Virus record (IMG/VR): IMGVR_UViG_3300034062_003964
Coordinates: 57,468-121,467 of that record
DNA from: a virus
Reading direction: 5' to 3' (one strand)
Length of the DNA stretch: 64,000 nt
Shown: piece by piece, positions 1 through 64,000 of the stretch
Layout: each line of letters starts with the position of its first letter
How positions within the stretch are numbered: the stretch's first letter is position 1
The notes under the pieces: generated by a model
Databases searched by the model: none
Told to the model about the DNA's origin: nothing
What the model saw: only the letters and a program-made list of their open reading frames with translations
Position numbers and translations under genes: made by a program

Positions 1-1410
1 AATAAACCTAATTTAAATTTTTCTTGGGATAGTAATATAGAATTCTATGGGTATTACCAAAGTCTAAACAATTTTTTAGGGTATGATGAAAACATAAAAG
101 AAATGTTCGGTCCTGATGATAATTTTATTACAAAATTAAAATCTTTGTACCCAAATTTTAAAAATCAAAAATCTACTTCGATACACATTAGAAGAGGTGA
201 CTATCTAACTATAAACGATATACTACCATCTGTAGATTTAAGTTATATTGATTATTGTATAAATCTTTTAGATGACTTAACTGAAGTATTTTATGTTTTT
301 AGTGATGATATTAATTGGGTTAAAAATAATATTAAATCTTCTAAAGTGGTTTTTGTTGACCAGTTACAAGATTATGAAGATTTATGGATGATGAGTTTAT
401 GTGAAAATAACGTAATATCAAACTCAACATTTTCATGGTGGTCAGCCTTTTTAAATAAAAATGAAAATAAAAAAGTTTTATGCCCAAGTATGTGGTTTGG
501 ACCTAAAGGATTTCAAGATTACGATAACATATATGTAGATGGATGGATTAAAGTAAACGTAAATTACAATAATGGGTTATTAGTAAAAACAAAAAACGAC
601 ACTATTAATCTAATAGACTCAACATTCTCACACTCAAAAATAGGTTACTGTAGTGATTACCAAGACTCATTATTTTTTAAATGGAAAAGAGAAAATTTTA
701 ATAAAAATGGTAATGATTTTGTTGTTTACACCGATGCGAGATTGGGGGAAGTCACAAATAACCATAATTCAATTGCTTGGTTAATCGAACCAAAAGAAAT
801 CGCACCATATACCTATGATTTTATTGTTAATAACAATAATAAATTTAAAAAAGTATTCACACATGAAAAGTCACTATTAGACAAGGGTGGAAATTATGAA
901 TTATTACCATTCGGATGTTGTTGGATAAAACCTGAGGACCAAAAAATTTACAATAAATCAAAAATGATAAGTATAATATCATCAAATAAGACTCAAACAA
1001 ATGGTCATAGATTAAGACACGACATTATTAACCAATTAAATGGTAAAATAGATGTATACGGTAGAACTTACAACCCAATAGATTATAAACTTGACGGACT
1101 AAAAGAATATAAATTTCACATTGTGGTGGAAAACACTAAAAGAGATTATTGGTTTACTGAGAAACTAATTGATTGTTTTGTGACAGGAACAGTACCAATT
1201 TATTGGGGGTGTCCTTCAATAGGTGATTTTTTTGACACTAACGGTATGATTATTTTTGACAATGTTGGGGAGTTAGTGGACATCGTAAATAATTTATCTA
1301 TAGATGACTATATAAAAAGACTAGAAAGTATTAAAAATAATTTTAATAAATCAAAAAAATATTTGTTACCAGATGATATTATTTACAAAAAACTTACTTT
1401 AGAAATATAA
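1..1410 (+). CDS. GT11 (alpha-1,2-fucosyl/colitosyltransferase-like) fused to GT10-like fucosyltransferase; 5' partial
   Basis: Frame is open from base 1 (…FYGYYQS…). GT11 motifs HIRRGDY and DLWMMSLC..NVISNSTFSWW; GT10-like motif YKFHIVVEN…YWFTEKLIDCF..GTVPIYWG. Confidence 0.8.
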   Translation, partial: NKPNLNFSWDSNIEFYGYYQSLNNFLGYDENIKEMFGPDDNFITKLKSLYPNFKNQKSTSIHIRRGDYLTINDILPSVDLSYIDYCINLLDDLTEVFYVFSDDINWVKNNIKSSKVVFVDQLQDYEDLWMMSLCENNVISNSTFSWWSAFLNKNENKKVLCPSMWFGPKGFQDYDNIYVDGWIKVNVNYNNGLLVKTKNDTINLIDSTFSHSKIGYCSDYQDSLFFKWKRENFNKNGNDFVVYTDARLGEVTNNHNSIAWLIEPKEIAPYTYDFIVNNNNKFKKVFTHEKSLLDKGGNYELLPFGCCWIKPEDQKIYNKSKMISIISSNKTQTNGHRLRHDIINQLNGKIDVYGRTYNPIDYKLDGLKEYKFHIVVENTKRDYWFTEKLIDCFVTGTVPIYWGCPSIGDFFDTNGMIIFDNVGELVDIVNNLSIDDYIKRLESIKNNFNKSKKYLLPDDIIYKKLTLEI

Positions 1411-1418
1411 AAAATATT

Positions 1419-2138
1419 ATGAAAAATTTAAAAGATATTATAAACCTTGAGAAAGACAAAACATCATTTGTTTGTGGTTTAGGTCCTTCTCTTTCGGACA
1501 CTATAGGACACATTATAAAAGAAAGGAAAAATATAGTTTTAGTTTCTTGTAACGATATTGATTTGATAAGTGATTTACAACCTAACTATTGGGTTTGGGC
1601 GAATACGCAACAAGTTGGTAGTTTAATTGATAGATTAAAAAGAATGCCTAACACATCACTTGTACATGCAGACTCAGTAGACTCAACACCTAGATGGTGG
1701 ATTGAAAAAAATTTAGGAAATTTAAATTATGTGGGTTACGACCAAAGACACTTTGATAATAAAACCTGTTATAGTTGTGCAAACGGATGTCAAAATTTTA
1801 TTAGTGATAGATTAACAATACAAGAAGAGTTACAAAAATTTACAGGTAATGATGAGAAATATAGTGCAGGGGATACTGTTGCTGTACATATGTTAGCACT
1901 ATCTATATTATTGGGGTGTAAAAAAATATACGTATCAGGGGTAGATTTAGACTATAAAAAAGGTTATTTTGGTTCTTATATGGCCCCAATATCGGCAACG
2001 GAATTTGACTCAACTATACCTAATATGTTAAATGATTTTAGAATTATTAACGATAGTGCTAAAAAAATTGGGGTTGAGATAATAAACACAAGTGTAGATT
2101 CACGTCTAAGTGAAATTTTAAAAACTGAAAAAATATGA
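1419..2138 (+). CDS. Cst-II/Maf (DUF115)-like nonulosonate glycosyltransferase
   Basis: Motifs VCGLGPSL and HMLALSILLGCKKIYVSGVDL resemble the Cst-II/Maf motifs GNGPSL and AIALGYKEIYLSGIDF; lies near neuA/neuB. Confidence 0.6.
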   Translation: MKNLKDIINLEKDKTSFVCGLGPSLSDTIGHIIKERKNIVLVSCNDIDLISDLQPNYWVWANTQQVGSLIDRLKRMPNTSLVHADSVDSTPRWWIEKNLGNLNYVGYDQRHFDNKTCYSCANGCQNFISDRLTIQEELQKFTGNDEKYSAGDTVAVHMLALSILLGCKKIYVSGVDLDYKKGYFGSYMAPISATEFDSTIPNMLNDFRIINDSAKKIGVEIINTSVDSRLSEILKTEKI

Positions 2139-2833
2139 GTTCAATATTTAATCCTAATTATGTTCAAAAAACATATAAAGAAAATAAATCAGATTACCCA
2201 AAAAAGTTAGTTAACTATATTATAAAAAAATATAACATAAAAGAAGGGGCTAAGATTTTAGATATTGGATGTGGTGATGGAGTAATAACAAAATGTTTTA
2301 TTGAATGTGGTATAGATGCTTATGGAATGGACATATCAAATTCCTCAAAAGAAAACATACCGTCAAAAAAATTTAAATCTTATGATTTAAACGAAAAAAA
2401 ATATCCGTTTAAAGATGAAAAATTTGATTTTATTTTTTCAAAATCTGTTGTTGAGCATCTACAAAATCCGGATATTTTATTAGATGAATCATATAGAATG
2501 TTAAAAAAGGGTGGCGTATTAATTTGTATGGCTCCGAGTTGGAAACATTCGTATAAGGAGGCTTTCTATATTGACCACACACATGTTACACCTTTCACTA
2601 GATATTCATTAGAAACCGCTTGTGACCTATCTGGGTTTGTTTCTGAGTGTGAATATTTTTATCAGTTACCATTAACATGGAAATATTCATTTTTAAACAT
2701 TTTTAGATACATCATTCAAAAATTACCATTACCATACTCACCATTTGAAAAAGTATTATGGGGTAAAAAAACAAACAAGATTATTAGATTCTCAAAAGAG
2801 GCAATGTTAATTTGTAAAGCGGAAAAAAAATGA
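2135..2833 (+). CDS. Class I SAM-dependent methyltransferase
   Basis: ILDIGCGDG, FDFIFSKSVVEHL, RMLKKGG motifs. Confidence 0.9.
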   Translation: MSSIFNPNYVQKTYKENKSDYPKKLVNYIIKKYNIKEGAKILDIGCGDGVITKCFIECGIDAYGMDISNSSKENIPSKKFKSYDLNEKKYPFKDEKFDFIFSKSVVEHLQNPDILLDESYRMLKKGGVLICMAPSWKHSYKEAFYIDHTHVTPFTRYSLETACDLSGFVSECEYFYQLPLTWKYSFLNIFRYIIQKLPLPYSPFEKVLWGKKTNKIIRFSKEAMLICKAEKK

Positions 2834-3498
2834 TATCCTTAATTTTAGCAAGGGGTGGAAGTAAAGGCGTTCCAAAAAAAAACATAAAACAATTAATGGG
2901 TAAACCTTTAATTGAGTATGTAATTACTTCGGCTAAAGAATCAAAAAAAATTACAGATGTATATGTTTCTTCTGATGATGAGGAGATAATTGAAATCTCA
3001 AAGAATCTAGGATGTAAAATCATTGTAAGACCTAATGAATTGTCAACTGACACATCTTTAGATATAGATTCTTTTAGACATTTTTGCAAAGAATTAAACC
3101 ATACTGAACCAATAATACATTTAAGAGCAACAACCCCTTTAGTAAATCCATTAGTCATTGATAACGCTATTGAAGTGTTTTTAAAAAATAAAAAAAACAT
3201 AACAAGTCTTAGGTCTGCACATGAAACTTCAGAATCTGTATATAAGTTTTATACAAAAAATGGTGAGTTTTGGCAACCTATAGTTGATACTATGGATACT
3301 AATTTACCTAGACAAAGTTATCCTAAAACATATTCACCTAACGGATATGTTGATATAGTAACCCCTGAAATTTTTATGGATTCAGATAGTTTTTATGGTG
3401 ATAAAATTTATTCATTTATTACTGATAAAACTTATGAAATTGACACTATTGATGATTTTAATTATATTGAGTATATTTTAAGTAAAAAAAATGTATAA
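2830..3498 (+). CDS. neuA: Acylneuraminate cytidylyltransferase (CMP-nonulosonate synthetase)
   Basis: LILARGGSKGVPKKNI, LRATTPL, PRQ..P, EIDTIDDF. Confidence 0.9.
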   Translation: MISLILARGGSKGVPKKNIKQLMGKPLIEYVITSAKESKKITDVYVSSDDEEIIEISKNLGCKIIVRPNELSTDTSLDIDSFRHFCKELNHTEPIIHLRATTPLVNPLVIDNAIEVFLKNKKNITSLRSAHETSESVYKFYTKNGEFWQPIVDTMDTNLPRQSYPKTYSPNGYVDIVTPEIFMDSDSFYGDKIYSFITDKTYEIDTIDDFNYIEYILSKKNV

Positions 3499-4825
3499 GT
3501 TCCAGTTAACACCGGTTAAATGTGATTCTGTAAAAACACGTTATAGAAACATTACAACATCAATTCCATCTCCACAATCATTAGAGTATTTAAATAATTG
3601 TATCAAGTATGAGCCAAATTCAATGAATGACCAACTACCCGTAGTGTGGGATTCGGCATTAAATTATTCAATTTATGATATATCAGGTAATAAATGGATA
3701 GATTTTACCTCATCAATATTTGTCACAAATGTAGGGCACTCAAACCCAAAAGTAAAAGAAGCTATTATCTCTACGACTAATAAAAATTTATTAAACGCTT
3801 ATTATTACCCAACCAAAGAAAGGTCTGAATTTTCTAAACTATTAGTTAATGTTTCACCTAAAAATTTAGACAAAGTTTTATTTTTATCTACCGGTTCTGA
3901 GTCTGTTGAGTGTGCAATTAAAATGTCAATTAAACATACAGGTAAAAACAAAATCATCTCATTCAATAATGGTTATCATGGCAAAACTATGGGGTCGGCA
4001 ATGGCAGGTGGTAAATTTAAATCACAAGAATGGATACCCGTTAAAACATATGTAACTCATTTACCTTACCCTGATACTATTACATTAGAAAAAGAAGGGT
4101 TGTTACCACAAGAACTTTTTGAAAAATATTTTAAAGATATAAATCCTTCTGAGTATTCCTCAGTAATCATGGAACCATATCAAGGATGGTCAGCCGAATT
4201 TGCGTCAAAAGAATATGTTAAATTATTAAAAAAATGGTGTGAACATAATAACGTCTTATTAATAATTGACGAGATACAATCAGGGTTTGGTAGGACAGGT
4301 AAATTATTCGCTTATGAACATTTTGATATTACTCCCGATATAATTGTTTGTGCTAAAGGGATTTCATCATCATTACCATTATCTTGCGTAATAACTAATA
4401 ATAAAATTATTAACAACGATATGTCATACAACAGCACACATGGGGGTAACCCTGTTGCGGTTGCCGCGTCAAAAGCTTCTGTAGAATATCTTTTAGATAA
4501 TGATTTGATTAACGAATCATATCGGAAAGGTAAGATAATGGAAACGGAATTATTAAAGTGGAAAGAAGAAATGCCTGATTATGTAAAAAAAATAAACTGT
4601 AAAGGATTATTGGCGGGGGTTTTCATCAAATCACCAAATGGAAATGACGTTGATTTTGTTGATATGATAATAGAAGTTGCAATGAGAAAAGGTTTATTAT
4701 CAATTAGGACACAATCAGGAACATTAAAAATAGGTCCTCCATTAACTATTGATGATGATGCGTTAATTGAAGGTATTGGAGTTTTAAAAGAAAGTTTGAT
4801 AGAATGTTTAGGCACGTTGGTATAG
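3491..4825 (+). CDS. Class III PLP-dependent aminotransferase
   Basis: TGSESVECA, GYHGKT, DEIQSGFGRTG, AKG (PLP Lys), THGGNPVA. Confidence 0.9.
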   Translation: MYKFQLTPVKCDSVKTRYRNITTSIPSPQSLEYLNNCIKYEPNSMNDQLPVVWDSALNYSIYDISGNKWIDFTSSIFVTNVGHSNPKVKEAIISTTNKNLLNAYYYPTKERSEFSKLLVNVSPKNLDKVLFLSTGSESVECAIKMSIKHTGKNKIISFNNGYHGKTMGSAMAGGKFKSQEWIPVKTYVTHLPYPDTITLEKEGLLPQELFEKYFKDINPSEYSSVIMEPYQGWSAEFASKEYVKLLKKWCEHNNVLLIIDEIQSGFGRTGKLFAYEHFDITPDIIVCAKGISSSLPLSCVITNNKIINNDMSYNSTHGGNPVAVAASKASVEYLLDNDLINESYRKGKIMETELLKWKEEMPDYVKKINCKGLLAGVFIKSPNGNDVDFVDMIIEVAMRKGLLSIRTQSGTLKIGPPLTIDDDALIEGIGVLKESLIECLGTLV

Positions 4826-5217
4826 TCGTAAACGACTTGGATAAAATGAAATGGTTTTATCAAGATGTAATTGGATTGGAAATTCTTTATGATAAAATAG
4901 AAGAAGGTCGGTTTTTAAATCATATACTTAATTCTGTTAATAAATCTCCAAGAATTATTAAATTGGGTAAAGATAATAAAACAATAGTTGAATTGCTTTA
5001 TTTTGGAAGTTGTGAAATAAATAAAAAAAGTCTTTTTGAAAACGGGTACACTCATTTTGCATTTACTATAGATAATGTTAAAACTCTTTACGATAAGTTT
5101 ATTGATAATAATTTACCTATCATTAATACTCCGACAATTTCTGATGAAAAAACGGTTAAAGTTTTTTTTGGTTCGGACCCAGAAAATAATATTATAGAAT
5201 TTGTTGAGTTATTATGA
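4804..5217 (+). CDS. VOC/glyoxalase-fold protein
   Basis: RHVGIVV…HFAFTIDN…DPENNIIEFVE. Confidence 0.85.
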   Translation: MFRHVGIVVNDLDKMKWFYQDVIGLEILYDKIEEGRFLNHILNSVNKSPRIIKLGKDNKTIVELLYFGSCEINKKSLFENGYTHFAFTIDNVKTLYDKFIDNNLPIINTPTISDEKTVKVFFGSDPENNIIEFVELL

Positions 5218-5981
5218 TAGTAGGAGTTTTACAAGGTCGTCTTAGTGAGCCGGTCAATAAAAAAATGCAAGAGTTTCCACTTAACTGGAAATCCGAATTT
5301 AATGTTTTAAATCATATCGAGTTGAGTGGTATCGAATGGTTAATAACTCCAAACGATAACTTAAATAATCCATTATTTATTGAATCTAATTTACCCACTA
5401 ACATCTTATCGGTTTGTGTAGATACTATGGTTAATAATTCATTTTACAAAGATGAATTTATGAATCAAAATTTAGTACCTGTTTTAGATAAAATGGTAGA
5501 ACTAAAATTGAATAAAATAGTAATACCACTTTTAGAAGATAGTTCAGTGGAAAATGAATATATCAGATATGAATTTTTAAAAAACATAATTCCAATATCT
5601 GAAAAATATCCATCAATTAATTTTTGTTTTGAATTTGAATGTGATAAAGAAATTGTGATGGATGTCGTAAATAATAAAGACAATTTTTTTATTACCTATG
5701 ATACCGGTAATTTCACCTCAACATATAAAGAAAAAATAGACCATGAAGAATTAATAAATTACTTCGGGTCAAAAATAAAAAATGTTCATTTTAAAGATAG
5801 AACTTTTAATGGTGAAACAAAACATTTTGGGTTAGGCGATACCAATTTTAAAACTATAATTGATTCATTAAAAAATATTAATTACACTGATAACATCATA
5901 TTGCAACTTGCAAGAGATGTGGATGGTGATGAAATAAATTACATAAAAAATACATACCAAAAAATCAAAACATTATTATGA
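5214..5981 (+). CDS. Sugar-phosphate isomerase/epimerase (xylose-isomerase-like TIM barrel)
   Basis: GVLQGRLS N-terminus, YDTGN, VHFKDR, GLGDTNF. Confidence 0.75.
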   Translation: MIVGVLQGRLSEPVNKKMQEFPLNWKSEFNVLNHIELSGIEWLITPNDNLNNPLFIESNLPTNILSVCVDTMVNNSFYKDEFMNQNLVPVLDKMVELKLNKIVIPLLEDSSVENEYIRYEFLKNIIPISEKYPSINFCFEFECDKEIVMDVVNNKDNFFITYDTGNFTSTYKEKIDHEELINYFGSKIKNVHFKDRTFNGETKHFGLGDTNFKTIIDSLKNINYTDNIILQLARDVDGDEINYIKNTYQKIKTLL

Positions 5982-6796
5982 GAAACTTATTTGATTTAGA
6001 TGGTAAGGTTGCTTTAATTACCGGCGCGGGTGGATTATTAGGTCCAAAACACGCCGAGGCTCTTTTAGAATATGGGGCTAAAGTAATTCTTACAGATGTC
6101 GACATGGATATGTTATCTAAAAAACACAAAGAACTTTCTTCAGTTTATGGGGAAGAAAATGTGTTTATGGAATACATGAATGTTACAGACAAAAAAAGTG
6201 TAAATGAGGTGTCAAACAAATATGAAAGAATCGATATCCTTATTAATAACGCGGCTAAAGACCCAAAAGTCACAAAAGACGATAAAAGTTTAACGCCTGA
6301 AACAAGATTTGAGGTGATGACTGAATCGTATTTTAAAGAAGGTATTGATGCAATTATAAACGGAACTTTTATTACTTCACAAGTAATTTGTAATAAAATG
6401 TTAGAAACGGGTGGTGGTGTTGTATTAAACATTTCGTCTGATTTGGGTGTGATTGCACCTGACCAAAGAATCTACAGAGATGAAACAAAATCTGAAAACG
6501 AACAGAATGTAAAACCAATTACATATTCGGCAGCCAAATGGGCTGTAATTGGTATGACAAAATATCTTTCTACATATTTCGCCAAAAATAATATTAGAGT
6601 AAATTGTTTAAGTCCGACAGGTGTTTATAACGACCATCCTGTTGATTTTGTAACTAAGTTATCTAATATTATACCGATGGGTAGAATGGCTCACATTGAT
6701 GAATATAAAGGTGCGATTGTGTTTATGTGTTCTGACGCAAGTTCATATATGACAGGTTCGAATGTTGTAATAGACGGAGGGAAAACAGTATGGTAG
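5978..6796 (+). CDS. SDR oxidoreductase (PtmA-like)
   Basis: TGAGGLLG, NNAA, YSAAK, IRVNCLSP. Confidence 0.9.
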   Translation: MRNLFDLDGKVALITGAGGLLGPKHAEALLEYGAKVILTDVDMDMLSKKHKELSSVYGEENVFMEYMNVTDKKSVNEVSNKYERIDILINNAAKDPKVTKDDKSLTPETRFEVMTESYFKEGIDAIINGTFITSQVICNKMLETGGGVVLNISSDLGVIAPDQRIYRDETKSENEQNVKPITYSAAKWAVIGMTKYLSTYFAKNNIRVNCLSPTGVYNDHPVDFVTKLSNIIPMGRMAHIDEYKGAIVFMCSDASSYMTGSNVVIDGGKTVW

Positions 6797-7365
6797 AAAT
6801 GGTTATAAAGAATATTCAGGAGTCAATTAAATTGAAGACTGAACTATTGAATGACAAAGAGATTATAAACAACTCAAATACGATTGCAGAAAAAATCATC
6901 GAGTGTTATAAAAACGGTAATAAAGTATTCTTTTGTGGTAATGGTGGAAGTTTTGCTGATGCACAACACCTTTCAGCAGAATTAAGTGGTCGATTCTATT
7001 TTGATAGAGACCCGTTAGAAGTTGTTTTATTAGCGGCCAATGTTTCTTATTTAACTGCGGTAGGAAATGATTACTCATATTCAGATATCTTCTCACGAGA
7101 AATTAAATCATCAGTAAAAGAAGGTGATATTCTAATTTGTTTCTCAACCTCAGGTAAATCAAAAAATGTTATTAAAGCAATTGGAGTCGCTAAAAACAAG
7201 GGAGCGATTATCGCATCCTTTATTGGTAATGATGGTGGGGAAATGAAAGATATATCAGATTATAATTTAATTATACCCTCAAATAACACCGCAAGAATAC
7301 AAGAATGTCACACACTACTTGGGCATACAATTTTAGAAATAGTAGAAAATAAAATGTTTAAATAA
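6790..7365 (+). CDS. gmhA: Sedoheptulose-7-phosphate isomerase (SIS domain)
   Basis: CGNGGSFADAQHLSAEL, GNDY, STSGKS, RIQECH. Confidence 0.88.
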   Translation: MVEMVIKNIQESIKLKTELLNDKEIINNSNTIAEKIIECYKNGNKVFFCGNGGSFADAQHLSAELSGRFYFDRDPLEVVLLAANVSYLTAVGNDYSYSDIFSREIKSSVKEGDILICFSTSGKSKNVIKAIGVAKNKGAIIASFIGNDGGEMKDISDYNLIIPSNNTARIQECHTLLGHTILEIVENKMFK

Positions 7366-7371
7366 TAAAAA

Positions 7372-8208
7372 ATGAAAAAAACTTATGTAATTGCAGAAAT
7401 AGGTATCAACCATAATGGTGACCTTGATTTAGCTAAAGAACTTATCGTAATGGCTAAAACTTACGAATGTGACGCTGTCAAATTTCAAAAAAGAGATATT
7501 GAATCAGTATACACTAAAGAAGAATTAGACACTCAAAGAGAATCTCCTTGGGGAACAACTAATCGTGAACAAAAGATGGGATTAGAGTTTAGTATTGAAC
7601 AATACAAAGACTTAGAAAAATTCTCAAACGCTTTAGGTTTAGATTTTATCGTTTCTTGTTGGGATTTAAAAAGTGTTGATTTAATCGAATCAAATCTAAA
7701 CGTGAAATACCATAAAATTGCATCAGCGTTATTAACTGATAAATCATTTTTAGAGAAATTAAATTCAACAGGTAAACCAATTATTGTTTCTACTGGTATG
7801 TCAACAGAGGAAGAAGTTGATGCGGCTATTAATATTTTAAATAATGTAGAATACGTTTTAGCGTGTACTAGCACATACCCAACAAAAGATGAAGAAATTA
7901 ATTTAAACTATATCAAAACTTTAAAAGAAAAATACCCACAATATAAGATTGGGTTTTCTAACCACGCAAGTGGAATGATTCCTTGTTTTGGAGCAGTGGC
8001 TTTAGGTTCTGAGTGTGTTGAATTTCACATCACAAAAGATAGAACAATGTACGGTTCTGACCAATCAGCGTCTATTGAAAATGTTGGGGATTTAGTGTCA
8101 GGAATTCGTAAAATGGAAACGGTTTTAGGAGATGGTATAAAGGTTGTATTTGAAACTGAAAAACCAATCGCAAAAAAATTAAGAAAAGTTAATGATATTA
8201 TTTCATAA
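7372..8208 (+). CDS. neuB: N-acetylneuraminate synthase family (short form, no C-terminal SAF domain)
   Basis: IAEIGINHNG, VKFQKR, STGM, STYPT, GFSNH, EFHIT, GSDQ. Confidence 0.9.
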   Translation: MKKTYVIAEIGINHNGDLDLAKELIVMAKTYECDAVKFQKRDIESVYTKEELDTQRESPWGTTNREQKMGLEFSIEQYKDLEKFSNALGLDFIVSCWDLKSVDLIESNLNVKYHKIASALLTDKSFLEKLNSTGKPIIVSTGMSTEEEVDAAINILNNVEYVLACTSTYPTKDEEINLNYIKTLKEKYPQYKIGFSNHASGMIPCFGAVALGSECVEFHITKDRTMYGSDQSASIENVGDLVSGIRKMETVLGDGIKVVFETEKPIAKKLRKVNDIIS

Positions 8209-9169
8209 TATGAAAAAACTTTTAGCAATAACCCATCCAGATGAATGGAATCAATTATTACCATTTAATTCTTTTATAAGAAATTTAAAAGAATTAAATG
8301 GTTATGAATATGTTATTGCTGTAGTTCCATATAAAGGTAATATTGTAATATCTGAGGCAGATGAAATAATTACTATTAAAGATGGTGATTTATTTTCATA
8401 TCCCGCAATTTTAGAAAAATTAGACACAAGAAGAAATGACGATTTTTTAAATCGATGTGTGAAGTTTTGTTTTGAAAAATATGGTTCTGAAAATATAGAT
8501 ATTAAAAGTTGGCAAAATACTGATTATGACATTGGTGTTGTAGATGAAATTAACAAACCACCATTAGAATATTATCGTAAATCTTTTGAATACGCTAAAA
8601 AATTTTTTGATGATGGACTAACAATAACTCCAACAAAAAAAATATTTGGGTCCGTAAAACAAAAATACGGTAACCTATTCAATGACAAAACCATAATTGT
8701 CCTAACTCGTAATTTCACCAATAAAGCGAATATTCATAATACGGCAAATACTTTACCTTATTTAGAAAAAACTTTAAATCATCTAATTGATAATGGTATA
8801 AAAATAGTAAATATTGGGTTCCCTCCAAAATCTTTTGATATCAAAAATTCTAATTATATCGAAATAAATGATAACCTAACACAAGATGAGTTAATTTCTT
8901 TATTTTACTTATCGTCTGGAGTTATGATGGCAGCAGATGCGGGTGGATTTGTAACACACTATGGTAGCAATGTTGATTTTTACATTATGAGTGAAGAATG
9001 GTCAGTTACAAATAAACAAGTTTCTATAAGTTTAATTGATTCTAAAAAAACAAATAAAACAATCTCTTTGGTTGGGTTAAGTGATGAGGATATATACCAA
9101 AACATCATTAATAATATAAGACCACAAGAGATTGTATTCTCAAAAGAAAAAATAATAAATATAATATAA
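8192..9169 (+). CDS. Hypothetical protein, possibly GT-B glycosyltransferase-like
   Basis: Long ORF in the operon; ADAGGFVTH resembles the GT9 DSG..H motif. Confidence 0.4.
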   Translation: MILFHNMKKLLAITHPDEWNQLLPFNSFIRNLKELNGYEYVIAVVPYKGNIVISEADEIITIKDGDLFSYPAILEKLDTRRNDDFLNRCVKFCFEKYGSENIDIKSWQNTDYDIGVVDEINKPPLEYYRKSFEYAKKFFDDGLTITPTKKIFGSVKQKYGNLFNDKTIIVLTRNFTNKANIHNTANTLPYLEKTLNHLIDNGIKIVNIGFPPKSFDIKNSNYIEINDNLTQDELISLFYLSSGVMMAADAGGFVTHYGSNVDFYIMSEEWSVTNKQVSISLIDSKKTNKTISLVGLSDEDIYQNIINNIRPQEIVFSKEKIINII

Positions 9170-9468
9170 TGATATATTGTTTTGATTTAGATGGTACTCT
9201 GTGTACCAACACTAATGGAGATTATAAAAATGCTGAGCCATTTTTAAAAAGAATAAAAAAAGTAAATGAGTTACATGAAAATGGTAATAAAATTATAATT
9301 GATACCGCAAGAGGAGCGACAACAGGTATCGATTGGTACGATTTAACAGAAAATCAATTACGTAGTTGGGGTGTAAATTTTGATAAATTAATTGTTGGTA
9401 AAAAGGTTCATGCAGATGTTTTTATTGATGATAAAGGAATAAATGATAATTTTTTTTTTAACGAATGA
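9169..9468 (+). CDS. Small HAD-family phosphatase
   Basis: FDLDGTLC, TARG, GKK..DVFIDDK. Confidence 0.85.
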   Translation: MIYCFDLDGTLCTNTNGDYKNAEPFLKRIKKVNELHENGNKIIIDTARGATTGIDWYDLTENQLRSWGVNFDKLIVGKKVHADVFIDDKGINDNFFFNE

Positions 9469-10238
9469 ATAATGAACCCTCATATGATTTAGTAATTGTT
9501 GCTCATGAAAAAGATTTTTCACACATAAAATTTATAGTGGAACAATCTGAGTATAATTTAAATTTTGATTCTATACACTTAATATTGAGTGAAAGAGAAC
9601 CTTTTAATGACCTTGATATTTTAAAAGGTATCACTAAAAAACCAATATACTTACACAATGAAACTGATGTTTTAAAAATCGATAGGTCTCGTTTGGAATA
9701 TAGACCTAACTGGACATATCAGATATTTTTAAAATTGTTTCAAAATGTAACTAAAAATGATAATTTTTTAGTTATAGAGGCGGATTCTGTAATATTAAAA
9801 CCTTTAAACTTTTTTGAAGATGGAAAAACCATTTTCTATTTGGGAAGAGATTACATACATGAACCGTATTTTACATTCAATAAAAATGTTTTGGGGTTAA
9901 ATGAGCGTTTTAATCATTCATTTGTCTGTGAATTCATGATGTATAATAAAAAAATAATAAAAGACATGTTATTGAAATGTAATTGTAATACACCTGAAGA
10001 TTTTTTAGAACTTGTTTACAAAAACATTTCTGAGTACTGTGTTCCTGCGGACTACGAAATATATGGAAATTTTGTTTATGAACATCATAATGATAAATTT
10101 TTAACAAAAAATGTTACATACGAATTACATGGTAGGGATGGTAGGTCAGAAAAATTTACAGATGATGATATTAAAACTCTTATTGAAAGAAATAAAGATT
10201 TGGAATCATTGAGTTTCCATGTTTGGCATTTAAATTAA
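9465..10238 (+). CDS. GT-A-like protein (DUF6492-like)
   Basis: WTYQIFLKL, EADSV, DYEIYGNF pattern. Confidence 0.55.
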   Translation: MNNEPSYDLVIVAHEKDFSHIKFIVEQSEYNLNFDSIHLILSEREPFNDLDILKGITKKPIYLHNETDVLKIDRSRLEYRPNWTYQIFLKLFQNVTKNDNFLVIEADSVILKPLNFFEDGKTIFYLGRDYIHEPYFTFNKNVLGLNERFNHSFVCEFMMYNKKIIKDMLLKCNCNTPEDFLELVYKNISEYCVPADYEIYGNFVYEHHNDKFLTKNVTYELHGRDGRSEKFTDDDIKTLIERNKDLESLSFHVWHLN

Positions 10239-10242
10239 GATT

Positions 10243-11163
10243 ATGAATAATGAAAATAAAATATTAGTAACCGGAGGTTCTGGGTTAGTTGGGAAGTATC
10301 TAAAAAAAATATTACCTGATGCCGTATATATCTCATCTAAAGATTACGATTTAACTACAGAAAATGGTGTTCAAAAGATGTTTTTAAAACACAAACCAAA
10401 TATTGTAATACATTTAGCCGCTAGGGTTGGGGGAATAATTGATAATATTGAGCACCCTGCGGAATATTTCACACAAAACGTTTTAATGAATACTCTTTTA
10501 GTTGAGTATTCTAGAATTTTTAAAGTAAAAAAATTTATAGGTATTTTAAGTACTTGTATCTATCCTGACATCGCAAAAAAATATCCGATGGATGAGTCAA
10601 TGTTACATGACGGACCACCAACTATAACAAATTTTTCATATGGGTATTCTAAACGTTCAATGGGGGCACAAATAGACGCATACAACCAACAATACAATTT
10701 AAACTATCAATACCTAATACCTTGTAATTTATACGGTGAAGAAGATAAAGATGATGAAAATAAAAGTCATTTTTTAACATCCCTTATAAAAAAAATACAC
10801 TCATCAAAAAAAAATAAAAAAGATGATATAACTCTTTTTGGTGACGGAACTCCATTACGTCAATTTATGTTTGCAGGTGATTTTGCTGAAATTATAAAAA
10901 TGACAATTGATAGTGGTGTGAACGATAGTTTTAATGTTGCAACAGAAGAAAACTTATCAATTAAAGATATGGCTGAAATAGCATTAAAAGTCACAAATAA
11001 TCAAAACATAAAAATAAATTGGGATACAACCAAACCAAATGGTCAATTTAGAAAAGACGTATCAATAGATAAATTTAAAAATTTGTTTCCAAATTTTAAA
11101 TTCACACCTTTAAGTGAAGGTATAAAATTAGTATATAATTCATATTATGGTAAAATTAGTTAA
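10243..11163 (+). CDS. fcl: GDP-L-fucose/GDP-L-colitose synthase (Fcl/ColC)
   Basis: TGGSGLVG, HLAARVGGI, STCIYP, YGYSKR, PCNLYG, GDGTPLRQF. Confidence 0.9.
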   Translation: MNNENKILVTGGSGLVGKYLKKILPDAVYISSKDYDLTTENGVQKMFLKHKPNIVIHLAARVGGIIDNIEHPAEYFTQNVLMNTLLVEYSRIFKVKKFIGILSTCIYPDIAKKYPMDESMLHDGPPTITNFSYGYSKRSMGAQIDAYNQQYNLNYQYLIPCNLYGEEDKDDENKSHFLTSLIKKIHSSKKNKKDDITLFGDGTPLRQFMFAGDFAEIIKMTIDSGVNDSFNVATEENLSIKDMAEIALKVTNNQNIKINWDTTKPNGQFRKDVSIDKFKNLFPNFKFTPLSEGIKLVYNSYYGKIS

Positions 11164-12295
11164 AGACACAATTGACAAAAACGACATCAATAAATTAATT
11201 GAGTGGTTAAATCAAGATGAAATACCAAGACTCACAAAAGGAGATTTAACTTGGGAATTAGAATCTAAATGGGCAAAAAAAATTGGGACAAAATACTCGG
11301 TATATGTTAACTCCGGGTCCTCAGCCATCCTTTTAGCGTTAGCCGCATTATTACACACAGATAAGTTGAGGAATAATAAAGTCGTTGTTCCAGGATTAAG
11401 TTGGGCAACCGATGTAAGTTCACCAATGTTATTAGGAATGGAACCAATACTTTGCGATTCTAACTTAGAAGACTTGTCTTGTGATTTAGAACATTTAGAG
11501 GAGTTGTTTAAGACAAATGACCCATCTTGTATGATTTTAGTCTCACCATTAGGTTTAGTACCTAACATGGAAAAAGTGATTTCATTGTGTGAAAAATACA
11601 ATGTTATTTTATTAGAAGACGTTTGTGAAAGTATGGGGTCAAAATATCAAGGAAAATATTTAGGTTCTTTTGGTTTTGCATCATTCTTCTCAATGTATTT
11701 TGGACATCACTTAAGTACAATTGAGGGTGGGTTTATAAACACAAACGATGAGGATTTTTATTACTCATTATTAATGATGAGAAGTCATGGGTGGGATAGA
11801 GATTTACCTACACACATACAAGAAAAGTTAAGAGAAGAAAATAATGTAAATGAGTTCGACTCTTTATACACTTTTTATTTACCAGGATTCAATTTAAGAG
11901 CGACAGATTTACAGGCGTTTATTGGTTTAATGGCAATTGATAAATTAGATGGGTATAGTAAAAAAAGAAATGAAAATTTTAAAAACTATAAATCACTAGT
12001 TGGTGATAATAAAATAATGTTGGGTGAAAACGAAGGTGATTTTGTATCAAACTTTGCATACCCAATTATCAATGAAAAAAGAAATGAGATAGTTAATAAA
12101 CTATTAGAAAAGAATATTGAGGTTAGACCTTTAATAGCTGGAGACATGTCAAAAAAACCAATGTGGGTAAAAAAATATGGTCCTGTTGAATTAAAAAATT
12201 GCGAATTAATAAACAAGTTCGGATTTTACATACCAAACCATCAAGGGTTGACTTTCGATGAAATCCAAACTATCGTATCTATAATTAACGAATGA
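11147..12295 (+). CDS. colD: GDP-4-keto-6-deoxymannose 3-dehydratase-like (DegT family with His in place of the PLP Lys)
   Basis: VNSGSSA, EDVCES, SMYFGHHLSTIEGG (His-His as in ColD), RSHGW; lies between fcl and gmd. Confidence 0.75.
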   Translation: MVKLVKDTIDKNDINKLIEWLNQDEIPRLTKGDLTWELESKWAKKIGTKYSVYVNSGSSAILLALAALLHTDKLRNNKVVVPGLSWATDVSSPMLLGMEPILCDSNLEDLSCDLEHLEELFKTNDPSCMILVSPLGLVPNMEKVISLCEKYNVILLEDVCESMGSKYQGKYLGSFGFASFFSMYFGHHLSTIEGGFINTNDEDFYYSLLMMRSHGWDRDLPTHIQEKLREENNVNEFDSLYTFYLPGFNLRATDLQAFIGLMAIDKLDGYSKKRNENFKNYKSLVGDNKIMLGENEGDFVSNFAYPIINEKRNEIVNKLLEKNIEVRPLIAGDMSKKPMWVKKYGPVELKNCELINKFGFYIPNHQGLTFDEIQTIVSIINE

Positions 12296-13269
12296 AAAAA
12301 GTAGCACTTATAACAGGGATTAATGGACAAGATGGTTCATATCTCGCAGAATTCCTTTTAGAAAAAGGTTATGAAGTTCATGGGACTTTGAAAAGAAATT
12401 CAGTGTCAGAAAATCAAACAAGTAGATTGGATAATGTATTTGATAAATTACATTTACATTATGCAGATTTAACCGATTTATCTTCACTCACAAGAGTAAT
12501 ACAAGAAGTTAAACCCGTTGAAATTTATAATTTAGCGGCACAATCACACGTAAGAATTTCTTTTGACCAACCAATTTATACCGCAAATGTAACAGGTCTT
12601 GGAACACTTAATTTATTAGAGGCGGTAAAATTATTAAACAAAGATATAAAAATATACCAAGCCTCCTCATCTGAAATGTTTGGTAATACTATTGATGATG
12701 ATGGATATCAAAGAGAGACTACTCAATTAAATCCCGTATCACCTTATGGTTGCGCAAAAGTATTCTCATATAACATTTGTAGAAACTATCGTAATTCATA
12801 TGGAATGAAAATATGGAATGGTATTTTGTTTAACCACGAATCACCAAGAAGAGGGACAAACTTCGTAACTAATAAAGTAGTCAAAGCTGCCGTTAGAATT
12901 AGTTTGGGTTTACAAGAAAAATTAAATATAGGTAATTTATACGCGACAAGAGATTGGGGTCACGCTAAAGATTATGTTGAAGCCATGTGGTTAATGTTAC
13001 AATCAGATAAACCTGAAGATTACGTGTGCTCGACAGGAGTTTCTCATTCTGTACAAGATTTATGTAGTTATGTGTTTAGTTCTTTAGGTTTAGACTATAG
13101 TGACTACATAGTAATTGATGAAAAACATTTTAGACCTGAAGAGTTATATGATTTAAAGGGAGATTCATCAAAATTAAGAGATGAATTAAATTGGAAACCA
13201 AAATATACTTTTGAATCAATGTTAGATGAAATGATTGAATATTGGGTGGACCACTATAAAAATAAATAA
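12292..13269 (+). CDS. gmd: GDP-mannose 4,6-dehydratase
   Basis: ITGINGQDGSYLAE, NLAAQSHV, QASSSEMFG, FNHESPRRG, RDWGHAKDY. Confidence 0.96.
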   Translation: MKKVALITGINGQDGSYLAEFLLEKGYEVHGTLKRNSVSENQTSRLDNVFDKLHLHYADLTDLSSLTRVIQEVKPVEIYNLAAQSHVRISFDQPIYTANVTGLGTLNLLEAVKLLNKDIKIYQASSSEMFGNTIDDDGYQRETTQLNPVSPYGCAKVFSYNICRNYRNSYGMKIWNGILFNHESPRRGTNFVTNKVVKAAVRISLGLQEKLNIGNLYATRDWGHAKDYVEAMWLMLQSDKPEDYVCSTGVSHSVQDLCSYVFSSLGLDYSDYIVIDEKHFRPEELYDLKGDSSKLRDELNWKPKYTFESMLDEMIEYWVDHYKNK

Positions 13270-13276
13270 TAATTAA

Positions 13277-14014
13277 ATGACGAGAAGAAAAATAACTCAA
13301 CCAGAGGAACCTGTAATTCCTAAAACAATCACTAAGAAGGATTTCATAAACTCAGTTATTAAAAGAAAACAAAAAAATAAATTCTTATCTGACAACCAAA
13401 AAGAGTATTATGACCTATTGATTTCTAATCAAATAACTATATGTTCAGGTCCCGCGGGTGTTGGTAAAAGTTTTATTTCTATGAGAGCGGCAGTTGACCT
13501 TTTAATGGACCCAAACAACTCTTATGAAAAACTTATTATTGTTAGACCGGCTGTTGAAGCTGAAGAAAAACTTGGTTCATTACCGGGTAATTTAGAGGAG
13601 AAATTAGACCCATACATTTTCCCATCATATTATCTTTTAAATAAAATTATTGGAAAAGAGGCGAGAGAAAAACTTAAAGAAGCTGAAATTATCGAAGTTT
13701 TTGCATTAGCATATATGAGAGGAATGAACATCGATAACTCGATTTTAATTTTTGAAGAAGGTCAGAACGCAACACCAAATCAAATGAAATTACTATTGAC
13801 AAGGATTGGTTTTAATAGTAAGTTCTTTATATCGGGCGACTTAGAACAAACTGATAGATATAAAGATAAAAAACAATCGGGGTTATACGATGCACTACAA
13901 AGATTTAAAGATATATCTGATGTTGGTATCTATGATTTTAGAAATGCAAAAAATGTAAGGAACCCACTAATAAGTAAAATATTAGAAAAATACGATGAAG
14001 AGAATAGGAATTGA
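13277..14014 (+). CDS. phoH: PhoH-like ATPase
   Basis: GPAGVGKS, RPAVE, LGSLPG, YMRG, EEGQN, GDLEQTD. Confidence 0.93.
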   Translation: MTRRKITQPEEPVIPKTITKKDFINSVIKRKQKNKFLSDNQKEYYDLLISNQITICSGPAGVGKSFISMRAAVDLLMDPNNSYEKLIIVRPAVEAEEKLGSLPGNLEEKLDPYIFPSYYLLNKIIGKEAREKLKEAEIIEVFALAYMRGMNIDNSILIFEEGQNATPNQMKLLLTRIGFNSKFFISGDLEQTDRYKDKKQSGLYDALQRFKDISDVGIYDFRNAKNVRNPLISKILEKYDEENRN

Positions 14015-14648
14015 GGTTAATGGTGTATTAAGAGACACTTTTGGTAAGTTTAGACAAATATATGAAAAACATATGATTGAAAACTATGAGTCTGAAAATA
14101 CCAATCAAACGTTCACTATGGATATATCTGGTAACACTTCACTTGATGGTGTTGAGAATGAATTTACATACGAAATTATTGAACCTATTGATACATTTGA
14201 ATTAAAAAATCATTTTAAATTTAAGTCAGATGAGGAATTATATGATTTTATGTTTAATGATTTTCCTATGCAAATATTTGGTCACGCTGGGTCTACTGAA
14301 ACATTCACATTTAATGACCTGAATAATTTTTATACTAAAAATAGAGATGAATATGAAATTTTTATTGTATCAGATGAGATTGGCAAATCTAAACCATCCA
14401 CTCTATTCTTTCTTTCAAAGTTTGGGTGTTTAATAGAGAACATAAAGTTTTATTCAAACTCCACATTAGATAATATGTGGGATACAATTGACATATTATT
14501 AACATCAAATCCAAATCTTATAACAACACACCCCGATAATAAGGTTTTGGTTCAATATGTTACTGAATATAACAAAAATATAGATAACAAATATAAAATA
14601 GATAAGTTGGGAGACTTTGATGAATTAATTAAACAAATCAAATTATGA
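13995..14648 (+). CDS. Degenerate HAD/5'-nucleotidase-like protein
   Basis: RIGIEVNGVLRD resembles the IGIDxDGVL motif but lacks the catalytic Asps. Confidence 0.45.
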   Translation: MKRIGIEVNGVLRDTFGKFRQIYEKHMIENYESENTNQTFTMDISGNTSLDGVENEFTYEIIEPIDTFELKNHFKFKSDEELYDFMFNDFPMQIFGHAGSTETFTFNDLNNFYTKNRDEYEIFIVSDEIGKSKPSTLFFLSKFGCLIENIKFYSNSTLDNMWDTIDILLTSNPNLITTHPDNKVLVQYVTEYNKNIDNKYKIDKLGDFDELIKQIKL

Positions 14649-14926
14649 TTGCATTTTTAGGTGAAAACTATTACATTGATGTTGATGAACTTGAGAATCA
14701 AGTAAGTTTATCCAACTCTAAAGTTTTACCGCTATCAGGTGAAACAGAAACGGAACAAATAAGTGTTACCAGATACGAAACATTTAAACTTTTATTAGAT
14801 GTGGTATTATCAGAAAGGGAAGAAGTTGATGAAAATTTAGGATTGCATGGAGCAAAAGCTCTAACAATACCATTTAAATTATCTTTTAATACACTATTAT
14901 TAAATAAAATAATCAAAAAATTTTAA
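14645..14926 (+). CDS. Hypothetical protein
   Basis: ORF coupled to the upstream gene by an ATGA overlap. Confidence 0.7.
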   Translation: MIAFLGENYYIDVDELENQVSLSNSKVLPLSGETETEQISVTRYETFKLLLDVVLSEREEVDENLGLHGAKALTIPFKLSFNTLLLNKIIKKF

Positions 14927-14929
14927 AAA

Positions 14930-15997
14930 ATGGATTTAGAAAAAATACAAAAAGTAGAAGGTTCTATTAAAAATTTAGAAGATAGAAGTGCAAGAGTTTA
15001 TTTTTTAGTACAAGACACTAAAGGTAACCCAAAGGCAAGTATCAAATATATTTACGATATTGCTAAAACATTAAAAAATAATAATTATAACCCTATTATT
15101 ATTCACGAAACTAAAGAATATGAGGGGGTATCATCTTGGTTAGATGAGTCATATGATGACTTACCTCACCAATCAATTGATGGTCAAAATCTTGCAATTT
15201 CACCTGAAGATATTATTGTTTTACCTGAACTTTATGGTCACGTAATGGAACAAATTAAAAATTTACCTTGTGGGAAAATTGTACTATGTCAAGCTTACGA
15301 CCACATGTTCGAGACATTACCTCCAGGGGTGTCTTGGTCTCAATTAGGTATCTATAAATGTATTACAACATCTGAAAAACAAAAAGAATATATTTCAGAA
15401 ATAATGAAAAGTGTAAGTTTTGATATTTTAGAACCTTATATTGACGAGGTATTTACTAAAAAGGAAAAACCATCTAAACCGATTATTTCTATTCACACAA
15501 GAGAACCTAGAGATACCGCAAAAATCATTAAAACTTTTTATCTTAAATACCCACAATATCGATGGATTACATTTAGAGATATGAGAGGTATTACCATTAA
15601 AGATTTTTCTAAATTTTTAAAAGATTCTTTTTTAAGTGTTTGGGTTGATAATGAGTCGGCATTTGGTACATACCCTTTAGAATCTATGTCAAGCGGAACT
15701 CCGGTAATCGCTAAAGTCCCAAACATGCAACCAGTATGGATGAATGAAGAAAATGGAGTTTGGATTAATAACTTAAATGAGATGGTAGATGTGATTGCGA
15801 ACTTTATCCAAAATTGGTTGGAGGATAATATTTCAGAAACATTATATGATAATATGTCGTCAACATCTTCTACCTATAAAAACAAAGAAAAATTTAATTC
15901 GACTGTTTTAGAATTATTTGATGAATATTTCACAACAAGAAAAGATTCATTCCAAGAACAACTTGATAAACTTAAAATTACAGAAGAAACAAATTAA
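14930..15997 (+). CDS. Glycosyltransferase (GT-B, GT4-like)
   Basis: ESAFGTYPLESMSSGTPVI nucleotide-sugar-binding motif; IVLPE. Confidence 0.7.
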   Translation: MDLEKIQKVEGSIKNLEDRSARVYFLVQDTKGNPKASIKYIYDIAKTLKNNNYNPIIIHETKEYEGVSSWLDESYDDLPHQSIDGQNLAISPEDIIVLPELYGHVMEQIKNLPCGKIVLCQAYDHMFETLPPGVSWSQLGIYKCITTSEKQKEYISEIMKSVSFDILEPYIDEVFTKKEKPSKPIISIHTREPRDTAKIIKTFYLKYPQYRWITFRDMRGITIKDFSKFLKDSFLSVWVDNESAFGTYPLESMSSGTPVIAKVPNMQPVWMNEENGVWINNLNEMVDVIANFIQNWLEDNISETLYDNMSSTSSTYKNKEKFNSTVLELFDEYFTTRKDSFQEQLDKLKITEETN

Positions 15998-16001
15998 TAT
16001 T

Positions 16002-16808
16002 ATGGAAAATATTTTAAACGTATCGGTTATATTACCAATCAATTCTTTCAAAAACAGAGATTTTGATACATACTTTGATAGAGCGATTAAATCTATACAA
16101 ATTCAACACACTAAACCATCGGAAGTTGTAATTGTACATTCAGATGAAGATGGATTAAAAACAAAATTAGAAACTTTTGACTATAGTGGATTAACAGTAA
16201 ACTTTATAGAAAATAAAGGTAAAGTAGATTTTTCATCACAGATAAATTTAGGTGTTGAAAACGCTAAATCTGATTATATTAGTATTCTTGAGTTTGACGA
16301 CGAATACTCAACAATTTGGTTTAAAAATGTAAAAAGATATATTGAAGCGTATCCTGAAGTTGAAACGTTTTTACCATTGGTTGTGGATACCGATGAAAAA
16401 GGTATGTTTGTTGGGTTTACTAACGAAGCCACATTCGCTGCGAGTTTGAACACAGAAATTGGGTATCTAACAAATGAAGTTTTAATGAATTACCAAAATT
16501 TTCAAACAAGTGGGATGGTTATTAAAAAATCTACGTACTTAGATAACGGAGGTTTAAAACCATCCTTCAAACTTACTTTTGTTTATGAATTTTTATTAAG
16601 ATTAACATATAATTCAGTACAAATTATGACCATTCCAAGAATCGGTTATAAGCACATGAATTTTAGAGAAGGTTCAATATTTTGGAATTATAAAAATGGT
16701 CAAAATAGAATTTCAGATGATGAGGTTGCATTTTGGATTGAGTCGGCAAAAAAAGAACATTTTTTCACTTCTGATAGAAATATAAAATATGAACCACAGG
16801 AGGTATAA
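16002..16808 (+). CDS. Glycosyltransferase family 2
   Basis: VSVILP, AIKSI..Q, INLGV..AKSDYISILEFDD; ATG at 16002 avoids overlap with the upstream gene. Confidence 0.8.
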   Translation: MENILNVSVILPINSFKNRDFDTYFDRAIKSIQIQHTKPSEVVIVHSDEDGLKTKLETFDYSGLTVNFIENKGKVDFSSQINLGVENAKSDYISILEFDDEYSTIWFKNVKRYIEAYPEVETFLPLVVDTDEKGMFVGFTNEATFAASLNTEIGYLTNEVLMNYQNFQTSGMVIKKSTYLDNGGLKPSFKLTFVYEFLLRLTYNSVQIMTIPRIGYKHMNFREGSIFWNYKNGQNRISDDEVAFWIESAKKEHFFTSDRNIKYEPQEV

Positions 16809-17560
16809 TGATATTATCGTCAGGAACTATAACTGAAGTTACTTACGAAACGAATAAGACGGATAAAAAAATTAAAAAAAATAATTATTTTGATGTTCGT
16901 GAAGAAGAGGCGGTAAAGGCATATTTAATAGCCGAAACAAAAATAGAAAAAGACCTCATTTATAATGAGTTTTTAAAATACCCTCTTGATAAGATGATTG
17001 AATCGATTATACGTCGTTATAAGTTATATCGTAAAGATATGGACTATAACGACGTTCATACCGACGCACACTCATTCTTAATGACCAAAGTGGATAAGTT
17101 TAAGCCAGCAAAAAATAAAAAAGCATATTCATATTTTGGTACAATTTGTAAGAATTATTTAATGGGTCAAATTTTAAAAGACCAAAAAGAAACAAATAGA
17201 AAAGTATCATACGAAGATATCTCAAGCGCATTAGAAAATAGACCAGACATGGTTTATTATTTGGAATTTGAAAAAATAGATGCAGAAAAAATAATAGATA
17301 AATTTTTAATAGATTTAAAAGACTACGTCATGAATTCGCAACTTCAAGAAAACGAAAGTAAACTTGGGTACGCACTTATAGAATTATTTGACGATTACGG
17401 TAATATCTTTATTGGAAATGATAATAATAAGTTTAATAAAAACATTGTGTTATTAACATTAAGGGAGATGACAAATCTTAATACTAAAGAAATTAGAACA
17501 TACTTAAAAAAATACAAATCTCTTTATTTAGAAACTTTAAAAAAGATACATAATCAATAA
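16808..17560 (+). CDS. T4 gp55-like late-transcription sigma factor
   Basis: NYF near N-terminus; KFKPAKNKKAYSYFGTICKNYL parallels gp55-family NFDPEKSKNPFAYFTQI (sigma region 2); precedes structural genes. Confidence 0.7.
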   Translation: MILSSGTITEVTYETNKTDKKIKKNNYFDVREEEAVKAYLIAETKIEKDLIYNEFLKYPLDKMIESIIRRYKLYRKDMDYNDVHTDAHSFLMTKVDKFKPAKNKKAYSYFGTICKNYLMGQILKDQKETNRKVSYEDISSALENRPDMVYYLEFEKIDAEKIIDKFLIDLKDYVMNSQLQENESKLGYALIELFDDYGNIFIGNDNNKFNKNIVLLTLREMTNLNTKEIRTYLKKYKSLYLETLKKIHNQ

Positions 17561-17576
17561 TTAAATATTTATTGAT

Positions 17577-17945
17577 ATGAATAGAGCAAGAAAAAAAGAA
17601 ATTAGTTTAAACAAAGACTCGGTATTAAGTTTAATGCAGGAGATTTACAATGAATTAGTTGAACAACGTGCAACTGCGATAAGAATACAAAATAAAATGT
17701 TAGCACTTCTAAAGGACCCTGAGGACATGACTCTTATTGGTCCTGTTATAAAAGAACAACAAAAAATAATTAACGATACTATCGAAAAGAAGTTAACTCT
17801 TTCTAAATTACAATCAGGTATTTGGGAAAAATCTAACAACGCTAAGGAAGATAGTTTTAGTTTATCTGATATGGATGAAGATACTTTACAATCGTTAATA
17901 CAAAAAGATGTTGATAATAATAAAGGTCAAAACTACCAACTTTAA
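17577..17945 (+). CDS. Hypothetical coiled-coil protein
   Basis: ORF with a TATTTAT motif immediately upstream. Confidence 0.7.
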   Translation: MNRARKKEISLNKDSVLSLMQEIYNELVEQRATAIRIQNKMLALLKDPEDMTLIGPVIKEQQKIINDTIEKKLTLSKLQSGIWEKSNNAKEDSFSLSDMDEDTLQSLIQKDVDNNKGQNYQL

Positions 17946-17947
17946 TC

Positions 17948-19948
17948 ATGGGATTAGATTTACAAAATGATTACGAAAAGGCTAAAAGTAAAATTAACGC
18001 TTACAAAACTACTGCCGAAACCAAAAAGGCAAACCTTTTAAAGTCAAAAGAAAAGGCACAAACTTCTTTAGATAAAAAGAAAAGTGATACGGTTAAACAA
18101 ATAAGTGAATTAGAAAACAAGGCTAAAGATTTTGTAAGCAAACAAAAAAATGAAATTAAAAGTGAGGTTAAAAATCAATTAGAACAACTTTTAGAATTAT
18201 TTAAACAAACATTCCCACCATCAGAAAACAAATCTATGGATACGGTTAGGAGGATTTTTTTAGAAGCAACACAAAACACAAAAGAAAAAGTAAAAAGTAT
18301 ATTAATCGAAGAGATAGTCTCAACCATAGGTTGTTCAGAAGAACAGTCCTATGAAGATAAAGTGAATCAAGACATTTATATAAAAGTAGGTCAAATTGAT
18401 TTATTTAAAAAGTTAATATACTCACCGGATGATGAAACCGCGAAATACTATTACGAAATTAAAAAAACCCCAAATGGTATAACACCATATAGTTTGAATA
18501 GGGAACTTTATAATAGAATTCAAAACTTAGGTCAGTCCTATGAAACTGAATACGGAACTTCATATTACGGGGCATCAGGACAAGAACTTTTTAACATTGA
18601 GTATGTTCAATCTTACCCAAGTAATAACCCAACAAACTTTGGTGATTTTTACAAAATTAATTTAAAACCACAATTAAATAATACGACTTCAGTTACAGAT
18701 TTCTTATTTGATTATTACAATAGTATTGAAATATTTGGTTTAAACTCAATTTACACAGAATTACTAAATCAACTTTTTGGTGGTTTTGATTTTAAATTGA
18801 GTCTGTCTACCGACAAAATGAGAGAAGAGAAAAAATTCGATTTAATCATTAAAAGAATTATGGGAGTTTGTTCTGACCCAACTAAAAATATTGATGTTAG
18901 TGGTAACGCTAAATTAAATGATTTAGATTTAATTGATGAAAGTTTTTTTGAAGTAACTAATCAAGAATTAAGAGGGATTGAAAATGACATTAATAATATC
19001 ATTTCAGGTTTAGTAGAATTTGAATCATGTGAAGGGGTTAAGTTACCTATTAACCCTAATGCTATGTTTAGTTCATTAGACCAAGTTATTACTGAAACGA
19101 ACCCGTCAAAACAAATTGATTTAATTGAAAGTGGTTTAGATGAATTATCAAAAGACCCAAATTGGAGTAATCAAATACCGGGTATAGGATTTAATTTAGA
19201 CATTAAAGGCGATATCGATTTTAAAGTAATTTCACAAATGGCCAAAGTTATTTACAGAACGGTATTATCACCTAAAGTGATGTTAGGTTTTTTAATTATG
19301 GTTAAAGCATTGAATAACAATTTGGCAAATACCTTAGACGGAGCATACGACGATTTAACCAACTTTATGAAGACATTTAGAAAATTTAATGTAAATTTTA
19401 TACAAAGAATTTTTTCTTTGTTTGTTGAGGAATTGTTTTTAATAATAAAAAGAGACATTAAAAGATTTGTTGAGGGGATTTTACTTGATATAGTAAAAGA
19501 AGCAAAAAATAAACAACTACAAATGTATTCGTCCATTCTTTACGCCCTTTTAATTGCCGGTGAAGCATTAATTGATTTTAGAAATTGTAAAAGTGTGATT
19601 GATGAAATATTAAAATTATTGAATTTAGGTATTAGTCAATTAAATATTGGGTTACCAACATTCGCATTAGCAGCTTCAAAACTTTTAAGTGGTATATCGG
19701 ATACAAGAGCATTGTCGAATGTAATAGAAAATTTACAAAAATCGGGGTTACCAACTGGAGATTTACCAGACGGAAGTCCAAATTTTATGAATAATGCATT
19801 TAAAGGTATTATAGATGGTATGAATAAAGAACAAGCGGAAAATGGTAAAACTGAAGTGTTTATACCACCATTAACTGTTGTTGTGCCTCCTTTTGGTGCG
19901 GGACCTGGCGTTACAAAATTTTCAAAAGGATTTGGTAAATCGTTTTAA
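17948..19948 (+). CDS. Hypothetical (probable virion/baseplate-associated) protein
   Basis: 666-aa ORF in an operon with the spike gene. Confidence 0.6.
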   Translation: MGLDLQNDYEKAKSKINAYKTTAETKKANLLKSKEKAQTSLDKKKSDTVKQISELENKAKDFVSKQKNEIKSEVKNQLEQLLELFKQTFPPSENKSMDTVRRIFLEATQNTKEKVKSILIEEIVSTIGCSEEQSYEDKVNQDIYIKVGQIDLFKKLIYSPDDETAKYYYEIKKTPNGITPYSLNRELYNRIQNLGQSYETEYGTSYYGASGQELFNIEYVQSYPSNNPTNFGDFYKINLKPQLNNTTSVTDFLFDYYNSIEIFGLNSIYTELLNQLFGGFDFKLSLSTDKMREEKKFDLIIKRIMGVCSDPTKNIDVSGNAKLNDLDLIDESFFEVTNQELRGIENDINNIISGLVEFESCEGVKLPINPNAMFSSLDQVITETNPSKQIDLIESGLDELSKDPNWSNQIPGIGFNLDIKGDIDFKVISQMAKVIYRTVLSPKVMLGFLIMVKALNNNLANTLDGAYDDLTNFMKTFRKFNVNFIQRIFSLFVEELFLIIKRDIKRFVEGILLDIVKEAKNKQLQMYSSILYALLIAGEALIDFRNCKSVIDEILKLLNLGISQLNIGLPTFALAASKLLSGISDTRALSNVIENLQKSGLPTGDLPDGSPNFMNNAFKGIIDGMNKEQAENGKTEVFIPPLTVVVPPFGAGPGVTKFSKGFGKSF

Positions 19949-19950
19949 TT

Positions 19951-20151
19951 ATGGAAGCGGAAGAAATAAAAGAAATATTAAAAAACCATAAAAATAAACC
20001 AAACAAAGATTTGGTTGGAGTTATGGATTTTTTGAAGGAAGATTTTGATAAAACTAAAGACCTTATTATCAAATTAACGCATCATTTAGATGGTGTCGAA
20101 AAAGAATATAATAAAGTTTATGATGAATATAGAAAAAGATTAAATGGCTGA
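19951..20151 (+). CDS. Hypothetical protein
   Basis: Short ORF packed tightly into the operon. Confidence 0.65.
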   Translation: MEAEEIKEILKNHKNKPNKDLVGVMDFLKEDFDKTKDLIIKLTHHLDGVEKEYNKVYDEYRKRLNG

Positions 20152-21709
20152 TTATATAGACGGACAACAGATATTTTTTGGTAAATGTGTTGATAGCGAT
20201 GACCCATTAATGTTAGGTAGAGTTAGGGTTGAGCCTGAGTCTATGAACATTACCGCACTACAAAATTCAAGCTCAACATTTAACCCAAATTCGACAAACC
20301 CAAATAAAAATGGAAAATGGTCACCTGTAGACCCATTTGTTTATTTACCATTACTACCTTACTTTGTTAATCAAGTTCCAAAAGTGGGTGAAAAAGTAAT
20401 GATATTTTATTACAACACAAACACAAAAACAGGTAGAAATAAATTCTACATGATAAGTACCTATTCTTCACCAACAACTATTAAGTTTGAGGATGGTTCA
20501 TCGTCACAAACAAGGTTAAATTCGGGGTACGGTAACTCAACTGAAAAATTACCACCGATTAAAAACCAAAATGGAACTTTTAAAAATGATAAAAATAAAG
20601 GGGTATTTCCGGAGCCTGTAGATATATCAATAAGTGGTAGGGATAGTGCTGACTTTATTTTAAAAGAAAAAGATGTTTTATTAAGAGCTGGAAAACACAA
20701 AAACTTCGCAACAGGACAAATACCTGAATCCGATAGTAAGAGAGCCTTTTTACAACTTTCAAAATATGAAAGTGATATAACTTTTGGCGATGCTAAATTT
20801 AGAAAAAAATTAATACAAAATAAGAAACCAATAAAGTACTTGATTGAGTATGATGTTTTAAATCCTGAAAATCAATTTTCAGCATTTACGGGTATGTTAT
20901 ACATTTACCAATTAAGAACAGAAAAACAATCTGAAAAAACTTTAACGGGGAACTTTAATGTAAATACACAATTAGATACCACAGGAGCGACTGATGGTGT
21001 TCAATTGATTAGAATGGTTAATTTTCCAATAGGGTTAAATTTAGATGACCTATCATTACAGATTAATCAAACTTTAAAAACTATTATTACTAACCCCTCA
21101 ATAGCACTTTTATCACCTACGGTTGAAAAAAATCAACAATACCCTTTTTACTATAGACCATCAAGTAAACTATATAATTTAGTAACAAAACCAACGACAG
21201 GTTATTTTATAGCCTCTGCCAATATGTCTAAATTAATGTCATTAGTAAAGATTTCAACTGCAGATATCACACCTGGTTATGGTTTAGTTTTGGACTATAA
21301 ATTATCACCAAATATTCCTTTTGAGTTTCAAAGTTCCGCGTTTGCGCCGTCCACCACACAACTTTCAGAAAATACTGCGGCATTACTTGGGGCCAATAAA
21401 TTATATTTATTATCCAACGAGACGGAAATACCAGGAAAACAAAAAATAGATTTTGACAATAGTATTTATGGAATTGAGCAGGACGCTATTGTAAACGATA
21501 TTGAACCTAATACCTCATCTATGGTTAGAGGTGAAGAACTTTTGGAGTTACTTCAATTAATTGTTAGGTTTTGTATTACACACGTTCATCCATATCCAGG
21601 TATGCCACCAAACCCTGTAACTGTAGACGGTTTATCTAGTGATGAGTTACTTTCTAATATGTTTAATGCTTATCAAAAAGTTTTGAATAGCAATATTCGA
21701 CTTAACTAA
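20144..21709 (+). CDS. Baseplate central spike / gp5-gpV-like protein
   Basis: N-terminal OB-fold pattern GKCVDSDDPLMLGRVRV…PKVGEKV; C-terminal THVHP metal-binding apex motif. Confidence 0.7.
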   Translation: MADYIDGQQIFFGKCVDSDDPLMLGRVRVEPESMNITALQNSSSTFNPNSTNPNKNGKWSPVDPFVYLPLLPYFVNQVPKVGEKVMIFYYNTNTKTGRNKFYMISTYSSPTTIKFEDGSSSQTRLNSGYGNSTEKLPPIKNQNGTFKNDKNKGVFPEPVDISISGRDSADFILKEKDVLLRAGKHKNFATGQIPESDSKRAFLQLSKYESDITFGDAKFRKKLIQNKKPIKYLIEYDVLNPENQFSAFTGMLYIYQLRTEKQSEKTLTGNFNVNTQLDTTGATDGVQLIRMVNFPIGLNLDDLSLQINQTLKTIITNPSIALLSPTVEKNQQYPFYYRPSSKLYNLVTKPTTGYFIASANMSKLMSLVKISTADITPGYGLVLDYKLSPNIPFEFQSSAFAPSTTQLSENTAALLGANKLYLLSNETEIPGKQKIDFDNSIYGIEQDAIVNDIEPNTSSMVRGEELLELLQLIVRFCITHVHPYPGMPPNPVTVDGLSSDELLSNMFNAYQKVLNSNIRLN

Positions 21710-21730
21710 GTATTTATATATAAAACAAAC

Positions 21731-23209
21731 ATGTCAATTTATAGGTCTTATTTCAGTAAGTCAAATACTATATTGTATAACTCTTATACCAACACGGGTA
21801 GAAACCCTATTGTTGAATTATTTTATGGTAATTTAAGTAATTCTGCAACACCTACGGGATTTAGTAGATATATTTTCAATATCGATTTATCGGGTCTTAC
21901 AACAAACTTTACTGATAAAGTAATTACAACAGGGTGTAGTAGAAATATAACACATACACTTCGTATGACTAATACTTCTTTTTTTGATAATGAATTATTA
22001 AACGATAAAACAAGTCAAGGAAGAAGAAGAGCAACCTCATTTGATTTACAATTATTAAGAATCCCGAGATATTCAGGTAATACAGGAGCAACTCAAACAT
22101 GGGATAGTGGTGTTGGTTATGATTATTACGATTTTAAAATAACCAATTTAAACGATAGAGCATTTTCAACAAGACCTTCAAATTGGTATGAATCGACGAC
22201 AATATCAGGATGGTCAACATCAGGTATTTACAATAATACAAACTCATTAACAGGTTTAACCGGTTTAAACTATTCGGCACTTACGGTAGTAGATACACAA
22301 CACTTTGAATTTGGTAATGAGAACATTGAGTTCGATATGTCTCATGAAATAAATTCTATTTTAACAGGCGGGACATCAGCACCTGCAGGGTGGATTATTT
22401 CATATTTTCCACAAGTAGAAAATATATCAGGACTTACTGAAAATTATTCAGTTGGGTTCTTTTCTCCACATACACAAACATTCTATGAACCATTTTTAGA
22501 AACAAACTATAATGATTTTATTGATGATGATAGAAATACTTTTTACTCGGGAAATATAAATGACCTTTATCTTTATGTGTATCAAAATGGAAATGCAGTT
22601 AATTTGGATTCTAACCCCACTGTAGACATTTTAGATAGTAACGAGGACCCTGTATCAGGTTTTACAGGATTAAGTACATGTCAAGTCACTAAAGGGGTTT
22701 ATAAGGTAGTTGTGAGTGGATTGACGGGTACAACAATCCCTTGTTTATATTATGATTTATGGAAAGGGTTGTCAATTAACTCTACATCGATAACGAATGT
22801 TCAAAATGAATTTGTTTTATTAACTAAAAATGGTAACTACCAAATAGGGTCAACCACTAATAGTCCAAAAATTTATGGATTTTCATTTGATGGTATTAAA
22901 CAAAGTGAGCAAATTCTTAATACAGATATTAGGAAGGTTAACGTCACAATTAAAAAAGCATATTCAACAAACCAAGTATTGGATAATATTGAAGCATATT
23001 ATAGGGTTTATGTTAAAGAAGGAGGGAGTACTGAAGTTCAAGTTCAAGACTGGACAAGAATAAATAAAACACCTGATTCTTACTATTTTATTTTTAATAC
23101 AATAGACAAAATACCAAATGAATATTTTATCGATATAAAAGTAGTTTCGGATAGAAATACGGATACATATAAAAGAGAACTTCAGTTCCAAATAGTTAAT
23201 AAAAAATGA
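21731..23209 (+). CDS. Putative virion structural protein
   Basis: Thr/Ser/Gly-rich beta-type composition; TATTTATA upstream. Confidence 0.55.
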   Translation: MSIYRSYFSKSNTILYNSYTNTGRNPIVELFYGNLSNSATPTGFSRYIFNIDLSGLTTNFTDKVITTGCSRNITHTLRMTNTSFFDNELLNDKTSQGRRRATSFDLQLLRIPRYSGNTGATQTWDSGVGYDYYDFKITNLNDRAFSTRPSNWYESTTISGWSTSGIYNNTNSLTGLTGLNYSALTVVDTQHFEFGNENIEFDMSHEINSILTGGTSAPAGWIISYFPQVENISGLTENYSVGFFSPHTQTFYEPFLETNYNDFIDDDRNTFYSGNINDLYLYVYQNGNAVNLDSNPTVDILDSNEDPVSGFTGLSTCQVTKGVYKVVVSGLTGTTIPCLYYDLWKGLSINSTSITNVQNEFVLLTKNGNYQIGSTTNSPKIYGFSFDGIKQSEQILNTDIRKVNVTIKKAYSTNQVLDNIEAYYRVYVKEGGSTEVQVQDWTRINKTPDSYYFIFNTIDKIPNEYFIDIKVVSDRNTDTYKRELQFQIVNKK

Positions 23210-23679
23210 TTATGAGAAATTTAGATGCAATTATTAAAAAAGTTTTAAAAGAAGACCAAAACATGAGGTCAAATAGATATATGTTCTTTTCTAACCTACA
23301 ACAAATGAGAAGACAATGTGATTTACTATTAGACTTAGACCAATCTATGGTCGAGGGTATTTTAGAAGATGGTCACGATTGGGCTCAAGACCACATTGCC
23401 GAAGCAAAAAATAATATGGACCAAGTATTCGATTTTTTAATGAATGAATCAAAAAAAGATGGTATGGAGATGTCTATGAATATCGATGACAAAGATATGG
23501 TTATGGGTGAAGGTAGAAAAAAAACAGGTACTAAATTATGTGCTCGAGGTAAAGCGGCTGCTAAGGCTAAATACGACGTTTACCCAAGTGCTTACGCTAA
23601 CGGTTTTGCAATTCAAGTATGTAAAGGTAAAATTAAAGGTTTAGATGGTCAAAAGAGATGTTCAGGAACTTATTGTTAA
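23206..23679 (+). CDS. Hypothetical protein with basic Cys-containing C-terminal domain
   Basis: KLCARGKAAAKAKYDVYPSAYANG motif; N-terminal LDAIIKKVLKE helix. Confidence 0.7.
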   Translation: MIMRNLDAIIKKVLKEDQNMRSNRYMFFSNLQQMRRQCDLLLDLDQSMVEGILEDGHDWAQDHIAEAKNNMDQVFDFLMNESKKDGMEMSMNIDDKDMVMGEGRKKTGTKLCARGKAAAKAKYDVYPSAYANGFAIQVCKGKIKGLDGQKRCSGTYC

Positions 23680-24383
23680 AGTGAACTTAAAATATTTTTT
23701 ATAATTTTTTCTAAGGACTCATTTTGGGTCCTTTTCTTTTTTGGTTTGTATGAAGTCATTACAGGTTTTTGACCTTTTCCGGTTTGAGTATCTTTTTTCT
23801 CAGCCTTTCTTTTTTGGGTACAGGCTGCTTTTTTAGCCGAATCACTCATTTTTCCTGCAACCCCCGCAGCTCTACATTTTGGGTATGCACCTTTTGACGT
23901 ATCAGGTCTACCACATGGAGGATGTTTACCATCAACTTTTCTACAAATATTAACCCACGGACCTTTCGGTTGTTTGGAGCCTTTTGGTTTTTTCTTTGTA
24001 CCAAACCAAACCGCTAAATCCTCGTTTAAATTAATCTTATCTAGTTCAATCCATTCTTTAATAGGAACTATTTTAGTATTTTTACCTGGAAATTGATTTA
24101 TAGGGTTACCTTCGACATCACTAAAAGTTGCATCGGGATGAAATTTTATAAAATTATAAATTTTATTTGCAATATTTTCCTCTTTTTTTCTTTGTTTCTT
24201 ACTTCTTTCCATTTTACCGTCATATGAATCATATGCTAAATCAGGACTTTTATATTTAGAAACAGGCTCAGTAAAAGGTCCCATAACATTTTTTTTAAAA
24301 TATCGTTCACCTGGTATTAATGGTGCTATATAACTACCTCTAGAACCGCCCGTGGATGTCGCTTCATTTATTTTTCTATCCAT
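23676..24383 (-). CDS. Hypothetical protein with basic Cys-rich domain
   Basis: DLAVWF…WVNIC…PCGR…YPKC motif; TATTTATA just upstream on the minus strand. Confidence 0.7.
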   Translation of the reverse strand: MDRKINEATSTGGSRGSYIAPLIPGERYFKKNVMGPFTEPVSKYKSPDLAYDSYDGKMERSKKQRKKEENIANKIYNFIKFHPDATFSDVEGNPINQFPGKNTKIVPIKEWIELDKINLNEDLAVWFGTKKKPKGSKQPKGPWVNICRKVDGKHPPCGRPDTSKGAYPKCRAAGVAGKMSDSAKKAACTQKRKAEKKDTQTGKGQKPVMTSYKPKKKRTQNESLEKIIKNILSSL

Positions 24384-24404
24384 AACTATAAATATCTATA
24401 AAAT

Positions 24405-24433
24405 AAAAAAGGTCAGATTTCTCTGACCTTTTT
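24405..24433. terminator. Rho-independent terminator downstream of the major capsid gene
   Basis: AAAAAGGTCAGA-TTTC-TCTGACCTTTTT hairpin with A/T tracts on both sides. Confidence 0.85.
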
Positions 24434-24453
24434 CTTATTCCGTTTTTAATTGA

Positions 24454-26250
24454 TTATCTCAATTCTCTTAAATCAAATGTTCTAACTCCATCAACTGTGA
24501 TACGTCCGTAGAAACGGTTGTTAACCATTTTCTTAGCGTAACGTGTCATAATACCTTTGATAGGTGTGAAGTTGAATGGGTTATACATTGTAGGTGTTAA
24601 TTGTAGAGGAACATATGGTGCGTAAACGTAACCTGTGTCTAACAATGAAGAACCTTTGTGTCCTAACAATACTGTGTTTGCTGGGAAGTAAGGGTCACGG
24701 TAAACTTGGTAACGACCAGCTAATGTACCAACTCTTTCAATACCCATGTTGTATTGGTCTTGCTCAGGAGACGCGTTAGATACGTGGAAGTATTCTAAAT
24801 CGTCAAAGATAGCAGAAATCTCAGAAGATACAACAATCCAGTTAGCTCCACCTCTTAATGTAGATTTGTGGATTTGTGCTGAAATTTGGTTGATTGCTGT
24901 AATCAAAGTTTGATTCCAATCTTTTTGAGTGTATTGAGTTAATGGGTTAGCTGAAGTACCTCTTTTCCATCCGTTGTAATCCCAACGTAAGTTCCAAGCC
25001 GCACCTTTACGTAAGTCACGTAAAATTTCACGGTCAATTTCTGCTGCCACTTGCTCAGATAATAAAGCTGTTAATTCAGCTTCAGCATCGATGTTATGGA
25101 ATGCAGAAACGTCTTGTGCCAATTCAGGAGACCATTGTGCTCTTAATTTTCTTTCTGTAACAGATACAGTAACTGACTCAAGGTCAAAAGAAACTTCACC
25201 AATTCTGTCTTCGAATTCTAACTCTTGGTATACTCTATAAGTACAAGTAAACTGACCTGTAGAAGGTGCTGCAAACGTTGTAGTTAAACCTGAATAACCG
25301 TCAATTGAGTTAGCTCCGATAGAACATGGTGTTTGTAAGTCAACTTCTAAGTAGATTAAACCATCTTGTGAACAAATGTTGTCATAAGAACCACCATTAC
25401 CTGTTGAAGGGAAAGATGTTGTTGTTTGAGTTCCGTATTGTACAATACCTTTACCGTATTTTTGAGTAACAACTCTAAATAATAAATCAGAAGTACCTGC
25501 TCCTGAGAACGCTCTTTGAGGAGCACCTACTCCTGTTAATGCGTTAACTCTTAAATCAGATAAGAATGCCTCATTATCCATTTCTTGTCCGTCAGGTCCA
25601 ATTAATTTTCCAGCACCACCTGATGTAAATCCAGAAAGTACTAAAAGAACTTTTCTATTCTCACCAGCAGCATACGACGATTCTGTTAATACTCCATTAA
25701 CAAAAGATACAGTAACTGCAGACTTAGTGATTGCAGAATACATACCTTTTGAATAATCAAACAAACCTGCCGGGTCTAAACCTGGTTCAGTACCTTCATA
25801 AAATCTATCGTAAAGGTTTTTGTCATTTGCTCCGTAACCTGCCTGTGCTTGAGCAACTGTTGGTCCGTTTTGAGCTCCGATTGGTGCAAAATGTTCGTTA
25901 GAACCTAAAGCATAACTTTGGATTTTAGGTACAAAGTAGAACAATTTACCGATAGGTAAGTTCATAGCTTGTACAGATACTAAATCGTTAGCTAACAATT
26001 TAGAGAATACACGTCTTACGATAGGGAAAACTACAGTTTCGAAAGAACCTGAGCTATCCGTAGAAGCCGCTTCGTTGATTAGGTGAGATGCTTGGTTTTC
26101 ATATAACTGTGCCATGTTCTCTTTGATGTGTCCTTTAAGACCGTCTAGGAATCCTAATTTATCCCATTTGTTGATTGTATCTTCTTTGATAACTTTAAGG
26201 TGTTTTAACCCGATGTTACCAACAAGACCTGATTCTAATAATGCTCCCAT
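24454..26250 (-). CDS. gp23: Major capsid protein (T4 gp23 family)
   Basis: PIVRRVF, VQAMNLPIG, RKLRAQWSPELAQD, DAEAEL, EIDREI, YAPYVPL, FTPIKGIMTRY. Confidence 0.96.
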   Translation of the reverse strand: MGALLESGLVGNIGLKHLKVIKEDTINKWDKLGFLDGLKGHIKENMAQLYENQASHLINEAASTDSSGSFETVVFPIVRRVFSKLLANDLVSVQAMNLPIGKLFYFVPKIQSYALGSNEHFAPIGAQNGPTVAQAQAGYGANDKNLYDRFYEGTEPGLDPAGLFDYSKGMYSAITKSAVTVSFVNGVLTESSYAAGENRKVLLVLSGFTSGGAGKLIGPDGQEMDNEAFLSDLRVNALTGVGAPQRAFSGAGTSDLLFRVVTQKYGKGIVQYGTQTTTSFPSTGNGGSYDNICSQDGLIYLEVDLQTPCSIGANSIDGYSGLTTTFAAPSTGQFTCTYRVYQELEFEDRIGEVSFDLESVTVSVTERKLRAQWSPELAQDVSAFHNIDAEAELTALLSEQVAAEIDREILRDLRKGAAWNLRWDYNGWKRGTSANPLTQYTQKDWNQTLITAINQISAQIHKSTLRGGANWIVVSSEISAIFDDLEYFHVSNASPEQDQYNMGIERVGTLAGRYQVYRDPYFPANTVLLGHKGSSLLDTGYVYAPYVPLQLTPTMYNPFNFTPIKGIMTRYAKKMVNNRFYGRITVDGVRTFDLRELR

Positions 26251-26283
26251 TTTATTTTTTTTTAATTTGAGTTTATTTATTGT

Positions 26284-27822
26284 TTATTTAATTTTTCCCA
26301 TCAAATCCTTCATTCTTAAGAATTGTGGATTTTCATAAGTTTTACTTTCAATCAAGTTAGATGCTGAACCATTTGAAGGTGTGCTAATAAGTTTTCTTTG
26401 AACTGATTCAGTTACAATTTCATTACTATTATTTCCTCCTTCTAATTCAGATTTAATTGATTTGTAAAGTGACTTAGATTCTTTAATTGTTTCTACGTTA
26501 TCAAATCTTCTAAGTATATTTATTTTTTCTTGTTTTGTTGTTGAGTGTTCAGTGAACAATCTAGTAGAATATGCCAAGTTTGAGTTAAATACTGCAACTT
26601 CATTTAATTTATTTCTAAAGAAATCAAGAGCCTTTTTGTACTCTTCATTTTTCTCTCTTAATAAATTAAGTTCTTTTTTAACTGATTCATTTCTCACTTG
26701 ACTCGGTGCCGAAACACGGTCTCTTTCTGCTCTTCTTCTGTAAGTCATTGTTCTTGATGCTTCTGTAGTCTCACCACCCATGTAGTCGTCTTCCATGTAG
26801 TCGTCTTCCATGTAGTCGCCTTCCATGTAGTCGCCTTCCATACAATCACCTTCCATACAATCACCTTCCATGTAGTCTGATTCTGTTTTCATATCATCAA
26901 TCATTTCTTCATCCATCCATCCTTCTTCCATGTATTCTTCATCCATTTCAGATTCAGTAACACCATGTTTAACTTTAGGATATTTGAATTTAGGACCCTT
27001 ACCTGTTTTCTCAGATTTTAAACCATCTTCCATGTCATCATTAAAACCTTTGTTGTTAACTGAAGATTTTGGTAAACCGTTTTTCATTTTACCAAACCCC
27101 ATCCCAACAGGTTTCATCGATTCGCTTACTTCCAATTCGTAAATAGTTTCGTCCATTTCGTCATAAGATTCGTCCATTTCGTCATAAGATTCGTCCATTT
27201 CGTCATAAGATTCATCCATTTCAGAATTTTCCATATCACCTTCTTTTTCTTCGAAGACTAATTCATAAATTACACTCTCATTCATATCTTCCATAGGGTC
27301 TTCCATAGATAAACCTGAATCATCACCTAAATCAATAAAGTATTCATTATTTGTGTTGTTATCGGTAAGGTGTATTTTATTATCATCTTTAACGACGATA
27401 ATTCCATCTTCATCACCCATAGCTTTAAACACTTTCAACACTTCACCAGGTTTAGCCCCTGTCATATCAAGAGGTGGTAATTCGTCTTCGTTATCAGTAT
27501 CTGCCGGTGCATCCATCATAGTGACATCAAATTCACCACCTTCAGGATTAACATCTGCATCAACGTCAATAGTCTCTTCACTGTCATCTGCAACTTCTGT
27601 GTCTGTTTCCACACCTACCACTTCTTCGGTGTCATCTTCTTCTTGTTCGCGTAAAGACTTTTTTGTTTTTGTGCCAAATAATGACTCTTTTACTAATTCA
27701 CTGATTTCTTCCTTCATTGTAGAAGCAAGTATTCCTTTTGCGTTTTCGCTAATAGCTTCTTCGATAGACTTCATTTGTAATAAAGTTTTCTCTACTAAAT
27801 TTTCGTTTTTTTCTAAACTCAT
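26284..27822 (-). CDS. Prohead core/scaffolding protein (gp22-like)
   Basis: Very acidic low-complexity middle and coiled-coil C-terminus; directly upstream of the capsid gene. ATG at 27822 chosen as start. Confidence 0.7.
   Translation of the reverse strand: MSLEKNENLVEKTLLQMKSIEEAISENAKGILASTMKEEISELVKESLFGTKTKKSLREQEEDDTEEVVGVETDTEVADDSEETIDVDADVNPEGGEFDVTMMDAPADTDNEDELPPLDMTGAKPGEVLKVFKAMGDEDGIIVVKDDNKIHLTDNNTNNEYFIDLGDDSGLSMEDPMEDMNESVIYELVFEEKEGDMENSEMDESYDEMDESYDEMDESYDEMDETIYELEVSESMKPVGMGFGKMKNGLPKSSVNNKGFNDDMEDGLKSEKTGKGPKFKYPKVKHGVTESEMDEEYMEEGWMDEEMIDDMKTESDYMEGDCMEGDCMEGDYMEGDYMEDDYMEDDYMGGETTEASRTMTYRRRAERDRVSAPSQVRNESVKKELNLLREKNEEYKKALDFFRNKLNEVAVFNSNLAYSTRLFTEHSTTKQEKINILRRFDNVETIKESKSLYKSIKSELEGGNNSNEIVTESVQRKLISTPSNGSASNLIESKTYENPQFLRMKDLMGKIK
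26778..26877 (-). repeat. 15-nt tandem repeat encoding D(Y/C)ME(G/D), about 7 copies
   Basis: CCATGTAGTCGTCTT / CCATACAATCACCTT units. Confidence 0.85.
27148..27222 (-). repeat. 21-nt tandem repeat encoding EMDESYD, about 3.5 copies
   Basis: TTCGTCCATTTCGTCATAAGA x3 plus a partial copy. Confidence 0.9.
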
Positions 27823-27922
27823 TTTATAATGCAATGCGTTTTGCGTTTATTTTTATTAGATAAATATACCTTAGTTTGAAAAAGTTCTTATTTTAATGTA
27901 GATAGCCAAAAAAATCGGGCAC

Positions 27923-27948
27923 AAAAAAAGGGGACATAAAGTCCCCTT
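27923..27948 (-). terminator. Rho-independent terminator
   Basis: AAGGGGAC-5nt-GTCCCCTT followed by a T-tract on the minus strand, after 27968-28177. Confidence 0.8.
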
Positions 27949-27967
27949 ACTTAATAATTTAAAAAAA

Positions 27968-28177
27968 TTATTCAATAACTTCGTCAATTTTACTTTCAAC
28001 GATTGCAGTAATTCTCCATTCCATTGAATACGTTTCGTAAACTTTCGTTACTTTTGCTTCGACATCTGTCGGTGAAAAACCTTTCACAAGTTTTTCTTCT
28101 CTCATTTTTTTAACCTTACCTGTGTTATCATCAACCATATCAGTTGTGATTTTTGCTACAAAATACTTTTCGTCCAT
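27968..28177 (-). CDS. DUF4494-like small protein
   Basis: GKVKKMREEKLV.GFS.TDVEAKV…ITAIVESKIDEV resembles Bacteroidota DUF4494. Confidence 0.55.
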   Translation of the reverse strand: MDEKYFVAKITTDMVDDNTGKVKKMREEKLVKGFSPTDVEAKVTKVYETYSMEWRITAIVESKIDEVIE

Positions 28178-28187
28178 AATAAATTTT

Positions 28188-28901
28188 TTACTTTCCTAAA
28201 TAATCGGATAATCTTTTCATTAAGTCAACAGATTTTTCTAATCCACCTCCACCACTAACTGAAGTATTATCATTTTCTGCCAATTTTTCTTCGTATCTTG
28301 GTCTATCTTCTTTATTTAAGTAAAGATATGCTCCAGGTGTGGATGGTGAAGATACAAGGTCAAAACAAATTAGTTCAAAATCATCTTGTACTTCATTTTG
28401 GTCACCTTTTTTTACTAAGGACCCAACACCACGAGAAGAAACTCCCATAGTAACACCTTGTCTCATCATGTTAGCCGCAACATCACCCTTAGATGATACA
28501 ATACCTCTTTCATGAAAACCAGGTGTAGTTAATAATTTAATCTTACCCATCAATATGTTACCTTCCCACCACATCTCTGTAATAAGGTGGGATACCCTAT
28601 CAAGGTCAATTAAAGAAGATTCAGGGTGATTTAACTCTGAAATGGACATACCACGTTTAATAGCGTCTTGGTATTTGTCAGATTCTCTTCTTAATATTTT
28701 TTCGGGGTATACTCTTCCGTTTCTATTTGGAACTCCCCACTTTTGAAGAGTTGCATAAAATTCAAATGGTTTAGAATGTTCTAATTGTCCGTAAGATTCA
28801 CGTATAATGTTTTGGTTACGCGGTTCATTAGGATTAATAATCCCCGCATCCCACTCAACTAATATACCTTTACCTGTATCACTAGGTCCTAATATTTTCA
28901 T
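28188..28901 (-). CDS. gp21: Prohead core protease (T4 gp21 family)
   Basis: NRNGRVYP, ELNHP, VSHLI, GVSSRGVGS, DLVSSPSTPGA. Confidence 0.95.
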   Translation of the reverse strand: MKILGPSDTGKGILVEWDAGIINPNEPRNQNIIRESYGQLEHSKPFEFYATLQKWGVPNRNGRVYPEKILRRESDKYQDAIKRGMSISELNHPESSLIDLDRVSHLITEMWWEGNILMGKIKLLTTPGFHERGIVSSKGDVAANMMRQGVTMGVSSRGVGSLVKKGDQNEVQDDFELICFDLVSSPSTPGAYLYLNKEDRPRYEEKLAENDNTSVSGGGGLEKSVDLMKRLSDYLGK

Positions 28902-28922
28902 AAGTTCTTTTAAAGATAAATA

Positions 28923-29375
28923 TTAGCTTTCTTTGAATTCTACTACTTTTGTTTTACTAAGTGTAAAATGTTTATTTTGTTTAAGGTCGTCGTTGTATAT
29001 ACCATTAAGAATTTTTTTAATCTTGTCTCTTAAAATTGGGGATTTAAAGTCGTGTATATTATTATGTATGAATAGTGTAATTTCTATATTCATAAAGCTT
29101 TTTTTATTTTTTTGTATTCCACTTGTTCTTAAATCTAAGTCAACTATTTGTTTTCTTTCAAAAGTTTGAGTGTCTACCACCTCTAATAATGTGTGTTGGA
29201 TTTGTCTTTTTATTTCACCGACCAATCGGTTCCAATTCTCATCTAAAGTTAGAGGTTCAATCCAAGTCTGTAAAACTATGTAAATGGATTTTAAATTTTT
29301 TGAATCTACTGTTCCGTAAGAACACTTGGCATCATCAAAAATGTTTAGTTTTGATGTTTTTCCTTTCTTCATCAA
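28923..29375 (-). CDS. Hypothetical protein
   Basis: 150-aa ORF between bS21 and the protease gene. Confidence 0.7.
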   Translation of the reverse strand: MMKKGKTSKLNIFDDAKCSYGTVDSKNLKSIYIVLQTWIEPLTLDENWNRLVGEIKRQIQHTLLEVVDTQTFERKQIVDLDLRTSGIQKNKKSFMNIEITLFIHNNIHDFKSPILRDKIKKILNGIYNDDLKQNKHFTLSKTKVVEFKES

Positions 29376-29476
29376 TCATATCTTTCATGTTTATTTTTTA
29401 TAAAAGTAAGTCATATAAATAGAATTGTCAAAATTGGGTTTTTATGTTATATTTATATTAATAAAGTAAAAAAAAT

Positions 29477-29668
29477 ATGATTATAATTAAAGTTAAAAAC
29501 GCGTCTTCCATCGAACAAGCTCTAAAACAATATAAGTTTAAAGTTTATAAAACAAAACAAACTGAAAAGTTAAGAGAAAGACAAGAGTTTACAAAAAAAT
29601 CAGTTAAGAAAAGAAGTCAGGTTAATAAGGCAATTTACTTACAGAAAAAAAGAAATCAATTTTCTTGA
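29477..29668 (+). CDS. rpsU: Ribosomal protein bS21 (phage-encoded, Bacteroidota type)
   Basis: IKVK…SIEQALKQYK.K…LRERQEFTKKSVKKR…KAIY matches the bS21 pattern. Confidence 0.88.
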   Translation: MIIIKVKNASSIEQALKQYKFKVYKTKQTEKLRERQEFTKKSVKKRSQVNKAIYLQKKRNQFS

Positions 29669-29958
29669 TTTTCATCATCAGTCGTATTTTCACCCTTTTT
29701 TTCTTTTTGTATCTGATGTAGGATATATCCTGATATCCCAAGTTGGATTGATGCCCACATTATAATATCTGTCATAGTTAAATCAGGATATTTTTTTAGA
29801 ACAAAAAATACCATACCCCATTGTGCAATTATAAATGCGACTCCGGATTCAATTCTCTTTTTAGAAAAAAATGATGGTTGGTGGGAATAAATTCTTATAA
29901 GTTCAGTAATACCCTTTTTTATGTTTCCCCAACCAAAAAAGTATTTTTTTGAACTCAT
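29656..29958 (-). CDS. Small two-TM membrane protein (holin-like topology)
   Basis: Two hydrophobic segments and a charged C-terminus; ATG at 29958 overlaps the upstream stop. Confidence 0.5.
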   Translation of the reverse strand: MSSKKYFFGWGNIKKGITELIRIYSHQPSFFSKKRIESGVAFIIAQWGMVFFVLKKYPDLTMTDIIMWASIQLGISGYILHQIQKEKKGENTTDDENQEN

Positions 29959-30686
29959 AACCCTAAACTTAATTTTTTTAATTTGTATAAATCGTAATGA
30001 GTACAATTAGATTCATTAACCTTATCGATAGTTTGACTAATCATTTTTTTGATGTCATCTTCTTTTGATTCGTTTAATGAATTATTTAAGTTTGAAATAA
30101 CAGTTTCTTTTATTGTGTTGAATTCTACTTTTAATTCATCTTTTGATAAATTTAATATGGAAGTAACTTCTTTTTGTTCTGACTCTGAAAGTGTACTAAT
30201 TTCTTTTCCAAGTTCAGATTCAGCAACTTTAATCATTGTTGAAATTGGTAGGTTAATGGATTCATTAACTTTAGTTACTTTATTTTCAGAAATAATAGTA
30301 TTAATGACTTTTTTCTTAGATTCTAAAACTGTTTCTAAATTTTTAATAGAATTGTTATAAATAATAGTATCAATATCTTTATAGTTGTTTTGATATTCTG
30401 ATGAAAAACTAGACAACCATTTATCTACTTTAGTTAAATTTTTATAATTGTTCTCAAGTAAAATTTGGCAATATTCAATAGACTCATTTACATAATCATT
30501 TGCTAAATCTTTGTGTAAACCTTTTTTTGTCGATAGGTCTTCGTAGATATAAAATATTTCACTTAAATCTTTATTCTCTAAAATATTAGATTTAAACCCA
30601 AACATAAATTTTTGGAAGTTACTTTTACCAAATAATTCTGCTCCAGTTTTTTCTATCTTACTTTTTATTTCACCAAATTTTGTCAT
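29955..30686 (-). CDS. Hypothetical head-region protein
   Basis: 243-aa ORF downstream of portal with TATTTATA upstream. Confidence 0.7.
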   Translation of the reverse strand: MTKFGEIKSKIEKTGAELFGKSNFQKFMFGFKSNILENKDLSEIFYIYEDLSTKKGLHKDLANDYVNESIEYCQILLENNYKNLTKVDKWLSSFSSEYQNNYKDIDTIIYNNSIKNLETVLESKKKVINTIISENKVTKVNESINLPISTMIKVAESELGKEISTLSESEQKEVTSILNLSKDELKVEFNTIKETVISNLNNSLNESKEDDIKKMISQTIDKVNESNCTHYDLYKLKKLSLGL

Positions 30687-30705
30687 GTCTTTTTTACTAT
30701 AAATA

Positions 30706-32520
30706 TTACCTATTTAATAAATCTTTAAGTTTGTCGTCTATTTCAACTAAGGAATTTCTTCCCTTACCTAAATTCATAAAATCATTTTGACCAAATAAGT
30801 GTTCTTCAAGTAACATATTTAAGTCATCTTTATTAAACGATTCGGGTGTTACCTCACCCCCCGCAGGCGCTTCACCGCCAGATGGTGGTGCTTCACCCAT
30901 TGGTGGGATTCCCCCCATATCAGGAGCTCCTCCACCTTCAGGTTCTTCACCACCTTCAGCTGGTTTTTCACCATCTTTTTTACCATACAATTTATCAATA
31001 TTATCAAATAGACCGGTTTTAGTGATAACTTCAGCGGTTTTTCCTAATTCTGCAGACACAGCTCTCTCAACTCTTTGTTGTTGTATATCTAATCTTATTT
31101 CTTCATCAGAGAAACCTAAAATATGTTTCTTAGCCCAAGATGCTGATACTGGGGCAACTGAATTTGGTATTTCTGCAACTGCATCTTTATAAAGAGTTAT
31201 TTTTTCTTTCCAAACTTCAATACCTAATAAATCAGATTGTTTAGATGGGTTAGTTAAAGCTAATGTAAAGTTTGTTAATTCATCTTCAAACCCTAATAAG
31301 AATAAATGAATGATTGCAATTTTATTTAATTCTGCAATCATAGATTTTTGAATTCTATTGATTGTTCTTGCAAAACGAATATCTAATAATGATAAGTTTT
31401 TACCATCACCGACAGCTTCTTCAAAACCTAAATAGGCTTTAGGTATTCTTAATGCCGTCACAAGTTTCTTTTGGATATATTCAATATCAGCAATTTCCGC
31501 CAAGTTTGTTCCACCCGGTAAAGTCTCTATTGGGTTTGTCGCTGCTGGGTCACGAACAGGGATAAAGAAGTCTTGGTCAACCGCCAACTGATTGTATCTC
31601 ATATCAACATTACCTGTTGCTGGGTCAGAAATTTGGTCTCTTTTAAATTTACTAGCAACTCTTTGTACGTAAGCATCAACGTCTTTATCATCCATGTTAC
31701 CAACGAATACTTTAAATACTCTTCTTTCAGGTGCTCTTGATACACGGTAGATTAACATCGCATCTTCAGATAACAAAAGTTGTTTCCAAATACGACGTGC
31801 TTTTTCTAACATAGACGTTCCATAAGGAAGTTTTCTATCATCACCTAAAATTCTAAAGTGACCAACCTCCCATGTGTTAAATTCCATATTTTTTTCTTTC
31901 CAAGTAAACTTCAAAGCGTCGTTCTCCATTTCTTGTGAATACTTATCAGGTTGGAACCTCATCCCTTTTTCTAACCTTTCGATTTGAATGTTTGGTAATT
32001 GTTGACAACCAACAATACCTTTTTCAGGGTCTAATTTTAAATAAACAAAGTTGTCACCAAACTTACATGTGTTTCTTGTCCACATAGGTAAATTGGTGTT
32101 AATATCTAATCTATTATTAAATAAGTCAGCAAGAACTGATTTTATTCTTTTTGATTCAGAATAAATTTGTAACATATGACCATCTTTGTCAGGTGTTGTT
32201 GACTCCTCACCATAGATGTCTAATGCCGCTGAAATTTCAGGTGTGTACTCCATAGACTCATAATCATAATATGAGGCCATACGAGTTGGTTCATAATAAA
32301 CCGCTTGGGTATATAAGTTACTCTCAACTTTTTGCCATTGTTTACCAATGTACATGGTTTGTTGAGCCTGTAGTTTTTCTTTTTCAAACTCAGTTTTATC
32401 TGTAGTTTTTAATAATTCTTTTTTATCAAACTTAAAAACGGGAGCTTGCTGGTCTAAAGTTGCATTAGGTCCAAAAACCTTACCCAATCTTTGCCATACC
32501 GTATATTTTTGTTCTGCCAT
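30706..32520 (-). CDS. gp20: Portal protein (T4 gp20 family)
   Basis: YESM..PEIS.ALDI, EDAMLIYRVSRAPERRVF, ETLPGG.NL, DIRFARTI. Confidence 0.95.
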   Translation of the reverse strand: MAEQKYTVWQRLGKVFGPNATLDQQAPVFKFDKKELLKTTDKTEFEKEKLQAQQTMYIGKQWQKVESNLYTQAVYYEPTRMASYYDYESMEYTPEISAALDIYGEESTTPDKDGHMLQIYSESKRIKSVLADLFNNRLDINTNLPMWTRNTCKFGDNFVYLKLDPEKGIVGCQQLPNIQIERLEKGMRFQPDKYSQEMENDALKFTWKEKNMEFNTWEVGHFRILGDDRKLPYGTSMLEKARRIWKQLLLSEDAMLIYRVSRAPERRVFKVFVGNMDDKDVDAYVQRVASKFKRDQISDPATGNVDMRYNQLAVDQDFFIPVRDPAATNPIETLPGGTNLAEIADIEYIQKKLVTALRIPKAYLGFEEAVGDGKNLSLLDIRFARTINRIQKSMIAELNKIAIIHLFLLGFEDELTNFTLALTNPSKQSDLLGIEVWKEKITLYKDAVAEIPNSVAPVSASWAKKHILGFSDEEIRLDIQQQRVERAVSAELGKTAEVITKTGLFDNIDKLYGKKDGEKPAEGGEEPEGGGAPDMGGIPPMGEAPPSGGEAPAGGEVTPESFNKDDLNMLLEEHLFGQNDFMNLGKGRNSLVEIDDKLKDLLNR

Positions 32521-32558
32521 AATATTTTTATTTAAAAGATAAGTCGATAAAAGTTAAA

Positions 32559-34334
32559 TTAAACTCTTTTACCTCCGAATAACCATAAATACTTTTCATA
32601 ATCATTCTTTGTTGTTTGATAACTTCCTGACCTATATTGATTATAAATATCCACAGGTACTCCTGGATTAAAATTTGAGGATGAATCTTTAAAATCTCTC
32701 TTTTCTGTGGTCCAAGATTCAATCATTGCTTTTGCTTGCTCTGTCGCCTTTTCTAATTTAGCAAATGAAGATTCACCAACATAAATAGCCATCGCCATCG
32801 CCATTATTAAATCATCGTGTTGACCCTTTTGGTGGTCAGGCCTTCCATTCACATATACAAACGTATTAAGTTCATTAAACAACCTTTGAGACCTAATAAC
32901 AAACCCAAATCTTAACGCCTCTTCAAATGCCTGAACGATTAAAACTCTTTTTGAATTAAAGTTTATACCAGGTATTTTATCATTTTGTTTTGGGTCCCAT
33001 TTCCATTTATCCGCAGGATTAACCCCGTCAACATATAGGTTTTTATAACCAAGTTCTTGGAGTTTACGAGATGTTGCAACACCCATACCTCCAGTGATAT
33101 CTGTAACAATAAACGAGTTATACATATTTGCCCATTTGAACGCAATCTCAGCCACCACATCAGGTGGAACTTTCCCGATATATTCTAATACTTGTTCCCT
33201 ATCATCAAAATCGATAATCGTAAAAGTTGTAAAGTCTTCACTATCACCACGAGATACATCAATACCCATAATATATTTATGACCCGCAATTGGTTCTTTC
33301 CATTGCCACAAAGCGCCACCCATAAATTTATTTTCAGGTTCTTTGATATAATTTTCTTTGATTTTTTTCATGGTTTCAGGTGGTACAACATTATCCCCCG
33401 AACCTAAAAAGTTACACTCTAACTCTTGTGATATTTTACGCTTATCAAATTTTAATTTTTTTGACATTGCCTCAAACCACGATGAGTATGGTCTATAACC
33501 ACTTTCAACCTTTTGTTTTATTTCTTCAAAATCTCTATCGGTAACTTTAATATCTGTATAATCTATGGTTAACACATCATCTTTATAATCACCCCTATTT
33601 AACATGTAGTGAATTATATCATCAACCTTTATTAGTTTTAAGTCTTTAGAATAACGAGGGTCACGAAACCAATACATTTCTGTAATTCTAAAGTCATTCA
33701 TCCCTTTAATTGCCTGACTGTATATCGAATAATAAATCGGGTCGAATCCGTTTGGTGTTGAAATTACAATAACTTTACCTCCTGTTGATAGGGACGCCAT
33801 ACATGCTGACCAGAAATCTTCATCAGCATCGATATATGCTGCCTCATCAAAAATAAGAATAGTAGGGGTATAACCGCGAAGTGCATCTTTTGATGTCGCA
33901 ACCGCTTTAACCTCACATCCATTAGTTAATTTGAAGTGTCTTGCTGCGTTTTTTTCAGGAGAAAAGCCTACACCCAACCAATTAGGCCATTGTTCTACAA
34001 ACGCACGAACTTTGTTTGCCATCTCAACGGCAGTATCAAGTTTGTTTGCAATAATTAGAATTTTTTCTGGTTTTGATTTTTTAGCGAAAACTAATCGTTT
34101 TGATGCCCAAGCGGATGTAACCGTAGATACTCCAGCTTGACGATACTTTAATGCGATATTTTCTTCGCAAGTGTCATAATCGTTAACCAAAGTTACTTGG
34201 TCATTAAATAATTCTAACGGTACGTATTTGGATTGTGTGTTATCGTAGGTTTGTAAATATGTTCTTAGTGCGTATGGTGTATCATGAGCACATTTAGCAT
34301 ATTCCAGTAGTATTTGTTCTTTTGAAAGAGACAT
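32559..34334 (-). CDS. gp17: Terminase large subunit (T4 gp17 family)
   Basis: KYRQAGVST Walker A variant, LIFDEAA Walker B, ISTPNG, GIDVSRG, HDDLIMA. Confidence 0.95.
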   Translation of the reverse strand: MSLSKEQILLEYAKCAHDTPYALRTYLQTYDNTQSKYVPLELFNDQVTLVNDYDTCEENIALKYRQAGVSTVTSAWASKRLVFAKKSKPEKILIIANKLDTAVEMANKVRAFVEQWPNWLGVGFSPEKNAARHFKLTNGCEVKAVATSKDALRGYTPTILIFDEAAYIDADEDFWSACMASLSTGGKVIVISTPNGFDPIYYSIYSQAIKGMNDFRITEMYWFRDPRYSKDLKLIKVDDIIHYMLNRGDYKDDVLTIDYTDIKVTDRDFEEIKQKVESGYRPYSSWFEAMSKKLKFDKRKISQELECNFLGSGDNVVPPETMKKIKENYIKEPENKFMGGALWQWKEPIAGHKYIMGIDVSRGDSEDFTTFTIIDFDDREQVLEYIGKVPPDVVAEIAFKWANMYNSFIVTDITGGMGVATSRKLQELGYKNLYVDGVNPADKWKWDPKQNDKIPGINFNSKRVLIVQAFEEALRFGFVIRSQRLFNELNTFVYVNGRPDHQKGQHDDLIMAMAMAIYVGESSFAKLEKATEQAKAMIESWTTEKRDFKDSSSNFNPGVPVDIYNQYRSGSYQTTKNDYEKYLWLFGGKRV

Positions 34335-34337
34335 TCA

Positions 34338-34997
34338 TTATTTGTTTCTTCTAATGTAATTTAGTAATTCACTTTTTGTAGTGTGAGGAGGCAAATGATT
34401 TTCAATAATTTTTAGAATACTTTCTTCTAATTTTTCTACTTCATTTTTTTCCTCAACCTTTTTAGGTAATCCTTTGTGTTTTGTTGATGCAAAATCCTCA
34501 AGTTCTTTTTTAGACATTTCTTTTGCCATTTTTTGAACTTGTTTAGTGACTTTTGATTTAGGTGTATCTCCTCTTTTTACTGAAAGAGCCAATCCCATAA
34601 TTTTTTGTTGTTGTTTAGAAACTGCTTTTTCTTGTAATTTTGTTTCAGTTGGCATCCCATCAGGACCTTGTTTTTGAATTGGGTCTTGGTCGTCCTCACC
34701 TTTATTAACATCAGCAACATCTTCTTGTTCACCTTCAGTAAATTCACCTTCAGCGGTTGTCGTAATAACGGTCTTACCGGCATCATTAGAAACTGTAGCC
34801 CCACCAATAGCTGTTTTTGCCCCCGATGGAAGTTCAATTACTTTTGATGTTACCGTTTTTTCAACAGGTTTTGGTTGTTCTGAAACAATTTTATTAAATA
34901 ATACATTTAATTGATTTTCAGTTAAGTTTTCTAAAGTATTCATTGAAAACCCCTCGTGAAGAAGTTTAACTATTTTAGGATTCATGTGTTTCATCAC
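34338..34997 (-). CDS. Hypothetical protein with DUF3008-like domain
   Basis: AVSKQQQKIMGLALSVKRG…SKKELEDFASTKHKGLP. Confidence 0.6.
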   Translation of the reverse strand: MMKHMNPKIVKLLHEGFSMNTLENLTENQLNVLFNKIVSEQPKPVEKTVTSKVIELPSGAKTAIGGATVSNDAGKTVITTTAEGEFTEGEQEDVADVNKGEDDQDPIQKQGPDGMPTETKLQEKAVSKQQQKIMGLALSVKRGDTPKSKVTKQVQKMAKEMSKKELEDFASTKHKGLPKKVEEKNEVEKLEESILKIIENHLPPHTTKSELLNYIRRNK

Positions 34998-35379
34998 TTA
35001 CTAAATTTTTTTCCCATTTTAATACGATATCTTTTTCGTATAATTTATTTTCTACAATTTCAATACTTTCTCCGTATTGAAAAACCAATCTTTTTCCTTC
35101 GTAATGGTCAGGTTTTTCCCAACCTAAAGCAATCACACCATCAATAGAATCATACATTCCAAAAAAATCCGAGTTCTGAATTAAATCTAATTCTACTTCA
35201 CAATTTTTTAATACGCCAACCTTTTTAATAAATTCCACATGCGGTGGTGTTGGTTTTCCGTTTGCAGTTTCACTATCCCAATATTCACCATAAACGTCAT
35301 CCAAATCTGAAAAAATAAATTCGTAAATATTATCTCCTCTAAAGTTTGGACCTAATTCGTTAATGAAAACTAAATTCAT
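34975..35379 (-). CDS. Hypothetical protein
   Basis: ORF overlapping both neighbours in the operon. Confidence 0.7.
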   Translation of the reverse strand: MNLVFINELGPNFRGDNIYEFIFSDLDDVYGEYWDSETANGKPTPPHVEFIKKVGVLKNCEVELDLIQNSDFFGMYDSIDGVIALGWEKPDHYEGKRLVFQYGESIEIVENKLYEKDIVLKWEKNLVSDETHES

Positions 35380-36710
35380 ATAGTTCTACCGTTTGGTGTT
35401 ACTTTAACTTCTTTTCCGTTAATTTTAAAAACTAAATTGTTTTTATTTGTTCTTCCAATAAACGTACAGTTAGTATAATCCTCAATTAAAATTAAACCTG
35501 TTTTTTTTTGGTTTTCAGAAATAGAATATTCTTGAATGTCGTTCTTTTGGTTTATTTTATTAATTTTAGATTTTAAAAAGTCTACTTTATTTTTATTTTC
35601 TAATACCGGTTTTTCTTCATTTTTAATTTTAAAATAACCAGATAAAACTTTCTCAACTTGGGATTCACCAAAAATTGAATCCATTACTGATTGGTAACCT
35701 TCTTTTGTTTCAGGTTCAGGTGTTCCCATATCGTCAGTTGGCATTTCGTCAGTTGGCATTTCGTCAGTTGGCATTTCGTCACCCCCAAAATCAAAATCTT
35801 CTTCACCGAAGTTTAATTCACCTTCACCTTCTTTACCATACTCATCAAACCCTTCAATTTTATCGACGATATCTTCTCTATCATCGTCATCAAGTTTGTT
35901 TAAATCAATTGCAGATACAATAGAATTAATTACGTATTTAATATCTTGTGAATCAAGACCTTTGTCTTTATCAAACATTCTTAGTTTTTGACTTAATTTA
36001 CCTGTAAGTTTTTGGATTAGTTTTAAATTACTTGACCCACCTTCCTCATCGTCTTCTACACCAATTTCTGTATCCAACATAGGTGCATCTCCAGGAGCCA
36101 TTGGCATTTCTGGTTCTTCTGGCATTTCTTCTCCACCCATTTCAGGTGCCGGTGCTCCCATTTCAGATTCTCCACCCATTTCAGGTGCCGGAGCTCCCAT
36201 TTCAGATTCTCCACCCATTTCAGGTGCCGGAGCTCCCATTTCAGGTGATGGTGTTTCAGGTGCCGGAGCTCCCATATCAGGTGCCGACATATCAGGTGAT
36301 GGTGTTGGTTCAGCTTTTTTAGCCGTTTTTAATACGAATTTTTTTTTTACCTCAGGTTGCTCACCAATAAGAGGTATTTCATATTCATTACCTGTATTTC
36401 TATTTGTTTCAGCAACAATTAAATTTAATTTTTTCATTGCTTCAGAATATGAACGATAGTATTTTCTATTTTTCATTGGGTCTGAATAATCCATGTTGGA
36501 TTCATTAATACCCGTTTTAATGATATACCCTAGTCTTTCTTTTACAATACCGTAAAAGTTACCGTCAGATAATTGAATAGTATAATTTGTTGTTGACAAA
36601 TTATTTAATTCAGTTTTTGGAGTTTCTCTATAAGTTGCGATTTCCATAATTCTTCTCAACTTATCAGTTCCTTCTAATTTTTCACTACCAATCGGTCTTA
36701 AATCTGCCAT
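35376..36710 (-). CDS. Acidic, Pro/Glu-rich hypothetical protein (possible internal head protein)
   Basis: EMGAPAPEMGGES and EMPTD repeats. Confidence 0.7.
   Translation of the reverse strand: MADLRPIGSEKLEGTDKLRRIMEIATYRETPKTELNNLSTTNYTIQLSDGNFYGIVKERLGYIIKTGINESNMDYSDPMKNRKYYRSYSEAMKKLNLIVAETNRNTGNEYEIPLIGEQPEVKKKFVLKTAKKAEPTPSPDMSAPDMGAPAPETPSPEMGAPAPEMGGESEMGAPAPEMGGESEMGAPAPEMGGEEMPEEPEMPMAPGDAPMLDTEIGVEDDEEGGSSNLKLIQKLTGKLSQKLRMFDKDKGLDSQDIKYVINSIVSAIDLNKLDDDDREDIVDKIEGFDEYGKEGEGELNFGEEDFDFGGDEMPTDEMPTDEMPTDDMGTPEPETKEGYQSVMDSIFGESQVEKVLSGYFKIKNEEKPVLENKNKVDFLKSKINKINQKNDIQEYSISENQKKTGLILIEDYTNCTFIGRTNKNNLVFKINGKEVKVTPNGRTI
36134..36275 (-). repeat. 39-nt tandem repeat encoding EMGAPAPEMGGES
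   Basis: CCCATTTCAGGTGCCGGAGCTCCCATTTCAGATTCTCCA units, about 3 copies. Confidence 0.8.
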
Positions 36711-36725
36711 TTTAATGTATTTTTT

Positions 36726-36911
36726 TTAATTGTTTAATCCATTTCCGCCCAACGTAACAGCATTACATTGTAAGTTAGTTGTATTAGTTACGCTACCATA
36801 ATCGGGTTTTGGTGCGTAAAATGTTACTACAGTCCCCAAAGTACTACCAGAACCTGGTACATAACCGGTTATAGTTGTAGTATAATACGAAGTACAAGCT
36901 GTTGTTGGCAT
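36726..36911 (-). CDS. Small Thr-rich hypothetical protein
   Basis: 61-aa ORF with TATTTATA 11 nt upstream. Confidence 0.6.
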   Translation of the reverse strand: MPTTACTSYYTTTITGYVPGSGSTLGTVVTFYAPKPDYGSVTNTTNLQCNAVTLGGNGLNN

Positions 36912-36953
36912 ATTTTTTTCTATATAAATATATCGTTAATTGATAATTTTCAA

Positions 36954-37727
36954 TTATTCACCAATTTCTTGCTCTAATGATAATTTTTTATCGGTAATTT
37001 TGTTTTTGAAATCTTCTAATTTGGCAATATACCCATTTCGTCTTAAGAATTTAAATACTAAATTTTCATAAGAAAACTCACCTTCTTTTTTTAATCCACA
37101 GGTTCTATACTTTCTTAATTTCTCTTTATATTTTGATGTTAACTTAATCGCATCATTTAAATCTTCATCTTCGGCGTTTTCTAAAACACCATCAATAATT
37201 CTCATCCATTGATTTGCCTTTTCTTTAATAATTTTCTTATCAATTCTGAAGTTTTCTTTTTCAGGAGCTCTTAACCATTTGTTATGTAATACAGAATAAG
37301 ACCCAGCACTTGTTTCTTTTTCGTTTAAATCTTGTATAAACATCTCAACTTCGTATCCTTTGATTCTAATGTCGTGTTTCGCATTGAATACCGTTTTTTT
37401 CAAATGAAATAATTCTTTATATAATTCAGAGTTTTCGCCAGCATCATTAAAATCATAAAGAATATGAACATCAAAATCTGAAAAATCGGACCAGTTATAT
37501 CCGGTTAATGAACCAATAAGAATTATGTCGTGAACATATATATCGATATCAATATAATCCAAAAATATTTCACTTACTTTAAGAAGTCTTTCTTTTATTT
37601 CTGGTTTTAATTTAAAAAATTGCGCTTCGGGGTCTCCCATATGTTTTTCATTCGGTAGATACCAAATGTCGGGATTTAATTCGTCTTGAAGATATAAGCT
37701 ATTAATGATTTTACTATCACTTTCCAT
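36954..37727 (-). CDS. Pol-beta superfamily nucleotidyltransferase
   Basis: IILIGS…SDFDVHI (hGS…DxD) motif. Confidence 0.75.
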   Translation of the reverse strand: MESDSKIINSLYLQDELNPDIWYLPNEKHMGDPEAQFFKLKPEIKERLLKVSEIFLDYIDIDIYVHDIILIGSLTGYNWSDFSDFDVHILYDFNDAGENSELYKELFHLKKTVFNAKHDIRIKGYEVEMFIQDLNEKETSAGSYSVLHNKWLRAPEKENFRIDKKIIKEKANQWMRIIDGVLENAEDEDLNDAIKLTSKYKEKLRKYRTCGLKKEGEFSYENLVFKFLRRNGYIAKLEDFKNKITDKKLSLEQEIGE

Positions 37728-37744
37728 ATCTATAAATACATAGA

Positions 37745-37999
37745 TTATTCAGTTTCTTCTACTTTTTTGTATTTGTATTGTCTTGCAATATCAGTATTGA
37801 AGAATTTTCCTTGTGATTCCGCCAATCTAAATTGTGCATATGTTTTGTGTGGAACTTCTTCATATTCGTATATCATTCCGTTTTTGAATGTTGCAATTAA
37901 TTTACTAGTTTCACTATCGTATTCAGTTTTAACTAAATTTGAAGATTCAATTTCACAAATAATTTTTGTTCCTACTATATCAGTTCTCGTTATCGCCAT
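37745..37999 (-). CDS. KTSC domain protein
   Basis: SSNL…YD…L.ATFKNG..YEY.EVP…AESQGKFFN. Confidence 0.9.
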   Translation of the reverse strand: MAITRTDIVGTKIICEIESSNLVKTEYDSETSKLIATFKNGMIYEYEEVPHKTYAQFRLAESQGKFFNTDIARQYKYKKVEETE

Positions 38000-38294
38000 T
38001 TGGTTTTCTTAATGGAGTTATGTCATCTATATGACTAAGTTTATCCATAATGTAATAATGAACTTCATCTCTGTCAACATCAAAACCATAATCTTTTATT
38101 GTCTGAAAAATCTCACGCATTTTTGGTGTGAATTTTCTGTGTAATACCATTAAATCTTGGGGATAGTATCTTGGACTTGACAACTCTTCTTGTGTCCACC
38201 CTTCTCTTTGAAAGATTTTTCTCATGTCAAAATAATCCTGTTCTAAATCCTTAGTTAATTCCAAACTATCTACAAATTTTCTCCAAGCTTTCAT
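37980..38294 (-). CDS. Hypothetical protein
   Basis: ORF with TATTTATC upstream. Confidence 0.65.
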   Translation of the reverse strand: MKAWRKFVDSLELTKDLEQDYFDMRKIFQREGWTQEELSSPRYYPQDLMVLHRKFTPKMREIFQTIKDYGFDVDRDEVHYYIMDKLSHIDDITPLRKPNGDNEN

Positions 38295-38311
38295 AGTGAT
38301 AAATATAACGC

Positions 38312-38336
38312 AAAAAAAAATCCACCCGAAGGTGGA
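38312..38336 (-). terminator. Rho-independent terminator with C(UUCG)G tetraloop
   Basis: Minus strand TCCACC-TTCG-GGTGGA-TTTTTTTTT after the UVR gene. Confidence 0.88.
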
Positions 38337-38341
38337 CTTTG

Positions 38342-38704
38342 TTATTTTAGGTCGTTTATTTTATCTCGATATTCTATCGCTTTTTCAAAATCTTGTTTTT
38401 TAATACATTCATCTAATTTAGTTTGTAACTCAGAAATCTTTTCTTTGTTTTTTTCTAAACTCTTAATTTGGTCTCTTAACTTAACGGCTTCCTCAAAATT
38501 TTGTTCCTCAACTGCAACATCTAATTTATTTTTCAATTCACCCAATTCATCGGTTGGTTTAAACCCTTTTGACAAGTAAGTGTAAAAATATTTACCATCG
38601 GGTGATTTATATGTTTTAGAAGTCCAATTATTATTATTAATAAATTCTGACTTCATTGAAAACATTTTATCAAACATGTCATCAAATTCTCTCCAGTTAA
38701 TCAT
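38342..38704 (-). CDS. Tandem UVR (UvrB/UvrC)-motif protein, putative Clp adaptor
   Basis: LDVAVEEQNFEEAVKLRDQI and LDECIKKQDFEKAIEYRDKI; divergent from clpC. Confidence 0.8.
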   Translation of the reverse strand: MINWREFDDMFDKMFSMKSEFINNNNWTSKTYKSPDGKYFYTYLSKGFKPTDELGELKNKLDVAVEEQNFEEAVKLRDQIKSLEKNKEKISELQTKLDECIKKQDFEKAIEYRDKINDLK

Positions 38705-38744
38705 AGTATTATTTCATTTTATAAGTTTATTTTTGTATTTTTAC

Positions 38745-38816
38745 ACTAAATATGTGCCATTATTAAATATATGACAAAATGTCAGTAAAGTCAAATTTGT
38801 GTATGACATTATGACA
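38745..38816. promoter_or_regulatory. Putative operator/enhancer repeats and an imperfect sigma54-like element between the UVR gene and clpC
   Basis: TGACA-AAA-TGTCA (38772-38784), TGACA-TTA-TGACA (38804-38816); minus-strand TGGCAC-N5-TAGT (38759-38745). Confidence 0.45.
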
Positions 38817-38877
38817 AAAACTTAAAAATAATTGATTATTAGGTTTAAATAGGTTAAAATTGATAAAAAACTAAAAT

Positions 38878-40914
38878 ATGATTGACTCAGCAGACGGAAA
38901 CGAAAAACCAAAAAACAAAACTCAAGACGGCTCATCAAAAACACCGGTATTGGATAACTTTTCTCGTGACTTAATTAAGGCAGCAGAAGAAGGTAAACTT
39001 GACCCTGTAATCGGTAGGGAAAATGAAATTAATCGTATTGCACAAATTCTTTCTCGTAGAAAGAAAAATAACCCAATTATTATCGGAGAACCTGGTTGTG
39101 GTAAAACCGCAATTGTAGAAGGGTTAGCGAAGAAAATCTTTGAGGGTGATTGTCCACAGAATTTGGCAGGTAAAAGAATTGTTTCTTTAGATATGACATC
39201 TGTAGTTGCGGGAACAAAATATCGTGGTCAGTTTGAAGAACGTATGAAAGTGATTATGGAAGAACTTTATAATCATCCTGACATCATTGTCTTTATTGAT
39301 GAAATCCATACTATGATTGGTGCAGGTAACTCATCAGGTTCTATGGATGCATCTAACATCTTCAAACCAGCATTATCTCGTGGTGAATTACAATGTATTG
39401 GGGCAACTACATTAGAGGAATACCGTAAAAATATTGAAAAAGACGGAGCATTAGAAAGACGTTTTCAAAAAGTAGTTGTAGACCCCTCAACGAAAGAAGA
39501 AACTTTACAAATTCTACAGAACTCAAAAGACCGTTATGAAAATCACCACAAAGTAGGTTATAGTGATGATATATTAAAACTATGTGTTGAGTTAGCGGAT
39601 AGATATATCACAGACCGTGAGTTCCCTGACAAAGCCTTTGATATTATTGATGAGGTTGGTGCTCGTTCACAAGTAGAAATTAAACTACCTGAGATTATTG
39701 AAAATCTTAAAAAAGAAGCTGCAAAAATCAAAGAAGAAAAAGTTGATGTTATTAACAAACAAAAGTATGAGGAAGCCGCAAATCTTCGTGATAAAGAAAG
39801 AAAAGTTTTATCCGAACTTGAAGAAGAAAAAAGAAAGTTCGACCAAAATAGAGACTTATACCGACGTGAGGTAACTGAAGATGTTGTTTATGATGTCGTT
39901 TCTTTGATGACAAAAATTCCTATCAGCAAAATTTCAACTGATGAAACTTCACAACTTATCACATTAAAAGATACGTTATCAACAAGAGTTATTGGTCAAG
40001 ATGATGCCGTATCAAAAATTGCAAGAGCAATTCAAAGAAATCGTGTTGGACTTAACGACCCTAAAAAACCAATCTTTAGTGGATTACTAATTGGTAACTC
40101 AGGTGTCGGTAAAACCGAGTTGGCAAAACAATTGGCAAAACATATGTTCAATAGTGAAGACGCACTTATCAGATTAGACATGAGTGAATTCTCTGATAAA
40201 ATCTCAACATCAAAATTAACAGGAACATCACCAGGTTATGTTGGTTATGAAGAAGGTTCACCTTTCTTGAACAAAATTAAAAACAAACCTTACTCTGTAA
40301 TTTTGTTAGATGAGATTGAAAAGGCTCACCCTGAAATCTTTAATGTATTTTTACAAATGTTAGATGAGGGTATGTTGACTGATGGACACGGAAGAAAAAT
40401 CAATTTCAAGAATTGCATTATTTTGATGACATCAAATGTAGGTACAAAAGTAGTTCAGGATTTTGGTACAGGTGTTGGATTTTCCACATCAAATAAAGCC
40501 GAAAGAAAAGATGAAGAAATTAAATCTTTGTTAGAAAAAGAATTATTCAAAAAGTTTGCACCTGAATTTATCAATCGTTTTGACGACATCGTTTATTTTA
40601 AAGATTTGAACCAAGATGATTTATTAAAAATTGTTGATTTAGAGTTAAATAAATTCTATGAAAGAATTGAAAAATTAGAATATACGGTTGATGTTGATGA
40701 TACTTTGAAAAAACACTTAATCGAGGTTGGGACTGACACAAGATTTGGAGCACGTATTTTGAAAAGAACGGTTCAGAAGTGGGTGGATGATGCTATCACA
40801 GAAAAGATTTTAACTGACAACCCCGAAAAAGGTTCTAAATTTATTCTAACATATAACGATAAGGAAAAGAAAACTGACGTTAAAATAAAAAAACCTATAA
40901 AAAGAAAGAAATAA
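38878..40914 (+). CDS. clpC: ClpC-like AAA+ chaperone lacking the N-terminal Clp repeat domain
   Basis: LDPVIGR, GEPGCGKT, FIDEIH, ALERRF, UVR M-domain KYEEAANLRD, GNSGVGKT, GYVGY, LLDEIEK, VGF ClpP-docking loop. Confidence 0.92.
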   Translation: MIDSADGNEKPKNKTQDGSSKTPVLDNFSRDLIKAAEEGKLDPVIGRENEINRIAQILSRRKKNNPIIIGEPGCGKTAIVEGLAKKIFEGDCPQNLAGKRIVSLDMTSVVAGTKYRGQFEERMKVIMEELYNHPDIIVFIDEIHTMIGAGNSSGSMDASNIFKPALSRGELQCIGATTLEEYRKNIEKDGALERRFQKVVVDPSTKEETLQILQNSKDRYENHHKVGYSDDILKLCVELADRYITDREFPDKAFDIIDEVGARSQVEIKLPEIIENLKKEAAKIKEEKVDVINKQKYEEAANLRDKERKVLSELEEEKRKFDQNRDLYRREVTEDVVYDVVSLMTKIPISKISTDETSQLITLKDTLSTRVIGQDDAVSKIARAIQRNRVGLNDPKKPIFSGLLIGNSGVGKTELAKQLAKHMFNSEDALIRLDMSEFSDKISTSKLTGTSPGYVGYEEGSPFLNKIKNKPYSVILLDEIEKAHPEIFNVFLQMLDEGMLTDGHGRKINFKNCIILMTSNVGTKVVQDFGTGVGFSTSNKAERKDEEIKSLLEKELFKKFAPEFINRFDDIVYFKDLNQDDLLKIVDLELNKFYERIEKLEYTVDVDDTLKKHLIEVGTDTRFGARILKRTVQKWVDDAITEKILTDNPEKGSKFILTYNDKEKKTDVKIKKPIKRKK

Positions 40915-40915
40915 T

Positions 40916-40946
40916 TTTGCAAATGTTGAAAACTTTTGTACATTTG
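40916..40946 (+). promoter_or_regulatory. Bacteroidota sigma70-type promoter (-33/-7)
   Basis: TTTG-N19-TACATTTG upstream of the peptidase gene. Confidence 0.7.
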
Positions 40947-40960
40947 TAAAAAACAAAATA

Positions 40961-42019
40961 ATGGACCTACACAAATTTAAAGAACTCCTTTCAGTACCAT
41001 CTAAAACATATCAAGAGGAGGATATGGTAGAATACCTTTGTGATGAACTTGAGGGTATTGAGGGGGTGTCTTTTTATCGTGATGAAATGATGAACGTCTA
41101 CGCAACAAAGGGAACACTTGAAGAAGGTGAATTCTATCCGATGTTTATTGCTCACACAGATACGGTTCACACTAAAATTGATAAGATTGTCGTTAAAGAA
41201 GAAAAACTAAAACGTCCACACACTTTTGGTAAAACTTTTGACGACACTCTTGTTGATGTATTAAAAGCATACGACACAGATGGAAAACCAACGGGTATTG
41301 GTGGTGACGACAAATGTGGTATTTTTATTTGTTTAGAATTACTAAAACAATTAGACAAAGTAAAAATCGGTTTATTTGTAAGTGAAGAAACAGGTTGTCA
41401 CGGTTCATCAAAATGTGATGTAAACTTCTTACAAGATGTTGGATATATTACACAATATGATGCTCCAGGTAACCACCTAATTTCCGAGATTTGCTCGGGA
41501 GTTCGTTTATTTGACCGTGATAGTGAATTCTTTGAAAAAACATTAGAAGTAATTACTGAATCTTTTGGTAATGAGATGTTAGTTCAATCTCACCCTTATA
41601 CTGATGTTTCGCAGTTAAAGAAAAAAATTGATGTTTCTTGTATCAATATGTCTTGTGGTTACTATAACATGCACTCAGCTCAAGAGTTCATTTCAATTGA
41701 AGATGTAAAATGTGCGATTGAAGCTGGAAAAAATATGGTAAAAGTTTTGGGATTAAAAAAATATGAGTATCTTTACAAACCAATCATTTATACACCGAAA
41801 ACAATTATGAACTCATTTGTAGAAGATTTAGACCAAGACGTAGACGTATTTGGTTTTCAAGACGAGACTTTTCATCGTTTAGACACTATCGACGTTTATG
41901 AAGAAAAAGATGGTATCACATTAAGTGACGCTTATGAAGACGGATTTTTATTTATCCCCGATGAGGATTTAGTAAGTCTTTATGAAATTATTAAAGAAAG
42001 ATTGATTAAAAAGTATTAA
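40961..42019 (+). CDS. M20/M28/M42-clan metallopeptidase
   Basis: AHTDTVH, GGDDKCG, SEETG, YYNMH. Confidence 0.85.
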   Translation: MDLHKFKELLSVPSKTYQEEDMVEYLCDELEGIEGVSFYRDEMMNVYATKGTLEEGEFYPMFIAHTDTVHTKIDKIVVKEEKLKRPHTFGKTFDDTLVDVLKAYDTDGKPTGIGGDDKCGIFICLELLKQLDKVKIGLFVSEETGCHGSSKCDVNFLQDVGYITQYDAPGNHLISEICSGVRLFDRDSEFFEKTLEVITESFGNEMLVQSHPYTDVSQLKKKIDVSCINMSCGYYNMHSAQEFISIEDVKCAIEAGKNMVKVLGLKKYEYLYKPIIYTPKTIMNSFVEDLDQDVDVFGFQDETFHRLDTIDVYEEKDGITLSDAYEDGFLFIPDEDLVSLYEIIKERLIKKY

Positions 42020-43161
42020 CCAATATAAGGGACGAGTGGTGGAGTCACCAACATGTTCAAGATACGACTTAATGGGGCGGACCCAGTTTTAAATGGTTCT
42101 CCCCACGTGTTTCCTTTACGTAAACCATAATTAACCATTAAAGTATCTTTATCAACATCAAATACTCTAATTTCATATCCCCCTGGAATTTTTTTATTTG
42201 TATTAAATCCTGTTTTTTCACTTAGTGTGTTTAAAATTTGAAAATATTTTTTCATTTTTTCTTCACCACCTTCTTCGACCATTTCGTCTAAATCTTCCAT
42301 TAAACTTTCTAAAACTCTAATACTTCTTTTATTAAATTGTTCATAAAATACATCTCTGTTCCAAGCTTCGTATTGAATTTCATAATATTCAGGAGTGTGT
42401 TTTGTGACTTCTTTTTCTATTGCTTTAAACATTATGTCCATCAAACAATCTTCAGGTGTTCCGTATCTTACAAATAACATAATCGCATCACCCCAACTTA
42501 AATAATATTTCCAATAACAATTTTTTGATTGGTTTTCAATACCAATAACAGATAAAGAATTACAATATATTTCATCAATATAACCTGGCACTTCTGCATC
42601 TGTTGCCATATCATTCGCATTTGCATATGCGTCTATTAAATCATCCTTTGCTCTTTTACTTACAGATTCAATAAAATCATTTATTTTATCCGTTTCTTTA
42701 CCATCTTTCCACCGAACGTGATTATCAATAACTTCAAAGGAATTTAATAAGTGTGGTTGATATTTTTTTAATATCTCATATAAAAGTTTTAATGGTTCAC
42801 CTTTTATTGATTCAATTGTATACCCTTCATCCCAATCTTCACTTGCTCTATCCCAAGTATCCCATTCCCATTGGCCTCTACGCATAGAATCAAGATACCC
42901 GGCTTCATACCAACCATCAGTTCCTTCATCACCGTAAGTTTCTTTGAAAAAAAATCTTAGATATTCTTCTAATCCGTCATGGAAAGTGAAAGTTATACCA
43001 TCATAACCTACTTCATAATAGTCTGAATAATCTTCTCCGTCACACCCATCAAAATCAGTATCATATGGGTCAATCTTTCTTTTATTTAAAGCAAGAATTT
43101 TTTCGTAGTCGGTTAATTCCTTCTCTTCTTCTTGCTCAAAAATTTTTAAGATTTTTTTCAT
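42016..43161 (-). CDS. Hypothetical acidic protein
   Basis: 381-aa ORF with TATTTATA upstream. Confidence 0.7.
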   Translation of the reverse strand: MKKILKIFEQEEEKELTDYEKILALNKRKIDPYDTDFDGCDGEDYSDYYEVGYDGITFTFHDGLEEYLRFFFKETYGDEGTDGWYEAGYLDSMRRGQWEWDTWDRASEDWDEGYTIESIKGEPLKLLYEILKKYQPHLLNSFEVIDNHVRWKDGKETDKINDFIESVSKRAKDDLIDAYANANDMATDAEVPGYIDEIYCNSLSVIGIENQSKNCYWKYYLSWGDAIMLFVRYGTPEDCLMDIMFKAIEKEVTKHTPEYYEIQYEAWNRDVFYEQFNKRSIRVLESLMEDLDEMVEEGGEEKMKKYFQILNTLSEKTGFNTNKKIPGGYEIRVFDVDKDTLMVNYGLRKGNTWGEPFKTGSAPLSRILNMLVTPPLVPYIG

Positions 43162-43175
43162 ATATTTATAAATAT

Positions 43176-43207
43176 ATTGTTTAATACAAATCTTTGTATT
43201 ATATTTG
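43176..43207 (+). promoter_or_regulatory. Bacteroidota-type promoter for the tmRNA
   Basis: ATTG-N20-TATATTTG ending 23 nt before the tmRNA 5' end. Confidence 0.6.
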
Positions 43208-43230
43208 TAAAAAGAGTTCTTTGAAAATAT

Positions 43231-43629
43231 GGGGGTGTTTTTGGATTTGACAGGTATTGGCTGAGGAATAAGGGCACGTAGGGACTGAATTAATCTCTTT
43301 AAAAACTGATTCTACTTTTATACGGCAACGTACTTGATAACCTTTCAGTGGTTGGTTTAATTGCAACTGAGCAAGTTACTGTAGCCTAAGTTAGGCACGG
43401 AAACGGGGGGTCGGTCAGACATATAACCTAGCAACAGAAGTCGTTGATGAGTTGGTTTTCACTCTAAAAGAAAACAAAAAGGGTGTGGTTCCCCTAAAGA
43501 ACTACCACCGTCGCTGAGCGGTGTGAGAACTTAGATATTTCGGAAGGTATGAAAAACCTTGACCTAAACGTGTAGTCCTTATCTGACAGGATAGGCTGGA
43601 CGAGGGTTCGAGTCCCTCCACCTCCACCA
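43231..43629 (+). ncRNA. ssrA: tmRNA (transfer-messenger RNA)
   Basis: 5' GGGGGTG pairs with 3' CACCTCC-A-CCA including G3:U70; GGATTTGAC D-loop region; T-arm GAGGG-TTCGAGT-CCCTC; pseudoknot 1; tag ORF 43324-43389. Confidence 0.95.
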
Positions 43630-43635
43630 ATTAAA

Positions 43636-43657
43636 ATCCCCACTTCAGGGTGGGGAT
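43636..43657. terminator. Hairpin downstream of the tmRNA
   Basis: ATCCCCAC-6nt-GTGGGGAT; no T-tract on the plus strand. Confidence 0.5.
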
Positions 43658-43686
43658 AAAAAAAAGTAAAAATATTTTCAAAACCT

Positions 43687-43717
43687 TTTGGCAAATCAAA
43701 AAAAGGTCTTATCTTTG
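43687..43717 (+). promoter_or_regulatory. Bacteroidota sigma70-type promoter
   Basis: TTTG-N19-TATCTTTG. Confidence 0.7.
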
Positions 43718-43757
43718 TAGGGTAGTCATTAATTAACCATCTAAAAAAAATAAAAGT

Positions 43758-44297
43758 ATGAAAAAAGTAATCGCAAGTGTTTTAGTAATTGTCTCTGTAG
43801 TTTTAGGTTTAGCATTCACATTCATGGGTGAAAAAGAAGATAAACTATCAGGTAATTTTCAAGTCTTTGTTAACAGTTTTAAGTTAGTAGAGTCGACAGA
43901 AATGTCACCTAATTCTTTCAAGGACAGAACTGGTGATAGTTTGTATGAAGGTTTCCAACTTTATACATTTGATTTTGATTCAAATATCGTAACTCACGAA
44001 TACTTACTCAAAGGTGAGGGTGACCAAATCACAGACGTTGAAAATAAATCAAAAATTAAAACTATTGAGTCTGACGGTGAGTTTGCATACTTAACTATCG
44101 AAGATAAAAGTTATGTATATTCAAAAACAAATGAGAAATACGTTATTTTGAATTTGAATAGTAACCCAAAATACCCTATGGTAACTGTATTTTGGAAAAA
44201 CAAAAATACAATGAGCGCAACTTACTCAATCGACACAAACCCATTTGATGGTTTGTTCACTCAAGGTCCTGACCCAAGTAGAATCTTTAACGACTAA
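43758..44297 (+). CDS. Hypothetical exported/membrane-anchored protein
   Basis: MKK plus hydrophobic N-terminal segment. Confidence 0.7.
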   Translation: MKKVIASVLVIVSVVLGLAFTFMGEKEDKLSGNFQVFVNSFKLVESTEMSPNSFKDRTGDSLYEGFQLYTFDFDSNIVTHEYLLKGEGDQITDVENKSKIKTIESDGEFAYLTIEDKSYVYSKTNEKYVILNLNSNPKYPMVTVFWKNKNTMSATYSIDTNPFDGLFTQGPDPSRIFND

Positions 44298-44301
44298 AAA
44301 C

Positions 44302-44328
44302 AAAAAACCCCTCTTCGGAGGGGTTTTT
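44302..44328. terminator. Bidirectional Rho-independent terminator
   Basis: AAAAACCCCTC-TTCG-GAGGGGTTTTT between convergent genes. Confidence 0.9.
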
Positions 44329-44351
44329 ATTTATTTAATATTTTTAAAATA

Positions 44352-44849
44352 TTAAGCTAATTGAGCTCCTGCTGGTTTTTGAATTTGACCTTTGTAACCT
44401 GCAGTTGTACAAGCTTGCGTTGCTTTTGTCTGAATTGGTCCATTTGGTTTTGAGTTAAATCCTGCACCTCCTGTTAAAACGGAGTTGATATTGTCTTTAG
44501 CGAAAAAGTTAGCTTGTGCTCCGCAAATTTGATAAAAAGTTATATTACCTGTTTCTAATTTTTTAACTTCTTGACCATTTACTGAATAAGTCACAGCATT
44601 AACATCAACTTTTACACCTTGAACTTTTTTTCCTTGTCCGTCAGGTAACATCATAGGTGTAACTGTAGAACCCATAGATGCGTAAACGTTTACTGGAATA
44701 CCTGCTGAAGTTTGGCTACTTCTATGATTTTCATTTACCAAGAAATCACCAAATTTACCTAAAGCGGTCATACCATCTGTTTGTTCATTAATTACCCTTT
44801 TTACGATACGAGCCAAATCTGACTCAGTTAATCTTACAATTCTTTTCAT
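44352..44849 (-). CDS. Hypothetical protein with N-terminal RLTESDLARIVKRVINE leader
   Basis: 165-aa ORF; amphipathic leader ending in E. Confidence 0.7.
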   Translation of the reverse strand: MKRIVRLTESDLARIVKRVINEQTDGMTALGKFGDFLVNENHRSSQTSAGIPVNVYASMGSTVTPMMLPDGQGKKVQGVKVDVNAVTYSVNGQEVKKLETGNITFYQICGAQANFFAKDNINSVLTGGAGFNSKPNGPIQTKATQACTTAGYKGQIQKPAGAQLA

Positions 44850-44918
44850 AATTTTAAATTATTTTTATTTTTTTTATTATCTTTGTTTTATAAATATATC
44901 ATTAATTCAAAAAAGTAC

Positions 44919-45425
44919 ATGCAAACCTTCCTTCCATACAAAAATTTTAGAAAATCATTAGAAAGTTTAGATAATAAACGTCTTGGTAAACAACGTGTGG
45001 AAGCTTATCAGATTATATCTGCAATCACAGGTCGTACTCGTAAAGATGGTAAACCATATAAAGGTTGGTTAAATCACCCTTGTTCTGTTATGTGGAAAGA
45101 TTATGTAAACGCACTTAAACAATACTACAACGATAGTATCGATGTATGGGTTTCTCGTGGTTTTAAAAACACGATGGTTCACGAACATATTGAAGGTGAA
45201 TTTGTTTTACCTCATTGGTTGGGTACCGAGGAGTTCCACTCATCTCATAGAGCAAATCTTTTACGTAAAGATTCTGAGTATTATTCAAAACACGGTTGGA
45301 CTGAAGACCCTAATGACCCATACGTATGGATGGATGGTAAAGGTTTGTGGTATAAACAAACGGTTGGTAGTAAAGAAAGAGTATTTTTTAAACCAAATCT
45401 TATATTAGAATCCGTTGGTTGTTGA
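44919..45425 (+). CDS. Pyrimidine-dimer DNA glycosylase-like protein (MSMEG_6728 family)
   Basis: MQTFLPY…LDNKRLGKQRVEA.QI…W.NHP…SHRANLLRKD; TATCTTTG promoter element at 44878-44885. Confidence 0.8.
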   Translation: MQTFLPYKNFRKSLESLDNKRLGKQRVEAYQIISAITGRTRKDGKPYKGWLNHPCSVMWKDYVNALKQYYNDSIDVWVSRGFKNTMVHEHIEGEFVLPHWLGTEEFHSSHRANLLRKDSEYYSKHGWTEDPNDPYVWMDGKGLWYKQTVGSKERVFFKPNLILESVGC

Positions 45426-46256
45426 ATTATAGAAAACTAATCCGGTTACATTGGTAGTTTTTGTAATAGTAGGTGTTGAGTAATTAAATGTCATTGCGTC
45501 ACCACCACTTAGTTCACCAAATTGTATTCTTATTGGATAGTAGGTTCCGGCAGTTAGTGATATAGAACCAGAAGCCTCTTGCATTCCATGAAGTCCTCCA
45601 TTATTAACTGTAGCGTTTCCTGTGGTAAAACCTGTCTGAGCATTTGAACCTACCCATACATAAGATGCATCATCAGATGATGTGAAAAAAGTATATGTTT
45701 CGGAAGTTGTTGGTTTGAAATATCCTAACCATTGACAACTGAAATTAGAACCGTCATCGGTAGCAGGTTCAAATATAGACGTAGTTTGTACAGAAGTTGC
45801 AGGATTTCCACCGACTGATGCTGGGGTTGCGGTTGCAAAGAAATTAACATTATCACTAAAGTATCCACTGTAAGTTGTCTTATATAAACCTGCAACATAG
45901 GGTGTCACCCATGAAGTCCAATACCCATTTGCGTTTAACCAAGTTGTCGCGGCATCTCCAGTTGCAAAAGTTTGATTAGTGGATACCCTTTGCGCAATTT
46001 GAATAAATGAACTTTCTGTAAGTGCCGTTGACCTAAAAAAACCAACAGACGCAGTAACACCGCTAACAGGTGTTGGTTGGGTATTTCCAGATACAGATTG
46101 AGCAATGACATAACCCAAATCCTCATCAGGACCGTTCCACCATTTTGGGTTTCCGGTTACTCCAGAAGTTGGAGTCCCAACTGCAATATTTCCAAATTGT
46201 AATGTTCCACTTATTTGTGAACCTGTATTATATGCGAATGGTCTTGATGTTGGCAT
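45405..46256 (-). CDS. PA14-domain virion protein
   Basis: FSCQWLGYF…YTFFTSSDDASYVW…NNGGLHG…LTAGTYYPIRIQFGE. Confidence 0.85.
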   Translation of the reverse strand: MPTSRPFAYNTGSQISGTLQFGNIAVGTPTSGVTGNPKWWNGPDEDLGYVIAQSVSGNTQPTPVSGVTASVGFFRSTALTESSFIQIAQRVSTNQTFATGDAATTWLNANGYWTSWVTPYVAGLYKTTYSGYFSDNVNFFATATPASVGGNPATSVQTTSIFEPATDDGSNFSCQWLGYFKPTTSETYTFFTSSDDASYVWVGSNAQTGFTTGNATVNNGGLHGMQEASGSISLTAGTYYPIRIQFGELSGGDAMTFNYSTPTITKTTNVTGLVFYNSTTNGF

Positions 46257-46522
46257 TATATAATTGGATTAGGGTCAGTCCATTCAGGAGTTGATAGAAT
46301 TGTTAATATTTCTTCATATGTATATGGACCTTCTTTTGTTGTTAAATTACTAACACAAGTTGGCATTGTACCGTCCCATTTTACAAATGTTTTTGTTTCG
46401 TCAACTGATTTTCTAACCGTATCTGACGATGTTTCTAACACCGTGTTAAAATCAATTTGATTTAACTCACTAACGTTAAAAATCATAAATCTTCTGTTGT
46501 TGTATTCTTGTAATTCTGCCAT
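46256..46522 (-). CDS. Hypothetical protein
   Basis: 88-aa ORF coupled to neighbours. Confidence 0.7.
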   Translation of the reverse strand: MAELQEYNNRRFMIFNVSELNQIDFNTVLETSSDTVRKSVDETKTFVKWDGTMPTCVSNLTTKEGPYTYEEILTILSTPEWTDPNPII

Positions 46523-46541
46523 AATATTTTTTTATTCATAA

Positions 46542-47525
46542 TTATAATCCAAATCTGGATTTTTGTGCGTTATAGTTTTGAAGTATTTCTGATGCCGATA
46601 ATCCTCTAGTATAAATTCTAGCGATAGAAATATTTCCCGTTAAATATGTGTGTATACCAACAGCAGAACCTATAGTAATAGTTTCATTAGATGCGGTCCA
46701 AGGACCCGCAACGGTAGAGGACCCAATTGATGAACCATTTAAATAAATGGTATGGGAACTCCCTAATGTAGTGGCAGCAACATGATACCAAGTATTATAA
46801 CTTAAGACATTTGCTGGTTGTATCCCTACGTTATTTGTCCCATATCTTTGCCACAATAATTTTCGGTTTACGTCATACCATAAACCAAAAGTTCTATTAC
46901 CCGAAGGGTTGTTTCCTGTCCCAATAATACGAACCCAATCACTTGGCCCTGATGTAATGTAAATCCAACCTTCAACCGTCATATCACCTGTAAGTTGTGC
47001 TGATATTGCAGGTCCATTCACATAATCATTTGTTCCATCAAACACAATAGTACCTCCATTTGATGAACTATATGTGGGGTCATTTGTTAATGTTCCATTA
47101 TTTCCATTGTAAGATAAGTCACTCCAAGTTACTCCTGATTTTGGGTAAGATGGGACAAATCCGGCATCTAATAACATTGTTAACCCACTTGTTACAATAT
47201 TTTCATAATCTCTATTAACAACCATCGTTGTTGGATTTGTATTAAGGTGTGTAATTGCACTATATGTTGTGGAAATATTAACGCCACTATAAAAAGTTTC
47301 TGCCCACCTGATTAAATCAATATCACTTTCGGGTACTCTTATTGATGGACCATTTGCCGCTTTATTTTCATAGATTGTGTATCCACCTGCAGATGGAGTT
47401 ATACCATTCCAATGACCTGTAGTTGATGTTGGCCCCTTTGGTGTATCACCAACACCAATATACCAATTACCTTTTCGTAAAGATAACGTGTCTCCTGTTG
47501 TAGAATATTTTATAGTATTAGGCAT
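46542..47525 (-). CDS. LamG/concanavalin-A-like domain virion protein
   Basis: LDAG..SYP.SG.TW.DLS…FDGTNDY…WYHVAAT…IYLNG…YTRGLS.SEI.QNYNA. Confidence 0.85.
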   Translation of the reverse strand: MPNTIKYSTTGDTLSLRKGNWYIGVGDTPKGPTSTTGHWNGITPSAGGYTIYENKAANGPSIRVPESDIDLIRWAETFYSGVNISTTYSAITHLNTNPTTMVVNRDYENIVTSGLTMLLDAGFVPSYPKSGVTWSDLSYNGNNGTLTNDPTYSSSNGGTIVFDGTNDYVNGPAISAQLTGDMTVEGWIYITSGPSDWVRIIGTGNNPSGNRTFGLWYDVNRKLLWQRYGTNNVGIQPANVLSYNTWYHVAATTLGSSHTIYLNGSSIGSSTVAGPWTASNETITIGSAVGIHTYLTGNISIARIYTRGLSASEILQNYNAQKSRFGL

Positions 47526-47548
47526 TAATCTTTATAGATAAATACCTA

Positions 47549-48481
47549 TTAAATGATTTCTAATATCTTATTATAAACTTGAAGAACTGAAGGGTGACAT
47601 TCAAATGTTGGTTTATTTTCCAAACAATTAACTAATGGTGGTATTCCATGAATAGAACCCCACTCTCTAACTCCGTATTTAACATCAGATGCACAATTCA
47701 ATCCACATCCACCCATAACATAATGATATTTATATTCTTGTGAACCATTTCTAAATGGTGACCTAAATTCAGGATTAATGGAACTACCTAATTGGATAAT
47801 TTCTGCATCTGTTGTTCCTGCCAAATGTAATAATCCTGAATCCATAGTGACAAAACAAAGTGAATTTTGAATTAAATACCAAGTATCATCCAAACTAGTT
47901 TTATTTACCAAGTTCAAACCATTTTCAATTTCAAAATCAAATACAGGTTTATCAACATTTGACCCACCCGTTTCTGAGGAGTTTTTACCAACAGAAATGA
48001 CAGCAATACCTTTTTCATTTAATAGTTTGGTTAAAAATTTCCAATTATTTAAACTCCAAGTCCTTGAATTCCAATTTTGAACTGAGTGAATTAAAACATA
48101 TTTTTTAGGTAGGTCAGGTATCATCGGCGTGTATAATGGGTTGTAGTCTAAAGTCATTTCCTCTTTATTTAACATGAATCCCAAAGAAATTGCATGAAAT
48201 TGTCTGATGTCCATCGCGTTATGTTTATTACAAACACCATTATCTTTATATCCTATATCGAAAGTTTCAAAAATATCATAAGTTTCTTTTAATTCATCTC
48301 GATTAACATCACCATCAAAAATATTTTCAACATAAGGATTAGTGACAAATAGTTCAGGAACATTTGTAATAATTGAAACTTTTCTATTATACGACTTATA
48401 TAATTTTCTAATTGTTGGTGTTACACATAAGGTATCTCCTAACGCCCTACATCCTGTGATATCTAAACATATTTCTTTCAT
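47549..48481 (-). CDS. GT9-like (heptosyltransferase-fold) glycosyltransferase with Cys cluster
   Basis: LGDTLC.TP, FVTMDSGLLHLAG, CGLNC…C…FECHP. Confidence 0.8.
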   Translation of the reverse strand: MKEICLDITGCRALGDTLCVTPTIRKLYKSYNRKVSIITNVPELFVTNPYVENIFDGDVNRDELKETYDIFETFDIGYKDNGVCNKHNAMDIRQFHAISLGFMLNKEEMTLDYNPLYTPMIPDLPKKYVLIHSVQNWNSRTWSLNNWKFLTKLLNEKGIAVISVGKNSSETGGSNVDKPVFDFEIENGLNLVNKTSLDDTWYLIQNSLCFVTMDSGLLHLAGTTDAEIIQLGSSINPEFRSPFRNGSQEYKYHYVMGGCGLNCASDVKYGVREWGSIHGIPPLVNCLENKPTFECHPSVLQVYNKILEII

Positions 48482-48523
48482 ATATTAAAAGATATGAAAA
48501 GATAAATAAAAAAGAATAATTAG

Positions 48524-49555
48524 TTAATAACCAAATCTTGATTTTTGTGCGTTGTAATTTTTAAGGACTTCAGCGTCCGATAATACTTTATTGTAAACTA
48601 AAAGTCTTGCAATATTACCCGGAAATGGAAATTGATTTGATGTATAATTACCTAAACGTAATCTACTACCTGAAGATGGTTGGTAAACTGAATCGGTGTA
48701 ATTTGAAGAGGACGTGTTGAATGTACCATTAACATAAATTTTTCCAGTAGCGAGTTGATTTTGTAAATCATACAATAAAGTGTAAGTAAAATTATACCAT
48801 ATGTTATTACTAAAAGTTGCGCCTGTTGTATATAAATTTCTTTGAGTTGTCGTACCACCTGTGGATGTACGGTATGTGACATGACATTTATTTATGTCTG
48901 AGCCGCTACCAGTCCCTCTAAATGCCATATATGGTAAAAAGTTACTCATCATCATATTAAAAATATTTCCATCAGAAGTCCTTTTAGCCCATATATCCCA
49001 AGTCATTCCCGATACCATAGTATATACATCATTACTAACAACCTCATCATCGGCACCATCAAACACTAATGAACCTCCCACTTCTGAAGAGTATGTTACC
49101 CCATTTAGTAAACTAAAAGTCAATGTATTATTACTATTAGCAACATTATAAAATGTTGTTCCTGACCTAGGATATGAAGGTGTGTAACCAGCATCTAAAC
49201 ATATAGATAAACCACTTGTAACAATATCCTCATAATCCCTATTTAGAACAACAATATCTGATTGTGATTCTAAATACACGATACTATCAGTAACTCCTGT
49301 AACATTTCCACCTAAAGCTTTCGCCAATGTTATAAATTCACTATCGTTATTTGGTCTAAAAGTAGAAGGACCTAAAGTTGCCTTATTTTGATGAATAGTA
49401 AACCCACTTGTTACGGGAGTGATACTTTGGTAGAATCCTGTAACTGAAGTCGGACCATATGTAACATCACTATTTACTCCGATTAAAAAGTTTCCCGCTT
49501 TAATGGTACCCGCAGTAAGTGATGTGGAATATTTTATTTTATTAGGGAATGGCAT
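48524..49555 (-). CDS. LamG/concanavalin-A-like domain virion protein (paralog of 46542-47525)
   Basis: Shared NxIKYST N-terminus, NRDYE.IVTSGL, LDAG..PSYP, NYNAQKSRFG end. Confidence 0.85.
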   Translation of the reverse strand: MPFPNKIKYSTSLTAGTIKAGNFLIGVNSDVTYGPTSVTGFYQSITPVTSGFTIHQNKATLGPSTFRPNNDSEFITLAKALGGNVTGVTDSIVYLESQSDIVVLNRDYEDIVTSGLSICLDAGYTPSYPRSGTTFYNVANSNNTLTFSLLNGVTYSSEVGGSLVFDGADDEVVSNDVYTMVSGMTWDIWAKRTSDGNIFNMMMSNFLPYMAFRGTGSGSDINKCHVTYRTSTGGTTTQRNLYTTGATFSNNIWYNFTYTLLYDLQNQLATGKIYVNGTFNTSSSNYTDSVYQPSSGSRLRLGNYTSNQFPFPGNIARLLVYNKVLSDAEVLKNYNAQKSRFGY

Positions 49556-49606
49556 TTTATTCTATAAATACTTCATTTACAATTCCAAATTATTATTATT
49601 TAATAA

Positions 49607-52600
49607 ATGGAAAATACGAAAAAATTTGATAGGTCATTTCTACTATATGGGGATAAAAATTATTTACCAATCATAAAAAAAACAATCAAGAGCATTAGGT
49701 CTTTTTCAGATTTACCAATATTTGTTTACTTATTAAATCACCATGAAGAAATAAATGAAAAAAATGTCTTTGTTAAAAAATGGTTTTGTACTATAAGAAA
49801 TCAAAACGAAGAACTTTTTAATGTCGAAGATAACGGTAACTTTTATATAGATAGAAATAGGGTTGCAATTTATGATACTTTAATTCAAAGACCTGCAATC
49901 ACAAAAGATGTTTTAGAGAATTTTTCAAATATAGTATGTTATTTAGATGCTGACACAACCTGTTTACCAAATTTAGAAAAGATATTTGATTTATATCCTA
50001 ATGGTGAGGTTGTTCCATATTTTACAAAAGGTGTTTATGATTTTATGTATTGGGATGGTGTTGGCGGTATTGATGATGATTTAACCAAAACTTTAGAACA
50101 CCCCACTTGTGAATTATATAATATCGACCAATCATTTAGATACCAATCAGGATACAGACAAACGGGTTATTTTCTTGCAGGTCAAAACACAATACCATTT
50201 ATAACTGAATGGTTTGATATGTGTTTAAATCCAATTATCAAAGCAAATACGGTTAAGTACGCAGCATATCACGAAGAGACAATAGTTAATTGTTTATTAT
50301 GGAAACACAAAGTTTCAAGAGGATTACCAAGTGTTTATGTTAATGGAAGTTTAGAAACAATTGATTTAATAAATGACAATACTACCTTTACAGGTGAACC
50401 AAGACACATAAAAGATTGGTTATTAGTTCCATCAAAAAGAGAAGAATTATTCTTTATACATGGTGAAAAAAGATTAAACATTATTGATAATATGATTGAA
50501 AAATTAAGAACAGGTGTATACTACAAAGATAAAAAAATCGCAGATGCAGGTTATGTAATAAATTTACCTCATCGAACAGATAGAAAAGAAAGTGTAATCA
50601 AACTACTTAATGAATTAGAAATTACAGGATATGAATTTATAGACGGAGTAATTTTAGATGACCCAAAATATAGAAAAATGGGTTGTAATGCCGCTTACGT
50701 AAATCTATTTTCAAAATTCTTATCAACTGACGCACAAAATGTAATAGTGTTTGAGGATGATATTAAATTAATGAATGGAGTATCGAAAAATGAAATAAAT
50801 GAAATTTTTGATAATTGGGTTGAAACCGTAAATCATTACGATGTTGTTGGATTAGGCGTTAAATTATTACCGAGAAGTGAAATTAAATTGAATGGTAAAA
50901 CTCACGGCTCATTTGAAGAAATGTTGTGTACCCAATCTTTATTTTACAAAAGACATTTTGTTGAGCATTGGATGTCAATTATGACAGAATTTTTAACACC
51001 AACAAGTCCATTTTATATGTGTGCTGTTGATATGTTTTTAAATGATAGTTCATGTGAAACTTACAGATTTATACATAATGATAGACACAAGAAATTTGAT
51101 TTTGGTATCACCGTACCAATGTTATTTACACAAGGTCCAAGTTTTTCGGACTCAGAAGGTAGAGACCAAGATTATGAAGATGATATGGAACTTGCGTATT
51201 GGCAAAGTTTAAATAAAAATAAAACAGATAAAAGAATGAAATTATTATACGTTACACCACACCTTTCAACGGGTGGAATGCCTCAATTTCTATTGAAGAG
51301 AATTAAAGAATTACAAAATTATAAAGATGAAATAGAAATTTTTGTTGTTGAGTTTTCGAGGTTTAGTCACACGTATGTGGTTCAAAGAGACCAAATTATA
51401 AATTTATTAGATGATGAACATTTTATTAATTTAAGTATTTTAGGTGAAGAAAACCAAGAACAAAAGAAAGAAAGATTAATAGACATTATAAAAGAAAAAA
51501 ATATAGACGTAGTTCATTTTGAAGAAATCAGTGAAGCATTTGAAAGTTTTAACCGAGTTTCAAAATCATTACTTAATTCAATTTACACAAACGATAGAAC
51601 ATGGAAAATTGTCGAGTCTTGTCATAATAATTGGTTTAGCCCTAATAATAGAAAACTACATCCAGATGCGTATTCATTAGTGACACCATTTCATTTAGAA
51701 AAAACTTTTAAAAACGAACCATCATATAAAGAGGTTCACGTTTATCCCTTAGAAGATTTAGTGTCAGAAATTAAAGAAAAACATCAAATTTATAATGATG
51801 AATTTAGTGTTCCTTTAATAGAAAAAATTGCAAAAAGAGAAAAGTTAGGTTTAGACCCATTTAAAACTCATGTATTAAATGTTGGTCTTTGGACATCAGG
51901 AAAAAATCAGGGTGAGGGAGTTGAAATTGCAAGACAGGTTTGGGAAAAAAATAAAGACGTTCATTTTCATTTTATAGGAAATCAGGCGCCCAATTTTGAA
52001 GATTATTGGAAACCAATAATGGAAAATTTACCACCAAATGTTACCGTTTGGTTTGAAAGAAATGACGTTTCTGATTTTATGACGGCTTGTGATATTTTTA
52101 TGTTTAATTCAATTAATGAGTGCAACCCATTAGTTTTAAGGGAGGCGATTAGTTATGGAATGAAAGTAATGTCAAGAAATCTTCCACAATATGTTGGTAT
52201 GTTTGATGGATATATCACTGAAATTGAAAATGACGATATTAATTCATCAACCAATAAACTTTTATCTTTAATTGAAAGTAAAGGAACATATAAATTAAAT
52301 GAGACTTTTGATTTAGGTAAATCATTACGTGATTTTTATTACAAAATTTTAAAAATGGACTTTATAAAAAATAACCAAATAAATAATGATTACACATTCT
52401 CAAATCATTATATTGTAAATCCTTATTTAGAAATAAATGGGACAACAGATAATAAACTAAACGTTAAGTTTTTTGATAATGACCAACTTTCTTATGAAAG
52501 TGACCTATCAATTAATACTTGGGTTAAAATGAACAAGGAGTATTATACAAATTGGAGAGTAGAGGTAAGAGAAAATAATGAATTAATTTATCAAAATACA

Positions 52601-54190
52601 AATGACCACACAAACAAACGGGTATTAATCACATTTGGCTCAAAATCATTGGGCGATACTTTATCTTGGTTTCCTTATGTTGAGGAATTTAGAAAAAAAC
52701 ATAATTGCCATGTGGTAGTATCAACGTTTATGAACTACCTTTTTAAAGGTCAATATCCAGAAATAGAATTTGTTGAACCAGGAAGTGTTGTATATGATAT
52801 TAATGCACAATATAATATAGGTTGGTTTTATAAAGAAGATGGTGAGTTGGATTTGAATAAACATCCTCGTGATTTTAAACCGTTACCATTACAACAAACC
52901 GCATCTGATATTTTAGGTTTAGAATACACTGAAATAAGACCAATATTAAATTTACCAAAAGTTGAAAAAAAGAAGAAAGTAGGTATTGGTTTTCATTCAA
53001 CCGCACAATCAAAATATTGGAACAACAAAAAGGGGTGGCAACAAGTTGTTGATTATTTAAATAATCTTGGGTATGAGTGTATGATATACTCAAAAGAAGG
53101 TGATGGATATATGGGTAATTTTTACCCAAAAGGTGTCACACAATATAAAGGAGGTTCAGTTCAAGAAGTCATAGATGATTTATCAACATGTGAATTTTTT
53201 ATTGGATTAGGTTCAGGACTTTCTTGGTTAGCATGGGCTTGTGAATTACCCGTTGTGTTAATTTCAGGATTTAGTGAAAAATGGTCTGAAACCACATTAG
53301 ACACATATAGAGTTATTAATGAAAACGTATGTCATGGCTGTTTTAATTGGGATAGATTAGATGCTGGTGATTGGAATTGGTGTCCAAAACACAAAGGAAC
53401 ATCAAGACAATTTGAATGTACAAAAGAGATTACATCTGAAATGGTTATTGAACAAATTGAAAAAATCATTAATAAAGAAAAACCTGAAGTTGTGGTTGTT
53501 GAAGAAAAAGTTATTAACAAACCTGTATTTGATTGGGGTTGGATGGATACGGATAGGGAATTAGCCGAATTTCATAAGGGAGCAATTACTGAAGAAATTT
53601 TTAATAATAATATTTATGAAAAATTCTTTGAGGTTGAAGAAGGTGATGTGGTTTTAGATGTTGGTGCAAGTATCGGACCATTCACATATTCTATTTTACA
53701 TAAAAAACCTAAACATGTATTTTGCGTAGAACCAAGTGAAAGTGAATTTACAACACTTATTAAAAACACAATAGGTAATCCTGTCACTCATATTAATAAA
53801 GGTCTTTCAGATACAAATGGTATAGTTGAAAGTGACCAATTGTTTGGTGGGGAATCACATATGGAGTCTATGACGTTTGATAAGTTGGTTAATCTTTACG
53901 GATTAAATAAAATTGACTTTTTAAAAACTGACTGCGAGGGAGGAGAGTATGAAATTTTTAAACAAGAAAACATACAATTTATAAAAGAAAACATTAAAAA
54001 AATTGCTGGTGAATGGCATCTAAGAAGTCAAAAAGATAAAGTTAGATTTAGATATTTTAGAGATAACATTTTACCGCAATTTGAAAACTACGAAGTCTAT
54101 TCTGTTGATGGTGTTAATATAAAGTGGGATTTATGGAATGAACACTTTATAGAATTTTACCAAGAAGTTATCTTTTATATTAGAAATTAA
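49607..54190 (+). CDS. Five-domain glycosylation protein: GT-A, GT25-like, GT4, AAH/TibC-type O-heptosyltransferase, FkbM methyltransferase
   Basis: YLDAD; YVINLPHRTDR…FEDD; PHLSTGG…ECNPLVLREA; SLGDTLSWFPYVEEFRKKH…FIGLGSGLSWLAWA…VLISGFS…CHGC…WCP…FECTK; VLDVGASIG…LKTDCEGGE. Confidence 0.85.
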   Translation: MENTKKFDRSFLLYGDKNYLPIIKKTIKSIRSFSDLPIFVYLLNHHEEINEKNVFVKKWFCTIRNQNEELFNVEDNGNFYIDRNRVAIYDTLIQRPAITKDVLENFSNIVCYLDADTTCLPNLEKIFDLYPNGEVVPYFTKGVYDFMYWDGVGGIDDDLTKTLEHPTCELYNIDQSFRYQSGYRQTGYFLAGQNTIPFITEWFDMCLNPIIKANTVKYAAYHEETIVNCLLWKHKVSRGLPSVYVNGSLETIDLINDNTTFTGEPRHIKDWLLVPSKREELFFIHGEKRLNIIDNMIEKLRTGVYYKDKKIADAGYVINLPHRTDRKESVIKLLNELEITGYEFIDGVILDDPKYRKMGCNAAYVNLFSKFLSTDAQNVIVFEDDIKLMNGVSKNEINEIFDNWVETVNHYDVVGLGVKLLPRSEIKLNGKTHGSFEEMLCTQSLFYKRHFVEHWMSIMTEFLTPTSPFYMCAVDMFLNDSSCETYRFIHNDRHKKFDFGITVPMLFTQGPSFSDSEGRDQDYEDDMELAYWQSLNKNKTDKRMKLLYVTPHLSTGGMPQFLLKRIKELQNYKDEIEIFVVEFSRFSHTYVVQRDQIINLLDDEHFINLSILGEENQEQKKERLIDIIKEKNIDVVHFEEISEAFESFNRVSKSLLNSIYTNDRTWKIVESCHNNWFSPNNRKLHPDAYSLVTPFHLEKTFKNEPSYKEVHVYPLEDLVSEIKEKHQIYNDEFSVPLIEKIAKREKLGLDPFKTHVLNVGLWTSGKNQGEGVEIARQVWEKNKDVHFHFIGNQAPNFEDYWKPIMENLPPNVTVWFERNDVSDFMTACDIFMFNSINECNPLVLREAISYGMKVMSRNLPQYVGMFDGYITEIENDDINSSTNKLLSLIESKGTYKLNETFDLGKSLRDFYYKILKMDFIKNNQINNDYTFSNHYIVNPYLEINGTTDNKLNVKFFDNDQLSYESDLSINTWVKMNKEYYTNWRVEVRENNELIYQNTNDHTNKRVLITFGSKSLGDTLSWFPYVEEFRKKHNCHVVVSTFMNYLFKGQYPEIEFVEPGSVVYDINAQYNIGWFYKEDGELDLNKHPRDFKPLPLQQTASDILGLEYTEIRPILNLPKVEKKKKVGIGFHSTAQSKYWNNKKGWQQVVDYLNNLGYECMIYSKEGDGYMGNFYPKGVTQYKGGSVQEVIDDLSTCEFFIGLGSGLSWLAWACELPVVLISGFSEKWSETTLDTYRVINENVCHGCFNWDRLDAGDWNWCPKHKGTSRQFECTKEITSEMVIEQIEKIINKEKPEVVVVEEKVINKPVFDWGWMDTDRELAEFHKGAITEEIFNNNIYEKFFEVEEGDVVLDVGASIGPFTYSILHKKPKHVFCVEPSESEFTTLIKNTIGNPVTHINKGLSDTNGIVESDQLFGGESHMESMTFDKLVNLYGLNKIDFLKTDCEGGEYEIFKQENIQFIKENIKKIAGEWHLRSQKDKVRFRYFRDNILPQFENYEVYSVDGVNIKWDLWNEHFIEFYQEVIFYIRN

Positions 54191-54208
54191 TTATTGTTTT
54201 AAACAATC

Positions 54209-57200
54209 TTACGTACTTACTGATTCAATCACCGCAAATCGTATTACAATTGCTTCACTTAAATTACCTGCCGTAACATTTCTCACTGAAATGACTGCAG
54301 AACCAGCACCTGGAAATGCGTTTAAATTGTAAGACGCACTTGAACCAACAGAGGTGTGTTGAAGAACTACAATGTCGGTAGCTGAAATCACACTATTAGT
54401 TAAAGTAAATGATACCGTTGTGTTGGCATTCAATGTCGCACCAGTCATAGTGATTATTCCTGTTGGTCTGTTTAGGGTAACTCCTGTTGCCTTAGTTCCG
54501 GTTTGAGAGACCGAACCTCCAGCACCTGTACTATAACCTAATGTTTGACTACTACCTATTACATGTAAATTACCGACAGTTGTTGTTGTTCCACCTGCAA
54601 ACCTTAAACCGGCATTTTGTCCGCCAGCACCAACTATTAAATTTTCACCGGCACTTGAAACCATTGCGGTATCACCAAGAACGCTGTTGTTGTTACCACC
54701 TGATGCTCCTACATACGGATAGAATAAAACACCTTCGTCATTATTATTATCAATACGAGCGGCAATTGCGTTTGTAACTCTTGCCCCTGAAGTGACATCC
54801 AAAGGATAAGTAGGTGCTCCAGCACTATTAATTTGTAAGAAGTTGGTAATTGCGGCATCTCCTGCTGAAAAAATTGAAAATCTATTGTTTGTACCTAAGA
54901 CTGCACTAGCGCCATAAGAAATCGTAAATGCCTGATTTGTATTATCAACTCCAAGAGCAAATGAGTTGGCTGCGGTTGATGGTATAAATCTCATAAATGG
55001 GTCCTGAGTACCTCCAACGGTATCACTCAATGACATATTAGGGAATGGACTATCTTTAGTTAAAGTCATAGTTACACCATCGAATTGTGCACCAATTTCT
55101 CCTTGTATGGTGTTTGCGGTACCCGTCGCAGTGACTATGTAATTATTTTGATTATTATTAATTACCATACTAAGACCTGAACTACCTGATGTTCCGTTAG
55201 TTCCTGATGTTCCATTTGTACCACTCGTACCACTTGAACCGTCACGACCATTAAGACCACTGGACCCTGAAGAACCACTGGACCCTGAAGAACCATTAGA
55301 ACCCGAAGAACCTGAAGAACCGCTAGTTCCTGAACTACCATTTAATCCATTATAAACCCAAGATATTGTGTAAGTATTATCATTAGCTAAAGAACCATTA
55401 CCAACGACATTGGATACGGTAAAGGTGTAAACAGGTGATGAGAATGTTATATTACTAACAGTCCAAATACCAATTATGTTATTTGACCCAACTTTAGTAA
55501 TCTGTAAATACACAGGATTTCCTAATGCCTGTATTGTATCAATACCTGAAAACCAAGTATTATAACTAGTCGAATTAATGTCTAGATTATTAATGTCAAT
55601 AGAGGTTATTGAGGATATTGTAGATGAGTTTGTATCAAAATATCCTGGAAACCCAGCTAAAGATTTACGATAATTCCATCTTCCTGAATTTGACCCATCA
55701 TTACCATCGGTTCCACTTCCACCATTTAAACCTGAAGAACCGGATGTTCCGTTTGAACCTGAAGAACCGGATGTTCCATTAGTTCCGTTTGTACCATTTG
55801 CTCCATTTAAACCTGAAGAACCGGATGTTCCGTTTGAACCTGAAGAACCGGATGTTCCATTAGTTCCGTTTGTACCATTTAAACCTGAAGAACCGGATGT
55901 CCCGTTTGAACCTGAAGAACCTGATGTTCCATTAGTTCCGTTAGTTCCATTAGCACCATTTAAACCTGAAGAACCTGATGTCCCGTTTGAACCTGAGCTT
56001 CCTGATGTTCCGTTAGTACCGTTAGTTCCGTTTGTCCCATTTAAACCTGAAGAACCGCTTGTACCTGCAGAACCTGATGAGCCAGATGTTCCGCTTGAAC
56101 CAGATGAACCTGAGGTTCCGGCAGACCCACTAGAACCTGAAGAACCTGAGCTACCACTTGTACCAGATGAACCTGATGTTCCTGAAGACCCACTTGACCC
56201 TGAAGTTCCACTTGAACCGTTAGTACCGTTTGTACCATTCAATCCGCTTGACCCTGATGTTCCACTTGAACCATTAGTACCATTTGTACCTGAAGAACCA
56301 TTAGTACCATTTGTACCATTTCTACCTGAAGAACCTGAACTACCGCTAGTACCCGAAGAACCTGAACTACCGCTAGTCCCACTAATACCCGAAGAACCGC
56401 TTGAGCCTGATGTGCCACTTGAGCCTGAACTACCACTAGTGCCTGATGAACCCGAAGAACCTGAAGTCCCGCTTGAACCATTAGTACCATTTATACCTGA
56501 AGAACCACTAGAACCTGATGTTCCATTTATTCCTGAACTTCCTGAAGACCCACTAGTTCCTGAAGAACCTGAAGACCCACTAGTTCCAGATGAACCATTA
56601 GAACCTGAAGTTCCGTTAGTACCATTTGTTCCGTTTGCTCCATTCAATCCGCTTGAGCCTGAAGAACCTGAAGTTCCGTTTGTTCCGTTTGTTCCGTTAG
56701 TACCATTTGTTCCGTTTGCTCCATTTAAACCTGAAGAACCGGATGTCCCGTTTGAACCTGAAGAACCTGATGTTCCATTAGTTCCGTTAGTACCATTTGC
56801 ACCATTTAAACCACTTGAACCTGAAGTTCCATTAGTACCATTAGTTCCGTTAGTACCATTTCTACCTGATGAACCTGACGTTCCTGATGACCCGCTAGTG
56901 CCTGAACTACCACTTGAACCCGATGAACCACTAGTTCCGTTAGTACCATTTGTTCCGTTAGCTCCGTTTAAACCTGAAGAACCTGATGTTCCGTTAGTTC
57001 CGTTAGTACCGTTAGCTCCGTTTAAACCTGATGAACCTGATGAACCACTAGTACCGTTTGTTCCTGAAGTCCCATTTGTGCCGCTAGTACCATTAGTTCC
57101 ACTTGTTCCGTTGGTACCATTTGTTCCGTTTGTTCCGTTTCTACCTGAAGAACCACTTGACCCTGATGTCCCACTCGAACCCGAAGAACCACTAGTACCT

Positions 57201-60200
57201 GAACTTCCTGAAGAACCTGATGTCCCATTAGTTCCTGATGTGCCATTTATACCTGACGAACCTGAACTTCCATTTGTACCATTAGTACCCGAAGTTCCGT
57301 TAGTACCATTTGTACCTGATATACCTGACGACCCTGAATCTCCTTTCATACCTGAAGAACCAGAGCTACCGCTAGACCCTGACGTACCATTTGTTCCTGA
57401 TGTACCATTTGTCCCACTAGTACCACTTGAACCCGAACTACCACTACTTCCACTTGTACCGTTAGTACCTGATGTTCCATTCGTACCCGAAGTACCACTT
57501 GAACCTGAAGAACCGGATGTACCATTAGTACCTGATGTTCCGTTGGTACCGTTTGTCCCACTAGTACCATTTATTCCTGAAGAACCACTAGACCCTGATG
57601 TTCCACTAGAACCCGATGTTCCATTTGTTCCTGAAGTTCCGTTAGTGCCGCTAGTACCATTCGTTCCTGACGTTCCGTTTGTACCATTAGTCCCTGAAGT
57701 TCCATTTGTACCCGAGCTTCCACTTGTGCCGTTTGTTCCTGAAGAACCATTAGTCCCACTTGTTCCATTAGTTCCGTTGGTACCTGATGTTCCATTAGTA
57801 CCGTTTGTACCATTTCTACCACTTGAACCAGAAGTACCTGAACTTCCTGAAGAACCGCTTGAACCTGAAGACCCACTAGTTCCTGATGAACCATTTGTTC
57901 CTGAAGTACCATTAGTTCCCGATGTACCGTTTGTTCCTGAAGAACCTGAACTTCCACTTGAGCCTGATGTTCCATTAGTGCCGCTTGTACCATTTGTTCC
58001 TGAAGTCCCATTAGTACCACTTGTACCTGAAGAACCTGAACTACCACTAGTACCGTTTGTTCCTGACGTTCCGTTGGTGCCGCTCGTACCGTTTGTCCCA
58101 TTAGTTCCTGACGTTCCGTTTGTACCACTCGTACCGTTAGTACCTGATGTTCCATTTATTCCTGAAGAACCTGAACTACCACTTGAGCCGCTAGTTCCGT
58201 TTGTTCCCGACGTTCCATTAGAACCTGAAGAACCGCTAGTCCCTGATGTCCCACTTGAACCTGAAGAACCGCTAGTCCCTGAAGAACCTGAACTACCACT
58301 TGACCCTGAAGTTCCGTTAGTGCCGCTAGTTCCTGAACTACCAGAAGAACCACTTGTACCATTTGTACCGCTAGTCCCGTTGGTTCCATTTATACCACTT
58401 GAACCTGAAGTACCGTTTGTTCCGCTAGTTCCGTTAGTTCCTGAGGTTCCATTTGTTCCTGAAGTCCCGCTAGAACCACTACTTCCGCTAGTACCATTAG
58501 TCCCCGATGTTCCGTTAGTACCTGAAGTTCCATTCGTACCGTTTGTACCATTTATCCCTGAAGAGCCACTAGACCCTGATGTTCCATTTGTTCCCGAAGT
58601 TCCATTAGTTCCGTTTGTTCCTGATGTTCCATTAGTACCCGAAGTACCGTTAGTTCCTGAGGTTCCATTTGTACCATTTGTTCCACTTGTTCCGTTAGTA
58701 CCATTTGTTCCGTTTCTACCTGAAGAACCACTTGTTCCACTTGAACCTGATGAGCCAGAAGTACCACTACTTCCTGAAGAACCTGACGTGCCGCTACTTC
58801 CTGAAGAACCACTAGTACCATTAGTTCCTGACGTTCCGTTTGTACCACTCGTACCGTTAGTACCTGAAGTACCACTTGAGCCTGATGTTCCGTTTGTTCC
58901 ACTTGTACCATTAGTACCATTAGTACCACTTGTTCCGTTACTACCGCTTGAACCCGATGTTCCACTGCTCCCTGAAGAACCATTAGACCCCGATGTCCCA
59001 CTACTACCGCTTGAACCTGATGTACCGTTTGTTCCACTCGTACCCGAAGCACCACTTACTCCACTTGTTCCACTTGAACCTGATGTTCCCGATGACCCCG
59101 AACTGCCGCTAGACCCTGAAGTTCCATTAGTACCGTTAGTGCCGCTAGTACCACTAGACCCCGAAGTTCCATTTGTTCCTGAAGTCCCATTAGTACCATT
59201 TGTTCCTGAAGTTCCGTTAGTTCCTGAAGTACCGTTTGTTCCACTTGAACCTGACGAACCACTACTTCCGCTAGTACCATTTGTACCTGATGTTCCGTTA
59301 GTTCCTGAAGTCCCATTTGTTCCGCTAGTCCCTGAAGAGCCAGATGAACCTGAAGTTCCGTTGGTTCCAGATGTCCCGTTTGTTCCGCTACTACCCGAAG
59401 TTCCATTTGTACCCGAAGTTCCATTTGTACCCGAAGTTCCATTTGTCCCATTGGTTCCGTTTCTACCTGATGAACCCGAAGTTCCAGAAGAACCCGATGA
59501 ACCACTAGACCCTGAACTACCACTAGTGCCTGATGAACCACTTGTTCCCGAACTCCCTGATGAACCACTTGTTCCACTTGAACCTGAACTACCACTAGAC
59601 CCCGAAGTTCCGTTAGTCCCACTCGTTCCATTAGTACCTGAAGTACCTGAACTACCGCTAGACCCTGATGTTCCATTTGTTCCGCTAGTCCCTGAAGAAC
59701 CATTTGTTCCGCTAGTGCCCGAAGAACCAGATGAACCTGAAGTGCCGTTCGTTCCAGATGTCCCGTTTGTTCCACTTGTACCGTTAGTACCTGATGTCCC
59801 GTTTGTGCCCGATGTTCCATTTGTACCACTTGAACCTGAAGTACCGTTCGTTCCACTAGTACCATTTGTTCCTGAAGTACCATTGGTACCTGAACTTCCT
59901 GAAGAACCACTTGTACCATTAGTTCCTGAACTTCCTGAAGAGCCACTAGTACCATTGGTACCTGATGTCCCGTTTGTCCCTGAAGTGCCGTTTGTGCCGC
60001 TACTACCCGAAGTCCCATTAGTACCTGATGTTCCGTTAGTCCCATTAGTACCTGATGTTCCGTTTGTTCCTGAAGTTCCATTCGTTCCATTTCTACCTGA
60101 TGAACCTGATGAGCCACTTGTACCTGAAGAACCACTAGACCCTGACGAACCTGATGTTCCACTTGAACCCGAAGAACCTGACGTACCACTACTTCCTGAA

Positions 60201-63200
60201 GAGCCACTAGACCCTGAACTACCACTAGTACCTGATGAACCGTTAGTTCCTGAAGTACCACTAGACCCCGACGTACCATTTGTTCCACTAGTACCGTTTG
60301 TCCCCGACGTACCACTTGAACCTGAACTACCTGAAGAGCCCGATGTGCCGTTTGTTCCTGACGTACCATTAGTTCCTGAAGACCCACTTGAACCTGATGT
60401 TCCATTAGTACCTGAAGACCCACTAGACCCTGATGTGCCATTTGTTCCTGATGTTCCACTTGAACCTGAGCTTCCTGATGTGCCGTTTGTTCCACTAGTA
60501 CCATTTGTTCCGCTAGTACCACTTGAACCACTACTTCCGCTAGTACCATTAGTCCCCGATGTTCCGTTAGTACCACTCGTACCATTTGTTCCTGAAGTTC
60601 CGTTAGTTCCACTTGAACCTGACGAACCACTACTTCCACTAGTGCCGTTTGTTCCTGAAGTTCCATTAGTTCCACTAGTACCACTTGAACCCGATGAACC
60701 ACTACTTCCGCTAGTACCATTTGTACCTGAACTTCCTGATGAACCACTAGTACCATTTGTACCACTTGTACCGCTTGAACCTGATGAACCACTTGTTCCT
60801 GAACTACCACTTGAACCACTTGTTCCACTTGAACCATTTGTTCCGTTAGTCCCTGAAGTCCCCGAACTTCCTGATGAACCGCTAGTACCATTTGTTCCTG
60901 ATGTTCCATTTACACCTGAAAGACCACTAGTTCCTGAAGAACCACTTGACCCTGATGTTCCGTTTGTTCCGTTAGTACCATTAGTTCCATTTCTACCTGA
61001 TGAACCGCTTGTTCCCGAACTTCCACTTGAGCCGGACGTACCGTTAGTACCACTAGTACCTGAGCTCCCCGATGAACCGCTAGAGCCTGATGTTCCATTT
61101 GTACCTGAAGTCCCGTTAGTACCTGATAACCCACTACTCCCACTTGAGCCCGATGTTCCATTTGTTCCGCTAGTACCATTAGTTCCTGACGAGCCGTTTG
61201 AACCTGAACTTCCTGAAGAACCTGACGTTCCGTTTGTTCCTGATGTACCATTAGTACCGCTAGTTCCTGATGAACCGCTTGAACCCGAAGACCCACTTGT
61301 CCCTGATGAACCGCTCGTACCGTTTGTTCCTGAGGAACCTGAACTACCCGATGTACCGTTCGTTCCAGATGTACCTGAACTACCTGAAGAACCACTAGAC
61401 CCTGATGTTCCATTTGTTCCGCTTGTTCCATTCGTACCCGAAGTCCCGTTAGTTCCATTTATTCCTGAAGAGCCGCTAGACCCTGATGTTCCGTTTGTTC
61501 CGTTAGTTCCTGAAGTACCATTAGTTCCGCTCGTACCATTTGTACCTGAAGAACCACTTGAGCCAGATGTTCCGTTTGTTCCTGAAGTTCCGTTTGTTCC
61601 TGAAGTTCCGTTAGTCCCACTAGTACCGCTTGAGCCTGATGAACCACTACTTCCACTAGTACCATTTGTACCTGAACTACCACTAGACCCTGAAGACCCA
61701 CTTGTTCCTGAACTACCGTTTGTACCGGATGTTCCACTTGAACCTGAGCTTCCTGATGTACCGTTTGTTCCACTAGTACCATTTGTTCCTGATGTCCCAT
61801 TAGTTCCGCTTGAACCTGAGCTACCGCTACTTCCTGAAGAACCACTAGTTCCATTTGTCCCCGAAGTCCCGTTAGTACCTGATGTTCCATTTGTTCCGCT
61901 AGTCCCTGAAGAGCCAGATGAACCTGAAGTACCGTTGGTTCCAGATGTTCCGTTTGTACCATTAGTCCCCGATGTTCCATTAGTTCCGCTAGTTCCTGAC
62001 GAACCATTTGAACCTGAGCTTCCCGATGTTCCATTAGTTCCGCTAGTTCCTGACGAACCATTTGAACCTGAGCTTCCTGATGTTCCATTTGTGCCGCTAG
62101 TCCCTGACGAACCATTTGAACCTGAGCTTCCTGATGTTCCATTTGTGCCGCTAGTCCCTGACGAACCATTTGAACCTGAGCTTCCTGATGTTCCATTTGT
62201 GCCGCTAGTCCCATTTGTTCCGTTAGTACCTGAAGTCCCGTTAGTACCTGATGACCCACTACTCCCACTTGAGCCCGATGTTCCATTTGTTCCGTTTGAA
62301 CCCGAGATACCCGAAGACCCTGATGTACCATTCGTTCCACTTGAGCCTGAAGACCCACTTGTCCCTGATGAACCGCTCGTACCGCTACTACCACTAGACC
62401 CTGAAGAACCTGATGTTCCTGAGCTTCCGCTAGTTCCATTTGTTCCTGACGTTCCGTTAGTACCATTTGTTCCACTAGTTCCTGACGAACCACTCGACCC
62501 TGAACTTCCTGAAGTACCATTTGTTCCGCTAGTTCCGTTAGTACCTGATGTTCCGTTGGAACCTGAAGACCCACTTGTCCCGTTAGTACCTGAAGTACCA
62601 TTTGTTCCACTAGTACCGCTTGAACCTGAAGTTCCATTTGTACCGTTAGTACCTGATGTTCCGTTGGAACCTGAAGACCCACTTGTCCCGTTAGTACCAT
62701 TTGTTCCGCTTGAGCCTGAGCTTCCTGATGACCCATTTGTACCCGATGTTCCGTTAGTGCCGCTAGACCCTGATGAACCACTTGTTCCATTAGTCCCTGA
62801 TGTGCCGTTTGTACCAGATGTTCCTGAGGAGCCTGAACTACCCGATGTTCCGTTAGTTCCTGAAGTACCGTTCGTTCCAGATGTGCCTGAACTACCTGAA
62901 GAACCACTAGACCCTGATGTTCCGTTTGTTCCATTAGTACCTGAAGTACCATTTGTACCTGAAGAACCACTTGAGCCAGATGTTCCGTTTGTTCCTGAAG
63001 TTCCGTTAGTTCCTGATGTTCCGTTACTTCCACTTGAACCGCTAGTACCATTAGTACCTGAAGTACCATTTGTACCACTAGTCCCGTTTGTTCCTGAAGT
63101 CCCCGAACTTCCAGAAGAACCACTTGTACCACTTGAGCCTGAAGTACCTGATGAACCATTCGTACCTGAAGTCCCGTTTGTTCCGGATGTACCATTTACA

Positions 63201-64000
63201 CCTGATGAACCTGAAGTTCCGTTAGTACCATTAGTTCCTGATGTTCCATTACTTCCACTTGAACCGCTAGTACCATTAGTTCCTGACGTTCCATTTGTTC
63301 CGCTCGTTCCACTTGAACCTGAAGTTCCATTTGTACCGTTAGTGCCGCTAGTTCCGTTAGTTCCGTTCGTACCTGAGGTTCCATTAGTACCGTTCGTACC
63401 ATTAGTACCGCTAGTTCCTGAAGAACCACTTGTTCCATTAATTACACCTAACGTAGTTTGACCATATGAATAATGAGTTGTACCTTCGGTTACGAAAGTA
63501 ATTGTATGTGATTGATTTGAGGTATTTGTAGCTCGAACTTTAACAAATATCCTATCTGTTGTATTGATTGAAAATCCTCCTTGAAATCCATCAGATAATA
63601 CCATTGATGGGTTTGGTGAATTTGTTGTTACAGGTGCTGGGTCTGTTGAAAATAATAAAGTTTCAGTCCCACCTGTTGTTCTTGAATAAACTTCACAGAA
63701 TATATCAAAACTTGCATTATTGTTTTCTTTATACGCGTGTAAGAAGAAAGACCAAATTCCCGCAGGTATGGTTGATACATTCGGATAAGTTGAGGGTGTT
63801 AAATATGATTGAATAGTTGATGTTACACCATTCGCAATAGTAACCGTAACTGTTTGTTGCGACCCTGATGTCGGTATTGGTGAAAATTCTTTATAAGGGG
63901 TTTGTGTTACTGATTCGTTAAAGAAATAAACAGCACCACCTGAAATACCATTAACACCGCTAGTACCGTTCGTACCATTAGTTCCCGATGTTCCATTAGT
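54209..64000 (-). CDS. Giant Gly-X-Y (GTS/GTN/GSS) repeat fibre protein, 5' partial (>3260 aa)
   Basis: Frame stays open from 63604 to 64000 (another globular segment, then more GTN/GTS repeats); non-repetitive beta-rich C-terminal region typical of fibre tips. Confidence 0.85.
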   Translation of the reverse strand, partial: TNGTSGTNGTNGTSGVNGISGGAVYFFNESVTQTPYKEFSPIPTSGSQQTVTVTIANGVTSTIQSYLTPSTYPNVSTIPAGIWSFFLHAYKENNNASFDIFCEVYSRTTGGTETLLFSTDPAPVTTNSPNPSMVLSDGFQGGFSINTTDRIFVKVRATNTSNQSHTITFVTEGTTHYSYGQTTLGVINGTSGSSGTSGTNGTNGTNGTSGTNGTNGTSGTNGTNGTSGSSGTSGTNGTSGTNGTSGSSGSNGTSGTNGTNGTSGSSGVNGTSGTNGTSGTNGSSGTSGSSGTSGSSGSSGTSGTNGTSGTNGTSGTNGTSGSSGSNGTSGTNGTSGTNGTSGSSGSSGTNGTSGTNGTNGTSGSSGSSGSSGTSGTNGTSGTNGTSGSSGSSGTSGTNGTSGTNGTSGSSGSSGTNGTSGTNGSSGSSGSSGTNGTNGTSGSSGSNGTSGTNGTNGTSGSSGTSGTNGTSGTNGTSGSSGSNGTSGTNGTSGTNGTSGSSGSSGSSGTSGTNGTNGTSGTNGTSGSSGTSGSSGSSGSSGTSGSSGTSGSSGSSGTNGTSGSSGISGSNGTNGTSGSSGSSGSSGTNGTSGTNGTNGTSGTNGTSGSSGSNGSSGTSGTNGTSGSSGSNGSSGTSGTNGTSGSSGSNGSSGTSGTNGTSGSSGSNGSSGTSGTNGTSGTNGTNGTSGTNGTSGSSGSSGTSGTNGTSGTNGTSGTNGTSGSSGSSGSSGSSGTNGTSGTNGTSGTNGTSGSSGSSGTSGTNGSSGTSGSSGSSGSSGTNGTSGSSGSSGSSGTSGTNGTSGTNGTSGTNGTSGSSGSSGTNGTSGTNGTSGTNGTNGTSGSSGSSGINGTNGTSGTNGTSGTNGTSGSSGSSGSSGTSGTNGTSGSSGSSGTNGTSGSSGTSGSSGSSGSSGTSGTNGTSGTNGTSGSSGSSGSNGSSGTNGTSGTNGTSGSSGSSGLSGTNGTSGTNGTSGSSGSSGSSGTSGTNGTSGSSGSSGTSGSSGRNGTNGTNGTNGTSGSSGSSGTSGLSGVNGTSGTNGTSGSSGSSGTSGTNGTNGSSGTSGSSGSSGTSGSSGSSGTSGTNGTSGSSGSSGTNGTSGSSGSSGSSGTSGTNGTSGTNGTSGSSGSSGSSGTNGTSGTNGTSGTNGTSGTNGTSGSSGSSGTSGTNGTSGTNGTSGSSGSSGTSGTNGTSGSSGSSGTNGTSGSSGSSGTNGTSGTNGTSGSSGSSGSSGTSGTNGTSGTNGTSGSSGTSGTNGSSGTSGSSGSSGSSGSSGTSGSSGSSGTSGSSGSSGSSGTSGSSGSSGRNGTNGTSGTNGTSGTNGTNGTSGTNGTSGSSGTNGTSGTNGTSGTNGTSGSSGSSGTNGTSGSSGSSGTNGTSGTNGTSGTNGTSGSSGTNGTSGTNGTSGTNGTSGTNGTSGTNGTSGSSGSSGTSGTNGSSGTSGTNGTSGSSGSSGTSGTNGTSGTNGTSGSSGSSGSSGTSGSSGSSGTSGSSGTSGSSGSSGSSGSSGTSGSSGRNGTNGTNGTSGTNGTSGTNGTSGSSGTNGTSGTNGTSGSSGSSGTSGTNGTSGTNGTSGTNGTSGSSGSSGSSGTNGTSGTNGTSGTNGTNGTSGTNGTSGSSGTSGTNGTNGTSGSSGSSGSSGTSGSSGTSGVSGASGTSGTNGTSGSSGSSGTSGSNGSSGSSGTSGSSGSNGTSGTNGTNGTSGTNGTSGSSGTSGTNGTSGTNGTSGTNGTSGSSGSSGTSGSSGSSGTSGSSGSSGTSGSSGRNGTNGTNGTSGTNGTNGTSGTNGTSGTNGTSGTNGTNGTSGTNGTSGSSGSSGINGTNGTNGTSGTNGTSGTNGTSGSSGSSGTSGTNGTSGTNGTSGTNGTSGSSGINGTNGTSGTNGTSGSSGSSGTSGTNGTSGSSGSSGSSGTSGSSGSSGTSGTSGSSGSNGTSGTNGTSGSSGSSGSSGINGTSGTNGTSGTNGTSGTNGTNGTSGTNGTSGTNGTSGSSGSSGTSGTNGTSGTNGTSGTNGTSGSSGSSGSSGTNGTSGTNGTSGTNGSSGTSGSSGSSGSSGSSGTSGSSGRNGTNGTNGTSGTNGTNGTSGTNGSSGTNGTSGSSGTNGTSGTNGTNGTSGTNGTSGTNGTSGTNGTSGSSGTSGSSGSSGINGTSGTNGTNGTSGTNGTSGSSGSSGTSGTNGTSGTNGTSGSSGSSGSSGTSGTNGTSGTNGTSGSSGSSGSSGMKGDSGSSGISGTNGTNGTSGTNGTNGSSGSSGINGTSGTNGTSGSSGSSGTSGSSGSSGTSGSSGSSGRNGTNGTNGTNGTSGTNGTSGTNGTSGTNGTSGSSGSSGLNGANGTNGTNGTSGSSGLNGANGTNGTNGTSGSSGSSGSSGTSGSSGTSGSSGRNGTNGTNGTNGTSGSSGLNGANGTNGTNGTSGSSGSNGTSGSSGLNGANGTNGTNGTNGTNGTSGSSGSSGLNGANGTNGTNGTSGSNGSSGTSGSSGSSGTSGSSGSSGINGTSGSSGSSGINGTNGSSGTSGSSGSSGTSGSSGSSGTSGSSGSSGISGTSGSSGSSGTSGSSGSSGRNGTNGTNGSSGTNGTNGSSGTSGSSGLNGTNGTNGSSGTSGSSGSSGTSGSSGTSGSSGSSGSSGSAGTSGSSGSSGTSGSSGSAGTSGSSGLNGTNGTNGTNGTSGSSGSNGTSGSSGLNGANGTNGTNGTSGSSGSNGTSGSSGLNGTNGTNGTSGSSGSNGTSGSSGLNGANGTNGTNGTSGSSGSNGTSGSSGLNGGSGTDGNDGSNSGRWNYRKSLAGFPGYFDTNSSTISSITSIDINNLDINSTSYNTWFSGIDTIQALGNPVYLQITKVGSNNIIGIWTVSNITFSSPVYTFTVSNVVGNGSLANDNTYTISWVYNGLNGSSGTSGSSGSSGSNGSSGSSGSSGSSGLNGRDGSSGTSGTNGTSGTNGTSGSSGLSMVINNNQNNYIVTATGTANTIQGEIGAQFDGVTMTLTKDSPFPNMSLSDTVGGTQDPFMRFIPSTAANSFALGVDNTNQAFTISYGASAVLGTNNRFSIFSAGDAAITNFLQINSAGAPTYPLDVTSGARVTNAIAARIDNNNDEGVLFYPYVGASGGNNNSVLGDTAMVSSAGENLIVGAGGQNAGLRFAGGTTTTVGNLHVIGSSQTLGYSTGAGGSVSQTGTKATGVTLNRPTGIITMTGATLNANTTVSFTLTNSVISATDIVVLQHTSVGSSASYNLNAFPGAGSAVISVRNVTAGNLSEAIVIRFAVIESVST
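55689..63436 (-). repeat. About 860 consecutive Gly-X-Y codon triplets (9-nt period, synonymously diversified)
   Basis: Translation is G-[TS]-[SN] almost throughout; count estimated as span/9. Confidence 0.9.

What the first reader, a model, noticed from the sequence alone, without database searches (positions are those of the whole stretch)
49607..64000. Candidate new system: phage protein O-glycosylation assembly line beside a giant Ser/Thr/Gly fibre substrate
Seen: a 1527-aa protein contains a domain (~52390-53470) with the hallmarks of AAH/TibC autotransporter heptosyltransferases, including the Cys iron-finger. It ends 18 nt from a convergent >3260-aa protein with well over a thousand Ser/Thr residues in SG-rich repeats. 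gmhA and other sugar-donor genes are in the same window. Known: AAH/TibC transfer heptose from ADP-heptose to serines in repetitive Ser-Gly-containing passenger domains. Inference: the phage hyper-glycosylates its own fibre into a mucin-like bristle for stability, adhesion or shielding. The rest of ADP-heptose synthesis (HldE) is not in this window, so the donor is uncertain.
Basis: partly seen in the sequence, partly recalled or inferred. Interest (0 to 1): 0.9.

Follow-up and report, generated by a model that had tools for sequence, protein, structure and literature searches.

The report
Phage sugar-coating enzyme beside collagen-like fibre
A large phage carries a five-part sugar-adding enzyme, related to one that bacteria use to sugar-coat their adhesins, right next to a giant collagen-like fibre gene made almost only of glycine, serine, threonine and asparagine; the same pairing recurs in many other phages and some bacteria, which suggests the fibre is heavily sugar-coated.

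Summary
ORF 49607-54190 (+, 1527 aa) contains a true Aah/TibC-family domain (aa 953-1287). It scores 285 bits against an NCBIfam cut-off of 200, matches TibC in the PDB at E 1e-62, and its model superposes on TibC at TM 0.82. The catalytic Asp and all four iron-finger Cys are kept. It ends 18 nt from a convergent protein of more than 3263 aa with 1564 Ser+Thr.

A Ser/Thr-rich G-X-Y gene lies within 10 kb of the TibC-like gene in 28 of 43 dereplicated viral loci, against 2 of 63 and 0 of 53 control loci. All 4 TibC-positive control phage records have the repeat. Related bacterial enzymes sit beside secreted proteins or lipoproteins with (G-T-S)n tracts.

The enzyme also carries GT8-like, GT25, GT4 and FkbM methyltransferase domains. 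Best reading (0.6): it O-glycosylates the fibre's repeats and elaborates the glycan.

Heptose as the sugar is doubtful. The Arg that reads adenine in TibC is never Arg in this clade, no ADP-heptose activation genes were found, and the "gmhA" sits in a nonulosonic-acid-type cluster.

Nothing is shown biochemically. A cultured phage, Microcystis phage Mel-JY01, has the same pairing and could be tested.

The parts
49607..54190 (+). Five-domain glycosylation enzyme, 1527 aa (P0001)
   Evidence: ORF; domains
49646..50194 (+). GT8-like domain (aa 14-196)
   Evidence: Pfam PF01501 at E 9.4e-5, 22.5 bits, just under the cut-off of 24.3. A 79%-identical homologue, P0006, scores 28 bits, over the cut-off
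50678..50785 (+). Core match of the GT25 domain (aa 358-393)
   Evidence: Pfam PF01755 at 27.7 bits in the whole protein and 33.3 bits for the piece alone; cut-off 24
51830..52282 (+). GT4-type (Glycos_transf_1) domain, aa 742-892
   Evidence: Pfam PF00534 at E 6.3e-10, 39.3 bits; PF13692 at 34.4 bits
52463..53467 (+). Aah/TibC-family protein O-glycosyltransferase domain (aa 953-1287). It carries the catalytic Asp1017 and iron-finger Cys1242/1245/1259/1271. Val1188 stands where TibC has Arg286
53648..54043 (+). FkbM-family methyltransferase domain (aa 1348-1479)
   Evidence: NCBIfam TIGR01444 at 53.3 bits (cut-off 37.7); Pfam PF05050 at E 1e-8
54209..64000 (-). Giant collagen-like fibre protein (P0002), more than 3263 aa. 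Its N-terminus lies beyond the contig end
55724..63436 (-). Main G-X-Y block of 857 uninterrupted triplets (aa 189-2759). In the pooled count over all three G-X-Y blocks (883 triplets), X is Thr or Ser in 832 and Y is Ser or Asn in 879
   Evidence: Pfam Collagen at E 1.1e-88 on a 600-aa piece. DNA repeat periods are all multiples of 9, at only 66-97% identity
63437..63940 (-). 168-aa non-repeat insert between G-X-Y blocks; no family match
55349..55723 (-). 125-aa non-repeat insert; no family match
54212..55168 (-). 319-aa C-terminal non-repeat domain, the putative distal tip
   Evidence: The last ~120 aa match phrog_18251 at E 3.9e-31. This module is 46-63% identical to the ends of 37 long proteins, 11 of which carry the T7 tail-fibre N-terminal domain PF03906 and 6 of which carry PF12708
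47549..48481 (-). Second GT9-like glycosyltransferase, 310 aa, lying between two LamG_3 genes
   Evidence: Pfam PF01075 at E 2.1e-13. NCBIfam heptosyltransferase I/II hits reach only 35 bits, far below their cut-offs
48524..49555 (-). LamG_3 (concanavalin-like) protein, divergent neighbour of the enzyme gene; virion-structural-like
   Evidence: Pfam PF13385 at E 1.6e-12; phrog_8510 'virion structural protein' at E 3.4e-14
46542..47525 (-). Paralogous LamG_3 protein
45405..46256 (-). PA14/GLEYA carbohydrate-binding-type protein
   Evidence: Pfam PF10528 at E 5.3e-19; PF07691 at E 3.5e-14
1..17560 (+). Sugar-nucleotide and glycosyltransferase cluster, a possible donor supply. It holds a GT11/GT10 fusion, an MptE-like (DUF115) protein, a methyltransferase, a PseF-like cytidylyltransferase, an aminotransferase, an SDR, a GmhA-like SIS protein (6790-7365), a NeuB-like synthase, a GDP-fucose-synthase-like protein, DegT, GDP-mannose dehydratase, PhoH, a GT4 and a GT2

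Best explanation
The window comes from a large T4-like phage. The 1527-aa protein is a cytoplasmic protein-glycosylation assembly line. Its TibC-like domain puts the first sugar on Ser/Thr hydroxyls of the G-[ST]-[STN] triplets of the adjacent giant collagen-like fibre. The fused GT8-like, GT25 and GT4 domains extend that sugar, and the FkbM domain methylates it. The result would be a very long (up to ~0.7-0.8 um if triple-helical), densely glycosylated fibre with a variable distal tip domain.

Shown: the domain identities, the conserved catalytic and iron-finger residues, the repeat anatomy, and the recurrent genomic pairing.

Inferred: that the fibre is the acceptor, that the other domains extend the same glycan, and what the glycan does. 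Likely roles are stiffening or stabilising a Pro-poor triple helix, protease shielding, or adhesion.

The donor sugar is open. It could be heptose taken from the host's ADP-heptose pool, but a different nucleotide sugar is about equally likely.
For: (1) Enzyme identity. TIGR04414 scores 285 bits against a cut-off of 200, TibC in the PDB matches at E 1e-62, and the model superposes on TibC at TM 0.82. Asp110, Thr226, Lys230, Trp305 and the four Cys are invariant in 45 of 45 phage domains (residue roles from PMC4358343 passages).

(2) Local association. An ORF with at least 45 aa of G-X-Y lies within +-10 kb in 52 of 80 TibC-anchored viral loci, or 28 of 43 clusters at 95% identity. The controls give 3 of 80 (2 of 63 clusters) for portal-anchored loci and 0 of 80 (0 of 53) for GDP-mannose-dehydratase-anchored loci. 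Fisher's test on 28/43 against 2/116 gives p = 5e-18, though the rows are not fully independent. X/Y positions in those ORFs are 50-97% Ser+Thr, and Pro is 3% or less in 27 of the 28 (18% in L073).

(3) Adjacency. The gap is 200 nt or less in 9 of 43 clusters and 1000 nt or less in 13 of 43. Both convergent and co-directional layouts occur, and enzyme architectures run from 378 to 1535 aa.

(4) Censoring explains some misses. L013 and L014 end 1-85 nt after the enzyme gene. L001 and L051 end in a Gly-rich ORF cut by the contig end.

(5) Record level. Of 50 control phage records of at least 50 kb, 4 have TibC and all 4 have the repeat. Of the 46 without TibC, 6 have the repeat. In 5 of those 6 the repeat gene is cut by a contig end on its 3' side, which is where the enzyme gene would lie.

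(6) Outside fibre modules. In MAG and genome contigs, 16 of the 32 closest relatives have G-X-Y ORFs, against 0 of 48 distant ones. At a lower threshold, 6 more have (G-T-S)n tracts in the adjacent gene. These neighbours are small lipoproteins or secreted proteins.

(7) A FastTree clade (support 100, stem length 0.88) of 73 rows holds all 44 repeat-associated rows; the other 51 rows have none.

(8) Fibre identity. The relative G001 has the complete 3196-aa homologue with a different C-terminal domain. The C-terminal module is shared with T7-fibre-type and tailspike-type proteins. PHROG tail-fibre and collagen-like minor tail families are hit.

(9) No lipid-carrier glycan machinery (Bac_transf, Glycos_transf_4, Wzx) was found in G000 or G001.

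(10) The repeat DNA has diverged to 66-97% identity, yet the Gly period is never broken over 857 triplets, which indicates selection on the triplet.
Against: There is no biochemical or proteomic evidence of any glycan. Known TibC/AAH acceptors are Ser in beta-helical strand-loop-strand motifs of autotransporters, not G-X-Y arrays.

The pairing is not universal. Of the 43 viral clusters, 15 lack a G-X-Y ORF of at least 45 aa within 10 kb. Among them, 8 clusters of stand-alone 382-386-aa enzymes sit ~3 kb from a non-collagen fibre of more than 2000 aa, whose only such tract is a short GTS run (checked in L029 only).

In the reverse direction, only 11 of 41 repeat-bearing viral records have a TibC hit, and only 3 of the 8 that are at least 90% complete.

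The portal and GMD control loci are not fibre modules, so part of the +-10 kb signal could be shared location. In relative G001, a 545-aa gene of unknown family separates the enzyme from the fibre. The loci are related to one another, so the p-values overstate independence. Both G000 and G001 are incomplete, so the absences are weak evidence.
Confidence: 0.6

Rival explanations
1. The enzyme and the large sugar cluster remodel the host cell surface (LPS O-chain, capsule or a host adhesin) during infection, for example to block superinfection. The fibre is merely a neighbour in the hypervariable host-recognition region.
For: This is the published reading of the many glycosyltransferases found among tail-fibre genes in pelagimyophage host-recognition clusters (PMC7029224, passages read). 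GT8, GT25 and GT9 families are classically LPS enzymes. The window holds full GDP-fucose-type and nonulosonic-acid-type pathways.
Against: TibC-family enzymes with this fold and iron finger are protein O-glycosyltransferases. The pairing with G-[ST]-[ST] repeat genes also holds at the whole-record level, and in bacteria, where no fibre module exists. No initiating phosphoglycosyl transferase or flippase was found in either record, though the host's could be used.
Confidence: 0.13
2. The TibC-like domain glycosylates other virion proteins, either instead of the G-X-Y protein or as well as it. Candidates are the Ser/Thr-rich LamG_3 and PA14 proteins upstream, or fibres in general.
For: The divergent neighbours are 22-27% Ser+Thr and virion-structural-like. 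Eight stand-alone-enzyme clusters lie near a non-collagen giant fibre. In Mel-JY01 a Ser-rich 'structural protein' lies between the repeat gene and the enzyme.
Against: Across architectures, orientations and hosts, the one recurrent partner is the G-[ST]-[ST] repeat. Even the 'non-collagen' fibre P0004 has a short GTS tract. Bacterial partners share nothing else with the phage fibres.
Confidence: 0.12
3. The domain acts mainly as a non-catalytic ring-shaped assembly or threading factor for the long fibre, and the repeats are not glycosylated.
For: TibC forms a ring that its substrate threads through (PMC4358343 passages). The thumb hydrophobic pair and the iron finger that build the ring are conserved.
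Against: The catalytic base and the phosphate- and sugar-binding residues are invariant in 45 of 45 domains. This is not expected without catalysis. Four further sugar-modifying domains are fused to it.
Confidence: 0.04

Closest known systems
TibC/AAH bacterial autotransporter heptosyltransferases (BAHT; TIGR04414; PDB 4rap/4rb4)
   Same: Same family by sequence score, and the same fold: N-terminal beta-barrel, GT-B-like core, thumb and iron finger. The catalytic Asp, Thr226, Lys230, Trp305 and the four Cys are kept. The gene lies next to a giant repetitive Ser-rich surface protein that would be hyper-modified in the cytoplasm.
   Different: The partner is a collagen-type G-X-Y array, not a beta-helical autotransporter passenger. 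The adenine-reading Arg286 is replaced (V/T/L/A), and Pro300 (TibC) / Ser294 (AAH) is Gly/Ser/Ala here. The domain is fused to four other sugar-modifying domains. It is encoded by phages. It sits on a long separate branch from the Arg-bearing bacterial members.
BclA-type collagen-like glycoproteins of Bacillus exosporium (recalled, no call)
   Same: A collagen-like G-X-Thr repeat filament on a particle surface that is O-glycosylated on the repeat Thr.
   Different: BclA repeats are Pro-rich (GPT) and short, and the glycosyltransferases are unrelated to TibC. Here Pro is nearly absent (22 of 3263 residues) and the array is ~2650 aa.
Giant-virus (Mimivirus) glycosylated fibrils and collagen-like proteins (recalled; the review PMC9614988 was seen only in a search listing)
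   Same: A virus encodes its own sugar-nucleotide pathways and glycosyltransferases, and decorates long surface fibrils.
   Different: That is a eukaryotic virus with different enzymes and acceptors, and no TibC-family enzyme is known there.
Mycobacteriophage virion glycosylation (Freeman et al. 2023; seen only as cited in PMC12619734 passages)
   Same: Phage-encoded glycosyltransferases modify the phage's own virion proteins.
   Different: Those targets are the C-termini of capsid and tail-tube subunits. The hosts are Actinobacteria, the enzyme families are different, and no repeat acceptor is involved.
Glycosyltransferases in the host-recognition cluster of pelagimyophages (PMC7029224, passages read)
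   Same: T4-like aquatic phages with many glycosyltransferases interleaved with tail-fibre genes. That paper also notes collagen repeats in structural proteins.
   Different: That paper assigns the enzymes to host O-chain modification. It does not mention TibC-type enzymes, nor a link to the collagen repeats.

Membership tests
Aah/TibC autotransporter O-heptosyltransferases (BAHT, TIGR04414) | Score over the curated family cut-off | tested here: met
   285.1 bits against a cut-off of 200, E 7.8e-85, aa 953-1287
Aah/TibC autotransporter O-heptosyltransferases (BAHT, TIGR04414) | TibC protomer fold (beta-barrel, two-lobed catalytic domain, insertions) | tested here: met
   AF2 model with pLDDT 84.7. 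Foldseek top hit is 4rap at TM 0.82/0.80 over 380 columns; the next fold, WaaC, reaches TM 0.46-0.55
Aah/TibC autotransporter O-heptosyltransferases (BAHT, TIGR04414) | Catalytic base Asp110 | tested here: met
   D1017 aligns with it, and the position is invariant in 45 of 45 phage domains (role from PMC4358343)
Aah/TibC autotransporter O-heptosyltransferases (BAHT, TIGR04414) | Iron finger: Cys339, 342, 358 and 370 | tested here: met
   C1242, C1245, C1259 and C1271, invariant in 45 of 45 domains. Iron binding itself was not testable
Aah/TibC autotransporter O-heptosyltransferases (BAHT, TIGR04414) | Donor contacts Thr226, Lys230 and Trp305 | tested here: met
   T1132, K1136 and W1207, invariant in 45 of 45 domains
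Aah/TibC autotransporter O-heptosyltransferases (BAHT, TIGR04414) | [quoted passage not shown] | tested here: not met
   The residue is V1188 here. Across 45 phage domains it is V 31, T 7, L 6, A 1 and never R. R is present in 55 of 79 more distant bacterial relatives
Aah/TibC autotransporter O-heptosyltransferases (BAHT, TIGR04414) | Heptose stereoselectivity position (Pro300 in TibC, Ser294 in AAH) | tested here: inconclusive
   The residue is G1202 here. In the clade it is G 29, S 15, A 1. In TibC the contact is made by the main chain, so the sequence alone does not decide the matter
Aah/TibC autotransporter O-heptosyltransferases (BAHT, TIGR04414) | Beta-hairpin thumb with two successive hydrophobic residues (Phe265, Val266), and the dodecamer it builds | tested here: inconclusive
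   Tyr-Met at the aligned positions (Y 44, F 1; M 45). The oligomeric state was not testable
Aah/TibC autotransporter O-heptosyltransferases (BAHT, TIGR04414) | Partner is an autotransporter with a beta-helical passenger | tested here: not met
   The partner is a G-X-Y protein. No autotransporter family turned up among the window ORFs scanned
Aah/TibC autotransporter O-heptosyltransferases (BAHT, TIGR04414) | Transfers heptose from ADP-heptose | not testable with these tools
   No rfaE, NTP_transferase or GHMP-kinase genes in G000 or G001. The host pool could supply the donor
Collagen-like (triple-helix repeat) proteins | Uninterrupted Gly-X-Y repeats and a Pfam Collagen match | tested here: met
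   883 triplets, 857 of them in one run. PF01391 at E 1.1e-88, 291 bits, on 600 aa
Collagen-like (triple-helix repeat) proteins | Pro and/or charged residues that stabilise bacterial triple helices (recalled criterion) | tested here: not met
   Pro 22 and K+R+D+E 65 of 3263 residues; within the 883 G-X-Y triplets no Pro appears among the listed X and Y residues. A triple helix is therefore unproven. A disordered, mucin-like chain is the alternative
Phage tail fibres | Modular build: conserved N-terminal attachment part, rod, exchangeable distal domain shared with other fibres | tested here: met
   The complete homologue P0003 in G001 has a 125-aa N-terminal part, the rod, and a different (Gly_rich_2) C-terminal domain. 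The window protein's C-terminal module recurs on 37 long proteins, 11 of them with the T7 tail-fibre domain PF03906. PHROG tail-fibre families are hit
Phage tail fibres | Present in the virion, attached to the baseplate or collar | not testable with these tools
   This needs virion proteomics or electron microscopy

The most novel reading that the evidence does not exclude
A large clade of TibC-like enzymes, not described in the papers my searches reached, has switched acceptor from autotransporter beta-helices to the triplet repeat G-[Ser/Thr]-[Ser/Thr/Asn]. It has probably also switched nucleotide-sugar donor, since the adenine-reading Arg is lost. In phages the clade is fused into multi-enzyme assembly lines that turn Pro-free collagen-like chains of up to ~2600 residues into sub-micron glycosylated fibres. 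Sugar on Ser/Thr would take over the stabilising role that Pro/Hyp plays in other collagens. In bacteria the same enzymes would glycosylate (G-T-S)n linkers of lipoproteins and secreted proteins. That would amount to a general, portable 'glyco-collagen' module shared by phages and bacteria.
Probability: 0.3. Interest if true: 0.85.

Novelty: new variant of a known kind. Interest (0 to 1): 0.72.

Why it matters
Virion protein glycosylation by phage-encoded enzymes is documented for very few phages. The many glycosyltransferases in the fibre regions of aquatic T4-like phages are currently read as host-LPS modifiers.

A TibC-type enzyme tied to a specific and easily recognised acceptor repeat gives a concrete alternative that can be tested. 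It would define a new acceptor class for a structurally well-understood enzyme family. It would explain how Pro-free G-X-Y arrays could form stable rods. It would also mark hundreds of metagenomic phage fibres as probable glycoproteins, which bears on host range, particle adhesion and encounter rates in dilute waters.

The short repeat and the enzyme domain could also serve as a simple tag-and-enzyme pair for cytoplasmic protein glycosylation.

Tried and rejected
- PHROGs has no family for the TibC-like domain: 0 hits.
- The two non-repeat inserts, the N-terminal 130 aa of the G001 fibre and the 545-aa gene between fibre and enzyme in G001 gave no Pfam or PHROG family.
- The contig has no terminal repeats. 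I could not tell whether the cut ORF at its other end belongs to the fibre gene, so I dropped the question.
- The promoter/terminator scan of 49300-54600 found no more sites than shuffled sequence does: 23 promoter-like sites against 30.8 expected, and 3 terminator-like sites against 1.7.
- The idea that the 'gmhA' marks a phage ADP-heptose pathway was rejected. The gene scores below all GmhA cut-offs, it sits between an SDR and a NeuB-like synthase, and no kinase or nucleotidyltransferase for heptose was found. Reading it as a PtmF-like isomerase of a legionaminic-acid-type route is recalled, not tested.
- N-glycosylation was considered, because 308 N-x-S/T sequons arise automatically from GTN-GT triplets. 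No N-glycosyltransferase family appeared in the ORFs scanned, so I did not pursue it.
- Complex prediction was not run. An enzyme with its substrate is a poor case for it.
- The one profile search of protein representatives and the sequencing-run tools were not used.
- Literature. These searches returned 0 papers: heptosyltransferase + collagen-like + phage, and Mel-JY01. 'Autotransporter heptosyltransferase' + phage returned 2 reviews, seen in the listing only. The searches found nothing linking TibC-type enzymes to phage fibres. Supplementary files were not consulted, and subscription journals are outside the library.
Full report
**Setting.** The window is the last 64 kb of a single 121,467-bp viral contig, which CheckV rates at 31% complete. 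It is a distant T4-like phage. A T4-type large terminase (32559-34334), gp20 portal (30706-32520), prohead protease (28188-28901) and gp23 capsid protein (24454-26250) all lie on the minus strand. The nearest cultured capsid relatives are only ~42% identical: Microcystis phage Mel-JY01 and the Flavobacterium 'immuto' phages. G+C is 27-36% over 1-54000 and rises to 38-48% over the repeat gene.

**The enzyme.** ORF 49607-54190 (+) encodes 1527 aa. It has five parts:
- A GT8-like domain at aa 14-196. It scores 22.5 bits, just under the Pfam cut-off, but a 79%-identical homologue passes.
- A GT25 domain with its core at aa 358-393.
- A GT4-type domain at aa 742-892.
- An Aah/TibC-family domain at aa 953-1287.
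- An FkbM methyltransferase at aa 1348-1479.

The TibC-like domain is beyond doubt. It scores 285 bits against a cut-off of 200 and matches TibC itself at E 1e-62. An AlphaFold model (pLDDT 84.7) superposes on TibC at TM 0.82, while the next fold, WaaC, reaches only ~0.5.

I read the relevant passages of the TibC structure paper (PMC4358343) and mapped its named residues onto this domain. The catalytic base Asp110, the phosphate and sugar contacts Thr226, Lys230 and Trp305, and the iron-finger Cys339/342/358/370 are all present. They are invariant in 45 of 45 distinct phage versions.

Two donor-related positions differ:
- Arg286 hydrogen-bonds adenine N1, and the authors give it as the basis for ADP specificity. 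It is Val here and never Arg in the phage set (V 31, T 7, L 6, A 1).
- Pro300 (Ser294 in AAH) sets D,D- versus L,D-heptose choice. It is Gly here (G 29, S 15, A 1).

**The neighbour.** Eighteen bases downstream, on the other strand, an ORF of at least 3263 aa runs off the contig end. Its composition is 29% Ser, 29% Gly, 19% Thr and 11% Asn, with 22 Pro and 65 charged residues in all.

In fact it is a strict Gly-X-Y array of 883 triplets in three blocks, one with 857 uninterrupted triplets. X is Thr (527) or Ser (305), and Y is Ser (578) or Asn (301). A 600-aa piece matches Pfam Collagen at E 1.1e-88.

The DNA repeats have periods that are all multiples of 9 but are only 66-97% alike. The array is therefore old and diverged, yet it never loses the Gly period, which argues for selection on the triplet.

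Two non-repeat inserts (168 and 125 aa) have no family match, and neither does the 319-aa C-terminal domain as a whole in Pfam. The last ~120 aa of that domain match a PHROG of unknown function. The C-terminal module also recurs, at 46-63% identity, at the ends of 37 other long proteins. Eleven of those carry the T7 tail-fibre N-terminal domain and six a pectate-lyase-type domain.

A close relative, G001 (219,553 bp, 75% complete), has the complete gene of 3196 aa. It has a 125-aa N-terminal part, the same kind of array, and a different Gly-rich C-terminal domain. This is the modular build of a fibre: a fixed base, a rod and an exchangeable tip. If the rod were a collagen-type triple helix (about 0.29 nm per residue, recalled), it would be roughly 0.7-0.8 um long.

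**Is the pairing more than chance?** The TibC-like domain has 193 confirmed relatives in viral contigs, and I kept 80 loci.

*Local association.* An ORF with at least 45 aa of G-X-Y lies within 10 kb in 52 of the 80, or 28 of 43 clusters after merging loci at least 95% identical. Portal-anchored control loci give 3 of 80 (2 of 63 clusters). Control loci anchored on the phage's GDP-mannose dehydratase give 0 of 80 (0 of 53). Fisher's p is 5e-18, with the caveat that the rows are related. The repeats near the enzyme are always Ser/Thr-rich (50-97% of X/Y) and nearly Pro-free; Pro is 3% or less in 27 of the 28 clusters, and L073 has 18%.

*Adjacency.* The gap is 200 nt or less in 9 clusters and 1000 nt or less in 13. 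Layouts are convergent in some lineages and co-directional in others, and the enzyme ranges from a stand-alone 378 aa to fused forms of 1535 aa.

*Misses.* Several are assembly breaks. Two contigs end 1-85 nt after the enzyme gene, and two end inside a Gly-rich ORF like the G001 fibre tip. A real exception is a subclade of eight clusters of 382-386-aa enzymes. They lie ~3 kb from a fibre of more than 2000 aa that is not collagen-like, has an S74-type C-terminus, and contains only a short GTS tract; I read the sequence and checked the tract for L029 only.

*Whole records.* Because the control loci are not fibre modules, I also tested whole records. Among 50 control phage records of at least 50 kb, four have a TibC-family gene, and all four have the Ser/Thr-type G-X-Y DNA pattern. 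Of the 46 without the enzyme, six have the pattern. In five of those six the repeat gene is cut by a contig end on its 3' side, exactly where the enzyme gene lies in this window. The sixth has only 3 pattern matches.

*Reverse direction.* The link is weaker this way. Of 41 searched viral records chosen only for having the pattern (9 of the 50 asked for were not held), 11 have the enzyme. That is 11 of the 29 with two or more pattern matches, 0 of the 12 with one match, and 3 of the 8 that are at least 90% complete. The enzyme nearly always comes with the repeat, but the repeat often occurs without the enzyme.

**Outside phages.** A profile of 12 phage domains found 582 relatives in bacterial and MAG contigs, and I kept 80 loci.

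G-X-Y ORFs occur in 16 of the 32 closest relatives and in 0 of the 48 more distant ones, which are mostly Lentisphaeria and Negativicutes. With a lower threshold, six more of the close ones show (G-T-S/A)n tracts in the gene next door. These neighbours are not fibres. They are small lipoproteins (signal peptide, lipobox, then a G-T-S tail) in Burkholderiales MAGs, and secreted proteins with an N-terminal (GTS)n linker in methanotrophs.

A FastTree of 124 domains was rooted on an outgroup that did not come out as one clade, so the rooting is approximate. It places all 44 repeat-associated rows inside one clade of 73 (support 100, stem 0.88) and none among the other 51. The Arg286 position is Arg in 55 of 79 bacterial rows, but V/I/L/M/T/A in the rows closest to the phages.

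The common denominator of this clade is therefore the G-[ST]-[ST] repeat itself, not a location in a fibre module.

**Donor.** GmhA models are its best hits, but all fall below their cut-offs (180 bits against 209). It lies between an SDR and a NeuB-like synthase. Nearby are a PseF-like cytidylyltransferase, an aminotransferase and an MptE-like (DUF115) protein.

That context fits a nonulosonic-acid route better than ADP-heptose synthesis. The comparison with Campylobacter PtmF/PtmA and with Maf-type flagellin glycosyltransferases is recalled, not tested.

RfaE domains I and II, NTP_transferase and GHMP kinase are all absent from G000 and G001. Both records are incomplete. A second GT9-like gene lies at 47549-48481. 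Heptose drawn from the host's ADP-heptose pool remains possible, but the lost Arg286 makes another nucleotide sugar about as likely.

No lipid-carrier initiating transferase or Wzx flippase was found. That fits direct cytoplasmic glycosylation of a protein, although the host's machinery could still be used.

**A cultured example.** Microcystis phage Mel-JY01 (PP395634.1) carries a TibC-like domain (50.6% identity) at the C-terminus of a 1226-aa protein annotated 'methyltransferase FkbM'.

About 1.7 kb upstream, an open frame of more than 1016 aa on the plus strand (2-3049) encodes a Ser/Thr-rich G-X-Y protein. The deposited annotation misses it and instead calls wrong-strand ORFs, one of which (739-2298) reads as P-x-x repeats. 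A Ser-rich 'structural protein' lies between the two. No paper on this phage is in the searchable library.

**Literature.** None of the listings and passages I read links TibC-type enzymes to phage fibres or to collagen-like repeats. The pelagimyophage study (passages read) notes glycosyltransferases among fibre genes and collagen repeats in structural proteins, but it assigns the enzymes to host O-chain modification. Supplements were not consulted.

**Verdict.** The functional link between a distinct TibC-like clade and G-[ST]-[ST] repeat proteins is well supported by comparative evidence. That the fibre is the direct acceptor is the best reading (0.6) but remains unproven. The sugar is unknown, and whether the array forms a triple helix or a mucin-like chain is open. 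I class it as a new variant of a known enzyme-substrate system, with a clear experimental route.

Noticed in passing
L336 (PP395634.1) 1-3052: The GenBank annotation of Microcystis phage Mel-JY01 calls wrong-strand ORFs at 1-651 and 739-2298; the latter, the only one whose translation I read, gives 'PEVP' repeats. They lie over what is, on the plus strand, one G-X-Y open frame of more than 1016 aa running off the record start.
   Followed up: partly
L276, L273, L271, L282, L284 (MAG contigs); L262, L264, L265 (methanotrophs): Bacterial members of the same enzyme clade sit next to small lipoproteins, or secreted proteins, whose only notable feature is a (G-T-S/A)n tract. These look like simple natural substrates.
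   Followed up: partly
window 1-17560: A very large phage-borne sugar cluster: a GT11/GT10 fucosyltransferase fusion, GDP-mannose dehydratase with a GDP-fucose-synthase-like protein and DegT, and a NeuB-like / PseF-like / aminotransferase / SDR / SIS set with an MptE-like (DUF115) protein. PhoH sits in the middle of it.
   Followed up: partly
window 38878-40914: A ClpB/Hsp104-type double AAA+ chaperone (678 aa) encoded by the phage.
   Followed up: no
window 44883-45425: A pyrimidine-dimer DNA glycosylase (denV-like) lies between the fibre-region genes.
   Followed up: no
window 40961-42019: An M42/M20-like peptidase homologue with weak matches.
   Followed up: no
window 17948-23209: Three large ORFs (666, 521 and 492 aa) between the sugar cluster and the capsid genes have no Pfam family.
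   Followed up: no
G000:C1:1-4600 (outside the window): The other end of the contig also cuts a large minus-strand ORF (more than 1533 aa). The contig has no terminal repeats, and any relation to the fibre gene is undetermined.
   Followed up: partly
window 54209-64000: Because Asn sits at Y and Ser/Thr at the next X, the array holds 308 N-x-S/T sequons. No N-glycosyltransferase family was seen in the ORFs scanned.
   Followed up: no
L244:18240-19877 (G001): In the close relative, a 545-aa gene with no Pfam or PHROG family is inserted between the fibre gene and the five-domain enzyme gene.
   Followed up: partly
L029:1-7407 and seven sister clusters: Stand-alone 382-386-aa TibC-like genes lie ~3 kb from fibres of about 2000-2470 aa. 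The one I read, in L029, is Ser/Thr-rich but not collagen-like and ends in an S74-type intramolecular chaperone region.
   Followed up: partly
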